Shown piece by piece: positions 1-64,000 of a DNA stretch of 64,000 nucleotides. A program made the translations under genes and the position numbers. The notes beneath the pieces are model-generated. The model was given only the letters and a program-made list of their open reading frames with translations, had not been told where the DNA came from and did not search any database. How positions within the stretch are numbered: the stretch's first letter is position 1; each line of letters begins with the position of its first letter. This DNA is from a virus (Duplodnaviria > Caudoviricetes), in the IMG/VR virus record IMGVR_UViG_3300027797_000026, positions 3,381 to 67,380 of that record. The stretch is one strand, 5' to 3'.

Positions 1-90
1 ATCAAGTTCTAACTTAGCAAGTGATTGCTCTAGTGCCTTGATGATTTTAGGTGTTGCGATTTTTACTGAGATTGCTTTTCCTCTAGCCAT
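1..90 (-). CDS. hypothetical early protein, 5' part only (MARGKAISVKIATPKIIKALEQ...)
   Basis: ATG at 90 after AACGAAAGAGGA RBS and conserved promoter at 124-145; runs off window. Confidence 0.7.
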   Translation of the reverse strand, partial: MARGKAISVKIATPKIIKALEQSLAKLELD

Positions 91-123
91 TTGTTTCCTC
101 TTTCGTTGGTTGGTTGGTTGATT

Positions 124-145
124 AGTATAGCAGTTGCTACTGACA
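124..145 (-). promoter_or_regulatory. conserved early promoter copy 1 (TGTCAG-N10-TATACT)
   Basis: same motif and spacing as six other copies. Confidence 0.75.
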
Positions 146-253
146 TTTTCCCCGAAGGGAGAGAGTTCTTACTTACGACATTGGACTAGAACACTCTCTG
201 AAACTGTCCCTGTTTCGTGGCTTAGCACCCGATTAGTGGTGTGTGCCTCCGTC

Positions 254-436
254 TTATGCGCCTGTTAGGGCTGAGTCGCTAACTGTTGTCCAACGAGTTT
301 CCTTTGTTGGCATTTCTAGTAGCACTCGCACCGAGCCAGATGCGTTAGGAATAATCTCTTTGATTACTCCTGTCTTTTTTGACTTTAGGGTGGTGAATAA
401 ATCGCCAACCTTGTATGTGTATCCATTTACTGTCAT
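254..436 (-). CDS. small hypothetical protein (SH3-like beta-barrel pattern)
   Basis: ORF with GAAAGGAAG RBS downstream of promoter copy 2. Confidence 0.7.
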   Translation of the reverse strand: MTVNGYTYKVGDLFTTLKSKKTGVIKEIIPNASGSVRVLLEMPTKETRWTTVSDSALTGA

Positions 437-462
437 TTTGCTTCCTTTCTGTTTAGGGTCTT

Positions 463-538
463 ATTGTAGCATTGGGGTGTGACATTCGTCTAGCCCTATC
501 TCACCATGTGAGAATGTTATTGTGTGACCTTAGTCACT
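463..538 (-). promoter_or_regulatory. early promoter copy 2 (TGTCAC-N10-TACAAT, 463-484) with CRP-like box TGTGA-CCTTAG-TCACT (523-538)
   Basis: direct motif match. Confidence 0.7.
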
Positions 539-799
539 TTCAGGTAGCCAAAACTCTAGGTGGTGTTGTTCGATAATAGCGGAGGCGGGTGCAAATTTTT
601 CTCCACGATACGACACGCCTTCAGGCATTGCGATTAGTTTATTATAATCCTCATCATAGTATGCATCAATAGCATCAATGCAAGGTTGTACCATAGATAG
701 CGGAACGGGTGGATAGTGATTACCCTGTAAGTGATAACCTAATTGTGTTTCCAAATCTAACACGCTATCTTGAATACCTAGTGCAGTTACGCTTCCCAT
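530..799 (-). CDS. hypothetical protein
   Basis: ORF coupled to upstream ORF (TAATG overlap). Confidence 0.75.
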   Translation of the reverse strand: MGSVTALGIQDSVLDLETQLGYHLQGNHYPPVPLSMVQPCIDAIDAYYDEDYNKLIAMPEGVSYRGEKFAPASAIIEQHHLEFWLPESD

Positions 800-1002
800 T
801 AGTTAGCAACCTTTAGAATAGCGTATGAGCCATTTTCGTTAATCTCATCAAGAATTGGTTGCAAGCGAGAGCCTACCAATTCCTTTAGCATGCCTTCAAG
901 CATTGTAATACGCATTGACTCATCAAGTGCCATTACCTGTGCAGTTATAGGGTGACCTTCCTTAAACTCTGTTACGAATTTTAGGTTATGTTCTACTATC
1001 AT
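799..1002 (-). CDS. hypothetical protein
   Basis: ORF with AACGAAAGG RBS after promoter copy 3. Confidence 0.75.
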   Translation of the reverse strand: MIVEHNLKFVTEFKEGHPITAQVMALDESMRITMLEGMLKELVGSRLQPILDEINENGSYAILKVAN

Positions 1003-1032
1003 TTTATTGCCTTTCGTTTGTTGGATAAGAGT

Positions 1033-1190
1033 ATTTTAGCATAACCCACTGACATTACCTAATCTATTACCGCATAAGTCTTGTGATAAACCTCACAAAA
1101 TTCCAGGGTGATTTTGATCACACCCGTAACGACACGCCCGACCCCGCAGCTATGTGCGGGATTTTGGCAACTTGTCAAGTCGAAACGCTT
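1033..1190 (-). promoter_or_regulatory. early promoter copy 3 (1033-1054), CRP-like boxes (1082-1097 perfect, 1107-1122) and GACAC/hairpin element
   Basis: direct motif match; 1081-1190 is a diverged copy of 2461-2572. Confidence 0.7.
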
Positions 1191-1289
1191 TTATAGATTA
1201 GAAAAAATATAATAAACAAGAGCAAAAGGCAAAATAGCCAGGGCAATAGTAATCACTCCACCAATTAAACCAATTAGATCATAGATCAT
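1191..1289 (-). CDS. 32-aa membrane peptide (MIYDLIGLIGGVITIALAILPFALVYYIFSNL)
   Basis: hand translation; AAAGGG RBS; one hydrophobic helix. Confidence 0.55.
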   Translation of the reverse strand: MIYDLIGLIGGVITIALAILPFALVYYIFSNL

Positions 1290-1410
1290 TTTTCCCTTTG
1301 TGTTTTATTTTACGTGTGTATTTTTTTTTATTGCGAACAGGTTGCGCCGCATTGCTACGGCGCAATTCCTGAATGCGTTTAACTTTATCTCGAAGAGAGG
1401 TTTGGAACAC
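1279..1410 (-). CDS. small basic protein ending NKKKYTRKIKHK (ArfA-like basic motif)
   Basis: hand translation; GTG start; overlaps both neighbours. Confidence 0.55.
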   Translation of the reverse strand: MFQTSLRDKVKRIQELRRSNAAQPVRNKKKYTRKIKHKGKNDL

Positions 1411-1576
1411 TGTAGCCACACGCCTCATGAAATTTATTCACGTTAAAGTTTGGATTTTCTTTTGCGAACATTAACGCAAAATCATTAACCATTTTAGAAA
1501 AAACAGCGGGATGAGTTTTATCGCTGGCAAACTTTAGAATTTCTGCAGTTGCCTCGAAGTGCTTTCGTGTCATCAT
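1385..1576 (-). CDS. hypothetical protein (MTRKHF...FAKENPNFNVNKF)
   Basis: ORF in tightly packed operon. Confidence 0.75.
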   Translation of the reverse strand: MMTRKHFEATAEILKFASDKTHPAVFSKMVNDFALMFAKENPNFNVNKFHEACGYSVPNLSSR

Positions 1577-1776
1577 TTTACGGATACCATTCCTGTTCTA
1601 TAAAATACCTTTGTGTAGCATTTTCCGCTAGGTGTGTAAAGATTTACAGTTGAGTATTCATCAGCAAATCCCCAGTCAATGAATTTAGCAAACTCGGTGT
1701 GTGCTTCTAATTCATCTGAGTATTCTTTTATAAAGTGTAGCGGTTCGCTATCATTAGCAACAGTTATTTTATACAT
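1573..1776 (-). CDS. hypothetical protein
   Basis: ORF, overlapping neighbours. Confidence 0.7.
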   Translation of the reverse strand: MYKITVANDSEPLHFIKEYSDELEAHTEFAKFIDWGFADEYSTVNLYTPSGKCYTKVFYRTGMVSVK

Positions 1777-2040
1777 TATCGCCTTCCCATTCTAGCGTTA
1801 CACATTCGCATTTTGTGATTTCAATTGTGTTTCCAAATTGTGAAACAGTTGCGAGAGTATCGCAATTATCACAAATAAAAACTCCTTCAAGTACATCAAA
1901 TAGATTTCCCATTTATTCAAACGCTCCTTCGTTTAGTAATCCAATTTCAATGTTAAACAATTCATCTGGTGTTGCTTCGGCTAAATCAACCCAAGAAACG
2001 CCTTCCTCATTTATTCTTGCGAATTCAATGTATCCCATTA

Positions 2041-2241
2041 TTATTCACCAACCTTTACCGCTAAAGTGCGGTGAGCATAACCGCCGTTAGAATTGCGAAC
2101 CTCTACGAGATAACTTTCGCAATCTTGATACCAAACCGCTTTAGGGTGTATCTCCGCTGAGATAATTTCTCCAGTAAGAGATTTAGAGCGATACATTTTT
2201 CCGATTAGTAAATCGGGAATTGAATAGACATTTGCTGACAT
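2041..2241 (-). CDS. hypothetical protein
   Basis: ORF with AACGAAAGAAGG RBS after promoter copy 4. Confidence 0.7.
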   Translation of the reverse strand: MSANVYSIPDLLIGKMYRSKSLTGEIISAEIHPKAVWYQDCESYLVEVRNSNGGYAHRTLAVKVGE

Positions 2242-2357
2242 TATTTGCCTTCTTTCGTTGTTGGAATTGTAATTGTAGCAGATAGGGCTGACAAGGCTTC
2301 TGCCTTGCTTGCTTGGCGGGTGGCGTTTACATACGCCTTGAATTCATCTAGGTTCAT
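2241..2357 (-). CDS. small hypothetical protein (MNLDEFKAYV...), overlaps promoter copy 4 (2272-2293)
   Basis: start moved to 2357, after AACGAAAGAAGG RBS and promoter copy 5. Confidence 0.55.
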   Translation of the reverse strand: MNLDEFKAYVNATRQASKAEALSALSATITIPTTKEGK

Positions 2358-2391
2358 GAATTGACCTTCTTTCGTTGTTGTTATAGTAGAC

Positions 2392-2595
2392 ATTATACAC
2401 GAAAACACTGACAAAAAATAATTACTAGCCAGTAAGTCCATGATGTGAGACGCTCAACGTATGTGATTAATCTCACAAAATTCGGGGGATTTTATAACGT
2501 CTTCATAACGACACGCCCGACCCCGCACCAGTGTGGGGGTGGCGCCCTGAATTGTCAAGGCGACACGCCGTTTATTCTATGTGACCTTCCTCACG
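2392..2595 (-). promoter_or_regulatory. early promoter copy 5 (2392-2413), perfect CRP-like box 2462-2477, GACAC/hairpin element, near-box 2580-2595
   Basis: direct motif match. Confidence 0.7.
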
Positions 2596-2769
2596 CATGT
2601 AGTCCTCATGCTCTACTAGCCCAATCGCAAACGCTACGGGATCGCAACATTCTAGAATTTCGGCGGGGGTGAATGTAGAGTAGCCGATTTTTACTGTAGG
2701 ATAAACATCATTAAGTAAATCTATAAAGCTTTCTTTTATTTCTAAGTCTTGCTCGAATTGTGATTTCAT
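2572..2769 (-). CDS. hypothetical protein
   Basis: ORF track; acidic small protein. Confidence 0.7.
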   Translation of the reverse strand: MKSQFEQDLEIKESFIDLLNDVYPTVKIGYSTFTPAEILECCDPVAFAIGLVEHEDYMREEGHIE

Positions 2770-2878
2770 TTAGTTAATTCTCTCATCTCTTCTAGAAAGT
2801 CATGCCATACAATGCGCCCCATGTAGAGGGCGGGTACTATAAGGGCTAATTGCACTAGGGTAGTTAGTAGTCTATTCA

Positions 2879-3073
2879 TTAGTTAGCCCATAAATCATTA
2901 GTAGCGTTATCTAGTGAGTAATTCTCTACTACTTTTTTATTGCGTATGCGCTTATAAATCTTATAAGCGATTATAGATAAGGCGGTCAAGATAATGAACG
3001 CCCATGATAGGGATAGATAAATAAAGTCTCCCATGTCGAACATGAAGCCGTAGTCATTTAGTTCAATAGTCAT
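2879..3073 (-). CDS. small membrane protein
   Basis: one hydrophobic segment followed by basic residues. Confidence 0.65.
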   Translation of the reverse strand: MTIELNDYGFMFDMGDFIYLSLSWAFIILTALSIIAYKIYKRIRNKKVVENYSLDNATNDLWAN

Positions 3074-3265
3074 TTATTTATCTCCGAACATGTTAAAGAC
3101 CTCGTCTAGTTGCTCATCTGTTAAGTGGTCTAGTTGGATAGCCTTAGAAAAGCCTAGTACATCATCTTCATCATTATCTAGTGCCTTATTGTATTCTTCT
3201 TCTTCATCTAGGTGAATGTATGCGTCTGATACGTCTGCCTGTATAGTGTCCCATTTAGTCATCAT
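3074..3265 (-). CDS. small acidic hypothetical protein
   Basis: ORF with GAAAGGTAG RBS. Confidence 0.7.
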   Translation of the reverse strand: MMTKWDTIQADVSDAYIHLDEEEEYNKALDNDEDDVLGFSKAIQLDHLTDEQLDEVFNMFGDK

Positions 3266-3452
3266 TAGTTCTGTTCTACCTTTCGTAGGTGTGCTACAAC
3301 ATTTTTAGAAATTGACTGTAAATCTTTTACTGTCTTATTCATTTCGTCTGCGCTAGTTGCGGTAAAGAAACCGAGAAACTGTGCGCTGTCCCATAGTGAG
3401 TATGTGATTGTCATTTTATTTTTTCTTCTTTCGTTAGTTGGTTATAGTTGGA

Positions 3453-3528
3453 ATTATAGCGGATAGGTCGGACATTATCAAGGCGACACGCCGTAGCGTA
3501 TGCCCTATGCGGTGTGAGTTGGCTCACA
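3453..3528 (-). promoter_or_regulatory. early promoter copy 6 (TTGATA-17-TATAAT with TGTCCG in spacer) and perfect CRP-like box 3513-3528
   Basis: direct motif match. Confidence 0.75.
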
Positions 3529-3641
3529 TCTCGCATGGTATAGGGCGGGGGCTAAAACTACCTGCCCGCATGGACAGAGGTTCATTAGACCTCTAGGGTA
3601 GTTATTTACAGTAGCGAAAGGCTCGAAAATTCGATTAGTCA

Positions 3642-3812
3642 TTACTTAACCTCCTTACAGATACACTCGATACAGTAGCAAGCCTTGCTACTAAGTAGGT
3701 CACGCAATAGAGCCTTGCGTGTGTAGGCGTTTAATCCATAAGAGGACTTTACTCCACCATTGTGGAAATCATGCACGATTGTGCTATAGATTGTTTCTGT
3801 TAATTGAGTCAT
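3642..3812 (-). CDS. hypothetical protein with C-terminal CxCxxC (MTQLTETIY...)
   Basis: start moved to ATG after GAAAGGAG RBS. Confidence 0.6.
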   Translation of the reverse strand: MTQLTETIYSTIVHDFHNGGVKSSYGLNAYTRKALLRDLLSSKACYCIECICKEVK

Positions 3813-3859
3813 TATCTGACTCCTTTCTAGTAAGAGTTTCTTACTTTCTTTATACTTTA

Positions 3860-3934
3860 AGCATAACACGGGGCACTGACAAATAGAGGCATTACTGGCT
3901 AGTATTAAAATAAATCTTTGTGATAGTCGTCACA
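3860..3934 (-). promoter_or_regulatory. early promoter copy 7 (3860-3881) and perfect CRP-like box 3919-3934
   Basis: direct motif match. Confidence 0.7.
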
Positions 3935-4081
3935 TTCACGCTCAAGGTCATTTATCTATGTGCGGACTATGCAGACAAAACGGACATTTCAAATACGTGT
4001 ATCATACATATTAAAAATTTATTAACATTTTGTAAGATCTCAAATAGCAGTTGACTAAAATACAGATGATATAATTAATAC

Positions 4082-4699
4082 ATGACAACAAAAACAGTTA
4101 TAATAAATTCTCCACCTGGAAGCGGGAATACCTATTTAACTTATTTATTAAAAAAAGTTATTGAATGTGATGAAGTAACCGTAAACCATGATCTAGAGAT
4201 ATTAAATAGTGATCTAAAACAAGTTGCTTTAATTAGAAATCCTTATGAATCAATTGCGTCTGCAGCAAGTAGGCATTTTTTTGCAAACGAATATCCAATA
4301 CCAGAAGAAGACAAGTGGAACATTGAAGATACTAAAATCATTCAAGTATCAATAAACGACTATATGCATAGAAGTAGGTTGTTTTTTGAATCTATTCAAA
4401 AAAAATCTGATCATATTAAACTTATTGCATTTGATGATTTTAAAAATAATGAATTAAAATATGCAGAAGAGATTGCAAAATTTTATAATTTTGAATTTAA
4501 AGATCCTGATTACGATATTAATGAGTTTATTTACAAAGAGGCAACTGATTTTGGAGTTGGCTCTAGACTCTCAAATACAAAAAGTAAAGAAAGAGAAATT
4601 TTAGATGAAATGGTAAGGTCTTATAATAAAATTGAAGAAGTATATGAGACCTATTTGGCTATAAAAGATAGTATTCAGTCAACTAGAAATATGCTATAA
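4082..4699 (+). CDS. sulfotransferase-like (P-loop) protein
   Basis: SPPGSGNT and IRNPYESIAS resemble 5'-PSB and 3'-PB PAPS-binding motifs; leaderless start after TGATATAAT. Confidence 0.55.
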   Translation: MTTKTVIINSPPGSGNTYLTYLLKKVIECDEVTVNHDLEILNSDLKQVALIRNPYESIASAASRHFFANEYPIPEEDKWNIEDTKIIQVSINDYMHRSRLFFESIQKKSDHIKLIAFDDFKNNELKYAEEIAKFYNFEFKDPDYDINEFIYKEATDFGVGSRLSNTKSKEREILDEMVRSYNKIEEVYETYLAIKDSIQSTRNML

Positions 4700-4706
4700 T
4701 AATATT

Positions 4707-4823
4707 ATGAAATGTGACTTTTGCGAAAACCCAAAGTATGTTGAGCGTATTAATGCTAAAGGCATACTCGAAAATTTTTGCACAAACTGCATTGAAAAAT
4801 TAGTAGCAAGCCGAATACGCTAG
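4707..4823 (+). CDS. 38-aa Zn-finger peptide (CDFC...CTNC)
   Basis: hand translation; leaderless after TGCTATAAT. Confidence 0.55.
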   Translation: MKCDFCENPKYVERINAKGILENFCTNCIEKLVASRIR

Positions 4824-4829
4824 TCCCTA

Positions 4830-4904
4830 GGGGATATAGCTTAATCTGGTTAAAGCACTTGTCTTATATACAATAGATTCTGGGTTCAAATCCCAGTATC
4901 CCTA
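4830..4904 (+). tRNA. tRNA-Ile (anticodon UAU)
   Basis: acceptor GGGGATA/TATCCCT, D-loop TGG, anticodon loop CT-TAT-AT (4865-4867), T arm CTGGG-TTCAAAT-CCCAG; no encoded CCA. Confidence 0.85.
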
Positions 4905-4918
4905 CAATGGAGAAATAT

Positions 4919-5584
4919 ATGAAAAATGTTTATATGCTAAGTGATTGTCACTTATCTAGAGCCATAGAGCATTATTATCCAGAGCTACACGATGTAACAT
5001 TTATTCCTTGGCCTAAAGCTGGACTAAAGATGCATGCATTTAGTATTGAAAAAATGCGGGAAGAAAACGAAATGTCATCTGGAGTTGAATTTACAAGAAC
5101 TGTCAATCATTTGCCACAACCAATATCAATTGTTAAAGATGATGGCATATTAGCCTTATGGATGGGATATGTAGACACTAGAACATTCTTGCCTAGGTAT
5201 AAAAATGCAGATGCTACAGTAAAAGCTTTTATCGACAATATTAAATTAAACTTTCCTAATTCTCGTGTTGTGATTATAGAGCCATTGCCTCAGTTTACTG
5301 AGATGCTGCTAAAGCATGAAGGGATTAGTCCTTACTACACACATGAGCAGAGGATAGATCAGAATAGAGAGCTATTGGCTGCATTACACAAGTATGCAAG
5401 TGAAGCGGGATTCGAAATAATTATTACTCAGCAAGATATATTAGATGCAATAGAAGTTCCTGAGCTAATTCCATCTATGACTCATACAGATGCTCCACAT
5501 CCAGTAGATGGATTAAAACCTGAGTATATGAAAAAAGTCTGGAAATTATTTTCAGATAAACTTAGTATTATTGCAGTTGACTAG
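4919..5584 (+). CDS. SGNH/GDSL-hydrolase-like protein, degenerate catalytic motifs
   Basis: LSDCH (GDSH-like), MGYVD, DGLKP (DGLHP-like) blocks; GGAGA RBS before 4919. Confidence 0.5.
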   Translation: MKNVYMLSDCHLSRAIEHYYPELHDVTFIPWPKAGLKMHAFSIEKMREENEMSSGVEFTRTVNHLPQPISIVKDDGILALWMGYVDTRTFLPRYKNADATVKAFIDNIKLNFPNSRVVIIEPLPQFTEMLLKHEGISPYYTHEQRIDQNRELLAALHKYASEAGFEIIITQQDILDAIEVPELIPSMTHTDAPHPVDGLKPEYMKKVWKLFSDKLSIIAVD

Positions 5585-5591
5585 GATATAT

Positions 5592-5882
5592 ATGACTTGG
5601 ATACAGGTAGCAATTATACTTTCATCAATAGTACTTTTCTTACTAGTATTTTGGGGTGATAGAAAATGAAAAAGATTTACGCAGGGATATTTCTAATTGC
5701 GACAGCAATCCTTACAGGAGCTATGTTGTCTTCATTTTTAAAATGGGCGGGGGACAAAGAGATCTTTGATCTTGATGACGAATATGACCTATAAGAAGTG
5801 GAAAGTATATATCTATCTAATTAGATTCTCTATGACTCTTATCAGTCTATATATCGTCCTACTTGCTACTGGGAAAATTTAG
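5592..5882 (+). CDS. three overlapping tiny membrane peptides (5592-5669, 5666-5794, 5784-5882)
   Basis: hand translation; each has one hydrophobic helix; overlapping start/stop. Confidence 0.5.
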
Positions 5883-5993
5883 AATAATTACGTAAAGGCC
5901 TTTTTTGGCCCCCTCCCGTCCTTGGGTAGGCAAAGAGTCCAGAAATGGCTTAGAGAGCCTCTAGAGGCTTTATAAAGGGTATTTCAGATAATA

Positions 5994-6009
5994 TGTTCCA
6001 CGTGAAACC
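5994..6009. promoter_or_regulatory. parS: parS-like site TGTTCCACGTGAAACC
   Basis: one mismatch to bacterial parS consensus TGTTNCACGTGAAACA; intergenic between convergent genes. Confidence 0.65.
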
Positions 6010-6071
6010 ATATATTACAGTTGACTGGAATGTTCTTCTCTCGCGGCGCACTTTTTCGCACTATATAGCGA

Positions 6072-6920
6072 TTAGTGTTCTTTAAAATCACCCATAAATG
6101 CATCAGAAAGTTTTTCTCCTTCTAATCCAGAGGCCTGATACTTTTTAATCAGCTCTCTTGTAAATTGTGGGTTTTCTTTTAGGGGTTGCATCCACTTACC
6201 AATAAATTGCATAAATGTAATGTCGTCTTTATCTTTAATCTGCTCGTAATATTCTGGAGTCTTGTAGTTATAAAATGTTCCAGGGTTATCTTCTGCTTTT
6301 AGCACAAAGTTTGAGAAAGCATATCTTCTTCCAGAATCAACTGGCTTAACTCCGTGTGCATGTGTATTAAAAGCTCCGTGAATAATAAGGTCGCCTCTTT
6401 CTGGCTTTATTCTTAGCTGATCTTCTTCTTTAACTGCATCTTGTCTAATTCCGTCTTTGTCTATATTTACATAGAATATTTCTCCGCCAACAAAATCTCC
6501 AAAATAAGCAACTAAACCAAAATCAAGCTCGCAGCAAGTTTTCCATACATCAACCTGTGACAATCTGTGGCACTCGCCTTTTCCAGGTGAGTCTGAATGA
6601 GTAAACATTCCTTCGTTCATTTCTGGAGTAATAATTAATACGTTTCCTTGTGGGTGCATTACATACTCTGGGTACAAAAGCTCACTTGCCTTTTCCCAAA
6701 GCGGGTGTATAGCTTCAAGTGGTGGGCTTATTTTATTAGAGTACCAGCTTATAAGAGTGTCCATGTATTCTTGGTCGCACTTATAGTCTTTAAGTTCTTC
6801 TTCAACCGTTTTGCACTCTTCATCGGTAAAAAATCCTTTAAATATAAAAACTCCACTTTGTGTGCCGTACTCATCTAAAAAGAATGAGGCCTTGATACAA
6901 TCTTCTCTGTCATAAAACAT
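6072..6920 (-). CDS. 2OG-Fe(II) oxygenase, prolyl-4-hydroxylase-like
   Basis: HSD...GGEI...HGVKPVDSGRRY (HxD..H..R). Confidence 0.85.
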   Translation of the reverse strand: MFYDREDCIKASFFLDEYGTQSGVFIFKGFFTDEECKTVEEELKDYKCDQEYMDTLISWYSNKISPPLEAIHPLWEKASELLYPEYVMHPQGNVLIITPEMNEGMFTHSDSPGKGECHRLSQVDVWKTCCELDFGLVAYFGDFVGGEIFYVNIDKDGIRQDAVKEEDQLRIKPERGDLIIHGAFNTHAHGVKPVDSGRRYAFSNFVLKAEDNPGTFYNYKTPEYYEQIKDKDDITFMQFIGKWMQPLKENPQFTRELIKKYQASGLEGEKLSDAFMGDFKEH

Positions 6921-7069
6921 TATTTGTTAACCATCTTTCTAATAATTTTTTCCAATTTGGAATCGGGTTTTTTCTTCTTCATTGTGTGCTCAATTTTACA
7001 ATCTGTGTCACATGCGTCAACATGATTGAATTGTGGGCTAGCCATAAACTTAGCAAAGTGATGAACCAT
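6920..7069 (-). CDS. 49-aa hypothetical protein
   Basis: hand translation; TAATG coupling to oxygenase; TGATATAAT just upstream. Confidence 0.5.
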   Translation of the reverse strand: MVHHFAKFMASPQFNHVDACDTDCKIEHTMKKKKPDSKLEKIIRKMVNK

Positions 7070-7090
7070 AGTAATTATATTATATCATGC

Positions 7091-7166
7091 AAAACCCCTA
7101 CAGAGGCGGATCCGTAGGGGTTATGTGCATCTTCATGCATACGCCAGGATTGACTCAACTAGCGTA
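7091..7166 (-). ncRNA. candidate ~75-nt small RNA (three hairpins, the last an intrinsic terminator)
   Basis: TTGATT-17-TATCAT upstream; stems ACGCTAG/CTGGCGT, TGCAT/ATGCA, AACCCCTAC/GTAGGGGTT+T tail; no ORF. Confidence 0.45.
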
Positions 7167-7203
7167 ATTATATGATAGTATATTTATTATTAAAAATCAA
7201 TAC

Positions 7204-7386
7204 TTAAAATATATTTTTTTCAAACATTTTTTCTACAACTTGAGCTAATAAAAACTCAATGGACACATGGTACTCGACATTTTTGGCATCTGCTTCATCT
7301 GGCGTAATGCCGCTGTTTATCATAGCTTCTTTATTAGCATTTTCAAACTCAGCTATCATAAAACGTAATAGTTCTTCTTTATTCAT
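7204..7386 (-). CDS. hypothetical protein (MNKEELLRF...)
   Basis: start moved to ATG after CAGGAG RBS. Confidence 0.6.
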   Translation of the reverse strand: MNKEELLRFMIAEFENANKEAMINSGITPDEADAKNVEYHVSIEFLLAQVVEKMFEKNIF

Positions 7387-7591
7387 TTTCTTCTCCTGGG
7401 TTAAAGGACGGAACTGGTCCCAAAAGGTATCCCGCCTCATGATACTCAATCATTTTTTCAACATCTTTTGGATCTGCAACTTTGCTAGCTATAAGGCTAA
7501 GCAAGTCATATATTCTGTGGAGCATTATGTAGGTAACCATTGGTAGGCTATCTTCTAAATTGCTAGTTTCCGCCTTCTGGTCTTCCTGCAT
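7379..7591 (-). CDS. hypothetical protein
   Basis: ORF in operon. Confidence 0.7.
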   Translation of the reverse strand: MQEDQKAETSNLEDSLPMVTYIMLHRIYDLLSLIASKVADPKDVEKMIEYHEAGYLLGPVPSFNPGEENE

Positions 7592-7650
7592 CTTCCCACC
7601 AAATTTCTCTTCCCATAGAATCCGTAGGGGAAACTATGTCAGACTCAAAC

Positions 7651-7866
7651 TCAAACTCTTTTTTGCTCATTTACTAATTCTACTATACTTTCATATTTTG
7701 TTATGCCAATAGTATTTTTATAATCACACTCTAGGCAATATAAATATATATAGTCATCTCCGTCGCCGTTACATTGAAGAGAGCCCTGATCCTGTGGGCA
7801 TAAAAGCTTAGGAACAAGGCCCTCTTCCGAAAGTTTAATGTATGTAGACACGTATTGTATCCTCAT
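7651..7866 (-). CDS. Zn-ribbon hypothetical protein (CPQD...CLEC)
   Basis: ORF with GAAAGGAAG RBS. Confidence 0.7.
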   Translation of the reverse strand: MRIQYVSTYIKLSEEGLVPKLLCPQDQGSLQCNGDGDDYIYLYCLECDYKNTIGITKYESIVELVNEQKRV

Positions 7867-7878
7867 TACACTTCCTTT

Positions 7879-8427
7879 CTAATTTGTAGGGAATTTCAAA
7901 TAAAATTCCTTTGCTCTTTGGGTTAAACCCTTCCAAGCTGACCAATTAATACCGCCATTAGTCATGTGATACGCTATCTCTGCATTTATAGTTGGGTCAA
8001 ATAATAGTACGTTTGACTTTAAGTTAAATTTTTCTTTACGATCTGTGCCGAGTGAACCCAACATATTGATCTGAAAAATTCCGTAGGAACTGTCTCCAGT
8101 ATTCCTGTTGCCATTATATGCCATTGGTCGTCCGTTAGACTCCCTCTTAGCAATGGCCCAAGCCATTTTAAGGCCCTTACCTTCAAAACCTACTGCCATT
8201 AAAAGATCTTTTAAATCTTCGTCTGACAGAGCCTGAGAAGGCTTGTAAACAGTATTGCTGTACTTTTCTAAGGTTTCTTTCTTAAGTTGTACTTCTGTCT
8301 TTGGTTTTACTATTAAAGCTTGAGCGGCTGGTGCACCAACTGTATTCGAAAACAAAAACATTACTGTGATTGCAATCGCTGCATATTGATGAACAATATC
8401 GCTTAAGCTTTTCTTTATATTCTCCAT
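7879..8427 (-). CDS. secreted lysozyme-like / lytic transglycosylase
   Basis: AIAKRES (catalytic E), SYGIFQIN, WSAW motifs; N-terminal hydrophobic segment ending AQA; AAGGAGG RBS. Confidence 0.8.
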   Translation of the reverse strand: MENIKKSLSDIVHQYAAIAITVMFLFSNTVGAPAAQALIVKPKTEVQLKKETLEKYSNTVYKPSQALSDEDLKDLLMAVGFEGKGLKMAWAIAKRESNGRPMAYNGNRNTGDSSYGIFQINMLGSLGTDRKEKFNLKSNVLLFDPTINAEIAYHMTNGGINWSAWKGLTQRAKEFYLKFPTN

Positions 8428-8460
8428 TGGCATTTCCTCCTTTAGAGATAGCGAACTATA

Positions 8461-8529
8461 ATCATACCATTTGAATTAAGAATATGTCAAATCATTTTTC
8501 CTTGACAAAGAATATGTAAATAGTATACT
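8461..8529. promoter_or_regulatory. divergent sigmaA-type promoters (minus: TTGACA-18-TATGAT; plus: TTGACA-16-TATACT)
   Basis: direct motif match; AAGAATATGT direct repeat. Confidence 0.65.
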
Positions 8530-8530
8530 T

Positions 8531-8670
8531 CCAATAGGGGGGTCGGGGGGTCAGCAAATCAACATAAATCAACATATATTATATATATGTATATATAGAG
8601 TATTATATATTATAGTTAACTAAAAAACAACAACAAAAATTATTTTTCTTTTCTTTTATAAAAAAGTTTG
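8531..8670. other. candidate replication origin (G6-TC-G6, AAATCAACAT x2, long AT-rich tract)
   Basis: non-coding, at the switch of coding strand; function inferred. Confidence 0.4.
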
Positions 8671-8730
8671 ATACACTTAGACTTCACTTAAAAAATAATC
8701 AGTCCGTATGGCGGAAGAAAAAGGCGACAA

Positions 8731-10665
8731 ATGAAAAATACTATCGAAAATCCTTATGAAAACTTTATTGCACTATCAAGATATGCTAAATGGGTAGAAG
8801 CAGAAGGACGTAGAGAGACATGGGGAGAAACAGTAGATAGATACTTTTCTTTTATGACTAACCACTTAGAAAAAAATCACAATTACATTCCAAATGAAAA
8901 GCTAGTTGCGGAATTAAAAGAGTTTGTTTTTGAACGAAATGTAATGCCTTCCATGAGATCTGTAATGACTTCTGGGGCAGCCCTTGAAAGAGATAATGTA
9001 GCAGGATATAACTGTGCTTTCTTGCCAGTTGATTCCCCACGTTCTTTTGATGAAACTATGTATGTTTTGATGTGTGGAACTGGAGTTGGATTCTCAGTAG
9101 AATACAAGTATATTAATAAACTTCCTGCCGTTCCAGAAAAACTTGAAAAAACGGATACAGTTATTGTAGTTGAAGATTCAAAACAAGGATGGGCTAAAGC
9201 ATATCGTGAACTCCTTGCTTCACTTTGGGCAGGATATATTCCAGCAATTGATGTAACAAAAGTTAGACCTTCTGGTGCAAGATTAAAAACAATGGGTGGT
9301 CGCTCATCTGGTCCACAGCCACTTATTAACCTTTTTGATTTTACTATTTCAAAATTTAAAGCTGCAACAGGAAGAAACCTTAAGCCGATTGAATGTCACG
9401 ACATAATGTGCAAAATTGGCGAAGTAGTTGTAGTTGGTGGAGTTAGACGCTCTGCAATGATTTCACTTTCAAATATAAATGACATTGAAATGGCACAAGC
9501 TAAATCAGGTAACTGGTGGGAAGCAAGCCCACAACGTGCACTATCTAATAACTCAGTTGCGTATTCACGCAAGCCAGGAATGGAACAGTTTATTGCAGAA
9601 TGGAAATCACTTTATGACTCAAAATCTGGAGAACGTGGTATATATAACGTTGCAGCAGCACAAGCACAAGCAGCTAAGTTTGGTAGAAGAGATCCAGAGA
9701 TACACTATGGAACTAATCCATGCTCTGAAATTATTTTGCGCCCATATCAGTTCTGCAATCTTTCAGAAGTAGTAGTTCGTGAAAATGATACTAAAAAAGA
9801 CATTCAAAGAAAAGTTGAGTTAGCAACCATACTTGGAACATGGCAATCTACACTTACTGATTTTAAATATCTTAGAAAGATATGGAAAGATAACACAGAA
9901 GAAGAAAGATTACTAGGAGTTTCCTTGACTGGACAATTTGGACACAAGTTTATGTCTGGAAAAGAAGATTTGGTTATGCTTGAAGCATTCCTAATGACTC
10001 TTCGTGAAAAAGCAAGAGAAGTAAATAAAGAAGAGTCTGGGAAAATTGGGATTCCTGAGTCTGCAGCTATTACATGTGTAAAGCCTTCTGGAACAGTATC
10101 TCAATTGGTCGGGGTATCTTCAGGAATGCATCCATGGCATTCTCCATATTATATTCGTACAGTTCGTGGTTCAAAGGGGGATCCAATTTCTACATTTTTA
10201 AAAGAAGTTGGAATTCCAGTAGAAGATGACGTAATGAAGCCAAATGAGACTTATGTATTTTCATTTCCAGTTAAAGCTCCAGAGGGAGCAATTGTAAGAA
10301 ATGACCTTACTGCAATTGATCATTTAAATATTTGGCTAGTTTATCAACGTGCATGGTGTGAACACAAACCATCAATTACTGTTTCTGTAAAAGAAGAAGA
10401 ATGGATGGAAGTAGGGGCTTGGGTATATAAAAACTTTGATGAAGTTTCTGGTATTTCATTCTTGCCTCATTCAGATCATACATATAAACAAGCTCCATAC
10501 CAAGAAGTCTCAAAAGAAGAGTATGAGGCATTAGTTTCAAAGATGCCCAACAATATTCGTTGGGAAGACCTATCGTTTTATGAGACAGAAGATGGAACCT
10601 CACCCTCTGCCACCCTCGCATGTAGCTCAGACGGCAATTGCGAACTTGTAGATATATCTGCCTAG
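8731..10665 (+). CDS. nrdJ: class II (adenosylcobalamin-dependent) ribonucleotide reductase
   Basis: YNCAF, GGVRRSA, TNPCSEI, KPSGT and C-terminal Cys pair; no beta subunit nearby. Confidence 0.92.
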   Translation: MKNTIENPYENFIALSRYAKWVEAEGRRETWGETVDRYFSFMTNHLEKNHNYIPNEKLVAELKEFVFERNVMPSMRSVMTSGAALERDNVAGYNCAFLPVDSPRSFDETMYVLMCGTGVGFSVEYKYINKLPAVPEKLEKTDTVIVVEDSKQGWAKAYRELLASLWAGYIPAIDVTKVRPSGARLKTMGGRSSGPQPLINLFDFTISKFKAATGRNLKPIECHDIMCKIGEVVVVGGVRRSAMISLSNINDIEMAQAKSGNWWEASPQRALSNNSVAYSRKPGMEQFIAEWKSLYDSKSGERGIYNVAAAQAQAAKFGRRDPEIHYGTNPCSEIILRPYQFCNLSEVVVRENDTKKDIQRKVELATILGTWQSTLTDFKYLRKIWKDNTEEERLLGVSLTGQFGHKFMSGKEDLVMLEAFLMTLREKAREVNKEESGKIGIPESAAITCVKPSGTVSQLVGVSSGMHPWHSPYYIRTVRGSKGDPISTFLKEVGIPVEDDVMKPNETYVFSFPVKAPEGAIVRNDLTAIDHLNIWLVYQRAWCEHKPSITVSVKEEEWMEVGAWVYKNFDEVSGISFLPHSDHTYKQAPYQEVSKEEYEALVSKMPNNIRWEDLSFYETEDGTSPSATLACSSDGNCELVDISA

Positions 10666-10732
10666 TGGTAGAATAATAGTATTGGGTAAAACCAAAATTC
10701 ATGGGCAACACCGCTCAAATGGAGATGACAAA

Positions 10733-10975
10733 ATGGCTATCAAAAATTTTGATAAAGCTGATTTAAATAAAGACGGGAAAGTAACTATGCAAGAACAAAT
10801 CTTAGCAGCACTAGGAACTTACGGAAGAGCATTTTTGGCAGCAGCCACTGCTCTATATATGACTGGAAATACTAATCCAAAGGATTTAATTGCAGCTGGC
10901 GTAGCAGCAATAGCTCCAGTAATTTTAAAGGCACTAAGTCCAAGTAATAAAGAATTTGGATTTACAAGCAAGTAA
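10733..10975 (+). CDS. putative 2-TM holin with N-terminal EF-hand
   Basis: two hydrophobic helices, ...PSNKEFG tail; DLNKDGKVTMQE loop; GGAG RBS. Confidence 0.6.
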   Translation: MAIKNFDKADLNKDGKVTMQEQILAALGTYGRAFLAAATALYMTGNTNPKDLIAAGVAAIAPVILKALSPSNKEFGFTSK

Positions 10976-11042
10976 TTATTAGTCAATTAGGAATGCCCTT
11001 ATGCTAAAATGGTGTAAGGGTATTTCCTTTTAGGGGTAAAAA

Positions 11043-11387
11043 ATGGCAGCTCAAAAAAATTTTCAAGTAGACGAGAATACGACGTTTACTTTTGAGGTAC
11101 AATACCTTGATGAAGAAAATGCTCCAATACAATTAAACCACCATACAGCAAAAATGCAAGTAAGAGATACACAAGGTGGAAAAAAGTTAGCATTTACATT
11201 AACAGAGCAAGACGGAATAGTAATAATACCTTCTTTAGGAAAGCTTTCAGTTTCTTTGTCACCAGAAAGAACTAAAAAGCTTTTTTATCCCAAGTCTGCA
11301 TATGACTTAGTTATAATTGATCCAAGCATTAATATAACAAGACTTCTAGAAGGATATCTAACATTAAATAGGGCGGTAACTATATAA
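11043..11387 (+). CDS. virion structural protein (BppU N-terminal-like Ig fold)
   Basis: AKMQVR...YDL...RLLEG pattern. Confidence 0.6.
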   Translation: MAAQKNFQVDENTTFTFEVQYLDEENAPIQLNHHTAKMQVRDTQGGKKLAFTLTEQDGIVIIPSLGKLSVSLSPERTKKLFYPKSAYDLVIIDPSINITRLLEGYLTLNRAVTI

Positions 11388-11824
11388 TGGCAACCCGCTT
11401 AATTGTAACCGAAAATAATCCACTTGTAGTAGTAAGAGCATCTGGGTCTCCAGGAAGAACAATTATCAGCGGTGCTGGAAATCCAGCAAATTCACTGGGG
11501 GCTCCAGGAGATTTCTATTTTGATACAAACACCACAAGATTTTGGGGTCCAAAGTCATTAGTTTCAAATTCTTGGAATATCCAGAACAGTTTTGTTCTGG
11601 ACAAGCAGGTATCATTTATGTATGCGTGGGAAATGAGCCAGATAACTGGCCCAGTAAATGGCATATATTCAGTTATAATAAATCATAATTTGCAGTTTAA
11701 CCCTAATGTCTTAGTCAAGTCAAGCTCTGGGGACATATTAGAAACTGGAATAGACTATAATAGTATTAACCAAATAACATTGACAATGGCCCAGCCATTT
11801 TCGGGGACAGCATACCTGTCCTAA
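11387..11824 (+). CDS. virion fibre/decoration protein
   Basis: G.PGDFYFDT...WGPK and HNL motifs typical of fibre proteins. Confidence 0.6.
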   Translation: MATRLIVTENNPLVVVRASGSPGRTIISGAGNPANSLGAPGDFYFDTNTTRFWGPKSLVSNSWNIQNSFVLDKQVSFMYAWEMSQITGPVNGIYSVIINHNLQFNPNVLVKSSSGDILETGIDYNSINQITLTMAQPFSGTAYLS

Positions 11825-11839
11825 AAAGGAGATATAGAA

Positions 11840-13039
11840 ATGGCAAGAAAATTTTTAGTAAGCATTGATTTAAACAAGAATGAGTTACTCAATGCTAGAA
11901 TTCAAAACTTAGGCGCAGCCCCATCAAACCCAGTCATTGGTCAGATCTACTACAACAGTGGCGACAATGTTATGTACTACTACAATGGACTAGCATCACC
12001 AAACGGTCCATGGCAGTCAATGAGTGGTTCTCAAGAAGTAATTCAAGATGCAGTTGGCGCATCAATCGAAGGCGGAGTCGGGTTAACAAAAACATACGTT
12101 GATTCTACAGGAATCACAACAATAGATTTAGACAATACAGCAGTAACAACTGGTTCATACGGATCACAAACAAAGATACCTACATTTACAGTAGATCAGC
12201 AAGGTAGATTAACTGCAGCTGGTGAAGTAGATGTTGCAACAGAGCTTTCAATAACTGGAGACACTGGAACAACTGCAATCTCTCTTCTTACAGAAGGCTT
12301 AACAGTAAATGGCGGAGAAGGAATTGATGTTGCTGTAACAAATAATGCAATTACAATTTCAGCAGAAGATGCAAGCACAACAAACAAAGGTGTTGCTTCT
12401 TTTGATGCAGCAGACTTTAATGTAAATGCAGGAATCGTATCTGTAAAAGATATTAATTTAGATTCACAAACAACAGGTGATTATGTAGCAACAATTGTTG
12501 GAACCGCAAATGAAGTTACAGTTTCACCAAACAGTGGACATAATGCTGCAGTAACAATTGGATTACCAGACAATGTAGAAATTACTGGTAATTTGCAAGT
12601 TGGCGGAAACCTAAATGTTATTGGAACTGTTAATTCTGTAAATACAACTCAGATTAACATTGAAGATAATAAAGTAAAGCTTAATAGCAATTTTACTGGA
12701 ACACCTACAACAGACGCTGGATTAACAGTAGAGCGTGGATCAGAAATAGATGTTGAAATACTATGGAATGAAACATCTGATAAGTGGACATTAACAAATA
12801 ATGGCACAGATTATCATGCAATTACTAGAAAGTATGCCGAAACATTAGGCGCATCAGCAACATCTTATACAATAACACATAACCTTGGAACAACAGATGT
12901 AACTGTTCAGATTTTTGAAGCTGCAGTACCATTTGCTCAAGTAGAAGCAGATGTTCAAAGATCAGCTGCAAATTCTGTAACTATTAACTTTGCCTCTGCA
13001 CCTGCTGCTGGAGAATACAGAGTAGTTGTAGTAGGATAA
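11840..13039 (+). CDS. virion fibre protein
   Basis: TVDQQGRLTAA, GNLNVIGT..VNT, THNLG motifs. Confidence 0.65.
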   Translation: MARKFLVSIDLNKNELLNARIQNLGAAPSNPVIGQIYYNSGDNVMYYYNGLASPNGPWQSMSGSQEVIQDAVGASIEGGVGLTKTYVDSTGITTIDLDNTAVTTGSYGSQTKIPTFTVDQQGRLTAAGEVDVATELSITGDTGTTAISLLTEGLTVNGGEGIDVAVTNNAITISAEDASTTNKGVASFDAADFNVNAGIVSVKDINLDSQTTGDYVATIVGTANEVTVSPNSGHNAAVTIGLPDNVEITGNLQVGGNLNVIGTVNSVNTTQINIEDNKVKLNSNFTGTPTTDAGLTVERGSEIDVEILWNETSDKWTLTNNGTDYHAITRKYAETLGASATSYTITHNLGTTDVTVQIFEAAVPFAQVEADVQRSAANSVTINFASAPAAGEYRVVVVG

Positions 13040-13041
13040 TC

Positions 13042-13500
13042 ATGTCTAGACAAATGCTAGTCCCACTAAGACTTCTAGCTTTGTCAACAGACCCAGTTTT
13101 TGGACAAGTTGGCGAAATTTATATAAACACAGTAACCAAAAATTTGCGTGTTCATAATGGAACCACTTGGATAGAGCTAACTCCACCAAGCACAGACCCA
13201 ACACCATTTTACATGCACACTCACACATTTGATGGAGATGTTCATACAATTGACATACAGAATCAAATTGATTTTAAATCATTGTCTAATCCAAATACAC
13301 CAGGAAAAGTATTACCAGAAATTATAGGATATGATGGTGGAAATCCAGCAGACAATCTGCTAACACCGTCATTCGTAGAAGAAAGTTTATTTGATGCTGG
13401 GCTATATGACGGCACACAAGAAGAAACAATAGAAACAGGAACAGGTGGCGGAGGTTCCGAAGATTTCGACGCACCATCACTTGATGGAGGAGGCTCATAA
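13042..13500 (+). CDS. virion structural protein
   Basis: GEIYIN..LRVHNGTTW motif; DGG repeats. Confidence 0.55.
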   Translation: MSRQMLVPLRLLALSTDPVFGQVGEIYINTVTKNLRVHNGTTWIELTPPSTDPTPFYMHTHTFDGDVHTIDIQNQIDFKSLSNPNTPGKVLPEIIGYDGGNPADNLLTPSFVEESLFDAGLYDGTQEETIETGTGGGGSEDFDAPSLDGGGS

Positions 13501-15092
13501 TGGCATTAAAAATTCAATTAAGAAGAGACATAGCAGCAAACTGGACAGCAAATAATCCACTTCTTTTAAACGGTGAAATTGGAATAGAAACCGATACACT
13601 AAAGTTTAAAGTTGGAAACGGAACACAAAGATGGAATGTTCTTGGAAGTTATGCTCTAAGGCCAGGAGAAGCAAACGGTGTTGCCACATTAGGATCAGAT
13701 GGCAAGATACCATTGTCACAACTTCCAAGCCAGGTCTCACTTGACGCAGAAGCTTTAATAGCAATACAAAATGCCTTATCTTCAATTACAACAACAAATA
13801 TTTCAGAAGGAAATGGTCTGTATTTTACAAATGCTAGAGCAGTAACCGCAGTAAGTGGATTATTTGATTCAGCGGGATCTTCCGCTAATGCTTTAGATGC
13901 AGCAAAATTAGATGCAACATCAAAGGTAAATGTAGGAATTTCAATTTCATCAACTGACGCAAGCGCAAAAGCTACTCAATCTCTTTTAATTGCAAAAGCA
14001 GATTCTGAGCTATTTACAAACAATGCAATTAATTCACTTACAACATCTGATATAGAAGAAGGAACAAGACTTTATTTTACACCACTAAGAGTTAATAATA
14101 TAGTTGGTCCGCTTATTTCAGAAACAAGAGGATATGTAGATAGCCAACTAGTTGTTGCTAAAGCATATACCGATGCCGCATTAGGTGGATTTACACCACC
14201 ATTAACTAATATAAGCTCTACTTCAGATGTTCCAGAAGGAAGTAATTTATATTTTACAAATTCAAGAGCAATTACAGCAACTCAAGCAGCAAGAACTTCT
14301 GTTTTAGTTTCCGCCCTTGGAGCAGTAGACGATTTAAGAACTGAAATTCAAACTAGTTTAACTAACTATCTTCCAGTATCTGAACGTAATGCAATTAATG
14401 GATTAGCTGGGCTAGATGCAAATAGTAAAATACAAGAAATTCAAATTCCATCAACAATTGCAAGAACAGCGGATGTATCATCTACTGTAACATCTGCAAT
14501 AGCAAATGTTGTTGATTCTGCGCCAACTGCTTTTGATACTCTTAAAGAAATTGCAACGTATATTGTCGCAGACGGGGCTGCCGCCACTGCTTTAGCAACA
14601 CTAGTTGATACAAAGCTTGCATCTACATTGGCAGCAACAACATATTCTCCAATTGTGTCTCCTACATTTACTGGAACAGTTACAATACCAGCAGGGGCAT
14701 TAATATCTGGATATGCAACAGCCATCAACCTAACTTCAGGTTTGTCTTCTACTTTAACCTCTGCTAATGATTACACTGACTTAGCAATAGAAGGAATAGA
14801 AAACTCACTTGGTGGGTATCAGCCAGAAAATGAAAGAAACCAAAGCAATGGGTATGCTGGTCTAGATTCAGCAGGCAAGATATTAACATCTGCTGTGCCA
14901 GCAATATCAAATACAATGCTTGAAAATAATTCAATTACCATAAATGGAACAGCGATAGCACTTGGCGGAACTGTTATTACTGGATACACAAATGGTATAT
15001 CAGGATCAAATATTAATAAAATTACTTATGGAACAAATATAACACCACCTTCAAGCGGAAACTCTGCTGGAGACATCTACATTCAATACTAA
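13500..15092 (+). CDS. fibre protein with Mtd/hyaluronidase-type N-terminal domain
   Basis: IQLRRD..W...NPLL..GEIGIETDT.KFKVGNG; repeated EG.NLYFT..RA and NG.A.LD..GK. Confidence 0.75.
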   Translation: MALKIQLRRDIAANWTANNPLLLNGEIGIETDTLKFKVGNGTQRWNVLGSYALRPGEANGVATLGSDGKIPLSQLPSQVSLDAEALIAIQNALSSITTTNISEGNGLYFTNARAVTAVSGLFDSAGSSANALDAAKLDATSKVNVGISISSTDASAKATQSLLIAKADSELFTNNAINSLTTSDIEEGTRLYFTPLRVNNIVGPLISETRGYVDSQLVVAKAYTDAALGGFTPPLTNISSTSDVPEGSNLYFTNSRAITATQAARTSVLVSALGAVDDLRTEIQTSLTNYLPVSERNAINGLAGLDANSKIQEIQIPSTIARTADVSSTVTSAIANVVDSAPTAFDTLKEIATYIVADGAAATALATLVDTKLASTLAATTYSPIVSPTFTGTVTIPAGALISGYATAINLTSGLSSTLTSANDYTDLAIEGIENSLGGYQPENERNQSNGYAGLDSAGKILTSAVPAISNTMLENNSITINGTAIALGGTVITGYTNGISGSNINKITYGTNITPPSSGNSAGDIYIQY

Positions 15093-15101
15093 GGAGACCA
15101 A

Positions 15102-17519
15102 ATGCCGCTAAATATTTTTGACGGTTCCAGTTGGAATCCTTTAAAAAAAGTACAGATTCATGATGGCACAGCCTGGAATGAATCAAAAGCGGCATATGTA
15201 TGGACAGGTACAGAATGGAAGTCTCTACTTGATTTAAAACCAAAAAATACAGAGCTTCCAATATTATCTTTACAAAATGGTGCATTTTGGTATGCTGCAC
15301 AAGAAACAGTATCTGTATCAAATGGCGTATGGGAAAATTCCCCAACATCATTTAAATATCAGTGGCAAAAATCATCTTATAGTCAATCTGGATACAATTG
15401 GTCAAACATACTTGATAAAACTTCAAGTACATTATTATTTGACGAAGACGAATGGGCAACAATAAGATCTTTAAAGTATGTTGGATATGCTGTAAGATGC
15501 AAAGTAACAGCTACAAATGCAGCTGGTGACAATGAAGATCCTGTCTATACACTACCAAGCCCATTAATAGGACCACAAAAGCTTACTATTTTAACTGCCG
15601 CTGTAGTTGAAATTGCAGGAATAAAACAAAACGGACGCATAAAGCTAGATTGGGTTAAACCAATTGGAGCAAATAATTTTTACATACAATATTCAGGTGC
15701 AGCATCAGGCGAAGTAGCCCTTGCTGGTGACGTTAATACATATGAAATAGATACTGGAAACGGCAGCGGAGGATTGATAGTATTAGTTAGACCATTAAAT
15801 ACATCTAATGCAAGTGGAATTACTGTTGAAGGACTAGGTACAAACGCATCAGTTTCTGATGTTAAGCCAAATAAACCTGCAGTAACATCGAGCCTTGTTT
15901 CAAAATCAACTGGCGGAACATTTAATTGGTCATTGAATTTAATTCAACCTACAGAGTGGATTATTTATAATAATGGAGAACTATATACAAGTTCTTATCT
16001 ATCAGGTCTTGGTGCATCAGCAACATCTTATGAAATTGATAGAATTGGCGCAGGCGGAACTACATTTGGTTCATTTACAATTACGGTTACTGGAACAGCA
16101 CCAAGATTCTCAGATACTTCATGGTCTTCTTCACCAGCCCTTACAATAACATACCCATCAGTTCCTCTACCAGTAAATCAAACGGCACCAACTGTTTCTG
16201 GAACAGGAAGATCATTTACATCAACAAATGGAACATGGAGCAACTCAAATTCAATATCTTCATACATACATGAATGGTACGCAGACGGCGTAACAATACC
16301 ATTTGGAATTGGAAGCAGTTTAAGTTTAGGAGATACAACACAGTATGATAACAAATCAATAACATCTTCTGTTTACGTATTAACCACTGATTTAAATACT
16401 ACCGCAAAAACATATAGTAGCAACTCAGTCCCATCTACAACAATTGCTGCTGAAGAGCCTACTTCTCCTGTTCAATATTGGGGATGTTGTTCAAACGGAG
16501 GTGGAGTTACTGGAGTTTATGCAAATAGTGGTGCAGCCGTAACTGGTTTAGGCCAATTATGTGCAAATGACGAACCTGGTAACACCTTAACTGGCGGAGT
16601 TTCCAGAACAGCAGTTTGTGTAGCTGTAAATTATACAATTCCAAACTTAGTTGGTATTTATACCCCTGCCAGCACATCAAATTACAACATTTCAGTTGGA
16701 ACTTCTGTTGCAACTACTGATTATACAAAAGAAGGAGTTGTTTCTTCTCAATCTCCAGTAGCTGGAACAATTGTAAGCTCTCCTCCAATTCCTACAATCA
16801 CTGTACGTCAATTTGCTTATCAGGCACCACCAGATTTCCCACCAGGATTACCAGCATGTCCTGGAACTATAACTAATGCAAACGCATACACATGTAATGA
16901 ATTAGGAAGAACACTTCTTGGAAACTCTACTAATTATTCAATAAGCGTTGGACAACAATGCTGCGGAGATCTTGTAACATGTCCTTCTCCAGGAGAATGG
17001 AGTGCATGGAGTACATGCGTTGGAAGTAGCCAAAGTAGAACAAGAACAAATTATCGTTATGCTACATGTACATCTTATACTGAAACTCAAACACAATCTT
17101 GTACCCCACCAGTAGTTAATGTAACTTACTACGCTGGATATTCTTTATGTAATAACAACTCTGGTGTTTATGGTTCTGGAAGTCCAACCGTTAGTGGTCC
17201 ATATTCAGCAGCATCAATACCATCAGATGTAATTATGGGACCAAGCACAGCAAGAGAAGTATTTAGATATAGATCTACATCGGAAGCCGCCCTGTCTGCA
17301 GCTGCTCAAGCTGGGTGTTCTGCCCCACCATTTTTCCCACCAGCATTCCCACCTGAACCAGTGTTTGCACCACCAACATTCTTTGATCCACCAGCTTTCC
17401 CAGGTGAACCAGAGGAACCAGTGTTTGCACCACCAACATTCTTTGATCCACCAGCTTTCCCAGCACCACCAGATTTCCCACCACCAAATTTCCCAGGCGG
17501 GTTCATTAGGGCATATTGA
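15102..17519 (+). CDS. multidomain virion/adhesin protein (Ig/FN3-like, PASTA-like, TSP1-like) with Pro/Phe-rich C-terminal repeats
   Basis: SNGVW..SP.S..YQW Ig-like repeats; IPNLVG..VSSQSP.AG; WSAWSTC..SQSRTR; PPFFPPAFPP tail. Confidence 0.7.
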   Translation: MPLNIFDGSSWNPLKKVQIHDGTAWNESKAAYVWTGTEWKSLLDLKPKNTELPILSLQNGAFWYAAQETVSVSNGVWENSPTSFKYQWQKSSYSQSGYNWSNILDKTSSTLLFDEDEWATIRSLKYVGYAVRCKVTATNAAGDNEDPVYTLPSPLIGPQKLTILTAAVVEIAGIKQNGRIKLDWVKPIGANNFYIQYSGAASGEVALAGDVNTYEIDTGNGSGGLIVLVRPLNTSNASGITVEGLGTNASVSDVKPNKPAVTSSLVSKSTGGTFNWSLNLIQPTEWIIYNNGELYTSSYLSGLGASATSYEIDRIGAGGTTFGSFTITVTGTAPRFSDTSWSSSPALTITYPSVPLPVNQTAPTVSGTGRSFTSTNGTWSNSNSISSYIHEWYADGVTIPFGIGSSLSLGDTTQYDNKSITSSVYVLTTDLNTTAKTYSSNSVPSTTIAAEEPTSPVQYWGCCSNGGGVTGVYANSGAAVTGLGQLCANDEPGNTLTGGVSRTAVCVAVNYTIPNLVGIYTPASTSNYNISVGTSVATTDYTKEGVVSSQSPVAGTIVSSPPIPTITVRQFAYQAPPDFPPGLPACPGTITNANAYTCNELGRTLLGNSTNYSISVGQQCCGDLVTCPSPGEWSAWSTCVGSSQSRTRTNYRYATCTSYTETQTQSCTPPVVNVTYYAGYSLCNNNSGVYGSGSPTVSGPYSAASIPSDVIMGPSTAREVFRYRSTSEAALSAAAQAGCSAPPFFPPAFPPEPVFAPPTFFDPPAFPGEPEEPVFAPPTFFDPPAFPAPPDFPPPNFPGGFIRAY
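17355..17463 (+). repeat. 49-bp exact duplication at 60-bp period encoding EPVFAPPTFFDPPAFP
   Basis: 17355-17403 identical to 17415-17463. Confidence 0.85.
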
Positions 17520-17542
17520 CATTAAATGCTACAATATGTTTT

Positions 17543-17779
17543 ATGGAAGAAAAAAGTCAATGGGAAAAATATAAAGAAAATCTAGGAGATACTAGGCCAT
17601 GGGATCTGCTAAACCCAAACACAGAATTTGCAGACGAATCCTTGCAAGAAGAAAGATATAGCATATGCAAGATGTGTCCAGAATTTATTGGTGTAACTTC
17701 TCAATGTAAAAAATGCGGTTGCATAATGAAGTTAAAAACAAAGCTTTTGTTAGCACAATGTCCATTAGAAAAATGGTAA
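17543..17779 (+). CDS. Cys-rich small protein (DUF6171-like)
   Basis: R..IC..CP...QCKKCGC.M..K......CP..KW; leaderless after TGCTACAAT. Confidence 0.7.
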   Translation: MEEKSQWEKYKENLGDTRPWDLLNPNTEFADESLQEERYSICKMCPEFIGVTSQCKKCGCIMKLKTKLLLAQCPLEKW

Positions 17780-17850
17780 ATTTAGCCAGTTTATAAATAT
17801 TTATAGGATATAATTAACTAAGTAACACGATTTATACAAGGGGGTAGCCA

Positions 17851-18408
17851 ATGGCCACCAGTTATCCAAACGCAATAGATCAGCTTATTAATCCAAGCGG
17901 ATCAGATGCATTATCAGCACCATCACATTCAGAACAGCACTCAAATGCAAATGATGCCATCGAGGCATTGCAAACAAAAGTTGGAGCAAATGGTTCAGCA
18001 GATGCTAACTCTTTAACATACAAAGTTAGTACTATTCAAACCGCATTAACAAATCTTACTAATAGCTCAGATACAATCTCAGAGCTTTTAGGTTTAGAAG
18101 GAAATAATGATCTTACAGTTTATGGAATTGAAAATCCAACCAACGTAGATTCATTTGCAAAGGCTACTTGGAGAACAGTCAATTACAATCTTCAGGTAAC
18201 AAAGGGAACAGATGTCTACACATCAGAAATCCTTGCTTCACATGATGGAACAAACATAATGGTTTCAGAGTCAAACATCATCTCAAACACCAGCACCAAC
18301 CTATTTACCTATACCTTTGAAGAAAACTCAGGTATAATTAGTTTAAGAATCACCCCTGTTTCTGGTTCTATTTCAGTTAGATTTTCAAGAACAGCGCTTA
18401 AAGCATAA
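17851..18408 (+). CDS. virion structural protein
   Basis: MATSYP..ID.L.NP...H..QH..ANDAIEALQ motif; C-terminal domain shared with next gene. Confidence 0.6.
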   Translation: MATSYPNAIDQLINPSGSDALSAPSHSEQHSNANDAIEALQTKVGANGSADANSLTYKVSTIQTALTNLTNSSDTISELLGLEGNNDLTVYGIENPTNVDSFAKATWRTVNYNLQVTKGTDVYTSEILASHDGTNIMVSESNIISNTSTNLFTYTFEENSGIISLRITPVSGSISVRFSRTALKA

Positions 18409-18436
18409 CAAAAAAGCAGTAAGAGGAGTCATATAA

Positions 18437-19999
18437 ATGGCAACAGTAACAAAAAACTTTAGAATTAAATCTGGCCTCATTGTTGAAGGTACTTCAGGTA
18501 CTATCAATGGCCAAAACATCCTTACAGAAACAGGTGGAGATAGTTATATCCTCAATCTTGTTGGTGGTGCTACTCTTGTAAAATCAGTAGAAGCAACCCA
18601 ACTTGAAGTCAACGGAGCTGGAAAACTATCCGTAAAATCTGGCGTATTTGATGCAGCAGGTGCAGCAGCAGCAGCACAGTCTGCAGCAGAAGCAACTGCA
18701 TCAGCAGATGCAAGCGCAAAAGCAGGCGCAGCACAATCAGCCGCAACAACAGCAGCAGCAACTGACGCAAATACAAAGGTAGCCGCAGAAGCAGCTCTCA
18801 GAGTATCAGGCGATTCAGCTTCAGTATCAACTGCAGCAGCAGATGCTACAACTAAGTCAGCAACTGCTAAGTCAGAGGCAATAGCTGCAGCAGCAACAGA
18901 TGCAACTACTAAGGTAGCAGCAGAAGCAGTACTTAGAGCATCAGGCGATACAGCTGCAATATCTGCAGCAGCAACAGATGCTACAACTAAAGCAGATGCC
19001 GCTCAAGCAGCCGCTATCTCAGCAGCAGCAACAGATGCGACTACAAAGGCTAACGCAGCAAAGGCTGGAGCAGAAGCAACAGCAGCAGCAGCACTAACAT
19101 CTGCAATCTCAACAGAGGTTTCAAACCGTAATACAGCAATTGGAGCAGCAGTAGATTCATTAGTAGATGGTGCACCAGGGATTCTTAACACATTAAATGA
19201 ATTAGCAGATGCAATTAACAATGATGCTAACTACACAACAACACTAACATCAGCACTTGCTCTAAAAGCTAACTCAGCAGATGTTACAACAGCAATTGCA
19301 ACAGCTAAATCAGAAGCAGCAACAGATGCAACAGACAAGGTAGCTGCAGAAGCAGCCCTCAGAGTATCAGGCGACTCAGCTTCAGTTTCAACTGCAGCAG
19401 CTGACGCAACATCAAAGGCTAACGCAGCCCAGGCAGCCGCTATCTCTGCAGCAGCAACTGATGCTACTACTAAGTCAGCAGCAGCACAAGCAGCAGCTAT
19501 TGCAGCAGCAGCAACTGATGCTACTACAAAGGCTGGAGCCGCACAATCTGCAGCAACAACAGCAGCAGCAACTGATGCTACTACAAAGGCAAATGCAGCT
19601 CAAGCAGCCGCAGAAGCTACTGCAGCAGCAGCTAATACAGCTCAGCAAGCAGGCACAACATCTTTCACAGCATTAAATGTTAACGACCAGGCTAAGCAAA
19701 TTGCAGCCTCATCTTCTGGAACAGCAACAGTTGCTGGAACAGCTTATGAGTGGGCAAAGGCTGATTACCGTTCAGGTAAGTTCCTTGTTAAAATTGACAA
19801 TGCAACTCACAATGAAATATCAGAAATTCTAGTAACACTAGATTCATCAGACAACGTAGCAGTTACAGAATATGCAATTGTCGGAACTAATGGATCAAGA
19901 GGAACTATTACAGCTGATGTATCAGGTTCAAACGTAAGAATACGGGTTACTCCAGTAAATAACTCAACAGTTAAAGTATCTGGAACACTGATTAAATAA
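18437..19999 (+). CDS. Ala-rich coiled-coil fibre protein
   Basis: many AATDATTKA repeats; AP..LNTLNELA motif. Confidence 0.7.
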   Translation: MATVTKNFRIKSGLIVEGTSGTINGQNILTETGGDSYILNLVGGATLVKSVEATQLEVNGAGKLSVKSGVFDAAGAAAAAQSAAEATASADASAKAGAAQSAATTAAATDANTKVAAEAALRVSGDSASVSTAAADATTKSATAKSEAIAAAATDATTKVAAEAVLRASGDTAAISAAATDATTKADAAQAAAISAAATDATTKANAAKAGAEATAAAALTSAISTEVSNRNTAIGAAVDSLVDGAPGILNTLNELADAINNDANYTTTLTSALALKANSADVTTAIATAKSEAATDATDKVAAEAALRVSGDSASVSTAAADATSKANAAQAAAISAAATDATTKSAAAQAAAIAAAATDATTKAGAAQSAATTAAATDATTKANAAQAAAEATAAAANTAQQAGTTSFTALNVNDQAKQIAASSSGTATVAGTAYEWAKADYRSGKFLVKIDNATHNEISEILVTLDSSDNVAVTEYAIVGTNGSRGTITADVSGSNVRIRVTPVNNSTVKVSGTLIK

Positions 20000-20008
20000 T
20001 TAAATAAA

Positions 20009-20040
20009 GGTTTTGGGGGATTCCTTAAAAATCCCCCACA
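20009..20040 (+). terminator. hairpin terminator
   Basis: TGGGGGATT/AATCCCCCA stem after stop. Confidence 0.6.
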
Positions 20041-20069
20041 ATAAACAATTAGGGGATATGTGAACTTAA

Positions 20070-20432
20070 ATGGCAACAGTAGATAAGAACTTTAAAGTAA
20101 AGAATGGGTTAAATGTAGCAGGAACTGCAACGTTTGATTCTAATATCGTATTAGGAACAGCCCCAATATCTTTTGATACAACAACAAAAAGGCTACAAGT
20201 CCAGATTGATGGATCTTGGCAGCCTATAGCTTTGTATTCAGAAATTCCAAATGAGGCAGAAATGCTTTCATTTATGGATGTAGGATTGGCAATTGATTAC
20301 AATGGCCAGCCAACATATATTATTCAGGCAAATGGAGTTACGCCATCAGGAACAAGCAAATATGTTTCTGGCGGAAATGCTTCAACTTCTGAGTTTGGAA
20401 TGACTTTTGATTCAGGAGCATTAGTAGCATGA
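20070..20432 (+). CDS. virion structural protein (paralogous MATV.KNF..K.GL N-terminus)
   Basis: N-terminus similar to 18437 gene. Confidence 0.6.
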   Translation: MATVDKNFKVKNGLNVAGTATFDSNIVLGTAPISFDTTTKRLQVQIDGSWQPIALYSEIPNEAEMLSFMDVGLAIDYNGQPTYIIQANGVTPSGTSKYVSGGNASTSEFGMTFDSGALVA

Positions 20433-20493
20433 TGCTTAATTGTAATGGTTTAAATGCTATAATTTCAATATATCAAATAAAAGGGGTGGCATA

Positions 20494-22956
20494 ATGTCAA
20501 CAGTAAGAATTCAAGTAAGAAGAGGTACAGCCTCTGAATGGACCGCAGCAAATCCAGTATTGGCTGCAGGTGAAATGGGTGTTGAAACAAACACTAATTT
20601 ATTTAAGTTTGGTAACGGGTCTTCTACATGGACTGCCCTTTCATATGCCAACAACTCAGACGTAGCAATTGGTGAAATTTCCCAAGATGCTATTGATACA
20701 GCCCTTACAATGGGCGCAGGACTAACAAAGACTTATAACGATGGAGCAAATACAATAACTATAACTGTTGATACAGCTGTAGTTTCAACAAAAGCATTTG
20801 CAACATCAGAAGCTGCAGCAGCACAGACTGCAGCAGCAACAGATGCAACTACTAAGGTTGCAGCAGAAGCAGTACTTAGAGCATCAGGCGATACAGCTGC
20901 AATAGCTGCAGCAGCAACATATACAGACTCTGCGGTAAATGGAGTCAACAGCTCATTATCAGGATACCTAGAAACAGGAGATAGAGGAGTAGCAGGCGGA
21001 GTAGCCTCACTTGATTCAAACGTTAAGGTTCCTCAAGCACAGCTTTCTTTAGGCAACTTAACAACAAATGTTACTACATCAGCTAACATGAATGCAGCAA
21101 ATATGACTGCAGAGAATATGACTTCAAGTACTTTATTGACAGCAAATAACGTAACTATTTCTGGAAACCTAACAGTTAACGGAACAGCTACAACTGTAAA
21201 CTCAACAAACGTAACAATTGATGATCCAATGATTTACATTGGTGATGGAAACCAGTCAAACGCAGTTGACCTTGGTGTTGTAGCAGCATTTAATAACGGA
21301 ACATATCAGCATGCTGGTCTTGTTCGTGATGCTTCAGACAACGGAATTTGGAAGTTATTCTCAGGAGTAGTATCAGAACCTGGAACAACAGTAGATTTTA
21401 CTACTTACACAAAAGACAAGCTAGAAGTAGGAACTTTATTTGCAGACATAGCACACATTGGAGCAGTATCAAATGCTGATCTTCAAAATGTAGCAGGTCT
21501 TACTTCACCAATTCAAACACAGCTTAATAATAAATTAGAGTTTGTAGCTGATGGCCATATAACATCACCTAGAATTGCAGATTTAGCAGTAATTAATGCA
21601 AAGATTGCAGATTCAGCAGTAAGTGTTGCAAAGCTTGCAGACGGTTCAGTCACTACTGCAAAAATTGGAAACGCAGCAGTAACAGCTGCAAAGATTGAAA
21701 ATGCAGCAGTTGGAGCATCTGCTCTAGCTTCTGATTCAGTAGAAACAGCAAAAATTATGAACGCAGCAGTAACTTCTGCAAAGCTTGCAGTTGATGCAGT
21801 TGCTACAGCAAACATTGCAGACGGCGCAGTAACTACCGCAGAGCTTGGAGCAGCAGCAGTAACAGCTGCAAAGATTGTAGACGGTGGAGTAACAAATGAT
21901 AAAATTGCAGACGTAACTATTACAAATGCAAAGATTTCAGCATCCGCCGCAATCGATCAATCAAAGGTTGCTGGACTAACTGAAGCGCTAGCTACAAAAG
22001 CAACAATTGATTCACCAACTTTCACTGGAGCAGTTGTTCTTCCAGCAACAACAACTATTGGTACAGTTGATTCAACCGAAATGGGATATCTAAACGGTGT
22101 TACATCTTCAGTTCAAACACAACTTACAGCTAATGCAACAGCGCTTTCAACACATGATGCAGATACAACAAATATTCATGGTATTGCAGATACTTCAGTC
22201 CTTGCAACAGCAACAACAGTTGCTACAGCAAAATCTGAAGCAATCACAGCAGCAGGAACAGCAGCAGACACAAAGGTTTCAACTGCAGTAGCAGCACTTA
22301 CAAAGTCTTCAGTAGGACTTGGAAGTGTTGACAATACAGCAGATGCTTCAAAGCCAGTATCTACAGCCCAGGCTACAGCAATCGCAACTGCTAAGTCAGA
22401 AGCAATTGCAGATGCAACATCACAGGTTAACGCATTACTAACAGGTGCACCAGCAGCACTAAATACACTTGATGAGCTTGCAGCAGCCCTTGGAGACGAC
22501 GCAAACTTTGCATCAACCGTTACAACATCACTTGCAGCAAAAGCACCAATTGCTAGCCCAACCTTTACTGGAACAGTAACAGTTGCAGCAGCAGGTGTAG
22601 CGTTTACAGATAAGACACAGACAAAAGCAGGTGTACCATCACTTACCGCAATAGCAGGAACTCAGTCAGCAAGCACAACGCTTGATGCTCTTGGAACAGA
22701 TGCAGCAGTAAGAGATTCACTAGTTCCTCTATCAGGAGCAGTAAACATCAGCTTTGAAGCAACAGGAAATGCTAAGTATGCGATTGGTTCTTCAATCAGC
22801 TTCTATCAATCAGCAGGAACTGGTGCAAACATAACTGGAAACACAATAACAATTCTTGCAACACCAGGTGCAACATTAAGAACAACAAATTCATCAGTAA
22901 CAGCCACTAAGGTTGCAGCAACAACATGGTTGTTAGCTGGAGACTTAAGAGCGTAA
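20494..22956 (+). CDS. long fibre protein with Mtd-type N-terminus and 10-aa AVT.AKIAD repeats
   Basis: IQVRRGTASEWT..NPVL..GEMGVET; decapeptide repeats; W.L.GDL C-terminus. Confidence 0.75.
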   Translation: MSTVRIQVRRGTASEWTAANPVLAAGEMGVETNTNLFKFGNGSSTWTALSYANNSDVAIGEISQDAIDTALTMGAGLTKTYNDGANTITITVDTAVVSTKAFATSEAAAAQTAAATDATTKVAAEAVLRASGDTAAIAAAATYTDSAVNGVNSSLSGYLETGDRGVAGGVASLDSNVKVPQAQLSLGNLTTNVTTSANMNAANMTAENMTSSTLLTANNVTISGNLTVNGTATTVNSTNVTIDDPMIYIGDGNQSNAVDLGVVAAFNNGTYQHAGLVRDASDNGIWKLFSGVVSEPGTTVDFTTYTKDKLEVGTLFADIAHIGAVSNADLQNVAGLTSPIQTQLNNKLEFVADGHITSPRIADLAVINAKIADSAVSVAKLADGSVTTAKIGNAAVTAAKIENAAVGASALASDSVETAKIMNAAVTSAKLAVDAVATANIADGAVTTAELGAAAVTAAKIVDGGVTNDKIADVTITNAKISASAAIDQSKVAGLTEALATKATIDSPTFTGAVVLPATTTIGTVDSTEMGYLNGVTSSVQTQLTANATALSTHDADTTNIHGIADTSVLATATTVATAKSEAITAAGTAADTKVSTAVAALTKSSVGLGSVDNTADASKPVSTAQATAIATAKSEAIADATSQVNALLTGAPAALNTLDELAAALGDDANFASTVTTSLAAKAPIASPTFTGTVTVAAAGVAFTDKTQTKAGVPSLTAIAGTQSASTTLDALGTDAAVRDSLVPLSGAVNISFEATGNAKYAIGSSISFYQSAGTGANITGNTITILATPGATLRTTNSSVTATKVAATTWLLAGDLRA

Positions 22957-22977
22957 TTGGAAAAATAGGAGAATAAA

Positions 22978-23820
22978 ATGTCAAAAAATATAGGTAATAA
23001 AGCCGCAGCACAAGACAACTTCATTGGACCAACGCCACCAACTAGTTTGACGGCAACCAACGTAGGTACTGGAAGATCATTTAATGATGGTCGTATAGAT
23101 CTAGCGTGGGTTGCTCCAACTGGTGGCAACGCCGCTACATCATATAAGATTATGCGTGGAGGAGCAGAAATTGCAACAGTTACTGCCCCTACCGTAACTT
23201 ATTCAAATACTGGATTAGCAGGAGGAACAGCTTATTCTTATACAGTAAGAGCAGTAGATTCCTTTGCAACTTCAACAGATTCAAATACAGCTTCAGCAAC
23301 AGCAACAACAAAGCCATCTGCTCCAACAAGCGCAGCAGCAACAGCTGGAGTTAATGCAAATACAGTTAGTTGGACAGCCCCATCAAATGGTGGATCTGCA
23401 ATAACTAATTACTATGTTGTTGGTAATGATGGAACAACTGGAAATACAGCTGCAGTATCTATATCAATTGCAGATACTGCTAATACATCTCAGTACTATA
23501 ACGTATATGCAGATAATGCTAATGGAAGATCAGATGCATCAAATAACACTAATACTGTTACTACTCTTGCTCCAAGCTTCTTTGCTCCACCGTTCTTCCC
23601 ACCGTTCTTTCCACCAAGCTTCTTTGCACCACCGTTCTTCCCACCATTCTTTCCACCAAGCTTCTTTGCGCCACCAGGATTCTTTGCGCCACCAAGCTTC
23701 TTTGCGCCACCAAGCTTCTCCTTCGCACCGCCAAGCTTCTTTGCGCCACCAAGCTTCTCCTTTGCTCCACCAAGCTTCTTTGCACCACCAGGGTTCTCTA
23801 ACTTTAGCAGATCCTATTAA
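22978..23820 (+). CDS. two-FN3-domain protein with (A)PP[SFG]FF repeat tail
   Basis: W.AP..GG...Y FN3 motifs; ~80-aa Pro/Phe/Ser/Ala repeat ending FSRSY. Confidence 0.75.
   Translation: MSKNIGNKAAAQDNFIGPTPPTSLTATNVGTGRSFNDGRIDLAWVAPTGGNAATSYKIMRGGAEIATVTAPTVTYSNTGLAGGTAYSYTVRAVDSFATSTDSNTASATATTKPSAPTSAAATAGVNANTVSWTAPSNGGSAITNYYVVGNDGTTGNTAAVSISIADTANTSQYYNVYADNANGRSDASNNTNTVTTLAPSFFAPPFFPPFFPPSFFAPPFFPPFFPPSFFAPPGFFAPPSFFAPPSFSFAPPSFFAPPSFSFAPPSFFAPPGFSNFSRSY
23570..23795 (+). repeat. tandem 12-21 bp coding repeats (CCACCAAGCTTCTTTGC core)
   Basis: visible in sequence. Confidence 0.85.
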
Positions 23821-23830
23821 TAATATAAAA

Positions 23831-23862
23831 CACAATAGCAAGGGGAAACCCTTGCTATTGTG
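23831..23862 (+). terminator. 14-bp stem, GAAA-loop hairpin between repeat protein and oxygenase operon
   Basis: CACAATAGCAAGGG-GAAA-CCCTTGCTATTGTG. Confidence 0.7.
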
Positions 23863-23892
23863 CTATATAAACATAAATGCTACAATATAAAC

Positions 23893-24606
23893 ATGACAAA
23901 TTTAAATGAAACTTTTGGATTTTCATCCAAAGAAATGCTTTTCCCAGGGGTTTGGGTTTATAGAGACGTAATTAAAAAAGAAACTGATGTCATTAATAGA
24001 CTTAATGAAATTGGTAATTCTGCAACTAATGACAATGATTCAAGGTACGAGTGGACTTTTGGTTTTGTTGGTTATAGCGAAAAAAGGCCATCATACAGAG
24101 ATTGCGAAGACATTAAAATAGGAGAAGTTAAAAATCCTAGATCTACAACAGAGTCATTAGTCAATAGTCTTTGGTCTGATTTAAGACAATCACAAATGCC
24201 AGCAGTTCAAGATTATTGTGATATGTATAATGTCAGAATGAATTATTGGGAAGTTATGAACTGTATTAGATATGGCAAAGGACAGCACTTTCAAGAACAT
24301 GCAGATCACGGATTTTCTTATAGCGCTACAGTATCATTAGTTGCATATGTAAATGACGAGTATGAAGGCGGAAACCTGTATTTCCCTAAGCTTAATTTAG
24401 ATATTAAACCAAAAGCAGGAGATCTTTATATATTCCCATCAACATATTTATTCTCACACAGAGCAATGCCAGTTGAGTCTGGCATGAAGGTTTCAATTGT
24501 AACTATGTTAGATTACAACGACCATTCACATAGACAAGAGTTTATGCAAATGAGAAGTAAATGGGTAGAAGAAGATTTGGCCTCTGGCAAAAATCAAAAT
24601 GCATAA
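23893..24606 (+). CDS. 2OG-Fe(II) oxygenase, prolyl-4-hydroxylase-like
   Basis: HADH, NDEYEGGNL, HRAMPV..G.K; leaderless after TGCTACAAT. Confidence 0.88.
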   Translation: MTNLNETFGFSSKEMLFPGVWVYRDVIKKETDVINRLNEIGNSATNDNDSRYEWTFGFVGYSEKRPSYRDCEDIKIGEVKNPRSTTESLVNSLWSDLRQSQMPAVQDYCDMYNVRMNYWEVMNCIRYGKGQHFQEHADHGFSYSATVSLVAYVNDEYEGGNLYFPKLNLDIKPKAGDLYIFPSTYLFSHRAMPVESGMKVSIVTMLDYNDHSHRQEFMQMRSKWVEEDLASGKNQNA

Positions 24607-25321
24607 TATAGAAGCCTATACTATAAGAGAAGGTTTAGGCCAGCTAAGCTCTTTGTCTGCTAAAAGAGACTGGATGGATAACACATACGATGCACACGCA
24701 TATAAATGTTTCCCAGTTAGCTTAACAAACCAGTTGGGCTGGGGCATATCTTTTCCAGAAGACATTTCTTTTATTTGGGATGGAATTTCAGACAGCACTC
24801 CAGAACACGTAAAAGTATTGTCTGGTGAAAAATATGCATATGCTGGAAGAGCTAATGGAACAATTAGTTTTAATACTGGGCTAATGTTTAAAACTGATGA
24901 AAACTTAAGTTTAATATCTATGCCCGTTCCAAATTTATTTATTGACGGAGCAACACCATTTACAACATTAATAAGCACGTCTTTTTTTAGAGGTGAACTA
25001 CCAGCAGCCTGGATGATAACTAAAGCAAATGAAGTTATAACAATTAAAGCAGGAACTCCAATAATTGCAATAATGACAATAGACTTAAACTCTATTAATA
25101 ATTCAGAAATAACATTTAAGCCAATTTCTAGTTTACCGCAACCCTCGTTTGACCCAAATGAGTATTCTAATGTTATTTACGAATTAAACAGGACCGCAAC
25201 ATGGTCTAATTTTTACAGAGATGCAGTTGACCATTTAAAAAGAAAAATAGGATCTCATCAAATAAAAGCAATTAGGTTAAAAGTAAATAATGATATAATG
25301 GAGCAAGGAGATAATAAATGA
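24599..25321 (+). CDS. DUF6065-like protein
   Basis: RDWMD...HAYKCFP...NQLGW motif. Confidence 0.6.
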   Translation: MHNIEAYTIREGLGQLSSLSAKRDWMDNTYDAHAYKCFPVSLTNQLGWGISFPEDISFIWDGISDSTPEHVKVLSGEKYAYAGRANGTISFNTGLMFKTDENLSLISMPVPNLFIDGATPFTTLISTSFFRGELPAAWMITKANEVITIKAGTPIIAIMTIDLNSINNSEITFKPISSLPQPSFDPNEYSNVIYELNRTATWSNFYRDAVDHLKRKIGSHQIKAIRLKVNNDIMEQGDNK

Positions 25322-25992
25322 AACCATCAAATAACTGGAACGGCAATCAGCCTAAATCTATAACCCCATCTGGGTTTTTTGGCAATTCTTCGAGTAACAT
25401 TGTAGAAATTAAAGATTTCTTGTCTATAGAAGAAAGAGAAAGACTAATGAAGTTTGCCCTAAACAATAAAGTTTGGGACATAACAGAGACTCACAGAGAC
25501 GAAGATGGTCTTGTTTTATATGATCACAGAGTTTGGGAAGACAGAGTTTGTACATACAACTCTTTAATGGCTTCAGATCCAAGTATATTAGAATTAATTT
25601 ATAGCATGATTGCAAGACTAAAAATTGAAGTTGATGCTTTCTTTGATGTTGATGCAAAAGAAACTGGGCCAGCAATTGTTAGATGGCCAGTCGGATCGAG
25701 ACAAGAGCCACACGCAGATAAAGAATTTCATTCTGGTGCAGAAAAGGGCAGAGCCAATGACTTTCCTTGGTATGATTTAGCTGGACTATTTTATTTTAAC
25801 GATGATTACGAAGGCGGAGAACTTTATTTCCCACAACATGGAATTGAATTTAAGCCAGTTGCTGGAGCTGCATATTTTTTTCCAGGAGACATGCATTATA
25901 CACACGGAGTACGTCCAGTAAAATCTGGAAATAGATTTACATCTCCATTTTTTTGGACGATTAAAAAACATACGGGGGAAAAACAGCCATGA
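25318..25992 (+). CDS. 2OG-Fe(II) oxygenase, prolyl-4-hydroxylase-like
   Basis: HADK, NDDYEGGEL, HGVRPVKSGNR. Confidence 0.9.
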   Translation: MKPSNNWNGNQPKSITPSGFFGNSSSNIVEIKDFLSIEERERLMKFALNNKVWDITETHRDEDGLVLYDHRVWEDRVCTYNSLMASDPSILELIYSMIARLKIEVDAFFDVDAKETGPAIVRWPVGSRQEPHADKEFHSGAEKGRANDFPWYDLAGLFYFNDDYEGGELYFPQHGIEFKPVAGAAYFFPGDMHYTHGVRPVKSGNRFTSPFFWTIKKHTGEKQP

Positions 25993-26807
25993 GTGAATTA
26001 GATTATGTAGAGCTTTATCCAAAGGTAGATGTGTACAGAAATGTATTACAAGACCCAGCACAACTTTATGAAGTAATGAACAATTCTGAAAAAACTTCAG
26101 AGGGGAAATACTTTTTACATAAATGGGACCCTTGGGCACATTTTGGTACTTACACACAGAAGAAAGATATGAGAGAGGTTTCTCCAGAAGTCTTGTCTGA
26201 CGAAATGTTTCTTAAAGAAAAGAAATTTGTTGAAGAAGTAGAAGAGGCATACAAAAAAGTAATTCTAGACTATGTAGAAAGACATGGGATTGATCTTCCA
26301 GAAGGATGGCATTTTAGCGGATGCTCATACTCTAAATATAATGCTAAAATTGATACCCTGCTTAATAAAATGACAATGCAATATCACACAGACCATATAA
26401 CTTCTCAAAAAGATATGCCTGGAGATAAATTTTTTCTAACATGCACAATGTACATTAACGATGACTATGATGGCGGAGACATAGAGTTTTATATTGATGG
26501 ACAGCTTATCAATCACAAACCAGCAGCTGGAGACATACTAGTGTTTCCATCTACTCAGCCATATTTTCATGGAGTAAAAACAATTAATACTAATGAAAAG
26601 TTTTTTGTTAGAAACTTTATAATGACCCCACACAACGGAACAGAAGAATGGCTAGCCAACCAAAGAAAATATGGGGCATACCGATGGGCAAAAACAGAAG
26701 CAGAAAGAATAGATTACGAAGACAAAAGAAACATGCTTTACTTTAATGATGGAAAAATTCTTTCATATGAAGATTATATTGAAATTAAAAAAGGGTGGTT
26801 AGATTAA
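25989..26807 (+). CDS. 2OG-Fe(II) oxygenase, prolyl-4-hydroxylase-like
   Basis: HTDH, NDDYDGGDI, HGVKTI...K. Confidence 0.88.
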   Translation: MSELDYVELYPKVDVYRNVLQDPAQLYEVMNNSEKTSEGKYFLHKWDPWAHFGTYTQKKDMREVSPEVLSDEMFLKEKKFVEEVEEAYKKVILDYVERHGIDLPEGWHFSGCSYSKYNAKIDTLLNKMTMQYHTDHITSQKDMPGDKFFLTCTMYINDDYDGGDIEFYIDGQLINHKPAAGDILVFPSTQPYFHGVKTINTNEKFFVRNFIMTPHNGTEEWLANQRKYGAYRWAKTEAERIDYEDKRNMLYFNDGKILSYEDYIEIKKGWLD

Positions 26808-26808
26808 A

Positions 26809-27561
26809 ATGGAAAGAGATATGATTATAACTAGACATAAGCCAGACATTGTTCAGTATGACAATTTTTTAACCCCAGAAGAATGTAAATCAATCATTGA
26901 TATCTTGGCAATAAAAATGGAAAAAGAGCAACTTAAATGGATGCCAATTTCATTTTATGAGTCTTATTCATCAGGAACCCCAGAGGTAAACGATCCAGAT
27001 GTGCTTGCGGCTAATCTCCCAGGAGATTTTTTTAAGTCATTAGAGCAGAGAGTAATTGATGCTACAGCAGAAATGGCAGGCAAAGATCCAAAGCAAATGT
27101 CAAAAATTAGTTGGCACTCACAAAGATGGGCACCAGGAGCATTTGCAAATATGCATTCTGACAATACTTCTAATGAAGGAGTGTCTGGAGCGTTTACTAG
27201 AAGTAGATACGCAACATTCCTTTATTTAAATGATGACTTTGAAGATGGAGTTTTAAACTTTAAGCACGGCCTAACAATTGTTCCAAAAACTGGAACCTTA
27301 GTAACATTTGCTGGTGGCTTTGAAAATATGCATGAAGTTACCACAGTAAAGAAAGCAATTCGATACACCCTAGGATCATTTTGGGATGACAGAGAAGAAT
27401 CAGATTACCCACAAGAAGTCAGAGATGCTTGGGCAGAAGAGCTTGCAAAGATACGAGCAATTCAAAAAGAAGAAGCGGCTGAATGGGAAGACTACAGAAA
27501 TAAAGGCCTTAGAATAACTTCACAAGGAAAAGAATATCCTGCTTCAGAAGTGGAAAATTAA
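26809..27561 (+). CDS. 2OG-Fe(II) oxygenase, prolyl-4-hydroxylase-like
   Basis: DNFLTPEEC, HSDN, YLNDDFEDG, HEV..V...RY. Confidence 0.88.
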   Translation: MERDMIITRHKPDIVQYDNFLTPEECKSIIDILAIKMEKEQLKWMPISFYESYSSGTPEVNDPDVLAANLPGDFFKSLEQRVIDATAEMAGKDPKQMSKISWHSQRWAPGAFANMHSDNTSNEGVSGAFTRSRYATFLYLNDDFEDGVLNFKHGLTIVPKTGTLVTFAGGFENMHEVTTVKKAIRYTLGSFWDDREESDYPQEVRDAWAEELAKIRAIQKEEAAEWEDYRNKGLRITSQGKEYPASEVEN

Positions 27562-27562
27562 T

Positions 27563-28213
27563 ATGCAAAAGGATGTTGATTTTAAACAGTTTACTTTATT
27601 TGATTTACAAGTTCTAGAAAATAATATTTGGTATTGGGAAAATGCTTTAAGTTTTCCAAATGAACTAAATACGTTTATAGAAGAAATAGATTCTGAGCCA
27701 CTTTCTTATTCAAGAATTTCAAAATGGAATAATTGGACTGCAAGCGACGACTCAAATTTAATATACGGTGCTACAAAAAACATATCAATGGCTCAACTTA
27801 AAGAAACTACTGGATCTGATGAAGTAGATAAAAAAACTTTATATATTGCAAATAGTTTTGCAATGGCTTTTGAGATGGCTAGCGATAGATATTTTGCAGG
27901 ACACAATTTAGATAAAGCCCGTTATAATTTAGAAATAAATACAATCCCAATTAAAAAATGGAATCAGGGACAATCAATGGGCCCCCATTTTGATGGTCAG
28001 GACGGGAATAAAGATTTAGCATTTTCATTAGTTGCTTATATTAATGATGACTACGAAGGTGGAGAAATTAATTTTCCAAATCAAAATGTTACTGTAAAGC
28101 CAAAGGCTGGAAGCTTAATTATGTTTCCTTCACAACTTCCATATTTACATGAAGTAAAGCCTATTGTTTCTGGCACAAGATATATGAGCCCAGCACACGC
28201 ATATATTAAATAG
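27563..28213 (+). CDS. 2OG-Fe(II) oxygenase, prolyl-4-hydroxylase-like
   Basis: HFDG, NDDYEGGEI, HEVKPIVSGTRY. Confidence 0.9.
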   Translation: MQKDVDFKQFTLFDLQVLENNIWYWENALSFPNELNTFIEEIDSEPLSYSRISKWNNWTASDDSNLIYGATKNISMAQLKETTGSDEVDKKTLYIANSFAMAFEMASDRYFAGHNLDKARYNLEINTIPIKKWNQGQSMGPHFDGQDGNKDLAFSLVAYINDDYEGGEINFPNQNVTVKPKAGSLIMFPSQLPYLHEVKPIVSGTRYMSPAHAYIK

Positions 28214-28233
28214 ATAGGTGGTATAATAAAAAA

Positions 28234-29346
28234 ATGAGCACAACAGGCAAGGGCTTTAGATACCCAGTATACACAGACACCCCAGACGTACCCAGAGACC
28301 TTGGATACCTTGCGGCTGATGTAGATGCCTACCTGGATGCTCATCCAGGCCCACAGGGGCCTTCAGGAACGTTATCCGTAGGCTCTGTTACTACAGTTAG
28401 CGCCTCTACTCCAGCGTCAGTTGTAAATGTTGGAACCGCATCAGCAGCTATATTAAATCTAACTTTGCCTAGAGGAATTGATGGTATTATTGGCGGTCCA
28501 GGTCCTTCAAATGTATTGTCTATTGGAACTGTAGCACAGGGCGGTACAGCATCAGCAACAATTACTGGAACCTCACCTACACAGACATTAAATTTAGTTT
28601 TGCCAGAAGGCCCACAAGGAATACAGGGTCCAGTTGGCCCGCAGGGTCCTACCACGCTTGCGGTTGGAACGACTACAACTGGTGCAGCTGGAACAAATGC
28701 TTCAGTTACAAACACTGGCACAAGTACAGCAGCAGTTTTTGCATTTACAATTCCAAGAGGAGCAACTGGTGCCACAGGTGCCACTGGAGCACAAGGAATT
28801 CCTGGTTCAAGTGCAACAATAGATCCAGTGCCAACTACAATATCTTTAAATATTCCAACAACAGCAGGCTACGGAGTAAACTCAAATTGGTACCCACTTG
28901 CAAACAATTTATACTCAATTGGTCAGCCAATAGATACTCCTTCAGGAGTTACATCAAACAGATTTTGGAAAACAATATATTCTAATACTGGAGCAGTTGC
29001 TACATCAGATCAGCGACTAAAGACAGATATAGTTAGCTCCACACTCGGTCTTAATTTTATAAACGATTTAAATCCAGTAAGTTATAAGTTTATTGAAGGC
29101 GGTAAAGAAATAGTTGATGGTGATTTAGTTTCTATACCTGGATCAAGAACTCATTACGGACTTATTGCACAAGAGGTAAAAGAAGTTTTAGATGCATCTG
29201 GAGTAGCAGATTTTGCTGGTTGGGTAAAGCTGGATATGTCAGAAGCAGATTCTATGCAAGCATTAAGATATGATCAGTTTATTGCACCACTTATTAAAGC
29301 AGTACAAGAGCTTACAGCGAGAGTTAAAGCCCTAGAAGAGATTTAA
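28234..29346 (+). CDS. collagen-like fibre with C-terminal intramolecular chaperone (peptidase S74-like)
   Basis: GPQGPSG, GPQGIQGPVGPQGP, GATGATGATG; SDQRLK..HYGLIAQEV...LIKAVQEL. Confidence 0.85.
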   Translation: MSTTGKGFRYPVYTDTPDVPRDLGYLAADVDAYLDAHPGPQGPSGTLSVGSVTTVSASTPASVVNVGTASAAILNLTLPRGIDGIIGGPGPSNVLSIGTVAQGGTASATITGTSPTQTLNLVLPEGPQGIQGPVGPQGPTTLAVGTTTTGAAGTNASVTNTGTSTAAVFAFTIPRGATGATGATGAQGIPGSSATIDPVPTTISLNIPTTAGYGVNSNWYPLANNLYSIGQPIDTPSGVTSNRFWKTIYSNTGAVATSDQRLKTDIVSSTLGLNFINDLNPVSYKFIEGGKEIVDGDLVSIPGSRTHYGLIAQEVKEVLDASGVADFAGWVKLDMSEADSMQALRYDQFIAPLIKAVQELTARVKALEEI

Positions 29347-29349
29347 GAC

Positions 29350-31155
29350 ATGTCATATAAATATACTGTCTTAAAAGATAACCCAGTCGCATTTTTTTTA
29401 TTAGACGAAGTTCGTTCTGGAGAAGCTGGTGTATACAGCAATTTAACTACATTATATCCAACATACCAAGCTTTAAAAGATAGCGGAGTTTCATATGCTG
29501 CAGTAAGCGGGCTGCCAATAATTGATTACACTGGAAACTCTATGGAGGGGTATGCAATTAATACTTCAAGCATGGAGGTTCTTCCTATTATTGGAGCGGG
29601 AGTAAGAGGAACAGAAATAAATGAAGATGCACAGATAAGCCTAAAAGCCCTAGGACTTGGTATGAATAGAAATCCAGATGGCCCATTCTCATTTGAAATA
29701 TGGTTTAGTCCAGCCAAAGATGACAATGCCGAATATATTATTCTAGGCGATGCTGCCAATTCAATTGGCCTATTCTATAAAAATGAAAATATTATTTTTA
29801 AATGTAGCCCAACACAGACGGTTTGGCATAAGATTACAAAAAATAAAGCTATGCATGTTGTAGGTATGTTTTCTAAAGATACAATTTCACTTTATGTCGA
29901 TGGCAAAATTGTTTCTGAAAGTCCAGTTGTAGATAGCTTTAAATTTACTAATACAAGCTTAAACCTATCTTTGGGGCCAGCCAACTCAGGCAAAAAATTT
30001 ATTGTTGATTCAGCAGCAATATATGCCTATGAGCTAGAAGAAGCAAAAATATTAAATCATTATCTGTCTGGATACAAAGAGACAAAGTACTCACAAATTG
30101 TTTATTCAAATAATGGAATTCTTTTTTCATTAAACTCGGCCTCAGTAAGACCAGACATTTCATATAGGTATCCTGGAATAAAAGCACTAGAAGAGCTTGC
30201 CTCTGGAGATGCATATTATAACTCAGAGTATAACAGAATTGAGTTTGAAGAAACAGATGCCGTGGAAACAAAAACATTTTCTTTTCAAGAAAGACTGTAT
30301 GTATCAAATCCAGAAGATATTGTTTCTTCTAAAATTTGCTATGGGCAGGATGTAGATAATATTTTGGTTGAAATACAAATCCCAAATCAGCCATGGGTAG
30401 TTTGCAAAAATAATTCTCCAATGCCATACTACAACAAAAACCAGAACTCAGGAAGCCCAATATTAGATATAAGGGTAACAATGACGACACAGGATTCATC
30501 CTTTGACCTACCTTACTTTGATAAGCTAGAAATTGATATGTATTCAAATAAAGATTTTTATGCAGATAATTCTGGATCAAAAATATACTCAGCATACGAC
30601 TATGCAGTAGGACAATATAATTACCCAGTAAGAATGCAGAATAAATACAACGGACTTTCAATGTATTCTGGCCACGGGTTTTCTGTAGATCTTTCTATTC
30701 AGCCACGGACAATAGAGATGTTCTTTACTCCAAGGGGTGGACAAAATGTATTGTTTTCTTCAGCATCCTCATCAATTAAATGGGCGGCTAACGGGTTAAT
30801 AACAAAAGCTGGAATTTCTGCTATATACGTAAATGGTATAAATAGGACATCAGAGACTAATGTATCCACGTTCTTGCTAAATGATGTTGCACACCATATT
30901 GTAATTGTATTAAGTCAGTCAGCCTTAAATATTAAGTTTAATCAAAATCAATTAGATACAGAGTATGGAACTTCAAATCTATATAACAATATAGCTTTTT
31001 ACGAGAAGGCTTTTACGTCCGCAGAAGCAATAAATAACTACAGGCTTTACTGCTCAGATAACTCAAAGGTTGTTACTGACCCAGGAGTGACTATATCTGA
31101 AAGTGCCCAAGGTCAGGATGGAACCTCATACTTTATAAGGTTATTTGACCAGTAG
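29350..31155 (+). CDS. minor virion protein with LamG/ConA-like domain
   Basis: DNPVAFFLLDE, FSFEIWF, HVVG...LYVDG. Confidence 0.7.
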   Translation: MSYKYTVLKDNPVAFFLLDEVRSGEAGVYSNLTTLYPTYQALKDSGVSYAAVSGLPIIDYTGNSMEGYAINTSSMEVLPIIGAGVRGTEINEDAQISLKALGLGMNRNPDGPFSFEIWFSPAKDDNAEYIILGDAANSIGLFYKNENIIFKCSPTQTVWHKITKNKAMHVVGMFSKDTISLYVDGKIVSESPVVDSFKFTNTSLNLSLGPANSGKKFIVDSAAIYAYELEEAKILNHYLSGYKETKYSQIVYSNNGILFSLNSASVRPDISYRYPGIKALEELASGDAYYNSEYNRIEFEETDAVETKTFSFQERLYVSNPEDIVSSKICYGQDVDNILVEIQIPNQPWVVCKNNSPMPYYNKNQNSGSPILDIRVTMTTQDSSFDLPYFDKLEIDMYSNKDFYADNSGSKIYSAYDYAVGQYNYPVRMQNKYNGLSMYSGHGFSVDLSIQPRTIEMFFTPRGGQNVLFSSASSSIKWAANGLITKAGISAIYVNGINRTSETNVSTFLLNDVAHHIVIVLSQSALNIKFNQNQLDTEYGTSNLYNNIAFYEKAFTSAEAINNYRLYCSDNSKVVTDPGVTISESAQGQDGTSYFIRLFDQ

Positions 31156-31237
31156 GTTGCACAATTTTTAAAAAAAGTGCATTGTCGTGGTATCAAGGCT
31201 GGACTTTTGCTAAGAATAATGATAAACTGTTTTACAT

Positions 31238-31576
31238 ATGGAAATATTAAACCAAAAAAGCGAAGTTGTTGAAGAAACACGCCTAGGCATATACGTATGG
31301 GAAATGCCAGATGGTCGATGGATTGGAGACGATGATGGCAATTTCCTTTCGATAACATCCGTAAAAGGAAATAGATCTAGAATGAACGTTCTAGCTGATG
31401 CCGTAAGACACTATGGGATATATGAAGGAAAGCCAAAGTTTTTGTCTGGAAGAAGAAAGATTGATGACGAAGAGTTTGAGTATCAAAACCAAAGACTTAA
31501 ATGGGGGCTTACACCAGACCCTCTTGATATCGGAGAATATAAAGACCAGGTTTTACGAGGGGGATCAGTAACATGA
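31238..31576 (+). CDS. hypothetical protein upstream of portal
   Basis: ORF coupled to portal (ATGA overlap). Confidence 0.75.
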   Translation: MEILNQKSEVVEETRLGIYVWEMPDGRWIGDDDGNFLSITSVKGNRSRMNVLADAVRHYGIYEGKPKFLSGRRKIDDEEFEYQNQRLKWGLTPDPLDIGEYKDQVLRGGSVT

Positions 31577-33156
31577 CACAATTTTTAGAAGACGGAACAG
31601 AAGATACATACGAGGTATCTGTTAAAAATAGCTCAGATCTATTTTCATTTAAAAAAGAAAAAGAGCATGTGGACCCATTTGGTATTGGAATAGATGACCT
31701 TAAAAAAGTAAGAGGTCTAGGAACAAACTTTAAAAGAAAAGTAAACAGAGACTTTGCAAAATCATTTACTGGTAAAGATGGTTCGGGAACACAACAGAAT
31801 CTATTGCAGTCAGCCGTTACTGGATATGCAATGTTTGATCTTGTTCAGCCAGTATATAACCTAGAATACCTATCTCAAATCTATGAGGTTTCAACTTACA
31901 ACTACGCTGCTATCAATGCAAAGGTTGCAAACATTGTTGGTCTTGGATATTCCTTTATGGAAACTAGAAAAACAAACGACGCAATTGATGCAATATCAGA
32001 TGATAAGCAATTAGATAGAGCACGTAGAAAGCTAAATAAATTAAAGCAGGATTTGCAAGACTGGCTAGATGCAACTAACGATGAAGATACTTTTACAGAG
32101 ACCCTTATAAAGGTCTATACAGACTTAGAGGCAACAGGCAACGGATACATTGAAATTGGAAGAACTACAGGCGGAGACATTGGGTATATAGGACACATCC
32201 CAGCTAAGACAATGCGTGTTAGAAGACTAAGAGATGGCTTTATGCAATTGCTTTACGGCAAGGCTGTTTTCTTTAGAAACTTTGGAGATTCAGAAACTGT
32301 GAACCCAATTGGAGAATCAGAAGATAGACCAAATGAGATTATTCATTTGAAGAAGTATACTCCAATGAATAACTATTACGGTATCCCAGATATTGTTGCA
32401 GCTCAAATGTCATTGGCTGGAAATGAATTTGCTGGAAGATATAACCTAGATTACTTTGAAAATAAAGCGGTCCCAAGATATATTATTACAGTAAAAGGAG
32501 CAAAGCTTTCACCAGAGTCAGAAAGAAAATTGCTTGAATTTTTCCAGGTTGGATTAAAAGGAAAGAACCACAGATCTCTTTATATACCTTTGCCAGCAGA
32601 CACACAGGATAATAAAGTTGAATTTAAAATGGAGCCAGTCGAGGCTGGAGCCCAAGAGTCATCATTTAATATTTACAGACAGTCGAATAGAGACGAAATA
32701 TTGCTTGCCCACAGAGTCCCAATTAATAAAATTGGTGTTCCAGAGGGAGTATCTTTGGCAAATGCCAGAGATGCAGATAAAACATTTAAAGAGCAGGTTT
32801 GTCGTCCAGCACAAATGAGATTAGAGAAAAGAATTAATTCAATTATTGAAGAAAAGACTGACGCTCTAAAAATTAAATTTGAAGAGCTTACTCTTACAGA
32901 TGAAGATACTCAATCTCAAATAGATGAAAGATATCTTAGAATGCAGGTAATTACCCCTAATGAAGTTAGAATTAGAAAGGGATTAATTCCAGTAGATGGC
33001 GGAGACGAAATGGTTGAATTAAAACCTCAGCAAGCCGCTGACCAAAAGGCTACAGCTGGAAAAACTAGAGCCAGGGATTCTGAAAGATCTGCTGCCTCAT
33101 CGGATAAAGTCGGAGAAGGCAGAAATGCTAAAGGCGACGGAAGCCGAGTCGACTAA
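31573..33156 (+). CDS. portal protein
   Basis: GNGYIE, EIIHLK...YYGIP, YFENKAVP, ITPNEVR motifs. Confidence 0.9.
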   Translation: MTQFLEDGTEDTYEVSVKNSSDLFSFKKEKEHVDPFGIGIDDLKKVRGLGTNFKRKVNRDFAKSFTGKDGSGTQQNLLQSAVTGYAMFDLVQPVYNLEYLSQIYEVSTYNYAAINAKVANIVGLGYSFMETRKTNDAIDAISDDKQLDRARRKLNKLKQDLQDWLDATNDEDTFTETLIKVYTDLEATGNGYIEIGRTTGGDIGYIGHIPAKTMRVRRLRDGFMQLLYGKAVFFRNFGDSETVNPIGESEDRPNEIIHLKKYTPMNNYYGIPDIVAAQMSLAGNEFAGRYNLDYFENKAVPRYIITVKGAKLSPESERKLLEFFQVGLKGKNHRSLYIPLPADTQDNKVEFKMEPVEAGAQESSFNIYRQSNRDEILLAHRVPINKIGVPEGVSLANARDADKTFKEQVCRPAQMRLEKRINSIIEEKTDALKIKFEELTLTDEDTQSQIDERYLRMQVITPNEVRIRKGLIPVDGGDEMVELKPQQAADQKATAGKTRARDSERSAASSDKVGEGRNAKGDGSRVD

Positions 33157-33209
33157 ATCCAATCAACTACGATTTGCCTTTTTATATGTATAAGTATAAA
33201 ATTAAGCAT

Positions 33210-34553
33210 ATGAACATAGAAAAAAGCCAGTGGTCCTCCGACGGCCAAAACCTTCATTTATCTGTTCCATTTACAAAAGTAAACAGAGAGAATAGAACCG
33301 TGTCTGGATTTGCTACATTAGATAATGTGGATCAAACAGGAGACGTTGTTACTGCTGAAGCAAGCCTAAAAGCATTCGAAGCTTTTAGAGGAAACTTAAG
33401 AGAGATGCATCAGCCAATGGCAGTAGGCAAGGTTGTATCATTTAAGCCAGAGACATACTATGATCAAAAGTCAAAAGAATTTTACAATGGAGTTTATGTT
33501 ACTTCATATATTTCAAAGGGCGCACAAGATACTTGGGAGAAAGTTCTTGACGGAACACTTTCAGGTTTTTCAATCGGCGGAAAGATTAAAGAGTCAGACA
33601 ACGAAATGAATAAGTCAACAGGAGAGACTGTAAGATTTATTAAAGATTATGATTTAGTAGAACTTTCAATTGTAGATTCACCAGCTAACGAAATGTGTAA
33701 TATCATTTCAATTGAAAAAGCAAATGGTCAGCTTATTTTTAAAGGAATGGCAACAGAAGTTGTCACAGAAAATATTTTTTATTGTGAAGATAGCGATTCT
33801 GTTTTTATCTCAACAGACAAGACATACTCTTCTCCAGTCACTGGAAAAGAAGCTACGCTAATTGGTTGGGTTGAAAGCTCAGACCATAACAAATCAAAAG
33901 AGATAGATAAAGTTCTTGCTTCATTTAAGAAGTCAAGAGTTACGTTGCCTGCAACACAAACAATAGCAAAACAGGCAAACGCACAAGGAGGTAATGAAGT
34001 GGAAAAACTAAACGCACAGGCTGCAGAATCAGTTGTAACTGAAGAAGTAGTTGTAGTTGAAGAGACCATGGCAGAGACTAATATCGATGCCGTCGAAGAA
34101 GCATCAGCTGCTGTTGATACAGTAGAAGATGCAGACTCTGCTTCTGTAGATGTCTTTAAGTCAGCTGATGCTAACGCACCAGTTGCAGTTGAAGTCGAAG
34201 AGCCTGATTTTGCAAAAATGTTAGTAGACCTAAAGGGATTCTTTGCAGATACTCTTAGCAAGGCTACAGAGGCAAATGCAGTACAGGTTTCAGAAATTAA
34301 AGAAACTGTAGAAACTTTTAGCAAGGGCTTAAATGCTCAAATCACAGAATTAGCAGAAAAGCACAGCGCACTTAGTGCAGCTGTAACAGAAATAAAGGGC
34401 ACCATTGATGGTGTTCAAAAGCGTGTAGATGCCGTAGAAGGCGATACAGCAATTAAGAAGTCCTCAGACCTTGGCGGGTCTGCGGTACAAGCAGTAAACA
34501 AATCAAAATGGAACGGTTCTTTCCTCGGTTCCGTAAACGAAATATTTAACTAG
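33210..34553 (+). CDS. prohead protease with fused scaffold
   Basis: VDQTGD, LREMH, GFSIGG, ELSIVDSPAN; acidic/coiled-coil C-terminal half. Confidence 0.88.
   Translation: MNIEKSQWSSDGQNLHLSVPFTKVNRENRTVSGFATLDNVDQTGDVVTAEASLKAFEAFRGNLREMHQPMAVGKVVSFKPETYYDQKSKEFYNGVYVTSYISKGAQDTWEKVLDGTLSGFSIGGKIKESDNEMNKSTGETVRFIKDYDLVELSIVDSPANEMCNIISIEKANGQLIFKGMATEVVTENIFYCEDSDSVFISTDKTYSSPVTGKEATLIGWVESSDHNKSKEIDKVLASFKKSRVTLPATQTIAKQANAQGGNEVEKLNAQAAESVVTEEVVVVEETMAETNIDAVEEASAAVDTVEDADSASVDVFKSADANAPVAVEVEEPDFAKMLVDLKGFFADTLSKATEANAVQVSEIKETVETFSKGLNAQITELAEKHSALSAAVTEIKGTIDGVQKRVDAVEGDTAIKKSSDLGGSAVQAVNKSKWNGSFLGSVNEIFN
33999..34553 (+). CDS. nested in-frame scaffold protein (internal GTG)
   Basis: AGGAGG at 33986-33991, 7 nt before in-frame GTG. 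Confidence 0.6.
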   Translation: MEKLNAQAAESVVTEEVVVVEETMAETNIDAVEEASAAVDTVEDADSASVDVFKSADANAPVAVEVEEPDFAKMLVDLKGFFADTLSKATEANAVQVSEIKETVETFSKGLNAQITELAEKHSALSAAVTEIKGTIDGVQKRVDAVEGDTAIKKSSDLGGSAVQAVNKSKWNGSFLGSVNEIFN

Positions 34554-34567
34554 GGTAGGTGAATTAT

Positions 34568-35614
34568 ATGAGCAATGAATTATTAGAAAAAGCAGCAGCA
34601 GCTGGTACAACAGTATCAACTGGCTTCGACTCAAACACTGGAATGTCAGGAGTACATCGTCAATCAGAAGATGGTAACGGTGGACTTTTAAATCCAGAAC
34701 AATCAGCTCGCTTCCTAGACTATATGTTCGACGCAACCGTAATTGGTAAGGTCGCACGTACGGTCAGAATGAAGTCAGACACAACAGAGATTGATCGTAT
34801 GTCAGTAGGAGAAAAGCTTGTTAAGCTTGCATCCGAAGGAGAAAACACAGGAGTTAACTCAGGTGTAACTTTCTCAAAGATCTCTCTCACAACAAAGAAG
34901 CTCCGCCTTGACTGGGAACTCTCAACAGAGTCACTAGAAGACAACATCGAGGGTGCAGATCTAGAAGATCATATTGCACGTTTGATGGCAACACAGGCTG
35001 GAAACGACATTGAAGATCTTCTTCTTAACGGTAACGCCGCAGGAACAGATCCACTATACAAGGCCTTTGATGGTGTTGTAAAGAAGGCCAAGACAAGTGC
35101 TCACGTAGTAGATGCTGCAGGTGCAGCAATTTCTCGTGAAGTATTTAACAAGGCACTTAAGGCACTTCCACGTAAGTACAAGCAGCGTCGTACAGACCTA
35201 CGCTTCCTTGCGGGATCAAACTTGATCCAGGATTACCTATTCTCAACATCACAAAACATCCAGAACGTTAACCCACAGGATATTGCTTCAGGCATCATCC
35301 GCGGTGAGGTTGCACCAGTTTCAGGTCCAGCAGGATATGTAGCTCCATACGCATTTGGTATTCCAATCGTTGAAGTTCCATTGCTTCCAGAAACACAAGC
35401 AGGAGATTACGCATCACCAACAGGTTCACACGGAGATATCCACTTGACATTTCCTAATAACGTTGTTGTCGGCGTAAAGCGTGACGTAACAGTCTACCGC
35501 TTCTTCTGGCCACGTAAGGACTCAATCGAGTACACAATGTATACTCGTGTTGGTGTTCAGATCGAGCAGGCAGACGCTTGGGTAGTCGTAAAGAACGTTA
35601 AGGTTGCTTCCTAA
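34568..35614 (+). CDS. major capsid protein (HK97 fold)
   Basis: GGLLNPEQ, LEDNIEG, ALPRKY; follows protease; strong terminator. Confidence 0.92.
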   Translation: MSNELLEKAAAAGTTVSTGFDSNTGMSGVHRQSEDGNGGLLNPEQSARFLDYMFDATVIGKVARTVRMKSDTTEIDRMSVGEKLVKLASEGENTGVNSGVTFSKISLTTKKLRLDWELSTESLEDNIEGADLEDHIARLMATQAGNDIEDLLLNGNAAGTDPLYKAFDGVVKKAKTSAHVVDAAGAAISREVFNKALKALPRKYKQRRTDLRFLAGSNLIQDYLFSTSQNIQNVNPQDIASGIIRGEVAPVSGPAGYVAPYAFGIPIVEVPLLPETQAGDYASPTGSHGDIHLTFPNNVVVGVKRDVTVYRFFWPRKDSIEYTMYTRVGVQIEQADAWVVVKNVKVAS

Positions 35615-35631
35615 TTAGGAATTAATCTCAA

Positions 35632-35663
35632 GAAAGGCCCCCAATTAATTTTGGGGGCTTTTC
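35632..35663 (+). terminator. intrinsic terminator
   Basis: GCCCCCAA/TTGGGGGC stem plus T tract. Confidence 0.8.
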
Positions 35664-35714
35664 ATTTTAATTATACAATGCTATAATGGTTTTACCTAGA
35701 AAAAGGAGTATTAA

Positions 35715-36110
35715 ATGTCTTTTGACACATTAAAGGTCGGAGAGCTGAAAGCAATTGCAGAGGATTTTGCGGTTGATACAGAAGGCCTTAAAAACAAGCA
35801 GGATATAATTGCAGCACTATCAGAAGAAGGAGTGACTTACGCAGTATATGCAAAGACACTCAAGGATGTAGAAGACGCAAAAGAAGAGATTGAAATCCTT
35901 CCAGTATTTGATCCAAAGTCGGAACGCTCAGAGGATACAGTACTAGTTATGATGACAAGAGCAAATGTTAGATACGATATTTTGGGACACACTTTTACAA
36001 GCACCCATCCATTCGTAGCAATGCATAAAGATGCTGCTCAGCAAATTTTTGATATAGAGGAGGGTTTTCGTTTAGCGACACCAAAAGAAGTACAGGATTA
36101 TTACAGCTAA
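35715..36110 (+). CDS. head-associated protein (N-terminal HeH/Rho-N-like)
   Basis: LKV.ELK.IA......K.DII pattern; position. Confidence 0.55.
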   Translation: MSFDTLKVGELKAIAEDFAVDTEGLKNKQDIIAALSEEGVTYAVYAKTLKDVEDAKEEIEILPVFDPKSERSEDTVLVMMTRANVRYDILGHTFTSTHPFVAMHKDAAQQIFDIEEGFRLATPKEVQDYYS

Positions 36111-36125
36111 GCTTAAACGTAACAA

Positions 36126-37106
36126 ATGGAAATTATAGTAGGAACAAACTCACCAGTAAAACAAAGAGTCTTTTGGAAAGGTGGAATAGCTGAAGCAGAT
36201 GCACTGCCAACAGTTAAATTCTACGACATAACCGAAGACCCAGCAGTTGCTCCATCTATAAATCCAGTAACTGTTTTACATACTCAAATTGCAGAAAAGA
36301 TAGATACAGACTACGGTGTATACAGTGTATACCCACCCCTGTCTCTAACAAATAGACCTAGATCATTAAAACTGGTCTGGGAATATCGGGTTGAAGGACA
36401 GTTAGTAACAAAAGAACACAAGATTTTTGTTGTTACTCCATATGCAGATTTAACACAGGCAGCGGACGCTCTTGGATTTGGGTTTGACCAATCTGATCCA
36501 AACTACAGAACCTTTTCAGATTTAGTTGCAGCAGAAAGATATGCTAGAAAACTAATTGAAAATTACACTGGGCAGCAGTTTCATTTATATGATGACATAA
36601 ACGTTGTTTATTCAACTGGAGCAGATGTACTTCCATTGCCACAAAAGATTAACCAGCTGCACGAGCTTTATTTAAATGATCAGCTTCTAGTTGATACTAT
36701 TAATAATGTAAACAATTTAAGTATGCCAGTATCAATATCTGAAAGCGGATTCGGATTAAGAGTTGATAGATCTAATGCTCTAGATAATGTAGTATATTAC
36801 GCAAACGGAATGATACCTCCAAGCATTAATGATAGTGCAAGAGGAATCTTTATCAATGGCGGAACTTATAGAGTCGCTGGCAGATATGGTTGGCAGAATG
36901 TCCCAGACGAAGTAGAGCTTGCATGTATTGAATTAATGAAAGACTTTTTCTCTAAAGATAAAGAATGGCGTAATAAATACATTAAGAGCATCCAGACATT
37001 TGACTGGCAGTTCCAATACGATACATCAGCATTTAGCGGTACAGGCAATAACTATGCTGACCAGCTATTACTTCCATACGTCACAAATAAAATGGTAGTT
37101 ATTTAA
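36126..37106 (+). CDS. head-tail adaptor
   Basis: IENYTGQ.F, YGW..VPDEVELA motifs; position. Confidence 0.75.
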   Translation: MEIIVGTNSPVKQRVFWKGGIAEADALPTVKFYDITEDPAVAPSINPVTVLHTQIAEKIDTDYGVYSVYPPLSLTNRPRSLKLVWEYRVEGQLVTKEHKIFVVTPYADLTQAADALGFGFDQSDPNYRTFSDLVAAERYARKLIENYTGQQFHLYDDINVVYSTGADVLPLPQKINQLHELYLNDQLLVDTINNVNNLSMPVSISESGFGLRVDRSNALDNVVYYANGMIPPSINDSARGIFINGGTYRVAGRYGWQNVPDEVELACIELMKDFFSKDKEWRNKYIKSIQTFDWQFQYDTSAFSGTGNNYADQLLLPYVTNKMVVI

Positions 37107-37107
37107 T

Positions 37108-37536
37108 ATGAATAACCTAGTCGATTCTATTTTCAACATGAAAGTAGATGTATATCTGCAAGAAGATTATCAGGACCAGAATACTGGTGCTATTAAAAAG
37201 TCTTGGGTATATGCAAAGACTGTTCCGTGTTTTGCAAAAGGAATGATATCTAATTCATCCACTGCAAGAAGCGGAGATAACAGGGCCATATCAACTAAAT
37301 ATGAGAATACTCAAACTATAGAAATTAGAACTCAAACACCAATTACATATAGGCAAAAAATAACTAATATTAGAGATTCATCAAACAACGTTATATGGTT
37401 TGAATTAAATTATCCAAACGATACACCAACAGTATTTGAGATAGTAAGCTCAACTCCAATCACAGATCCTTTTGGAACACTCATGGCATACAACTCAATT
37501 GCCAAGAGGTCGGAGAACCAGATAATTGGAGACTAG
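37108..37536 (+). CDS. head closure/stopper protein
   Basis: position and size. Confidence 0.6.
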   Translation: MNNLVDSIFNMKVDVYLQEDYQDQNTGAIKKSWVYAKTVPCFAKGMISNSSTARSGDNRAISTKYENTQTIEIRTQTPITYRQKITNIRDSSNNVIWFELNYPNDTPTVFEIVSSTPITDPFGTLMAYNSIAKRSENQIIGD

Positions 37537-38320
37537 TGGAGTAGCTTTATTACATGCATCATCTGGTCTAGAAAGATTAATGGTGGGATCAGCAGAAGCT
37601 GGTGTTCTCAAAGACAGCAATGTTGCACAGATATCTGCTTTCTTATATTATCAAGCAAATGTTGCAGCAAGACTAGAGTCTAACAAGGCATTTCAAAGAT
37701 TATTTAAAACAACAATATTTAACCAGATAGAAAAAGATTTTGGTTTATTTATTGATTCACAGGCTAGAACAAAGCCAAAGTCCCTGCACCATGTTTATGA
37801 ATGGAATAAGACTGGGCAATCAGCAAGTCGTCTTTTTAAGCTAAATCAATTAGATGGCATAGGGCTATCATTTAAAATTAACTATGAGTTTAAGCTTTCA
37901 AAATCTTCAGTGCCATCAAGAAGCAGAGAGCAAAAAAGCAGATATGTATTTGAAAGAAAAGCTGCTGTTATGGAAAAGGGAATGCCGATAGTTATTAGAC
38001 CAAAATCAGCAGAGAGATTAGTTTTTGAAATTGATGGAGAAAAGGTTTTTATGCCCAAAGGGAAGTCAGTTACTGTAAAGAGCCCTGGAGGAAGACTATC
38101 TACAAATCAGTTTGACTTAACATATAGCAGATATTTTAGCGGACCACTAGTAAGCAATTCAATAAAGATGTCTGGATTCCAAAATCTATTTGGAGCCAAG
38201 TTTGAAAGAGCCATGAGAGTTCCTTCATCTATTGCCAAGGTGCGTTATTCATTCAGTCCAGGTACAATTAGATTGCAAGCTGAGGCGGCATTAACAGAAA
38301 AATTCGGAGGAGTATTCTAA
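37526..38320 (+). CDS. neck/tail-completion protein
   Basis: position; IRPK..L.FE..G..VF.K.V.V..PG motif. Confidence 0.55.
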   Translation: METSGVALLHASSGLERLMVGSAEAGVLKDSNVAQISAFLYYQANVAARLESNKAFQRLFKTTIFNQIEKDFGLFIDSQARTKPKSLHHVYEWNKTGQSASRLFKLNQLDGIGLSFKINYEFKLSKSSVPSRSREQKSRYVFERKAAVMEKGMPIVIRPKSAERLVFEIDGEKVFMPKGKSVTVKSPGGRLSTNQFDLTYSRYFSGPLVSNSIKMSGFQNLFGAKFERAMRVPSSIAKVRYSFSPGTIRLQAEAALTEKFGGVF

Positions 38321-38826
38321 TGACAGATTATAGTATAGACGCAATGTATGAAGTAAGAAAGCACCTCTGGAGTCAGCTTGTACTAAATAACATAATTGAT
38401 CCAAATGATTACTACAGCGACAACCTTGGGGAAACTATTATTCCAATAATACCAGTTCAGCAATCTCCAGAAATGAATCAATTCTTGAGCGGCAAGACCC
38501 ATATAGTATATGACAAAATGGGTAGCACCTATGAAGAGAACTGGATGATATGCTGCGAGAAGATATCATTTACAATATACTCAGTAGACTTTGCAGAGAT
38601 CAATATAATAAGAAATATGATGATAGACGTATTTAGAAGAATGGATGAGTCAGCCAGAGACCTAAATAAGTCTAAGTCAACAAGCAAGATAATATTTCAC
38701 AATACCATGATATTAGAAATGTCTCCAACAGAGCCATCTACAGAGCTGGCAGGCTTCCTGGCAGCCGATGTTATTCTAGAGGTCAAATATTCTAGAACCG
38801 TAGGTCCAAAAGGTAGATTTGACTAG
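38320..38826 (+). CDS. tail terminator protein
   Basis: position before major tail protein. Confidence 0.55.
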   Translation: MTDYSIDAMYEVRKHLWSQLVLNNIIDPNDYYSDNLGETIIPIIPVQQSPEMNQFLSGKTHIVYDKMGSTYEENWMICCEKISFTIYSVDFAEINIIRNMMIDVFRRMDESARDLNKSKSTSKIIFHNTMILEMSPTEPSTELAGFLAADVILEVKYSRTVGPKGRFD

Positions 38827-38948
38827 TTTGCTTTTTAGTTGATTGTAAGATAAAATTATACCAAGAGGAAATGAGCCTAGCCAGCTTGATTTAAAGTTTT
38901 AAAGTAAGTCAATATATATATATTTATTTAATAATGGAGGTTTTACAC

Positions 38949-39659
38949 ATGGCAAATCAAATTGCAGGTAATGCTAAGAATATTCTAGTTGGTGCTTCAC
39001 CACTATTTCTTTCAAACTTAGACGTTACAACAACAGGATACGTAGAAAATTTTGCACCTGGAGAAGCAGGCTCAACAGCCCCAGCATTTTCAGCTCCAAC
39101 AACTACGCTTGACGGAAAGTCTTACACAGATACTTTGAACGAAGTAACTGCATCAACAACACCAGCATTCTTTTACAGAAACGTTGGTTTCACAAACAAC
39201 GGTCTTCAGGTAACATACAACCCATCATACGGTTCAGTTACAGTAGATCAGCTTCTTGATACAGCAAAGCTTTTCAAGGAGTCAATGGAAGTTATGATCG
39301 CAACAGAAATGGCAGAAGGTACTCTTGAGAACGTTCTTGCTGTATTCGGTCAGCGTTCAAGTACACTTACAACTGGAGCACTAACAGACAAGCTTGGTCT
39401 TGCTGGTGGAGCACTAGGTGAGGCTCCAACAGAGCGTCAGCTCGTTGCAGTCGGAGCTGCACCAACATCTGAAGCAACAGCAACTGAGCGTGTATATTAT
39501 GCACGTCGTGTTCTTTCTGTACAACAGTCACAGTTCTCTTTGGCTCGTAACGCAGCATCAACATTCCCAGTCACATTCCGTTTGCTACCAGACGGTGCAA
39601 AGCCAGGTCAGGAATATGGTTTCATTGTAGACCGTGTACTTAACAAGACAGGCGCATAA
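38949..39659 (+). CDS. major tail protein
   Basis: NILVGA, VGFT.NG, VDQLLD, TLEN; GGAGG RBS; terminator follows. Confidence 0.85.
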   Translation: MANQIAGNAKNILVGASPLFLSNLDVTTTGYVENFAPGEAGSTAPAFSAPTTTLDGKSYTDTLNEVTASTTPAFFYRNVGFTNNGLQVTYNPSYGSVTVDQLLDTAKLFKESMEVMIATEMAEGTLENVLAVFGQRSSTLTTGALTDKLGLAGGALGEAPTERQLVAVGAAPTSEATATERVYYARRVLSVQQSQFSLARNAASTFPVTFRLLPDGAKPGQEYGFIVDRVLNKTGA

Positions 39660-39678
39660 TTAATACAATTAATTAATA

Positions 39679-39710
39679 GAAGCCCCCCAAGAAATTGGGG
39701 GGTTTCTTAT
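39679..39710 (+). terminator. intrinsic terminator
   Basis: CCCCCCAA-GAAA-TTGGGGGG plus T-rich tail. Confidence 0.8.
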
Positions 39711-39768
39711 TGCCATTATATTTTACATATGATACAATAATTAAGACGAGATCCTAGGAGGATTTAAA

Positions 39769-40101
39769 TTGGCAACAACAGTATATGATGTAGAAGAAAT
39801 TCAGCTACAAAACGGAGCAACCGTAAAGCTAAAGCCTTTAACAATTAAAGAGCTTAGAAAGTTTATGGCAGCTATTGCAAAGACAGCAGAAGTTACTACA
39901 GAAGATGAAACCCTAACAATTCTTATTGACGCTTGTGCAGTAGCACTAGAAAAGCAGTTACCAGAATTAGTAGCAGACAGAGACGCATTTGAGGACGTAT
40001 TAGATGTACCAACAATTAATCGTATCCTTGAAGTTTGCGGTGGTATTAAGATGGATGATCCAAATTTGCTAGCAGCAGCGGTTCTAGCTGGTCAGAACTA
40101 G
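39769..40101 (+). CDS. tail assembly chaperone (gpG-like)
   Basis: between major tail and tape measure; AGGAGG RBS. Confidence 0.8.
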   Translation: MATTVYDVEEIQLQNGATVKLKPLTIKELRKFMAAIAKTAEVTTEDETLTILIDACAVALEKQLPELVADRDAFEDVLDVPTINRILEVCGGIKMDDPNLLAAAVLAGQN

Positions 40102-40424
40102 ATCTAGCTGCTTTAGAAGGAGAAGTATTTCTAATAGGAAACTATAAGAATTACGAAGAGTTGGAAGATAACCTTTCAATGCCAGAATTGATTCAAACTT
40201 TTAAATCTATGCAAAAGTCGGAATCAGAAAAAAGAAAGTTCTTAGCTGCAATACAAGGTGTAGACCTTGATGCTAACGAAGAAGAAACCAGCAGCTTTGA
40301 AGATGTAAAAAGAAGAGCTCTTGGAATTACTGCAGATGCAACAGATGTTGTTTCACTACAAGGTCAGTTTGCATCAGAAGCAGGGTTTGGTATCGGAGCT
40401 GGCCTCGGATACAAAAAGGAGTAG
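40062..40424 (+). CDS. -1 frameshift extension of tail assembly chaperone (gpGT-like)
   Basis: in-frame slippery A AAT TTG at 40062-40068; -1 frame open to 40424. Confidence 0.7.
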   Translation, partial: KFASSSGSSWSELDLAALEGEVFLIGNYKNYEELEDNLSMPELIQTFKSMQKSESEKRKFLAAIQGVDLDANEEETSSFEDVKRRALGITADATDVVSLQGQFASEAGFGIGAGLGYKKE

Positions 40425-40428
40425 GTAG

Positions 40429-43400
40429 TTGGCAGATCAAAATATAGTTACCAACATAACTGCGACGGCTAATTTTTCTAGCCTAACAGCGCAGTTACAA
40501 GCGGTGACCTCCCAACTCCTTAAGCTTCAAGCAACAACGATTGGTTTAAATAAAAATCTAACTAGCCAAGTTGGAGTAATGAATCGTCAGTTTGACGAAA
40601 CCATGCGCTCTACTGGTCAGTTTGCCAGACACTTTGTAACATTAACTTCAGACGTATCTAAGTTCGGTCAGAACCTAGATAGCGGAAGAATGAAGCTGGG
40701 ACAATATTTTCAAACCTGGCAAGGACACACAAGAAAAACTAGCTCATTAGTTAAAGAATTAGCTAAGCAGCAGGTAATGCTTGAAAATGCAGTTGTACAA
40801 CCCCTTGGTAAAAATGCACAAGGCTTAATGCAATATAACGTTATGGTTCAATCTGGACTAGACGTAACAAAAAATAAATCAGCTCTGTTAAGACAAGAGC
40901 TATCGATCATGAACAAGGTCATGAATGATGGAGCAACAGGTCTTATTAACTGGGGTAAGAATACTCAGTGGGCTGGTAGACAGCTTACAGTAGGACTAAC
41001 CGTTCCTCTTGCAGCATTTGGAATGGCGGCTGCAAAAGCATTTAGACAAGCAGATGAAGAATTAGTAAGACTAACAAAGGTTTATGGCGGATTAACAGCA
41101 ACATCAAGTGCTGACTTATTGCAAGTTAGAAAAGATGTAATTGCTGTATCAAGAGAATTAGCTTCTGGATTAGGTGCAAACTTTAAAGAAACTATTGGAA
41201 TAGCAGCGGACATTGCAGCAACTGGAAAGCAAGGCGCAGAACTTATAGATTCTACAAGACAAACAACAAGACTTGCAATCCTTGGTGAAGTAGATAGACA
41301 AGATGCTATGAAGGCAACGCTAGCAATTCAAACAGCATTTGGCCAGAACACTATGCAGCTTGCAGAGTCTATTGACTTCCTTAACGCCGTTGAAAACCAG
41401 ACTTCTACAACACTAGAAGATTTAGTAACAGCAATTCCAAAAGCTGGTCCAGTAGTAAAAGCTCTAGGCGGAGATGTACAAGATCTTGCACTTTATTTAA
41501 CAGCAATGCGTGAAGGTGGAATTAATGCTTCAGAAGGAGCAAACGCACTTAAGTCTGCATTAGCATCTGTTATTAATCCAACCAAGGTTGCAAAAGAAAT
41601 GTTTATGGGTCTTGGTATAGATTTATCAGGCATTGTAGATAAAAATGCTGGTAACTTAACTGGCACAATCATGGCTCTTAAAGATTCATTAGATTCACTT
41701 CAGCCACTACAAAGAGCAAGAGCAATTGAGCAACTATTTGGAAAGTTTCAGTTTGCTAGAATTAATGCTTTATTTGAAAACTTAGGTAAAGAAGGAAGCC
41801 AGACACTTCAAGTTTTAGATTTAATGAAGGCTAGCACAAAAGATCTAGCTAGTATATCTGAGCGAGAATTAAAGGCATTAACTGAATCTGCATCTGGTAA
41901 ATACAGAAGAGCATTAGAATCAGTAAAAGCAGATTTAGCTGTAGTTGGAGAGCAGTTCTTAAAAGTTGGAGCATTTGTATTAAATGCAATAGACGGAATT
42001 ATAAAGTTTATTGGTAATCTTCCAGGCCCAATTAAAGCTGTATTAGGATTTATTGGAGGCCTCACAGCAATTGCTGGTCCAATAATTATGCTTACAGGTG
42101 TACTTGGAAACTTCTTTGGATATATTATAAAGGGAGTTTTAGCATTAAAAAATATTGGAAAAGGCGGAACAGGGTTTAAGTTATTAACTCCAGAATTAGT
42201 TGCAGCAGCATCTGCTGCAGAAACTGTAGAGCAATCATTCTATAGCGACACAAAAGCAGCAGCAACATTTTCTGATGCAGTTTTAACACTAGCAGCATCA
42301 TTTGAAAAGCTAAAACAAAGCGCAATGAGTTCTACAATTGCTACATCTAATAGCATGTCTACAGTTGCAGGTAACCCAGTCATGGGAGTTGGTGGAAGAA
42401 TTGTAGATAAGAATAATCCTCTTATTGGGCGGCCTTACTCAAGAGACATGTCTCATCTTACTCCTACTGGATCTCTTACTCCAGAACAAAGAGCTAGAGA
42501 AACAATTTTCTCAACAGTTCCTGGCCCTAAGCCAGTAAATCAAAGAATTTCAAATTCTCCGCAGTTATACATGGATAAAGATCTTCCAAAGATTCCAGGA
42601 GTAACATCTGTAAATGGAGTTTCAACTGGTGTAGTTGCAGCCGAAGCAGCCAAGTGGCACTCAATGACTGCAGCAATTGCTATGCAGTCAAAGGCAGAAT
42701 TAGCAGTACTTAAAACTGAAATAGCAGCAACAGGAACAATTACAGCTTCACTTGCAGATTCATATCAAGCACTTCTTCCTCAAATGACAAAGGTAACAAC
42801 CTTAGCCGCACAAGAAACAGCATTAATAGTTCAACAACTACAAGCTGGAAAGATTACTGTTGAAGCGGCAAGGGCAAAGATATTTGCATTAAATGCTCAA
42901 GTTGAAGCAATGATAGCCCAAACAGCTACAGGCGTTGCAACAGCACAAGCAAGAACTTTAAGTTTAACCACAGTTCCTTTAACAACTCAGCCAGTAGTAA
43001 ATGCAGCTGGAAGATCAAACATGAAAGAGCTTTTCCATAAGTCAGAAACATCAAAGATGGTTGATGTAATTGCAAGAGCTTTGGGAGTTAGAACTTCTGG
43101 TGCTGGATACAGCATGCACACAACAAAGCCTAGATTTAACGCTGGTGGACAGGTTGAATCCTTTGGATCAGGCAGAACGCGGGTTAGTGGTCCTTCATCA
43201 ATTTCATACGATGATAGAATGGGCTCAGTTCCACTGGGTGGATATGTATTAAATCAAAATGCGTCAATGGATCCAAGGAATGCTGCACTTGTTTCAGCAG
43301 CTCCTTCAACTTATAGAAACAGCGGCGGGAATATAACTGCATTACTTACACCAAAAGAAACAGTATTTGGTTCAGGGATTCAAGACAATCCAGAACTATT

Positions 43401-46400
43401 TGCAGCAGTAGATTCAGCAAACAATGGTATCCCACTTTCATCACATATGGGTGGTGGAAACATTACTTTGTCTAGATCAAACTATGGCGCTATAAATCCT
43501 GTAGCATTAGCAAAAATTTTAGGGCAATTATTTAGACGCAATCCAAAGCTTTCAAGAGAAATTCTTAAGGGAAGAGATCTAAGGCTTTCTGGTGCAGAAG
43601 CAAGAGCATACCAAGAAAGTGCGTTTGGATCTGCATTAAAATCATCTTCTAGAGCATTAAGCAGAGAGTATTATTTTGTAGGTAATTGGGGCGGAAGATT
43701 AAGATCAAGTGTTAACACAGCACTTGCTCATGGCGCTGCAAAGAAAGCAGATGTTGTAAGCGACTTAATGCATAGCTCATCACAAGCAGCACTTCCATCA
43801 CTTACTAGATTTTTAGAAGTAAATAAAGTATCTCCAGATAAAATACAGTTCTTTACTGAACGTGCTAGAGCAAATATTGTTTCTAGGTTAGGTGGAACTG
43901 GAAAAATTGGAGAAGCAGAATGGTCTAGAGTTCAACATAAAGAATATCTTGATATAGCAAAAGAACTTAAACTTAAAAAACAGTATTTTGATAGCTTAAA
44001 TGTTCCAGGACAAAGAAGAGCTCATTCAACTAACCCAGCTGCTAGAGGAATTCAAGCAGAGACTCCTTTAAACCCATATGGTACAACAGATCTAGCTAAA
44101 CTTATAGCAGAAAATGATGTAAATGGCACAAGATACATGGGCTCATATCGTAACTATGGAATAGAAAAAATTAATGGAGAGCCAACTGCATTAGCACACA
44201 TGATGCCTAAGTTTAATCGTGGAGGCCAGGTTGGCGGAAGAATAAGAACTGGACAATACAACTATGGAGTAATGGGCAATGTTCTAAAGGGATTAGCCAT
44301 GAGAAGGATTGGCGCAACCTTTGGTCCAACAGGTGCACCAAAGCCTAGCATGTACGAGTCAGCTCCATGGGGAGTAAGCTCTTTATCAATTAAAGCAGCT
44401 GAGACACTGTTTGCAAACACTGGTTTAAGAAAGCATTCACAAAAATTATTCTACGATAAGTTTGCCGCGGCTCTTGCTAAAGAAAAGCCTTATGGATATG
44501 TAAAGGGCCCTAACGGAGAATTAAAGAACGCACTTGAGCCAAGCTCAATGGATGCGGTTGTTAGACAAGCTGCTAGCGACTTGATGTCTGATAGAAGAGT
44601 CTTTATGCAACTTTCTCCAATTGATAGAGATATTATTAGAAAGAAATACTTAAACTTTGAGTCTAAAAAAGACACTCCCGTAACTGATGCTTTAAGAAAA
44701 AGAATATTTGGAAGTGATTCCCCAGGTTTTGCAGCAGGTGGAGTTGTTCGCCGTGGTAAAAATTCATATGGAGTAAAGGGTAACCCAGCAGCTCGTGCAG
44801 AACAAGAAGCAGCAAGAAGAGCACGTGCAGCAGCATTTACTCCTGCAGCAGGATCTGCTCCAGTATATCAAGATGGCCCATTGACTGGATCCAGAACAAC
44901 TGTAATTGGAAATGGCGGAGTAAGAACAAATACTTATGGAGTACAAGGTTCACTTCCATATATGCCTGGTCTTACAATCGGGCACGGAGCTTTAAATAAA
45001 TCACAAGCACTTCTAGCATCTGCTGCAAAACAAATAGAGATGTCTTTATATGCACTAGGAACTAGTATTAAAAAAGACGCCATCATGGTAGGGAAAACAT
45101 TAAGATTCTCTGGTGATCAAATAGTAATAGGCGCAAGATTAATGCAGGGACAAATAAAGACTTCAATAGATACAATGGCTACAGGATTTAAAACTGTAGG
45201 AACTGTGATTAGTAATGTTGTAAAACAAACTGCTTCTCAAATTGGTGCCGCTGCAAAAATGGCGGCCACTAATTTAAATGCTTTAAGAGCAAGTTTATTT
45301 AGCCCTCAAGTAATAGCACCAAGACCACCTGGAGCATTAATAAATCCAGACAGAACATTTGCACAAAACTCTAGACAGTCATTTGCAGCAAATGCAAGGT
45401 ATAGCACAACAGCAATGCTTAACCCTATTCAATACACAAGATCTGTATTGAATAAGCCAAAAGATCCAAACAAAGTTCCTGGCCAAGGTATGGGTGGCAT
45501 GGCAGCTGGCATGGGTGGAATGATGGTTGGACAACAAATTGGACAGAAGGTTGGCGGATCAACTGGAGGAATGATTGGCTCAATGGGCGGATATATGGCA
45601 GGAATGGCAGCGTATTCAGGCGCAGCAAAAGGATTTGCGGCATTATCTGCATCAATGGGTGGCGCTGGATTTGCTTCAACCGCAGTTGCAGCAGCAGGAC
45701 TAGTTGCACCAATAGCAGCTGTGACAGCAGTTGTAGTTGCTGGTGTATTAGCATGGAAAGATTATAAAAAGGGGCAAGAATTAAATCAAGCAACCTTTGG
45801 TCTAACAGCAGAAGCTGCTAAAAAAGCAGGATTAAGATTCACAGATTTTGGTAAAAGAGTAGCAGATGTAGCCAGTGATCAAAGACATTTAGCTAACACT
45901 AACAAGATGATATACGAGAGCATGAAAGATGGAGGAACGCCATTCCGTATTTCAATTGAAGAATATAGAGCCTTAAAGAAAGAAGTAAAAGAAACATTTG
46001 CAGAACAGATTGCAGCAATTGATCGCCAGCCAAAAGAAAAGGTTGCAGGCGCTGTAGTTAGACTAAAAGAACAGCTTATCGGCGCAGGAATGTCTGCAGA
46101 AGAAGCTACTAAAAAGATTTATACAATGCTTCAACTTTCTAATAAAAAAGATCAATCAATTAGTGCAACTATTGGTAATAATAAATTCTCAGTAATTACT
46201 GATTCCCAAAGCGCTGCAGTATCTTCAGTTAATTCTTTTGGGGAAGCTACAAGAAATGAAGGAAGCGTTGAAAAAGCACTATCATTTAATAATGCACTAG
46301 CAGCAACTGAAACTGGAATCAATGACATAATAGCAAAAAGAGAAAGACTTGTAGCAAAAGATCTTAGTGGGAAAACAAAGTCATTGAGTTATTCAGAAGC

Positions 46401-49400
46401 TGAAAAAATAATGATAGACCAGCTAAATGCTTCAAAAGAAGCTGGAACAATAATTACTGAAGAAACTGTAGACGAACTGGCTAAAACAAACCCAAACATA
46501 AAAAAGGTTATTAATGGATCGGATACTATTGTTAGCGTTTGGCAAAAAATTAGATTGCAGGCTCAAGGTTTTAGTGGAGACCTTTCTAAACTAAGTGCTG
46601 AACAAGTTGGAGTAATTGCAAATGTATTTAATGCTATAGCTGCATCTGTTGAATCAACAAATAGAGCTGGAATACTTAAAGATCAATATGCAAATTTAGA
46701 TAAGCTAAAAGGACAAATTTCAGACTATACTAAAGCTTTAAAGGGACAAACAGTAACCGAGCAGATATCTGACAGAAAAAGACTTTCAGCAATCAATAAA
46801 CAAATAGAAGCTATCAATAAGCTTGCAGAAGCAAGAAAGAAAGCTTTGGCCGCTGCACAAGAAGATGCAGACTTGGGAAGACAAATTGAAAAGGTTAGAC
46901 TTGAAATACAAAATGCAGTTTCAGTTGGAGATACTGAAAAGGCACAAAGTCTAAGAATTGATCTAGAGTCACTTACTTCACAGCAGCAAACAGATGCCCA
47001 AATGAAGGCAATAGATGCAGCTGCTGAAAAAGCAACTAAGCCTCTTAAAGCTGCAGCAGAAGCAATTTCAAGCAATCAACAAGACCTTGCAGATTCAGCT
47101 GCATTAGCAGGAGAAAGTTTAGATAAGCTGCAAAAGAAGTATGACAAACAAAAAACAGCAATTGACCTAGTCAATAATGCAATGACTGCACTTTATGGAA
47201 ATGCAGATGCTGCTGGACAATCAGTAGAAGATTATGTTAAGAGCAATAAAACAGCCGCCGCTGGATTTGTAGCTGCAATGGAAGCTGCCACTAACGCAGC
47301 AATGCCAAAATATAAAGAAGTAACTACTACAGAAGTAACAGCTAATGGTCCAGTTACAACTACTACAAAGGTTCCAATTTCTCCAGAGCAAAACGCCCTA
47401 GCCCTACTTCTTAAAGCTGGAACTACAGGTAAAGTAGATATGGCAATTGCAAACAGCATTAAGGGCGGAGCAAGCTTGTTTGATGTTGTTAAAGCTATTA
47501 AGACATATATTCCTAGCAAAAAAGATGGAAACGAAACATTTGGAAATGCTGTTTTAACTGGAACTGGAAAAGACGCATACGCTGCATATAAAAATGTTCT
47601 TTCACAAGGACAAAGCCAAAAACTACTGACAGCTACTGGCGGGATGTTTGAGGTATTTGAGTGGAATAAAAAATCTTATGTAGCTGACGCAACAACTGGA
47701 GTTATTTATCCTTATGATCAAGTTAATAAAATAATTGGTAAAAAAGCAGTTAGCAGACATGAAGGCGGTCCTATATCTGGTGCAGGAACAGCAACATCTG
47801 ATTCTATTCCAGCAATGCTTTCAAACGGAGAATATGTAATAAGAGCATCAGCAGTTAAAAAATATGGTGTGGATCATTTTGATGCATTAAATCAGCAAAA
47901 ATATGCAGATGGTGGACCAGTAAAACCTGGTTCTCGTCAGCAGCTTCCATTTTTCCCATGGCGTCCAGACCTACCAAACTACTGGAGTAATGGAAAGCCA
48001 ACTGGCAATCCATACACTGGAAGGTGGGGAGAGCTAAGATACAATCCTTCAAAGGGTAAAGATATATGGGGCGGAACAGAACCTGGAAGCCATTTTACTG
48101 GAAACATTAAAGACAAGTCAGACTACTGGCATCAGATGGGCGAACAGCCAAGTAAATCTCGTGGTCCAGGAATGGGTATAGATAAAGATCCAATGCGTTA
48201 TGCAGGCTCTGGAGCTTCTATGGGGGGCATTGGAAGCGGCGTATATGGGTTTGGCCCACTATTTTTTGCAGAGGGCGGATTCTTTGGTGGAATAAAATCT
48301 TACTTTAATAAATTTGGTAAAAATAAAGAGTCTGTAGATAAAGCTCCTGGTACAAGAAAATATACTGAAGGAATAATCAGAGGCCTATACGACAATAATC
48401 CGCTTACTTATGGAATGAATGCAATGAGTGGTAAGTTTAAGCTTGGTAGCAAATGGAGTAATTTTGCTTATTCTGTAGTAGGAAAACCAATTGAAGAAAT
48501 AATTGCTGGAAGTGGAACTAAGGGAGATTTTGCTAATACAGCAATAAATCTTATACCTGGAGCAGGTTTAGCTAAAGGTCCTAAGATGGCAAAGAATATT
48601 AAAGATGCAAAATCCTGGACACATTATGCTCATCAATCACCAACAGAATTATTACCTAGTATAGGTAGACCAACTACTGCAATGCATCAGTATGGACCTG
48701 GAACGTATGGTTCACCCACTGGCACATTTGCTGGTGATACATTTGGAACAGGAGCACACAAGCTTAGCAATTCTCCGTTAGCTTGGATGAAAACTGCATT
48801 AGGAAGAGGCCCCGTAACAGAAGACCTGTTAGCTTCAGAAAGAGTTCTTTTCACAAAGGCAACTGGGAAAACTGCATATCCGTATGGAATAAGCGATGAG
48901 TTTGCTACATTCCTTCGCAGTAGAGGATACTCTGGCTATAAAACTGGAGACATTGTAACAAATTGGAATATAGGATATCCAGGATTTGGATTAAGTAATA
49001 ATCTTGGAAAGATTCCTTTTGGCTCACGTCTTCCAAAAATTGAAGCTCCTATTCCAAATATTGTTCCTGACGGTTTAGTTCTTGCTAATGGCGGTCTAGT
49101 AAATATACCTAAATTTAAAAATGGAATTAACGTAGTCCCACAGGATATGTTAGCAATGATTCACAAAAATGAATCTATAATTCCTGCCACAATGAATCCA
49201 TTTAATCCAGATGCCGCAGCATCAATGCCAAAATATAATTTTGGTCGATCTTCATTTAGCGTAAATGGCGGAGGAGAATCTGGAGCATCATATACCGTTA
49301 ACCAAAACATATACGCATCTGAAGGAATGGATGTAGAGGCATTGTCTAATATGATTGTTAGAAAGGCTGAAGTTGTTATTGGACAAAAGGCTAAGGTTAA

Positions 49401-49434
49401 TGTTAAAATGGTTGGACAGGGGAAGAATATATAA
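40429..49434 (+). CDS. tape measure protein, 3001 aa, with inserted modules
   Basis: TP901-type core (LTVPLAAFG, EGANALKS, LFGK); multiple F/YAxGG motifs. Confidence 0.92.
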   Translation: MADQNIVTNITATANFSSLTAQLQAVTSQLLKLQATTIGLNKNLTSQVGVMNRQFDETMRSTGQFARHFVTLTSDVSKFGQNLDSGRMKLGQYFQTWQGHTRKTSSLVKELAKQQVMLENAVVQPLGKNAQGLMQYNVMVQSGLDVTKNKSALLRQELSIMNKVMNDGATGLINWGKNTQWAGRQLTVGLTVPLAAFGMAAAKAFRQADEELVRLTKVYGGLTATSSADLLQVRKDVIAVSRELASGLGANFKETIGIAADIAATGKQGAELIDSTRQTTRLAILGEVDRQDAMKATLAIQTAFGQNTMQLAESIDFLNAVENQTSTTLEDLVTAIPKAGPVVKALGGDVQDLALYLTAMREGGINASEGANALKSALASVINPTKVAKEMFMGLGIDLSGIVDKNAGNLTGTIMALKDSLDSLQPLQRARAIEQLFGKFQFARINALFENLGKEGSQTLQVLDLMKASTKDLASISERELKALTESASGKYRRALESVKADLAVVGEQFLKVGAFVLNAIDGIIKFIGNLPGPIKAVLGFIGGLTAIAGPIIMLTGVLGNFFGYIIKGVLALKNIGKGGTGFKLLTPELVAAASAAETVEQSFYSDTKAAATFSDAVLTLAASFEKLKQSAMSSTIATSNSMSTVAGNPVMGVGGRIVDKNNPLIGRPYSRDMSHLTPTGSLTPEQRARETIFSTVPGPKPVNQRISNSPQLYMDKDLPKIPGVTSVNGVSTGVVAAEAAKWHSMTAAIAMQSKAELAVLKTEIAATGTITASLADSYQALLPQMTKVTTLAAQETALIVQQLQAGKITVEAARAKIFALNAQVEAMIAQTATGVATAQARTLSLTTVPLTTQPVVNAAGRSNMKELFHKSETSKMVDVIARALGVRTSGAGYSMHTTKPRFNAGGQVESFGSGRTRVSGPSSISYDDRMGSVPLGGYVLNQNASMDPRNAALVSAAPSTYRNSGGNITALLTPKETVFGSGIQDNPELFAAVDSANNGIPLSSHMGGGNITLSRSNYGAINPVALAKILGQLFRRNPKLSREILKGRDLRLSGAEARAYQESAFGSALKSSSRALSREYYFVGNWGGRLRSSVNTALAHGAAKKADVVSDLMHSSSQAALPSLTRFLEVNKVSPDKIQFFTERARANIVSRLGGTGKIGEAEWSRVQHKEYLDIAKELKLKKQYFDSLNVPGQRRAHSTNPAARGIQAETPLNPYGTTDLAKLIAENDVNGTRYMGSYRNYGIEKINGEPTALAHMMPKFNRGGQVGGRIRTGQYNYGVMGNVLKGLAMRRIGATFGPTGAPKPSMYESAPWGVSSLSIKAAETLFANTGLRKHSQKLFYDKFAAALAKEKPYGYVKGPNGELKNALEPSSMDAVVRQAASDLMSDRRVFMQLSPIDRDIIRKKYLNFESKKDTPVTDALRKRIFGSDSPGFAAGGVVRRGKNSYGVKGNPAARAEQEAARRARAAAFTPAAGSAPVYQDGPLTGSRTTVIGNGGVRTNTYGVQGSLPYMPGLTIGHGALNKSQALLASAAKQIEMSLYALGTSIKKDAIMVGKTLRFSGDQIVIGARLMQGQIKTSIDTMATGFKTVGTVISNVVKQTASQIGAAAKMAATNLNALRASLFSPQVIAPRPPGALINPDRTFAQNSRQSFAANARYSTTAMLNPIQYTRSVLNKPKDPNKVPGQGMGGMAAGMGGMMVGQQIGQKVGGSTGGMIGSMGGYMAGMAAYSGAAKGFAALSASMGGAGFASTAVAAAGLVAPIAAVTAVVVAGVLAWKDYKKGQELNQATFGLTAEAAKKAGLRFTDFGKRVADVASDQRHLANTNKMIYESMKDGGTPFRISIEEYRALKKEVKETFAEQIAAIDRQPKEKVAGAVVRLKEQLIGAGMSAEEATKKIYTMLQLSNKKDQSISATIGNNKFSVITDSQSAAVSSVNSFGEATRNEGSVEKALSFNNALAATETGINDIIAKRERLVAKDLSGKTKSLSYSEAEKIMIDQLNASKEAGTIITEETVDELAKTNPNIKKVINGSDTIVSVWQKIRLQAQGFSGDLSKLSAEQVGVIANVFNAIAASVESTNRAGILKDQYANLDKLKGQISDYTKALKGQTVTEQISDRKRLSAINKQIEAINKLAEARKKALAAAQEDADLGRQIEKVRLEIQNAVSVGDTEKAQSLRIDLESLTSQQQTDAQMKAIDAAAEKATKPLKAAAEAISSNQQDLADSAALAGESLDKLQKKYDKQKTAIDLVNNAMTALYGNADAAGQSVEDYVKSNKTAAAGFVAAMEAATNAAMPKYKEVTTTEVTANGPVTTTTKVPISPEQNALALLLKAGTTGKVDMAIANSIKGGASLFDVVKAIKTYIPSKKDGNETFGNAVLTGTGKDAYAAYKNVLSQGQSQKLLTATGGMFEVFEWNKKSYVADATTGVIYPYDQVNKIIGKKAVSRHEGGPISGAGTATSDSIPAMLSNGEYVIRASAVKKYGVDHFDALNQQKYADGGPVKPGSRQQLPFFPWRPDLPNYWSNGKPTGNPYTGRWGELRYNPSKGKDIWGGTEPGSHFTGNIKDKSDYWHQMGEQPSKSRGPGMGIDKDPMRYAGSGASMGGIGSGVYGFGPLFFAEGGFFGGIKSYFNKFGKNKESVDKAPGTRKYTEGIIRGLYDNNPLTYGMNAMSGKFKLGSKWSNFAYSVVGKPIEEIIAGSGTKGDFANTAINLIPGAGLAKGPKMAKNIKDAKSWTHYAHQSPTELLPSIGRPTTAMHQYGPGTYGSPTGTFAGDTFGTGAHKLSNSPLAWMKTALGRGPVTEDLLASERVLFTKATGKTAYPYGISDEFATFLRSRGYSGYKTGDIVTNWNIGYPGFGLSNNLGKIPFGSRLPKIEAPIPNIVPDGLVLANGGLVNIPKFKNGINVVPQDMLAMIHKNESIIPATMNPFNPDAAASMPKYNFGRSSFSVNGGGESGASYTVNQNIYASEGMDVEALSNMIVRKAEVVIGQKAKVNVKMVGQGKNI

Positions 49435-49883
49435 TGGCAACTTTAATTTTACCAGCAGGAGCAGCCTTGTTTATACAAGATGTCGATAACGCATGGCAAC
49501 AATTAACTGAACATAATAGGTCTCCTATAGCAATTGATACAGAGAGAATTGAGAAGACTTCTAGGATGGCCAATGGAAGCCTTAGAAAGCTGTTTATAGC
49601 CGATAAGAAGAGCATCTCTACCTCCTGGAGCATGGTTCCTTCATACACCACTATGACCGTAGACGGAGGCTGGGGAGCAGAAAATATAAAAGACTTTTAT
49701 TTAAGCGCTAAAGGGCAAGGCACATTTAACGTAAAAATTGCATATAACTCTACAAGAACAGAGACATTCCTTGCCTCATTTACTTCATGCTCAGCAAGTA
49801 TGGTTAGAAGAAATGTTAAAGAAAAAGCGGCAGACACAGCACAAGTATTTTGGGATTTATCTATTTCACTGGAAGAAGTCTAA
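49434..49883 (+). CDS. distal tail protein
   Basis: RMANGSLR...LEEV; follows tape measure. Confidence 0.65.
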   Translation: MATLILPAGAALFIQDVDNAWQQLTEHNRSPIAIDTERIEKTSRMANGSLRKLFIADKKSISTSWSMVPSYTTMTVDGGWGAENIKDFYLSAKGQGTFNVKIAYNSTRTETFLASFTSCSASMVRRNVKEKAADTAQVFWDLSISLEEV

Positions 49884-52800
49884 TGCAAACCGTAAGCCCC
49901 TCAACCTTAAGTTTAATTAATGAGTCTGCATCTTATTCAATGTCGGGCGGATGCTGGCTAGAATATAATATGAACGATTTAATTTTAGGCGCTAAAGTAA
50001 GAGGGCCAAATGGAACTGATGAAAATCCAGAAGGTACTCTTCAAATAACACAAACTGTTAATGGTAAAACATACTACCCATATAAAAAACTATTCCCCTT
50101 AACAAATATAATAGATCCAAGAAGACCTTCTTCTGCGGGCATAAGCTATTTTTTATTAAACAAAATGGTACCAGTTGCTATACCAAAATATAATGTTTCA
50201 AAAGAACTTCCCTCCAGACTTTATTTTGCCAGTGCAAAGAATCAGTATAAGTATTTCTTGGCTGGACCAGCAGAAAACCTTTCTCTGCCTAACTGTAATA
50301 TTAATGTAGAGTACCCAGTATTAAAAACAGCTGTAGCAAATGTTATAGTTGTTAAATTTGAAACTTCATACTCAAAGCCAGTCAGCTGGTCAATTAAAAT
50401 AAAAAACCATCAGGACGTAGAGGCGACTATATTTACAAATACAGTTGTATCAAGTAGCAACACAGGAGTATTTGAACTTTATTACAATGGTGGTCTTTGG
50501 TCAAGCCCCTCTTCATGGTCAACTACAAAATTTACAACACCATCAGTTCCAGTAGATATTAAAAACATTACTGTAACAGTAAGCACAATTAGCAAGGCAA
50601 ACTCATACCTAGGAGTTATTGAAATAGGAGCAAGATACATACAAGATGTTTCTGATAGAGTAATTTCTTTTCAGGCTTCAAAAATGTCTTCAGATAGTTC
50701 ATCTGGAATTGTTCCAGTAGGAGCAGTAACAGCAAACGCCTTATCCTTATCCCTAGAAGGATTTGATAAAAAGGGAATAGAGTACGATAAAACTTACGCA
50801 TTTAATAAGAACAATATTAATTTATATAAAAACGTTAAGATGATTCCATTTAATAAAATAGGATCAGATATGATTTTTCAAGGAGTATTTTATATAGATT
50901 CTTTTAGTATATCTGAGTTTGGAGATATTGATATTCAGGGACTAGACGGAGCCAAATTTTTACAAGAAATATTAGCTCCAGATATTGTAATTCAAAATGC
51001 TCCGTCACAGGCAATCATTAGAAGGCTATTGGACGGCATAGGATTTACTTCTTATAACTTTAATACATATGCAAAAGACAGTACAGACTTAACCGATACA
51101 GCTACCATAGTCCCGCTATTTTGGTATACAGAAGATACAAAGACAGTCTGGGAACATATACAGGATTTATGTAGAGACACACAAATGATAGCTACATTTG
51201 ATAACAACGACATACTTCAATTCTATCCTAGAGACTATCTGTTTGATAAAACAAGAGGAACTAACTTTAAGTTTAGAAGCGAAAAAAAATTATTAAATCT
51301 ACCCAATATAATGTCTATGAATAAAGAAACAGTGCCTTCAGTTAAGGCAGTTAAAGTAATTTATTCTCCAATAATAAGCACAAACTATTCTGGTTCTTCA
51401 GACAACCTTTACGTTTCTCCACCATCAGCAATTGGTGCAGCCGCCTTACAATCTACTTTATTAGCAACACCACCTGTTACAGTAGACGCCCCATTAGGAA
51501 TGGTTACTCTCGCACCAATAAGCGTGTACAGTTCTTTGGCCGACACATCTTTTTATAATAAGTCTGGATATTTTTTAATAAATAATGAAATAATTAAATA
51601 TGATGCAATTGAATTTCAATACGAGCCTATTTCTGCACCGAACACTCTTATAAAAAAATGGATTACTTCTGACTCAGATATAGCAAAGTGGCTGGGAGAA
51701 AGTAAAATAGGTTCTTTTAAGTCAACGCTAAGGTATAGAATTAAAGAAAGAAATTCATTTAATGCTACTGGTAAAGGGGTTGGTGTTGGAGAAACTCATA
51801 ATGTAAATATTGATACGCTAAAAAATGAATGGGCAGGCTCCAGACTCAACCTACTTGCAAAAACAAATGTAGGAGATCAATCAGTCTTTTCATTAAAGCA
51901 AACAGATAGTTCAGGCACCGAAACATCAAGGTCGCTACTTACAATTGTTGCTCCCCCAGCATCTAAAGAATACTATTGTGCATCAATTACTCCAGATACC
52001 GTTAACATATCTACAGAAGAATATTTTTCTGTAGGAACTGCATTGTTTTTTAAACTTGCACAGGATAGGTTTGGAAGAGTAACTGGAGAGCAGAAAGTAT
52101 CTGCTGCATTAGGAATAGGGCTTGACTCTAATAATTTAAATGGCTACATATTAAAAATTTCAACTTCACAAAATGTTGCAATTAAAGGACTAGAGTCTAA
52201 AGACGTTCAGCTGTGGAAGATTGTAGACGGTAAAGAAACAAAAATTACGGATACGCAAAAGACTGAAGATAATTCAATTACTGGAGTATCTGGCGGAAAG
52301 TTTTATAGAATAGATGTAAAAGTATCTAAAGCAACAGCTGGCCAAAAAATATTTAAAATTAAATTTAATAATCAAGTCATTACGGCAACCGATGAATTCC
52401 CTTTAGCAATAACCCCAAAGATCTCACTGATTGGAATTGAAGGAGAAGCAGCTTTTGACTATGCATACTGCTCTTCTTTAACTAAAAATGAATTTAACTC
52501 TTCTACCTCATACGACAACTACGGTTCATATATTTCAGCATCAAACGCCCTACAGAATTTGTTTGGAGATTTTGTTTTTACTGGATCTAATTCTTCTTCT
52601 AAGGCTCCATGGATAAAAGAGTTTGGGCCAGTAGCAAGAGAAATAAAAAAAATATCAACTAAGTATTCAACAAGGCCAGGGCTTGTTAAATATCCTCAGA
52701 TAATATTAAATCCAAACGTTACCCTTATAGGGTATAACGCAAACTCTTTTGGAATAGAGGCCTACATACTAAATAACACTGGCGCATTTGTTGACATAGC

Positions 52801-53191
52801 AGATGGCGGAGAAAAAAGCTTTATTGTTGTTGGAGAAACAATAACAACGTTAGACCCATTTGAGTATATAGACCCATTACTTTCTTCAACTAAAAATGAA
52901 GAGCAGGTAGCCTTTGAGTCCACATGGATACAAAAAGAAGAAGAGGCAAAAAAATTATCTGAATGGATGAGAACTCAGTGGTCAAATCAACAGACTGTTC
53001 TTACCCTTGATATTTTCCCAAACCCTATTCTTGAGATAGGGGATATTGTAGAAATATCCTATCCTAATAACTTAGTCTATTCTACAGAGGATACAGGCAA
53101 AACGGCAGGCAAGTATATATTATTGGACATAGAGCAAGCCTATAGTTCTGACCCATCTACAAGAATAACGTGCAGGTCGATTTATGTTTAA
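49883..53191 (+). CDS. minor tail / baseplate hub protein
   Basis: size, position, C-terminal NP.LEIGDIV motif. Confidence 0.7.
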   Translation: MQTVSPSTLSLINESASYSMSGGCWLEYNMNDLILGAKVRGPNGTDENPEGTLQITQTVNGKTYYPYKKLFPLTNIIDPRRPSSAGISYFLLNKMVPVAIPKYNVSKELPSRLYFASAKNQYKYFLAGPAENLSLPNCNINVEYPVLKTAVANVIVVKFETSYSKPVSWSIKIKNHQDVEATIFTNTVVSSSNTGVFELYYNGGLWSSPSSWSTTKFTTPSVPVDIKNITVTVSTISKANSYLGVIEIGARYIQDVSDRVISFQASKMSSDSSSGIVPVGAVTANALSLSLEGFDKKGIEYDKTYAFNKNNINLYKNVKMIPFNKIGSDMIFQGVFYIDSFSISEFGDIDIQGLDGAKFLQEILAPDIVIQNAPSQAIIRRLLDGIGFTSYNFNTYAKDSTDLTDTATIVPLFWYTEDTKTVWEHIQDLCRDTQMIATFDNNDILQFYPRDYLFDKTRGTNFKFRSEKKLLNLPNIMSMNKETVPSVKAVKVIYSPIISTNYSGSSDNLYVSPPSAIGAAALQSTLLATPPVTVDAPLGMVTLAPISVYSSLADTSFYNKSGYFLINNEIIKYDAIEFQYEPISAPNTLIKKWITSDSDIAKWLGESKIGSFKSTLRYRIKERNSFNATGKGVGVGETHNVNIDTLKNEWAGSRLNLLAKTNVGDQSVFSLKQTDSSGTETSRSLLTIVAPPASKEYYCASITPDTVNISTEEYFSVGTALFFKLAQDRFGRVTGEQKVSAALGIGLDSNNLNGYILKISTSQNVAIKGLESKDVQLWKIVDGKETKITDTQKTEDNSITGVSGGKFYRIDVKVSKATAGQKIFKIKFNNQVITATDEFPLAITPKISLIGIEGEAAFDYAYCSSLTKNEFNSSTSYDNYGSYISASNALQNLFGDFVFTGSNSSSKAPWIKEFGPVAREIKKISTKYSTRPGLVKYPQIILNPNVTLIGYNANSFGIEAYILNNTGAFVDIADGGEKSFIVVGETITTLDPFEYIDPLLSSTKNEEQVAFESTWIQKEEEAKKLSEWMRTQWSNQQTVLTLDIFPNPILEIGDIVEISYPNNLVYSTEDTGKTAGKYILLDIEQAYSSDPSTRITCRSIYV

Positions 53192-53211
53192 TGAAATGGT
53201 AGAATCTTTAT

Positions 53212-53589
53212 ATGGTTAGAAAAAATCCTAAAATAGGAAAATCTCAAATAGCTGGTGGAATCAAAGTCCAACTGCCACTAGACTCACCCCTAATTGGTAT
53301 ATTAAAAACAGATCAATACGATGTTGTAAATCTATATACAAACGAGGTAGATAAGACTTATGTTCCAGAAGACCCCTTTGAACCACCAGAACCACCTCCA
53401 GAACCAGCCCTAGCTCCTAACTTAGAAGACATTACTCTTATAGGAAAAACAGGCAAACGATATTCTTCTGGAGCAATAATTACTGACCCAGAAATATACT
53501 ATGACTCAAATAACAATAGGTTTCTTAAAGTTACCTTTGAAGTAAAAAACAGCGTAGGAGATATCGTAAAGGGGGCTGTTATAATATGA
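53212..53589 (+). CDS. minor tail protein with PPEPPPEP segment
   Basis: leaderless after TGGTAGAAT; position. Confidence 0.55.
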   Translation: MVRKNPKIGKSQIAGGIKVQLPLDSPLIGILKTDQYDVVNLYTNEVDKTYVPEDPFEPPEPPPEPALAPNLEDITLIGKTGKRYSSGAIITDPEIYYDSNNNRFLKVTFEVKNSVGDIVKGAVII

Positions 53590-54473
53590 TAACAAAATTT
53601 GGTAAAAGATTTATTACTTCTTATTTAGCAAATGGGCTTAACTTTAATCAAAAAGATATTGCAATAGGAATAGGCTCAACAGCAGCAACCGTAAACGACA
53701 CAGATCTGCAATTTGAATTTTATAGAACTGGAGTAAGTTTAGGAAGCATAGACATACAGACAAATACCTCTACTGGCCAAACAACTTATGCTGTAGTGTA
53801 TAAAGCTACCCTACCAACAGATGCAGAAGGAATTATTTCAGAAATTGGAATCTTTCCCACAGCCTTTGCTCAAAACACAGACTACTCTTCAAAATATATA
53901 TCTTCATTTGAGAATGCATCTTCTTGGCTTGACAGTGCTGGTAACCAGCCAACAACAGTTTCAACTCCAACTCCAAAAATAGGATCTTCATTTTTTACGG
54001 TATCTGCTGTTAGCGGTGGATCTAAATCGTATAGCCTAGATACAATATTTGATATTTCTGGATACGGTGTAGATGACAGTATAAGTTTTGCATTTTATCA
54101 ATCTGATTTAAACTTAGATTATGTTTATGCAAGATTCTACAGCTCCGCCTCCAATTATAAAGAGGTTAGATTTTCTGGAGCTACGTCTATTGGGCATAAG
54201 GTATTAACCACTAAGTTGTCAAATCTTTTTAACTCAGCATTTACTTCAGCTGGAACAACAGACTTTGCTAACATAATAAAGATTGAGGTTGGAGCAAAAG
54301 CCAAAACTTCTGTCTCTACGACAGTGCTTTTAGATGGACTAAGACTTAATGATGATGATAGATATAATCCACAGTATGGACTTATAAGTAGATCAGTTCT
54401 TTCTAGCCCAATAGTAAAGTTGCTGGGAGTAGAAATGGACATAGAATATAAAATCAATTTAGGGTTTTTATAA
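53586..54473 (+). CDS. minor tail/baseplate protein
   Basis: MITKFG...IAIGIG...DTDL.FE..R; ISEIGIF motifs. Confidence 0.7.
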   Translation: MITKFGKRFITSYLANGLNFNQKDIAIGIGSTAATVNDTDLQFEFYRTGVSLGSIDIQTNTSTGQTTYAVVYKATLPTDAEGIISEIGIFPTAFAQNTDYSSKYISSFENASSWLDSAGNQPTTVSTPTPKIGSSFFTVSAVSGGSKSYSLDTIFDISGYGVDDSISFAFYQSDLNLDYVYARFYSSASNYKEVRFSGATSIGHKVLTTKLSNLFNSAFTSAGTTDFANIIKIEVGAKAKTSVSTTVLLDGLRLNDDDRYNPQYGLISRSVLSSPIVKLLGVEMDIEYKINLGFL

Positions 54474-57178
54474 TGTCATTTAGATGGATTCAGGCTCATG
54501 ATGGCGGCGGAGAGACTATACCAGCAGACCAAGAGAGATCAGATGCGGATGCAGCAGCAAATGCAAATAAAAAAACTCCAGGCTCATTTACAGTACAAAA
54601 ATCAGGATTCAATGTTGTCCAAGGTGGGGTCTATAAGATGTCCTTTGCGTACTTGTATGAAGATCCAGATAATCCTTCCGAAACAATAGTTGGTCCTAGT
54701 TCTCCAAATTTTACATTTACTTTAGACACACCAGATTTAACTAGAGCAGTTACGGGCTTAGTTGTAACTCCTGGACTATTATCTTATGGCGTTAAATGGG
54801 ATTTAATTGATAAGGCATTGCCTGAAAACAAATGGCTAATCGATATACAAATCTACGAAAGCTTAACTGGAGCATTTGCAGGAGAAGAGTATTTAGTTTG
54901 GAATGGAAATGGTAACTCTGCAACAATTTTAGTTTCTGATACAAACAATAGATGGATCCGTGTAGATACAAGGGATCAAGACTATCACAAAAAGAGTGTT
55001 ATTGCTGGCCCATTTAAAGCAACTGATCCAATTGTAGTAGATGTAGCTGGTCCAGGAAATGTAGGTTCAGTAACAGCTACAAGCGGCATAGATACATCTG
55101 GATATTTAGGATTTAATGCCTTTGCAAGTATATCTTGGTCACCAGTAACAGGAGACGGTATAAGAGGATATAGAATTAGATTTACCAATGATAGCGGCGC
55201 AACATACTCTTATGTTGATTCTCCAGGAACCGATACTACCTATAAGCTAGCTGGACTAGCAATTGGTTCTCCTTACAAAATAGGAGTTGCAACTTATGAC
55301 CAATACAATAATACATCTTCTCAATATGTTCCTGGTCCAGATATAACAGTGACTGGAACTCCATCAGTATCAAATTTTATTAAGGGCGGACCATTTGAAT
55401 TTGGAGTTGGTGTGGGGTCAGTATCAACAAACAAAGGACTTTACTTTGATGCGAGTAACTACTGGTATGTAAATGCAACAAATAGTGCCAGACTTAAAGT
55501 GGGAGGAGCTACAAGCAACTTTCTTTTGTGGGATGGATCCACATTTGCAATAGATGGTAACATTACTGCTAGAGGTGGAACATTTAGCGGCAATATATTT
55601 ATGTCTACAACTGGAGCATCTATCTATAGTGGAACAATTGATGCGGCCACTGGTAATCTAACTGGCAACGGATTTGCATTAAACTCAACTGGTCTTAAAG
55701 TTGCAAATGGCACCAACTCAGTGACTTTGTCTGCAGCAACTGGAACAATCACAGCAAATGCAGGAAGCATAGGTAGCTGGAATATAACAAATACAACCTT
55801 ATCTAAAAATAACATAATACTAGATAGTGCTGGACAAATTCAAGTTGGATCAACAGCAGCTCAAAGTGTTTATCTGAAATCTTCTGGATCATATGTTATG
55901 TGGGCAGGAAACAACACTCCAGATGCAAATGCTAAGTTTAGAGTAGGAGTAGATGGAACGCTATATGCATCTGGTGCTGTGCTTGGATCGAATACAACTG
56001 TAGACGGATATGCAACCACCGCAACAACAACTGGAATAAATACAAGGCTTACTACAGCAGAAGGTACTGTTTCTACATTGGGTACAAACGTCACAACATT
56101 ATCTAATAGCGTTGGAACTATATCTACTGGCTTAGCTACAAAGAACACAACTTTTGTTGGAGGCACCGCACCTACTGCCAATAGAGCTGGAGACATCTGG
56201 ATAGACACTAGTAGCGGAAACGAATTAAAGACATGGACAGGATCTGTTTGGACAACCAGAAGAGACACTACCTTTGCAAAAACAACAGATTTAGGCACTA
56301 AATTAAATGCCACAACTTCTATAATTCAAAGCACGGTAGATAATAAAATTACAGCTAATGCAGCGGGACTTGAAATATTTAGTGGTTCTGCAAATAGCGG
56401 ATTAAAATTTACAGGTACTGGATTTTTTGGATACAAGAACAGCGTACCAACATTCTCAATTTTATCAGATGGAACCGCGACATTTGCTGGTACATTAAGC
56501 GCAGCAACAGGATCATTTAGTGGAGCAGTAACTGCAACGTCTGGAGTGATTGGCGGCTTTACTCTAACTGGAGGTACTGACTTTACTGGCAACTTAGCCT
56601 CTAACCCAAGAATAATTTTTGGCAATAAGGTTCTAATTGGATCAATTGATTTAGGCGGAACAAGTGGAGATTACGGATTAAGAATAGGAAACCCGTACGG
56701 AACTGCAGGTGCATCTTTTAGAATAAATACAGCAGACGACGTAAATAGATTTGCTGCAGACAGCGCTACAAGAACATATGCTGGAGAAGTAAGAAATGCT
56801 CTTAGAGCAGCACCAATTAGATCTATCGGCGCTGTTGTTACTGAATCATCTTCTAGAAGATTCAAAGAAAATATAGTTTCAGCACCTAAAAGATATTACG
56901 ACAGAATATTAAATGTTGATCCAATGTTTTATACATACAAGACAGATAGCGAAGAAGTTCTTCCAGAATTGCGTGGACACCACAGATTTGGTATGATAGC
57001 TGAAGATTTAGAAGAAGCTGGTCTTGGATACTTTGTTGAAAGAGACATGCAGGGTAGACCAACTAATCTAAATGACATGATGTCATTCCCTTTGCTTTTA
57101 ATTCCAATTATTAAAGAATTAAAACAAGAGGTACAATCACTTAAAGATTCAATAATAGCAATGGGGGGAACTGTATGA
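54473..57178 (+). CDS. tail fibre / receptor-binding protein with FN3 and C-terminal S74-like chaperone
   Basis: W.PV..GY..Y..GL FN3; GDIWIDT; SSRRFKENI..FGMIAEDL. Confidence 0.8.
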   Translation: MSFRWIQAHDGGGETIPADQERSDADAAANANKKTPGSFTVQKSGFNVVQGGVYKMSFAYLYEDPDNPSETIVGPSSPNFTFTLDTPDLTRAVTGLVVTPGLLSYGVKWDLIDKALPENKWLIDIQIYESLTGAFAGEEYLVWNGNGNSATILVSDTNNRWIRVDTRDQDYHKKSVIAGPFKATDPIVVDVAGPGNVGSVTATSGIDTSGYLGFNAFASISWSPVTGDGIRGYRIRFTNDSGATYSYVDSPGTDTTYKLAGLAIGSPYKIGVATYDQYNNTSSQYVPGPDITVTGTPSVSNFIKGGPFEFGVGVGSVSTNKGLYFDASNYWYVNATNSARLKVGGATSNFLLWDGSTFAIDGNITARGGTFSGNIFMSTTGASIYSGTIDAATGNLTGNGFALNSTGLKVANGTNSVTLSAATGTITANAGSIGSWNITNTTLSKNNIILDSAGQIQVGSTAAQSVYLKSSGSYVMWAGNNTPDANAKFRVGVDGTLYASGAVLGSNTTVDGYATTATTTGINTRLTTAEGTVSTLGTNVTTLSNSVGTISTGLATKNTTFVGGTAPTANRAGDIWIDTSSGNELKTWTGSVWTTRRDTTFAKTTDLGTKLNATTSIIQSTVDNKITANAAGLEIFSGSANSGLKFTGTGFFGYKNSVPTFSILSDGTATFAGTLSAATGSFSGAVTATSGVIGGFTLTGGTDFTGNLASNPRIIFGNKVLIGSIDLGGTSGDYGLRIGNPYGTAGASFRINTADDVNRFAADSATRTYAGEVRNALRAAPIRSIGAVVTESSSRRFKENIVSAPKRYYDRILNVDPMFYTYKTDSEEVLPELRGHHRFGMIAEDLEEAGLGYFVERDMQGRPTNLNDMMSFPLLLIPIIKELKQEVQSLKDSIIAMGGTV

Positions 57179-57378
57179 TAAGATTTTTTTGCTCAATATG
57201 CATAGACGACATAGACCTAGATCCAACAGACATGTGCCTGACTTGCTGCGAGGCAACTTGCCCAGAATGCGGAACTGTTCTTAGAAGCCTATATGCTAGA
57301 CCAGAAAACCCAACAGAGGATATGTTGGGTCTGGCTGCATACAATCAAATTAATTCTATAGACACAAATACACCATAA
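57175..57378 (+). CDS. Zn-ribbon small protein
   Basis: CSIC...CPECG. Confidence 0.6.
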   Translation: MIRFFCSICIDDIDLDPTDMCLTCCEATCPECGTVLRSLYARPENPTEDMLGLAAYNQINSIDTNTP

Positions 57379-57409
57379 TGGTATACTGTAAATCTATCAA
57401 GGAGATATA

Positions 57410-57556
57410 ATGGATAAAGCAGAATTAGTAATTAGCGCACTGCAGCAAAGAATTGGCGAGCTTGTCTCAAATTATGAGACGCATATTGCCATTCTTCGTG
57501 CAGAAATAACACAGCTTCAGCAAGCACAAATGGCTGAGGAGTCAGAGGAGAAATAA
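57410..57556 (+). CDS. 48-aa coiled-coil protein (MDKAELVISALQQRIGEL...)
   Basis: hand translation; AAGGAG RBS; TGGTATACT promoter. Confidence 0.65.
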   Translation: MDKAELVISALQQRIGELVSNYETHIAILRAEITQLQQAQMAEESEEK

Positions 57557-57557
57557 A

Positions 57558-57971
57558 ATGGCAGAGCAATTAAAATCCATGAATGTTAATGAAGGAGATC
57601 CAATTACTTCAGAATTACTGTCTAACATGGTATCAAACATTAATCTAATTAATGCTATGGCAAGTAGCACTACTGGAACACCTGGAGCCCCTGGAGCCCC
57701 TGGAGCAACTCAGGTAATTGATACTGGCAGACCTTCAGTCCCTTGTAATACAGCAGGCACTGGAGAACTTACAATTACTTTTAAAAAGACTTTTTCCGTA
57801 AGGCCTAATATAGTATGCACAGTATGGCAGTCAAGCGGGAAAAACTTTTTAACACATAAATATATACCAGTTGTAACAACAGCAAGCGCAACAGAGTTTA
57901 CTGTAAGAATGATGCCAGTAGGAGCAACAGCAAACGGAAACGTTTATGTTCAATGGATTGCTACTATCTAA
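57558..57971 (+). CDS. tail-associated protein with H-type lectin-like C-terminus
   Basis: ITF.K.F...P.IV.T...V.....T.F.V......WIA pattern. Confidence 0.55.
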   Translation: MAEQLKSMNVNEGDPITSELLSNMVSNINLINAMASSTTGTPGAPGAPGATQVIDTGRPSVPCNTAGTGELTITFKKTFSVRPNIVCTVWQSSGKNFLTHKYIPVVTTASATEFTVRMMPVGATANGNVYVQWIATI

Positions 57972-57981
57972 CAAATAGGTA

Positions 57982-58045
57982 TTGACAATATAACACATAA
58001 TGCTACAATTTGATGTAGCGCTAAGGCCATGAATATTCATGGCCT
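57982..58045 (+). promoter_or_regulatory. promoter TTGACA-16-TACAAT followed by perfect 22-bp palindrome
   Basis: AGGCCATGAATATTCATGGCCT at 58024-58045. Confidence 0.65.
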
Positions 58046-58064
58046 ATTAACATTAGGGTAAATA

Positions 58065-58865
58065 ATGACAAACGATTTAAAGTGGATGCTATCTTCGGAC
58101 CAGCAATTCCCTTATCAAGATGACAAGATGATCGAGCTTTGGTTTAAAGTAATGAAGTGGTTTAAGCCAGATGTCGTTGACTACCTTGGTGATACAGATG
58201 ATCAGGCATGCTATAGTAAGTATACAGAAGGCCGTTCAGCAGAATTTATGCAGCTTCACAAAAATGATAGCAGAGATTTAATAGTCCCAATGATGCGACA
58301 TGAAGCAAAGGGCGCTAGAGATTTTTACGCAAAGACAAGAGAGATGCTTCCTAATGCACAATTATTTTCTGCTTTGGGTAACCACGACATTCGTATCTTT
58401 AACTATGTTGATGCCAAGCTTCCAGATTATATTAATGAGGTAACACCAGAAGCCTTGTGGTCCTTAGACTCACTTGGTTATGAATATATTTATTATGACG
58501 AGCTTCCTAAGCGCCGCTTTGGAGATATTCACGTGCACCATGGACTTTCTATTGCAGCAACAGGCTCAGCAAGAAAAGATATGGAAGACATGCAGATTTC
58601 ACTAATTCGTGGACACTCTCACAGAATTGCTTCGCATATGGTAACATATGAACTAAGAAATGGTGGAGAAGGCGAAACTCTTCGTGGATATGAGATTGGT
58701 CACATGTGTGATGAAAAGGGTCCAGGAATGAAGTATACTCAACACCATGATTGGCAAAAGGGATTTGCCGTTGCACATATTGTTAATGACTATCCTCATA
58801 TTCAAATGATCCATGTTTCACCAGATTACTCATGTGTCGTGGATGGAAAGTTTTTTCAAGTATGA
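58065..58865 (+). CDS. calcineurin-like metallophosphoesterase
   Basis: SDQQ, LGD..D, GNHD, HHG, GHSH motifs. Confidence 0.85.
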   Translation: MTNDLKWMLSSDQQFPYQDDKMIELWFKVMKWFKPDVVDYLGDTDDQACYSKYTEGRSAEFMQLHKNDSRDLIVPMMRHEAKGARDFYAKTREMLPNAQLFSALGNHDIRIFNYVDAKLPDYINEVTPEALWSLDSLGYEYIYYDELPKRRFGDIHVHHGLSIAATGSARKDMEDMQISLIRGHSHRIASHMVTYELRNGGEGETLRGYEIGHMCDEKGPGMKYTQHHDWQKGFAVAHIVNDYPHIQMIHVSPDYSCVVDGKFFQV

Positions 58866-59050
58866 TAAAGTGTAATAAGTGCGGAGGCAGAGTATTCATA
58901 GATAGAGTATTCTCTCAAAAAATGCATATGGAATTGTTTTGCATCATGTGCGGTAAGCGCTGGATGATGAATAAGAATACAAATAAGTTGGGGAAATGGC
59001 TAGAGACACTAGAGGAAAATCACTCAAAGAAATACGGTATTTCTTCTTAA
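58862..59050 (+). CDS. Zn-ribbon protein (CNKCGG...CIMCG)
   Basis: two CxxC pairs. Confidence 0.7.
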   Translation: MIKCNKCGGRVFIDRVFSQKMHMELFCIMCGKRWMMNKNTNKLGKWLETLEENHSKKYGISS

Positions 59051-59478
59051 ACGGAAAAATACATAAGACTCTTAGTTTATCTAGAGCTAAGGATCAGGTA
59101 ATTGCTTGGTCTTATATAGATAAAAAAAGAATGCTGTATCCATACTCAGAAGTAAATAAAAGTATGGGTAACGCATACAGTATTGTTGAAGTAGCCTCTA
59201 TGCTCAATAAGCATAGGGTTACAATACAGGATTATATTCTAGAGGAAAAAATTAAATGTCCCCAAAAGATTTATCCAATAGGCAGTGGCTCAGAAGACAA
59301 ATGGTATAAATATATGTTTAGCGACAAAGACGTACTTGACCTACACGAGTATATCCTTGAATCTGGACATTCAAAAAATGTTCCGTCTAAGGCGGAATTA
59401 ATAGCTCTTCTCAAACACAGTTTTATATTGTATACTAAGACAGACAGTGGCTTTGTACCAGTATGGAAGGCGGACTAA
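58996..59478 (+). CDS. HTH DNA-binding protein (MerR/excisionase-like)
   Basis: YSIVEVASMLNKHRVTIQDY...FSDKDV. Confidence 0.6.
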   Translation: MARDTRGKSLKEIRYFFLNGKIHKTLSLSRAKDQVIAWSYIDKKRMLYPYSEVNKSMGNAYSIVEVASMLNKHRVTIQDYILEEKIKCPQKIYPIGSGSEDKWYKYMFSDKDVLDLHEYILESGHSKNVPSKAELIALLKHSFILYTKTDSGFVPVWKAD

Positions 59479-59587
59479 TGGAAAAGGGTAGAGTAGTAAC
59501 CTGCGATATTTGTAACAAAGACATAGAGGTTCGTTGGGGTATATTCGCTAACGACACTTTAATTAGACACAAGAAGGCGGAGCACAA

Positions 59588-59791
59588 ATGACAACACGAG
59601 TAAAGGTAGATCTTTCTTTTACCAGAAACTTAGGCAACTATGAAAGCATTAAGATTAATGTTGGAGTAGAAGATGATGTCCGTGAAGGTGAGACTGTTGA
59701 TTCTGCTACAGAAAGAGTTTACGCATTTGTTGAAGGAAAGCTAATTCAAAAAACAAGTGAGGTAGAGGAAGAACTTAAGAGTGGCAAATAA
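59588..59791 (+). CDS. hypothetical protein (TRNLGNYES motif)
   Basis: ORF with GGAG RBS. Confidence 0.7.
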   Translation: MTTRVKVDLSFTRNLGNYESIKINVGVEDDVREGETVDSATERVYAFVEGKLIQKTSEVEEELKSGK

Positions 59792-60101
59792 TAGAGAGCC
59801 ATATATCCTTATGACAACATATCAGAATCTGTACAAAGATCGATATGGCAAAGCACCCACTCTAAATAAGTTTAGAGAGAAGTGGGCTATGCAAGATGTT
59901 ATTGATAGTGTAGGATTTAATAAGGCTAATGACCTTCTGTATTATTATTTTAGTTTAGAAAAAGCTGGACACCCTTTGCAATTTTTCTATTATAACTTTG
60001 ACAAAATGGAAAATGCTAGAGTAGAGTTAAAAAAAGATATTGAGACACGCCGACTACTGCGAGAGTCTACTAAGAAGATGGTGGAAGAAGGCGGGCTATG
60101 A
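59781..60101 (+). CDS. hypothetical protein upstream of helicase (possible loader)
   Basis: position, coupled to dnaB. Confidence 0.55.
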   Translation: MANNREPYILMTTYQNLYKDRYGKAPTLNKFREKWAMQDVIDSVGFNKANDLLYYYFSLEKAGHPLQFFYYNFDKMENARVELKKDIETRRLLRESTKKMVEEGGL

Positions 60102-61345
60102 ATACAGAAGCAACATTAATCTCTGCTATATGTAAGAACAAAGATATTAGCACTGTAATGGCAGAGAATGTAGATGAGCTATTTACATCCCATGGAGATG
60201 TTTGGGAAGGCCTAAAGTCATACTATAATAAGTTTAAGGCTATACCAGAAATTGGTATCCTTCAAGAGAAGTTTAAAGACTTTGAGCCAGACCTAAATGC
60301 AACTGCAGAGACAGCATACTATTTAGATAATTTAAAGAATGAGTTTTTATCAAGTAGACTTAAGAGCATTTTAATTCGTGGCGGATCCATGCTTAAAGAA
60401 GACGTTGCATCAAGAGTAATTGGAGAACTCCAGTCCCAGCTATCTAGTTTAAATAAATATACTAATAACGTACGAGACCTAGATATAACAGATGCAGATA
60501 ATGCGATTAAGCATTTAGAGGCTCTGAAGGCCCGTACAGCCGAGATGGGTGGCTCCCCAGGTATTAAGACTGGTTTCCAGTCGATTGACTTAGCATACCC
60601 TACTGGAATGGCTCCTGGACACCTTATAGTGGCGATTGGCTGGCCAGGGAAAGGAAAGACATGGTTTACATCCTATCTTGCCTGCAAGGCGTGGGAGCAG
60701 GGATTTAAACCTATGATTGTTTCTCTTGAAATGACACCAGAAAATATGCGTGACAGAATTTATACAATGCTTGGCTCAGGTTTATTTAAGGCTAGCGATT
60801 TTGCAAGGGGCGATATTAATATTGACGATTTCAGAAGTTGGTCTGGAAAGAAATTTGCGGACAAGAATAAGTTTATCCTAGTATCAAATGAGGGCTCTGG
60901 AAACGTAACCCCAAATGCTATTCAAGCTAAGATCGATCAGCACAAGCCAGATATTGTTATCCTTGACTATCATCAATTGTTTACAGACAACAATAATTCC
61001 AAGGCTCCAACAGAACGTAATATGAATATCTCTCGTGAGTTTAAAAACCTAGCGGTGAGAAACAATATTCCAATTATTGATATCACTGCTGCAACAGCAG
61101 ATGATATTACTGACCAAGATAATCCTCCAATGATGAGTCAGGTTGCTTGGTCAAAAGCAATTGAATATGATGCAGACATGGCTATGGCTATTCATAAGTA
61201 TAAGGGCACAGACATGATTGAGATTGTTTCTAGAAAAAATAGACACGGTCATGACTTTGGCGTATTCTTAGATTGGGATATCAACAGGGGTATCGTCAAA
61301 GAGATTTACGAAAACCCGTTTGCTGATGACACACAAAAGAATTAA
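60098..61345 (+). CDS. dnaB: DnaB-like replicative helicase
   Basis: GWPGKGKT Walker A, SLEM, ILDYHQL, KNRHG. Confidence 0.92.
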   Translation: MNTEATLISAICKNKDISTVMAENVDELFTSHGDVWEGLKSYYNKFKAIPEIGILQEKFKDFEPDLNATAETAYYLDNLKNEFLSSRLKSILIRGGSMLKEDVASRVIGELQSQLSSLNKYTNNVRDLDITDADNAIKHLEALKARTAEMGGSPGIKTGFQSIDLAYPTGMAPGHLIVAIGWPGKGKTWFTSYLACKAWEQGFKPMIVSLEMTPENMRDRIYTMLGSGLFKASDFARGDINIDDFRSWSGKKFADKNKFILVSNEGSGNVTPNAIQAKIDQHKPDIVILDYHQLFTDNNNSKAPTERNMNISREFKNLAVRNNIPIIDITAATADDITDQDNPPMMSQVAWSKAIEYDADMAMAIHKYKGTDMIEIVSRKNRHGHDFGVFLDWDINRGIVKEIYENPFADDTQKN

Positions 61346-61628
61346 AAGATTTCAAATTGATGTACAGTTTCATGATAACGCACAGCTCATAAGCTTAAGA
61401 CCTCAGTATGAAAACTTGCTGGTGCAAGACATGCGTGGCAAAGGTTATGTAAGAGTATTAGATATTGATCCAGCTTTCTCAATAGAGTTTACTGGAGAAA
61501 CGTGGAAGTTCTTAATGACTCTCCACGGTGTATATATAGGAAAGAAGAAGGCATGGCAATTCGAGGGTACAACTCAAAACAGATTGATACCAAGGAATAC
61601 GCCCCAAGCCACGTTAAGTCAGTCCTAA
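61326..61628 (+). CDS. hypothetical protein
   Basis: ORF between helicase and primase. Confidence 0.65.
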   Translation: MTHKRIKRFQIDVQFHDNAQLISLRPQYENLLVQDMRGKGYVRVLDIDPAFSIEFTGETWKFLMTLHGVYIGKKKAWQFEGTTQNRLIPRNTPQATLSQS

Positions 61629-62548
61629 AAGAAATTGGATTGAATATTGTTGGTGAGACAGGCAATGACTTCCTATGCTACTGCCCATTTCATTCTAATA
61701 GACATACATCTAGCTTTAGCGTAAGCCAAACATCTGGAGCATTTATTTGCTTTAATCCTGCATGTGGAGAAACTGGAACACTAATAGATTTAATTAAACG
61801 TACTATGCACAAAAATGATTTTCAGTCTTTGCGATTAATTGCAGCAAAAGAAACAGAAGCACTAAACAACTTTGATGAAATTATGGAAGACGTACTTTCG
61901 GAGAAGCCAGTGTTTGAAGAATTTTCAAGCGATGTTCTTACAAGCCTGCATAATGGATTAGGACAAAGCACTAAAGCTAAACAGTATTTAAACTCTCGTG
62001 GAATTAACTTAGCGTCTATGTCTCATTTTTCTATGGGGTACTCAGAGAATATGAATATGGTAACCACTCCAGTTCATAGCCCAGATGGAATTGCAATTGG
62101 AATAGTCGGAAGATCTATTGAGGGTAAAACTTTTAAGAACAGTACCAGCCTACCAAAAAGCAAAACGCTATTTAATATACATAGGGCAAAAAAGATTGGT
62201 GACCAAGTAATCGTATGCGAGTCTAACTTTGACGCAATAAGAATTCATCAGGCAGGCTTTCCAAATGTTGTTGCAACACTAGGTGGATTTCTATCTAATG
62301 AGCAACAGTCTTTATTAAATAGACACTTTAATAAGATAATCATAATGACAGATGCTGATGAAGCTGGAAGGGAATTAGGTAAGTCTATTTCCAGCAAGCT
62401 AAGGAACAAAGATATTTCTTGGGCCTCTTGTGGATATCGTGAGATATACCCCAACAAGGCAAAAGATGCTGGTGATTTAACAGAAGAAGAAATAAAAATA
62501 TGTATAAAAAACTCAATATCAGATATTGAATATCGCTCATGGATATGA
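61553..62548 (+). CDS. dnaG: DNA primase (CHC2 zinc finger + Toprim)
   Basis: CPFH...CFNPAC; ESNFDA; DADEAG; KDAGD. Confidence 0.9.
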   Translation: MAIRGYNSKQIDTKEYAPSHVKSVLKEIGLNIVGETGNDFLCYCPFHSNRHTSSFSVSQTSGAFICFNPACGETGTLIDLIKRTMHKNDFQSLRLIAAKETEALNNFDEIMEDVLSEKPVFEEFSSDVLTSLHNGLGQSTKAKQYLNSRGINLASMSHFSMGYSENMNMVTTPVHSPDGIAIGIVGRSIEGKTFKNSTSLPKSKTLFNIHRAKKIGDQVIVCESNFDAIRIHQAGFPNVVATLGGFLSNEQQSLLNRHFNKIIIMTDADEAGRELGKSISSKLRNKDISWASCGYREIYPNKAKDAGDLTEEEIKICIKNSISDIEYRSWI

Positions 62549-62602
62549 TATACTAAACAAACAGATGGATTTACACCATCAACTATACAATAAGGAGATA
62601 CA

Positions 62603-63280
62603 ATGGGTATCGTTAAAGGTCTAAAAGGATTAAATCAAGTTATGGATAAGCCTTCGTATGTCGAAGGTGATGGAACAAAGGCACGTTGGGCAAAGCTGGA
62701 AGATGCAGAAAGCGTAAAGGTTCGCTTCTTGCAAGAACTAGATCCAGATTCACCAATGTACAACGAAAAAAATGGTTTGGGTTTTATTGCTGTAGAGCAT
62801 ACTAACCCTAAAGACTACAAGCGCAAGGCATTATGCTCAATGGAAGATCAAGGCAAGTGCTACGGTTGCGAGCAACACCGCAAGGATTATAAGGCGGGAT
62901 GGAAAGGTCGTTCACGACTTTACATGAATGTATTAATTGATGATGGCAAAGAAGAGCCATATGTAGCAATTCTTTCTCAAGGTTCAAGTGGTAAAACAAT
63001 TACGCCAACTCTTATTGAGTACGCTGGCGAAATGGGTTCTATCAGCAATCTAATGTGGCGTATCAAGCGCTCAGGAGTAAAGACAGATACAAGTTACACA
63101 ATCATTCCTTTAGCTAAGGATGAAGCCCCATTTGATTCATCAGCACTTGAGCTGTATGACTTAGAGACAACAGCCATTCGTGACTTGCCATACACAGAGC
63201 AAGAAGCATTTTTTAATGGCGAAGGCGGAAGCCAAGAAGCATCTGCACCTTCAGACTCAGACAGCAACCTAGTCTGGTAA
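62603..63280 (+). CDS. single-stranded DNA-binding protein (gp32-like)
   Basis: VRFL, H...C...C..C zinc motif, IKRSG..TDTSY, acidic tail ending in W. Confidence 0.75.
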   Translation: MGIVKGLKGLNQVMDKPSYVEGDGTKARWAKLEDAESVKVRFLQELDPDSPMYNEKNGLGFIAVEHTNPKDYKRKALCSMEDQGKCYGCEQHRKDYKAGWKGRSRLYMNVLIDDGKEEPYVAILSQGSSGKTITPTLIEYAGEMGSISNLMWRIKRSGVKTDTSYTIIPLAKDEAPFDSSALELYDLETTAIRDLPYTEQEAFFNGEGGSQEASAPSDSDSNLVW

Positions 63281-63291
63281 CTACTTATAGT

Positions 63292-63317
63292 CAGGGGCAG
63301 TCTATTGACTGCCCCTG
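63292..63317 (+). terminator. hairpin terminator
   Basis: CAGGGGCAGTC-TATT-GACTGCCCCTG. Confidence 0.7.
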
Positions 63318-63339
63318 CATTATTTAGTAGAATAGCAAT

Positions 63340-63546
63340 ATGATTTCTTACGAAATACCAGACCCGTTTGAAACTTTTGTATATAATAAGTACAAAAATT
63401 TTGCAGGAGCATTGTATGATTTCTTTACTAAAGAATGGCATATGAAATGTGGTTGCTGCAAAGAAGATATATACGCACCAAATAAAAAAACATTGACAAA
63501 GATAAGACTTTATCATACTAGAAATGAATGCATGGGCGGATACTAA
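63340..63546 (+). CDS. small Cys/His protein
   Basis: leaderless after TAGAAT; coupled to dnaE. Confidence 0.6.
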   Translation: MISYEIPDPFETFVYNKYKNFAGALYDFFTKEWHMKCGCCKEDIYAPNKKTLTKIRLYHTRNECMGGY

Positions 63547-64000
63547 TGAGTTTTACACACCTACATGTTCACTCCTATTATTCATTAATGGATGGACTTA
63601 ATTCGCCTAAAGAGTTATGCCAAGCTGCCTTAGATGCTGGTCAAACGGCAATTGCAATTACAGATCATGGAACTCTTTCTTCACATAGAGATATGCAAAT
63701 TGCAGCAAAAGAAGTTGGTATAAAGCCAATCCTTGGTGTAGAGGCTTACATTTCTCCAACAGATAGGTTTGATAGATCTTCTAAAACAGATAAATCTATT
63801 CAAGCATACAATCATATTATTTTATTAGCTAAGAATAAAAAAGGACTGGAAAACATTAATGCTCTTCAGGAGCTTGCATGGAATGAAGGATTTTATCACA
63901 AACCAAGAATTGACAGAGAGGTTTTAAATGATTATAGCGAAGGTATTATCGTTCTCAGCGGATGTCTTAATGGACTCATTAGTAAGGCTATCGATAAAGG
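63546..64000 (+). CDS. dnaE: DNA polymerase III alpha subunit, N-terminal PHP domain (partial)
   Basis: hand translation MSFTHLHVHSYYSLMDG...AITDHG...KPILGVEAY...KPRID. Confidence 0.92.
   Translation, partial: MSFTHLHVHSYYSLMDGLNSPKELCQAALDAGQTAIAITDHGTLSSHRDMQIAAKEVGIKPILGVEAYISPTDRFDRSSKTDKSIQAYNHIILLAKNKKGLENINALQELAWNEGFYHKPRIDREVLNDYSEGIIVLSGCLNGLISKAIDK

Follow-up and report, generated by a model that had tools for sequence, protein, structure and literature searches.

PafBC-type promoters probably drive a small-gene arm of an uncultured actinophage

Introduction

Which factor reads the array of promoter-like elements at one end of this phage genome, and is it supplied by the virus or by its host? 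The window, the whole 64-kb stretch of DNA that was analyzed, corresponds to positions 3381-67380 of a virus record of 67,380 bp (G000). A sequence-only reading had located seven minus-strand copies of TGTC(A/C)(G/C), each exactly 10 nt upstream of a -10 hexamer, and had proposed that they are bound by a phage or host activator, or by an alternative sigma factor, and define a dedicated regulon.

Results and Discussion

A clustered motif with invariant spacing

A pattern search of the window placed all seven copies at the coordinates given in the sequence-only reading, and TGTC is present in every one of them (7/7). The pattern TGTCMS-N10-TANNNT matched eight times, compared with 1.9 expected: 100 dinucleotide shuffles of the window gave a mean of 1.94 (sd 1.32, maximum 6) and eight or more in 0/100. 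The eighth match (46727-46748, minus strand) falls within the region of the tape-measure gene and appears to be due to chance. The whole record contains 11 matches, every one on the minus strand, and 1+1 in the reversed-pattern control. Ten of the 11 fall within G000:1105-7261, a single 7-kb arm. Thus three further copies are positioned just left of the window, the edge of which cuts the array.

The claimed invariance of the 10-nt spacing held in 80 related loci, where TGTCAG was followed by TA[CT]A[AC]T 891 times at 10 nt and never at 9 or 11 nt; a distance of 8 nt occurred 17 times. A scan of viral contigs with the 10-nt pattern found 3-12 copies on one strand in 58 of 80 loci, whereas the same scan with 11-nt spacing yielded single hits only, in all 80 loci fetched. 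Five complete relatives harbor 14-17 copies each in a single arm on a single strand; 75 of their 80 copies lie on one strand of one 9-11 kb arm, which upholds the idea of a dedicated regulon. Such clusters persist even in distant phages: 4-10 copies were present in each of five contigs whose capsid protease is only 42-49% identical to that of the phage.

The consensus of 271 non-redundant sites is wwwTGTCAG(T/A)(G/C)(C/G)c..cTGcTAyAAT. The T, A and T of the TAnnnT -10 were set by the search pattern, and the fourth and fifth positions were left free; an A was found there in 226/271 and 207/271 sites, respectively, giving a -10 consensus of TAyAAT. The box also emerged when it played no part in the selection. 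Among 142 non-redundant sites picked on the early strand by -10, Shine-Dalgarno sequence and ATG alone, TGTCAG occurred exactly 10 nt upstream of the -10 in 84 and TGTCGG in 12, and GTC occupied positions -27 to -25 in 99.

Promoters and genes of the arm

All seven promoters of the window (P1-P7) are on the minus strand, and a Shine-Dalgarno sequence (GAAAGAAGG-like) with an ATG follows each of them about 25-45 nt downstream. P1 (124-145) consists of a TGTCAG box at 140-145, a 10-nt spacer ending in TGC and the -10 TATACT at 124-129; the SD and ATG downstream of it open a 140-aa ORF that runs from 90 and leaves the window at the left end. P2 (463-484) has the variant box TGTCAC and the -10 TACAAT, and its predicted target is a 60-aa ORF (254-436). 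P3 (1033-1054), with a TGTCAG box and the -10 TAAAAT, would serve ORFs at 799-1002 (67 aa) and 530-799 (89 aa). P4 (2272-2293) combines TGTCAG with TACAAT, directly followed by a second TACAAT, and precedes the ORF at 2041-2241 and a series of small ORFs that extends to about 1191. P4 is positioned inside the short ORF assigned to P5 (2392-2413; TGTCAG, TATAAT), which begins at an SD-preceded ATG at 2357. P6 (3453-3474) carries the variant box TGTCCG and the -10 TATAAT and precedes five small ORFs from 3414 down to 2572. In relatives, promoters with spacers very like that of P6 contain a TGTCAG box, and this likeness suggests that they are orthologous to P6. P7 (3860-3881), the outermost promoter of the arm, has a TGTCAG box and the weak -10 TATGCT, a version also found in the relatives G002, G003 and G004; its predicted targets are ORFs at 3642-3812 and 3505-3642.

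Together, P1-P7 would serve a minus-strand block of about 20 ORFs of 32-89 aa (1-3812), in none of which a Pfam family was detected. Left of the window, down to G000:28, the block continues with the 140-aa ORF, a DUF932 protein (335 aa), a 222-aa ORF, a DUF7455 protein and three more promoters. Judged by size and layout, the genes are probably early genes and may have a role in host takeover, as they had been labeled. Contigs from an RNA library span P4/P5 (2029-2736) and P7 (3388-3993) unbroken and give no sign of starts; these contigs possibly reflect carry-over of DNA.

Similarity to PafBC-dependent promoters

The promoter had been described as unusual, but it corresponds instead to a known actinobacterial class, the PafBC-dependent (RecA-NDp) promoters, for which the consensus tGTCgg(N10)tA(N3)T has been published (PMC8635444). 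According to that paper, they lack a -35 but have a canonical -10 and, from -23 to -28, a '-26 element', and the GTC triplet is contacted by R46 and R50 of PafB. The phage promoters share the invariant GTC, the box at -28 to -23 and the 10 nt to a sigma-A-type TAnnnT (PMC8635444, PMC11804915, PMC8223512), as well as the absence of a conserved -35, a non-palindromic box and the occurrence of many copies as a regulon. The earlier proposal of an activator-read, MotA-like box at -28 to -23 in place of the -35 agrees with this architecture (PMC8635444). Differences also occur. The phage box is a near-invariant TGTCAG followed by W-S-S with a -10 close to TATAAT, whereas in the published consensus of M. 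smegmatis several positions are at most 50% conserved. In addition, the phage regulon is a gene arm and the known regulon consists of host repair genes, and half of the phage sites have an upstream CRP-type palindrome in helical phase.

Alternatively, the sites could be plain extended -10 promoters of sigma-A, in which TGTCAG tunes the spacer or is a lineage-specific polymerase contact and no activator takes part. TGn is found at -15/-14 in the copies at 124, 463, 1033, 2272 and 3860, CGn in the copy at 3453 and a TG shifted by one base in that at 2392, so that the reported six copies with TG or CG are about right; G occupies -14 in 218/271 sites. A -35-like hexamer is also present in a subset of sites. 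At P6, a consensus scan confirmed the reported TTGATA-17-TATAAT (11/12; TTGATA at 3476-3481), which makes P6 a hybrid promoter, and a weak TAGACG 18 nt upstream of TACAAT was listed at P2. The scan hits at P4 and P7 reuse T+TGTCA as 'TTGTCA' together with a second downstream hexamer. Among the relatives, 183 of 1084 sites have such a hexamer (at least 5/6 matches) at 16-18 nt, compared with 24 of 1120 random positions. Furthermore, the -35 is often missing from actinobacterial promoters (PMC8635444). However, the box, with all six bases fully conserved and the distance of 10 nt unchanging, holds more information than the -10 itself, and PafBC promoters are not recognized by RNAP-sigma-A alone, as stated in the figure 5 legend of PMC8635444. 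Promoters without any activator are therefore quite improbable as an account of the class, in which the 271 sites contain no information upstream of -31 and a conserved -35 is absent. Most sites have an extended -10 TGn, and some individual sites, with this feature or a -35-like hexamer, may fire without an activator.

The phage and its host group

A complete relative encodes WhiB, GP88, DUF932 and DUF7455 proteins (Pfam), and the closest cultured capsid proteases, at about 43% identity, are those of Streptomyces and Rhodococcus phages. These features suggest that the virus is an actinophage with an actinobacterial host. KatG from one relative matches homologues of a wide range of phyla at 57-63% identity and gives no host signal. 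The cultured relatives are placed in the Stanwilliamsviridae and presumably lytic; in two of them, the Streptomyces phages IchabodCrane and Wakanda, the motif has no copies.

In bacterial chromosomes the motif can be strongly enriched. A Streptomyces genome contains 52 copies and 2 in the reversed control, and several of 301 sampled Actinomycetota genomes harbor 41-73 copies versus 0-7 in the control. Many small genomes of this sample show no excess over the control (e.g. 9 vs 18 and 15 vs 18). One actinobacterial genome, the low-GC, 1.5-Mb G030, encodes a tandem PafB/PafC pair that matches chains of the solved RNAP-PafBC complexes with E-values of 1.8e-13 and 1.6e-18.

Search for a phage-encoded reader

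The activator could also be a phage protein that bridges the box to sigma-A as MotA/AsiA does in T4. Such a protein would enter the cell along with the DNA or be expressed from an initial promoter that needs no activator, and it would free the phage from host PafBC and DNA damage. Several points fit this protein: the box varies less than the consensus published for the host class, about 20 small ORFs of the arm lack a family, P6 and 17% of the relatives' sites have a -35-like hexamer that could permit a first unaided burst, and single-stranded DNA would no longer be needed at the start of infection. The searches did not reveal a candidate. A WYL domain was absent from all five complete relatives, and neither G000 nor the complete relative G001 yielded a PafB/PafC-like frame (best E-value 0.016), which does not bear out the proposed phage-encoded activator. 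MotA and AsiA families were detected neither among the 93 ORFs of G001 nor among 20 proteins of G000 (16 early-arm ORFs and four flanking), a Pfam comparison that might miss proteins of very small size or high divergence. Moreover, a box-type promoter also occupies the outermost position of the arm, and motif and spacing equal those of the host class, which is strongly enriched in actinobacterial chromosomes. A phage-encoded reader is hence unlikely, although some other reader that shares this geometry may account for the near-invariant TGTCAG.

In T4 middle promoters, the MotA box is centred at -30. In T4 and probably also in the phage analyzed here, a box between the usual -35 and -10 replaces the -35 and programs the host polymerase through an activator. 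T4, however, supplies both of its factors, MotA and AsiA, and remodels domain 4 of sigma (sigma appropriation), whereas such genes were not found here, and the MotA box differs in sequence from TGTCAG. On the grounds of the missing MotA-like and AsiA-like families among the Pfam-scanned proteins, assignment to the T4 middle class was rejected. The PafBC authors themselves liken their mechanism to that of AsiA/MotA (PMC8635444).

The sequence-only reading had further considered an alternative sigma factor. Such a factor would read the bipartite motif and be either phage-encoded or sigma-54-like (-24/-12). Promoters of sigma-54 have GG at -24, GC at -12, a fixed spacing and no TAnnnT -10. The phage TGTCAG...TGC superficially resembles TGGCAC-N5-TTGC, but the box has GT where GG is required, the spacing is one base off and a strongly conserved TAyAAT of sigma-A type follows; the sigma-54 assignment is thus contradicted by the sequence. 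Sigma70_r2 was absent from all five complete relatives. An alternative sigma factor is therefore extremely improbable.

As PafBC is an activator that responds to DNA damage and damage-triggered induction is common among temperate phages, the promoters might also switch on the lytic genes of a prophage. The five complete relatives encode neither a tyrosine integrase (0/5) nor a serine recombinase (0/5), no repressor-like family was detected among the 93 ORFs of G001, and the cultured Stanwilliamsviridae are presumably lytic. This renders a temperate cycle very unlikely.

Host PafBC as the probable activator

The best explanation, to which we assign a probability of about 0.7, is that the boxes belong to PafBC-dependent promoters and that host RNA polymerase with host PafBC fires the small-gene arm of a large lytic siphovirus. 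Since the phage promoters are built like host promoters activated by PafBC, the phage probably borrows a host switch, and as it appears to encode no such factor, the resident PafBC of the host would fire them. The first phage genes would thereby be tied to the single-stranded-DNA alarm of the host. We infer that the boxes mark transcription starts, that the host possesses PafBC, that PafBC is needed and that the genes are early. By analogy with the mechanism published for mycobacteria, RNA polymerase with housekeeping sigma-A would recognize the TAnnnT -10. The PafBC heterodimer would take up single-stranded DNA in its WYL domains and then insert between sigma-A domain 4 and the DNA, the arrangement known as sigma adaptation (PMC8635444); the winged helix of PafB would read GTC in the -28 to -23 box, and the helix-turn-helix of PafC would hold sigma domain 4. 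Single-stranded DNA is required for PafBC action (PMC11804915), and this requirement at the very start of infection counts against host PafBC as the reader.

A wider scenario, in which the single-stranded-DNA alarm serves as the ignition key of a lytic phage throughout the clade, is doubtful but conceivable. Single-stranded DNA for the activation of resident PafBC beside the promoters would come from the linear genome as it enters or from its resection by host nucleases, and the first phage genes would fire only once the DNA is inside the cell and attacked. CRP-type palindromes located whole helical turns upstream might couple the promoters to a further signal of the host, either cAMP or energy state. 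With 10-17 high-affinity boxes per copy, the replicating genome could also divert PafBC-loaded polymerase from the repair and defense regulon of the host. Uncultured actinophages of a broad and abundant clade would have this strategy in common.

To our knowledge, host DNA-repair genes of mycobacteria are the only setting in which PafBC and sigma adaptation have been described. If the assignment to host PafBC is correct, this would be the first virus that plugs into the PafBC switch, with a whole phage arm driven in this way, and a counterpart of T4 MotA/AsiA in which the phage supplies no factor. It would also provide natural PafBC promoters, both compact and strong, that could be used in reporter work, a signature by which uncultured phages could be assigned from sequence to actinobacterial hosts, and a testable link between DNA damage, e.g. 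by sunlight, and phage expression in abundant freshwater bacteria. A related principle is seen at DriD promoters of Caulobacter, where a resident WYL activator triggered by single-stranded DNA controls an SOS-independent regulon; DriD, however, is a homodimer with another DNA site in another phylum, and we know of no phage that uses it. No description of PafBC-type phage promoters was found in the literature searched; a study of PafBC and resistance to mycobacteriophages, to which PMC12848934 refers, may bear on the subject.

CRP-type palindromes upstream of the promoters

Half of the promoters have a perfect CRP-type (CRP/GlxR) palindrome whole helical turns upstream. In the window, perfect TGTGA-N6-TCACA palindromes are located at 1082-1097, 2462-2477, 3513-3528 and 3919-3934, with centers at -63.5, -84.5, -74.5 and -73.5 from the predicted starts of P3, P5, P6 and P7, respectively. 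Class I CRP promoters and actinobacterial Crp/GlxR sites are similar in the palindrome and in its placement at steps of about 10 bp, which for the phage are -64.5, -74.5 and -84.5. They differ in that the partner promoter of the phage is of the PafBC type and in that the classical E. coli class I positions are 2-3 bp nearer to the start than the phage palindromes.

A predicted promoter array heads a block of small genes

A pattern search of the window for TGTC(A/C)(G/C)-N10-TAnnnT returned seven minus-strand copies exactly where the sequence-only reading had placed them, at 124-145, 463-484, 1033-1054, 2272-2293, 2392-2413, 3453-3474 and 3860-3881 (predicted promoters P1 to P7). By simple proportion, a single strand of 3.8 kb should contain about 0.06 matches. 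The window as a whole contained eight matches, compared with a mean of 1.94 and a maximum of 6 after shuffling, and none of 100 shuffles reached eight. The eighth match (46727-46748) stands apart from the others, on the strand opposite the tape-measure gene, and appears to be due to chance. The array extends beyond the left end of the window: the complete virus record (G000, 67,380 bp) harbors 11 matches, every one on the minus strand, where a reversed-pattern control gave 1+1, and 10 of the 11 are located within G000:1105-7261. Every copy of the array is positioned 25-45 nt upstream of a Shine-Dalgarno sequence and the ATG of a small gene; this block of small, probably early genes is referred to as the arm.

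P4 sits within the coding sequence of a 38-aa ORF driven by P5 (window 2241-2357, minus strand). Left of the window are promoters at G000:1272-1293 and G000:1105-1126, one of which has an ATG just 6 nt past its -10 element, and the 222-aa ORF behind that -10 may be translated from a leaderless mRNA. Inside this ORF, a second promoter and Shine-Dalgarno sequence are followed by an in-frame ATG; the internal promoter would give rise to a shorter product.

Conservation of the motif among related phages

The motif was also analyzed in 80 related loci from viral contigs encoding a DUF932 protein (1.31 Mb, oriented by the DUF932 gene); the gene strand of these loci carries 1084 copies and the opposite strand 43. 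The distance from TGTCAG to a good -10 element was exactly 10 nt in 891 cases and 8 nt in 17, with none at 9 or 11 nt. Alignment of 271 non-redundant sites gave the consensus wwwTGTCAG(T/A)(G/C)(C/G)c..cTGcTAyAAT, with no signal further upstream of the box and only an A-rich leader and a Shine-Dalgarno sequence downstream. To escape circularity, 142 non-redundant sites were picked by -10 element, Shine-Dalgarno sequence and ATG alone. TGTCAG was found at the exact position in 84 of these and TGTCGG in 12, and GTC occupied -27 to -25 in 99 of the 142.

Two other readings of the box were tried on the 271-site alignment and rejected. TTGTCA could serve as a -35 hexamer for a second -10 element 17 nt downstream, as seen at copies 4 and 7, but no TAnnnT signal occurs at +23 to +28. 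A TnrA-like or other palindromic reading of TGTCA...TACA was rejected because the half-site is not preserved: the third base of the -10 element is T at 166 of the 271 sites and C at 77.

In five complete or near-complete relatives (110-117 kb), a single arm of 9-11 kb holds 14-17 copies, all with the same orientation, and 0-3 occur elsewhere. A scan of viral contigs with the 10-nt spacer yielded, among the matches listed, many contigs with several matches on one strand, and 58 of the 80 loci fetched carried 3-12 copies, whereas a control scan with an 11-nt spacer gave single matches only, again among the matches listed. Clusters of 4-10 copies were present even in five multi-copy contigs whose capsid protease is just 42-49% identical to that of G000, a distance equal to that of Streptomyces phages. 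No copy was found in either of the two Streptomyces phages tested. As distant contigs keep the clusters and these two phages lack them, the trait extends across a deep clade of uncultured low-GC phages but not to all relatives.

At the head of the arm, two distant relatives have one or two boxes in reversed orientation (G314:12827-12848 and G315:16883-17179), which creates a divergent pair of PafBC-type promoters.

The predicted promoters match the PafBC class

PafBC is an actinobacterial activator of the DNA-damage response composed of the WYL-domain proteins PafB and PafC. Its motif is given in excerpts from PMC8635444 as tGTCgg(N10)tA(N3)T, with the 5' part at -23 to -28 termed the -26 element and no -35 element to be found. 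The same excerpts describe the GTC as read by the winged helix of PafB and domain 4 of sigma-A as contacted by a PafC helix. They state that such promoters are not recognized by the holoenzyme alone, and the authors liken the mechanism to that of T4 AsiA/MotA. The site corresponds to the RecA-NDp motif of Gamulin et al. 2004, which reaches other Actinobacteria, as reported in the portions consulted of PMC8223512 and PMC6789036.

The predicted phage promoters share every sequence feature of this class, although the phage box is more uniform than the mycobacterial PafBC consensus. The sequence-only reading, which had called the promoter unusual, has to be revised: the motif is that of the PafBC/RecA-NDp class, which is already known, and in this phage it serves a gene arm. 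Literature searches recovered no description of phage use of PafBC-class promoters, one possibly relevant paper lying outside the search scope, and nothing relevant on TGTCAG as a phage promoter element. The finding is of clear interest to those who study transcription in phages or DNA-damage signalling in actinobacteria.

Recognition of the box during infection

None of the five complete relatives encodes a WYL domain, a sigma-70 region 2, a tyrosine integrase or a serine integrase, and no PafB- or PafC-like frame was detected in G000 or in the complete relative G001 (best E-value 0.016). From these absences, the simplest reading is that the resident PafBC of the host would be used and that the phage is probably lytic. 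Excerpts from PMC11804915 describe PafBC as activated by single-stranded DNA of at least 6 nt bound across both WYL domains, and as recruited only to polymerase already located on such a promoter. A requirement for single-stranded DNA at the outset of infection is left unexplained by the host-PafBC reading and counts against it. An extended -10 element is present at most sites, and a -35-like hexamer occurs at 183 of the 1084 sites in the 80 related loci, compared with 24 of 1120 random positions; in the window P6 has one. Part of the promoter set may fire unaided, giving a first burst of transcription.

The motif in bacterial genomes

A pattern search was carried out on five actinobacterial genomes reached through other loci. 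A Streptomyces chromosome among them contains 52 copies of the motif compared with two of the reversed control, and these copies show, after the box, a preference for T/A and then G/C G/C as in the phage sites. At least one match was present in 249 of 301 Actinomycetota genomes sampled, a tally that takes in seven genomes flagged as unpublished, which support no other result. Within this sample large genomes harbor 41-73 copies (control 0-7) and some small genomes are also in excess (21 versus 0, 17 versus 1 and 13 versus 2), whereas in many small genomes the motif does not exceed the control (for example 9 versus 18 and 15 versus 18).

Downstream genes were inspected at 12 motif places with fetched loci in five of the 301 genomes, and a first ORF was found at 10 of them. 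These ORFs include a DUF2779 protein, a type I methylase, a beta clamp, DciA, DUF763 and a BNR protein, and four without a family; a link to DNA metabolism is only loosely suggested. Two adjacent WYL genes occur in four of the five genomes. In G030, a low-GC actinobacterial genome of 1.5 Mb, the proteins of this pair match the PafB and PafC chains in solved complexes. When the PafB-like protein of G030 (locus L452, ORF 1135-2178, minus strand) was aligned by HMMER to the M. smegmatis PafB chain of the solved complex, a glutamine stood opposite the DNA-reading R46 with an arginine beside it, and R50 was kept (manual residue count); G030 need not be the host of the phage.

Gene content and affiliation of the phage

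The G000 record is rated 62% complete. PHROGs searches assigned a portal, protease, capsid, a 3001-aa tape measure, tail fibres, ribonucleotide reductase, helicase, primase and DNA polymerase. The capsid protease shares about 43% identity with its counterparts in Rhodococcus phages and in Streptomyces phages of the Stanwilliamsviridae. Judged by its genes, the phage is probably a large siphovirus of Actinobacteria. A nucleotide search of cultured phages gave no match. DUF932 and DUF7455 proteins are encoded in the part of the arm left of the window, the former being found in at least 285 viral contigs (at least 300 stretches matched), with the best 80 at 93-99% identity.

The complete relative G001 (110 kb) encodes WhiB, GP88, DNA polymerase III alpha, RecA, KatG and others, and no sigma factor was found among its 93 scanned ORFs. 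Its region at about 31-53 kb, the counterpart of which is absent from G000, carries KatG, glutathione peroxidase, a GMP reductase/IMPDH-like gene, Hsp20, subtilase, WhiB and RecA. KatG is 57-63% identical to homologues in many phyla and thus gives no host signal; the phage WhiB protein matched one of the 301 Actinomycetota genomes at an E-value limit of 1e-10, which is too strict to be informative.

A tRNA-Ile (anticodon TAT) is located just outside the arm (window 4830-4905, plus strand) and was the only Rfam match across the window; a tRNA-Asp (GTC) lies within the arm between two promoters (G000:1370-1444, minus strand). Six genes of like size stand in a row among the tail-fibre genes (window 23860-28213, plus strand), five of which match 2OG-Fe(II) oxygenase families, and another 2OG-Fe(II) oxygenase is encoded near the arm (window 6072-6920, minus strand).

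RNA-library contigs

Of the words sampled from window 1-4100, one freshwater metatranscriptome contained 53% and five others contained 6-8%. Four metatranscriptome runs were mapped as contigs, which cannot reveal starts, strand or level, onto window 1-20000. Summed contig depth was greater over window 1-2668 than over neighbouring genes, a sum that takes in relatives at 90% likeness; with exact-match contigs the difference was just about two-fold (about 11 versus 5-7), and the contigs spanned the promoters unbroken.

Other repeated elements of the arm

Perfect TGTGA-N6-TCACA palindromes, the site type of CRP/GlxR regulators, occur five times in the 67-kb record compared with about 0.06 expected, all inside the arm (window 1082-1097, 2462-2477, 3513-3528 and 3919-3934, and G000:2592-2607). 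Relative to the predicted starts of five promoters, their centres fall at -63.5, -73.5, -74.5, -74.5 and -84.5. The 80 related loci hold 488 such sites, whose positions peak at -74.5 (129), -64.5 (104) and -84.5 (67), that is, in steps of one helical turn; these counts overstate the support, as the loci are kin and not independent, but the phasing at five different promoters of one genome still stands.

All five copies of a nine-base word, GGCGTGTCG, lie on the minus strand of the arm (window 3484-3492, 2561-2569, 2509-2517, 1130-1138 and 611-619); the GTGTC within it is the complement of the GACAC motif of WhiA. A module of about 130 nt is common to two inter-operon gaps (window 1060-1200 and 2440-2585, minus strand), at neither of which Rfam returned a match. 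It comprises, in order, GCGT(G/T)TCG-TTGACAA, a GC-rich hairpin that lacks a T tail, GGGCGTGTCGTTA, the palindrome of CRP type and finally the promoter, and may represent a terminator joined to a control region.
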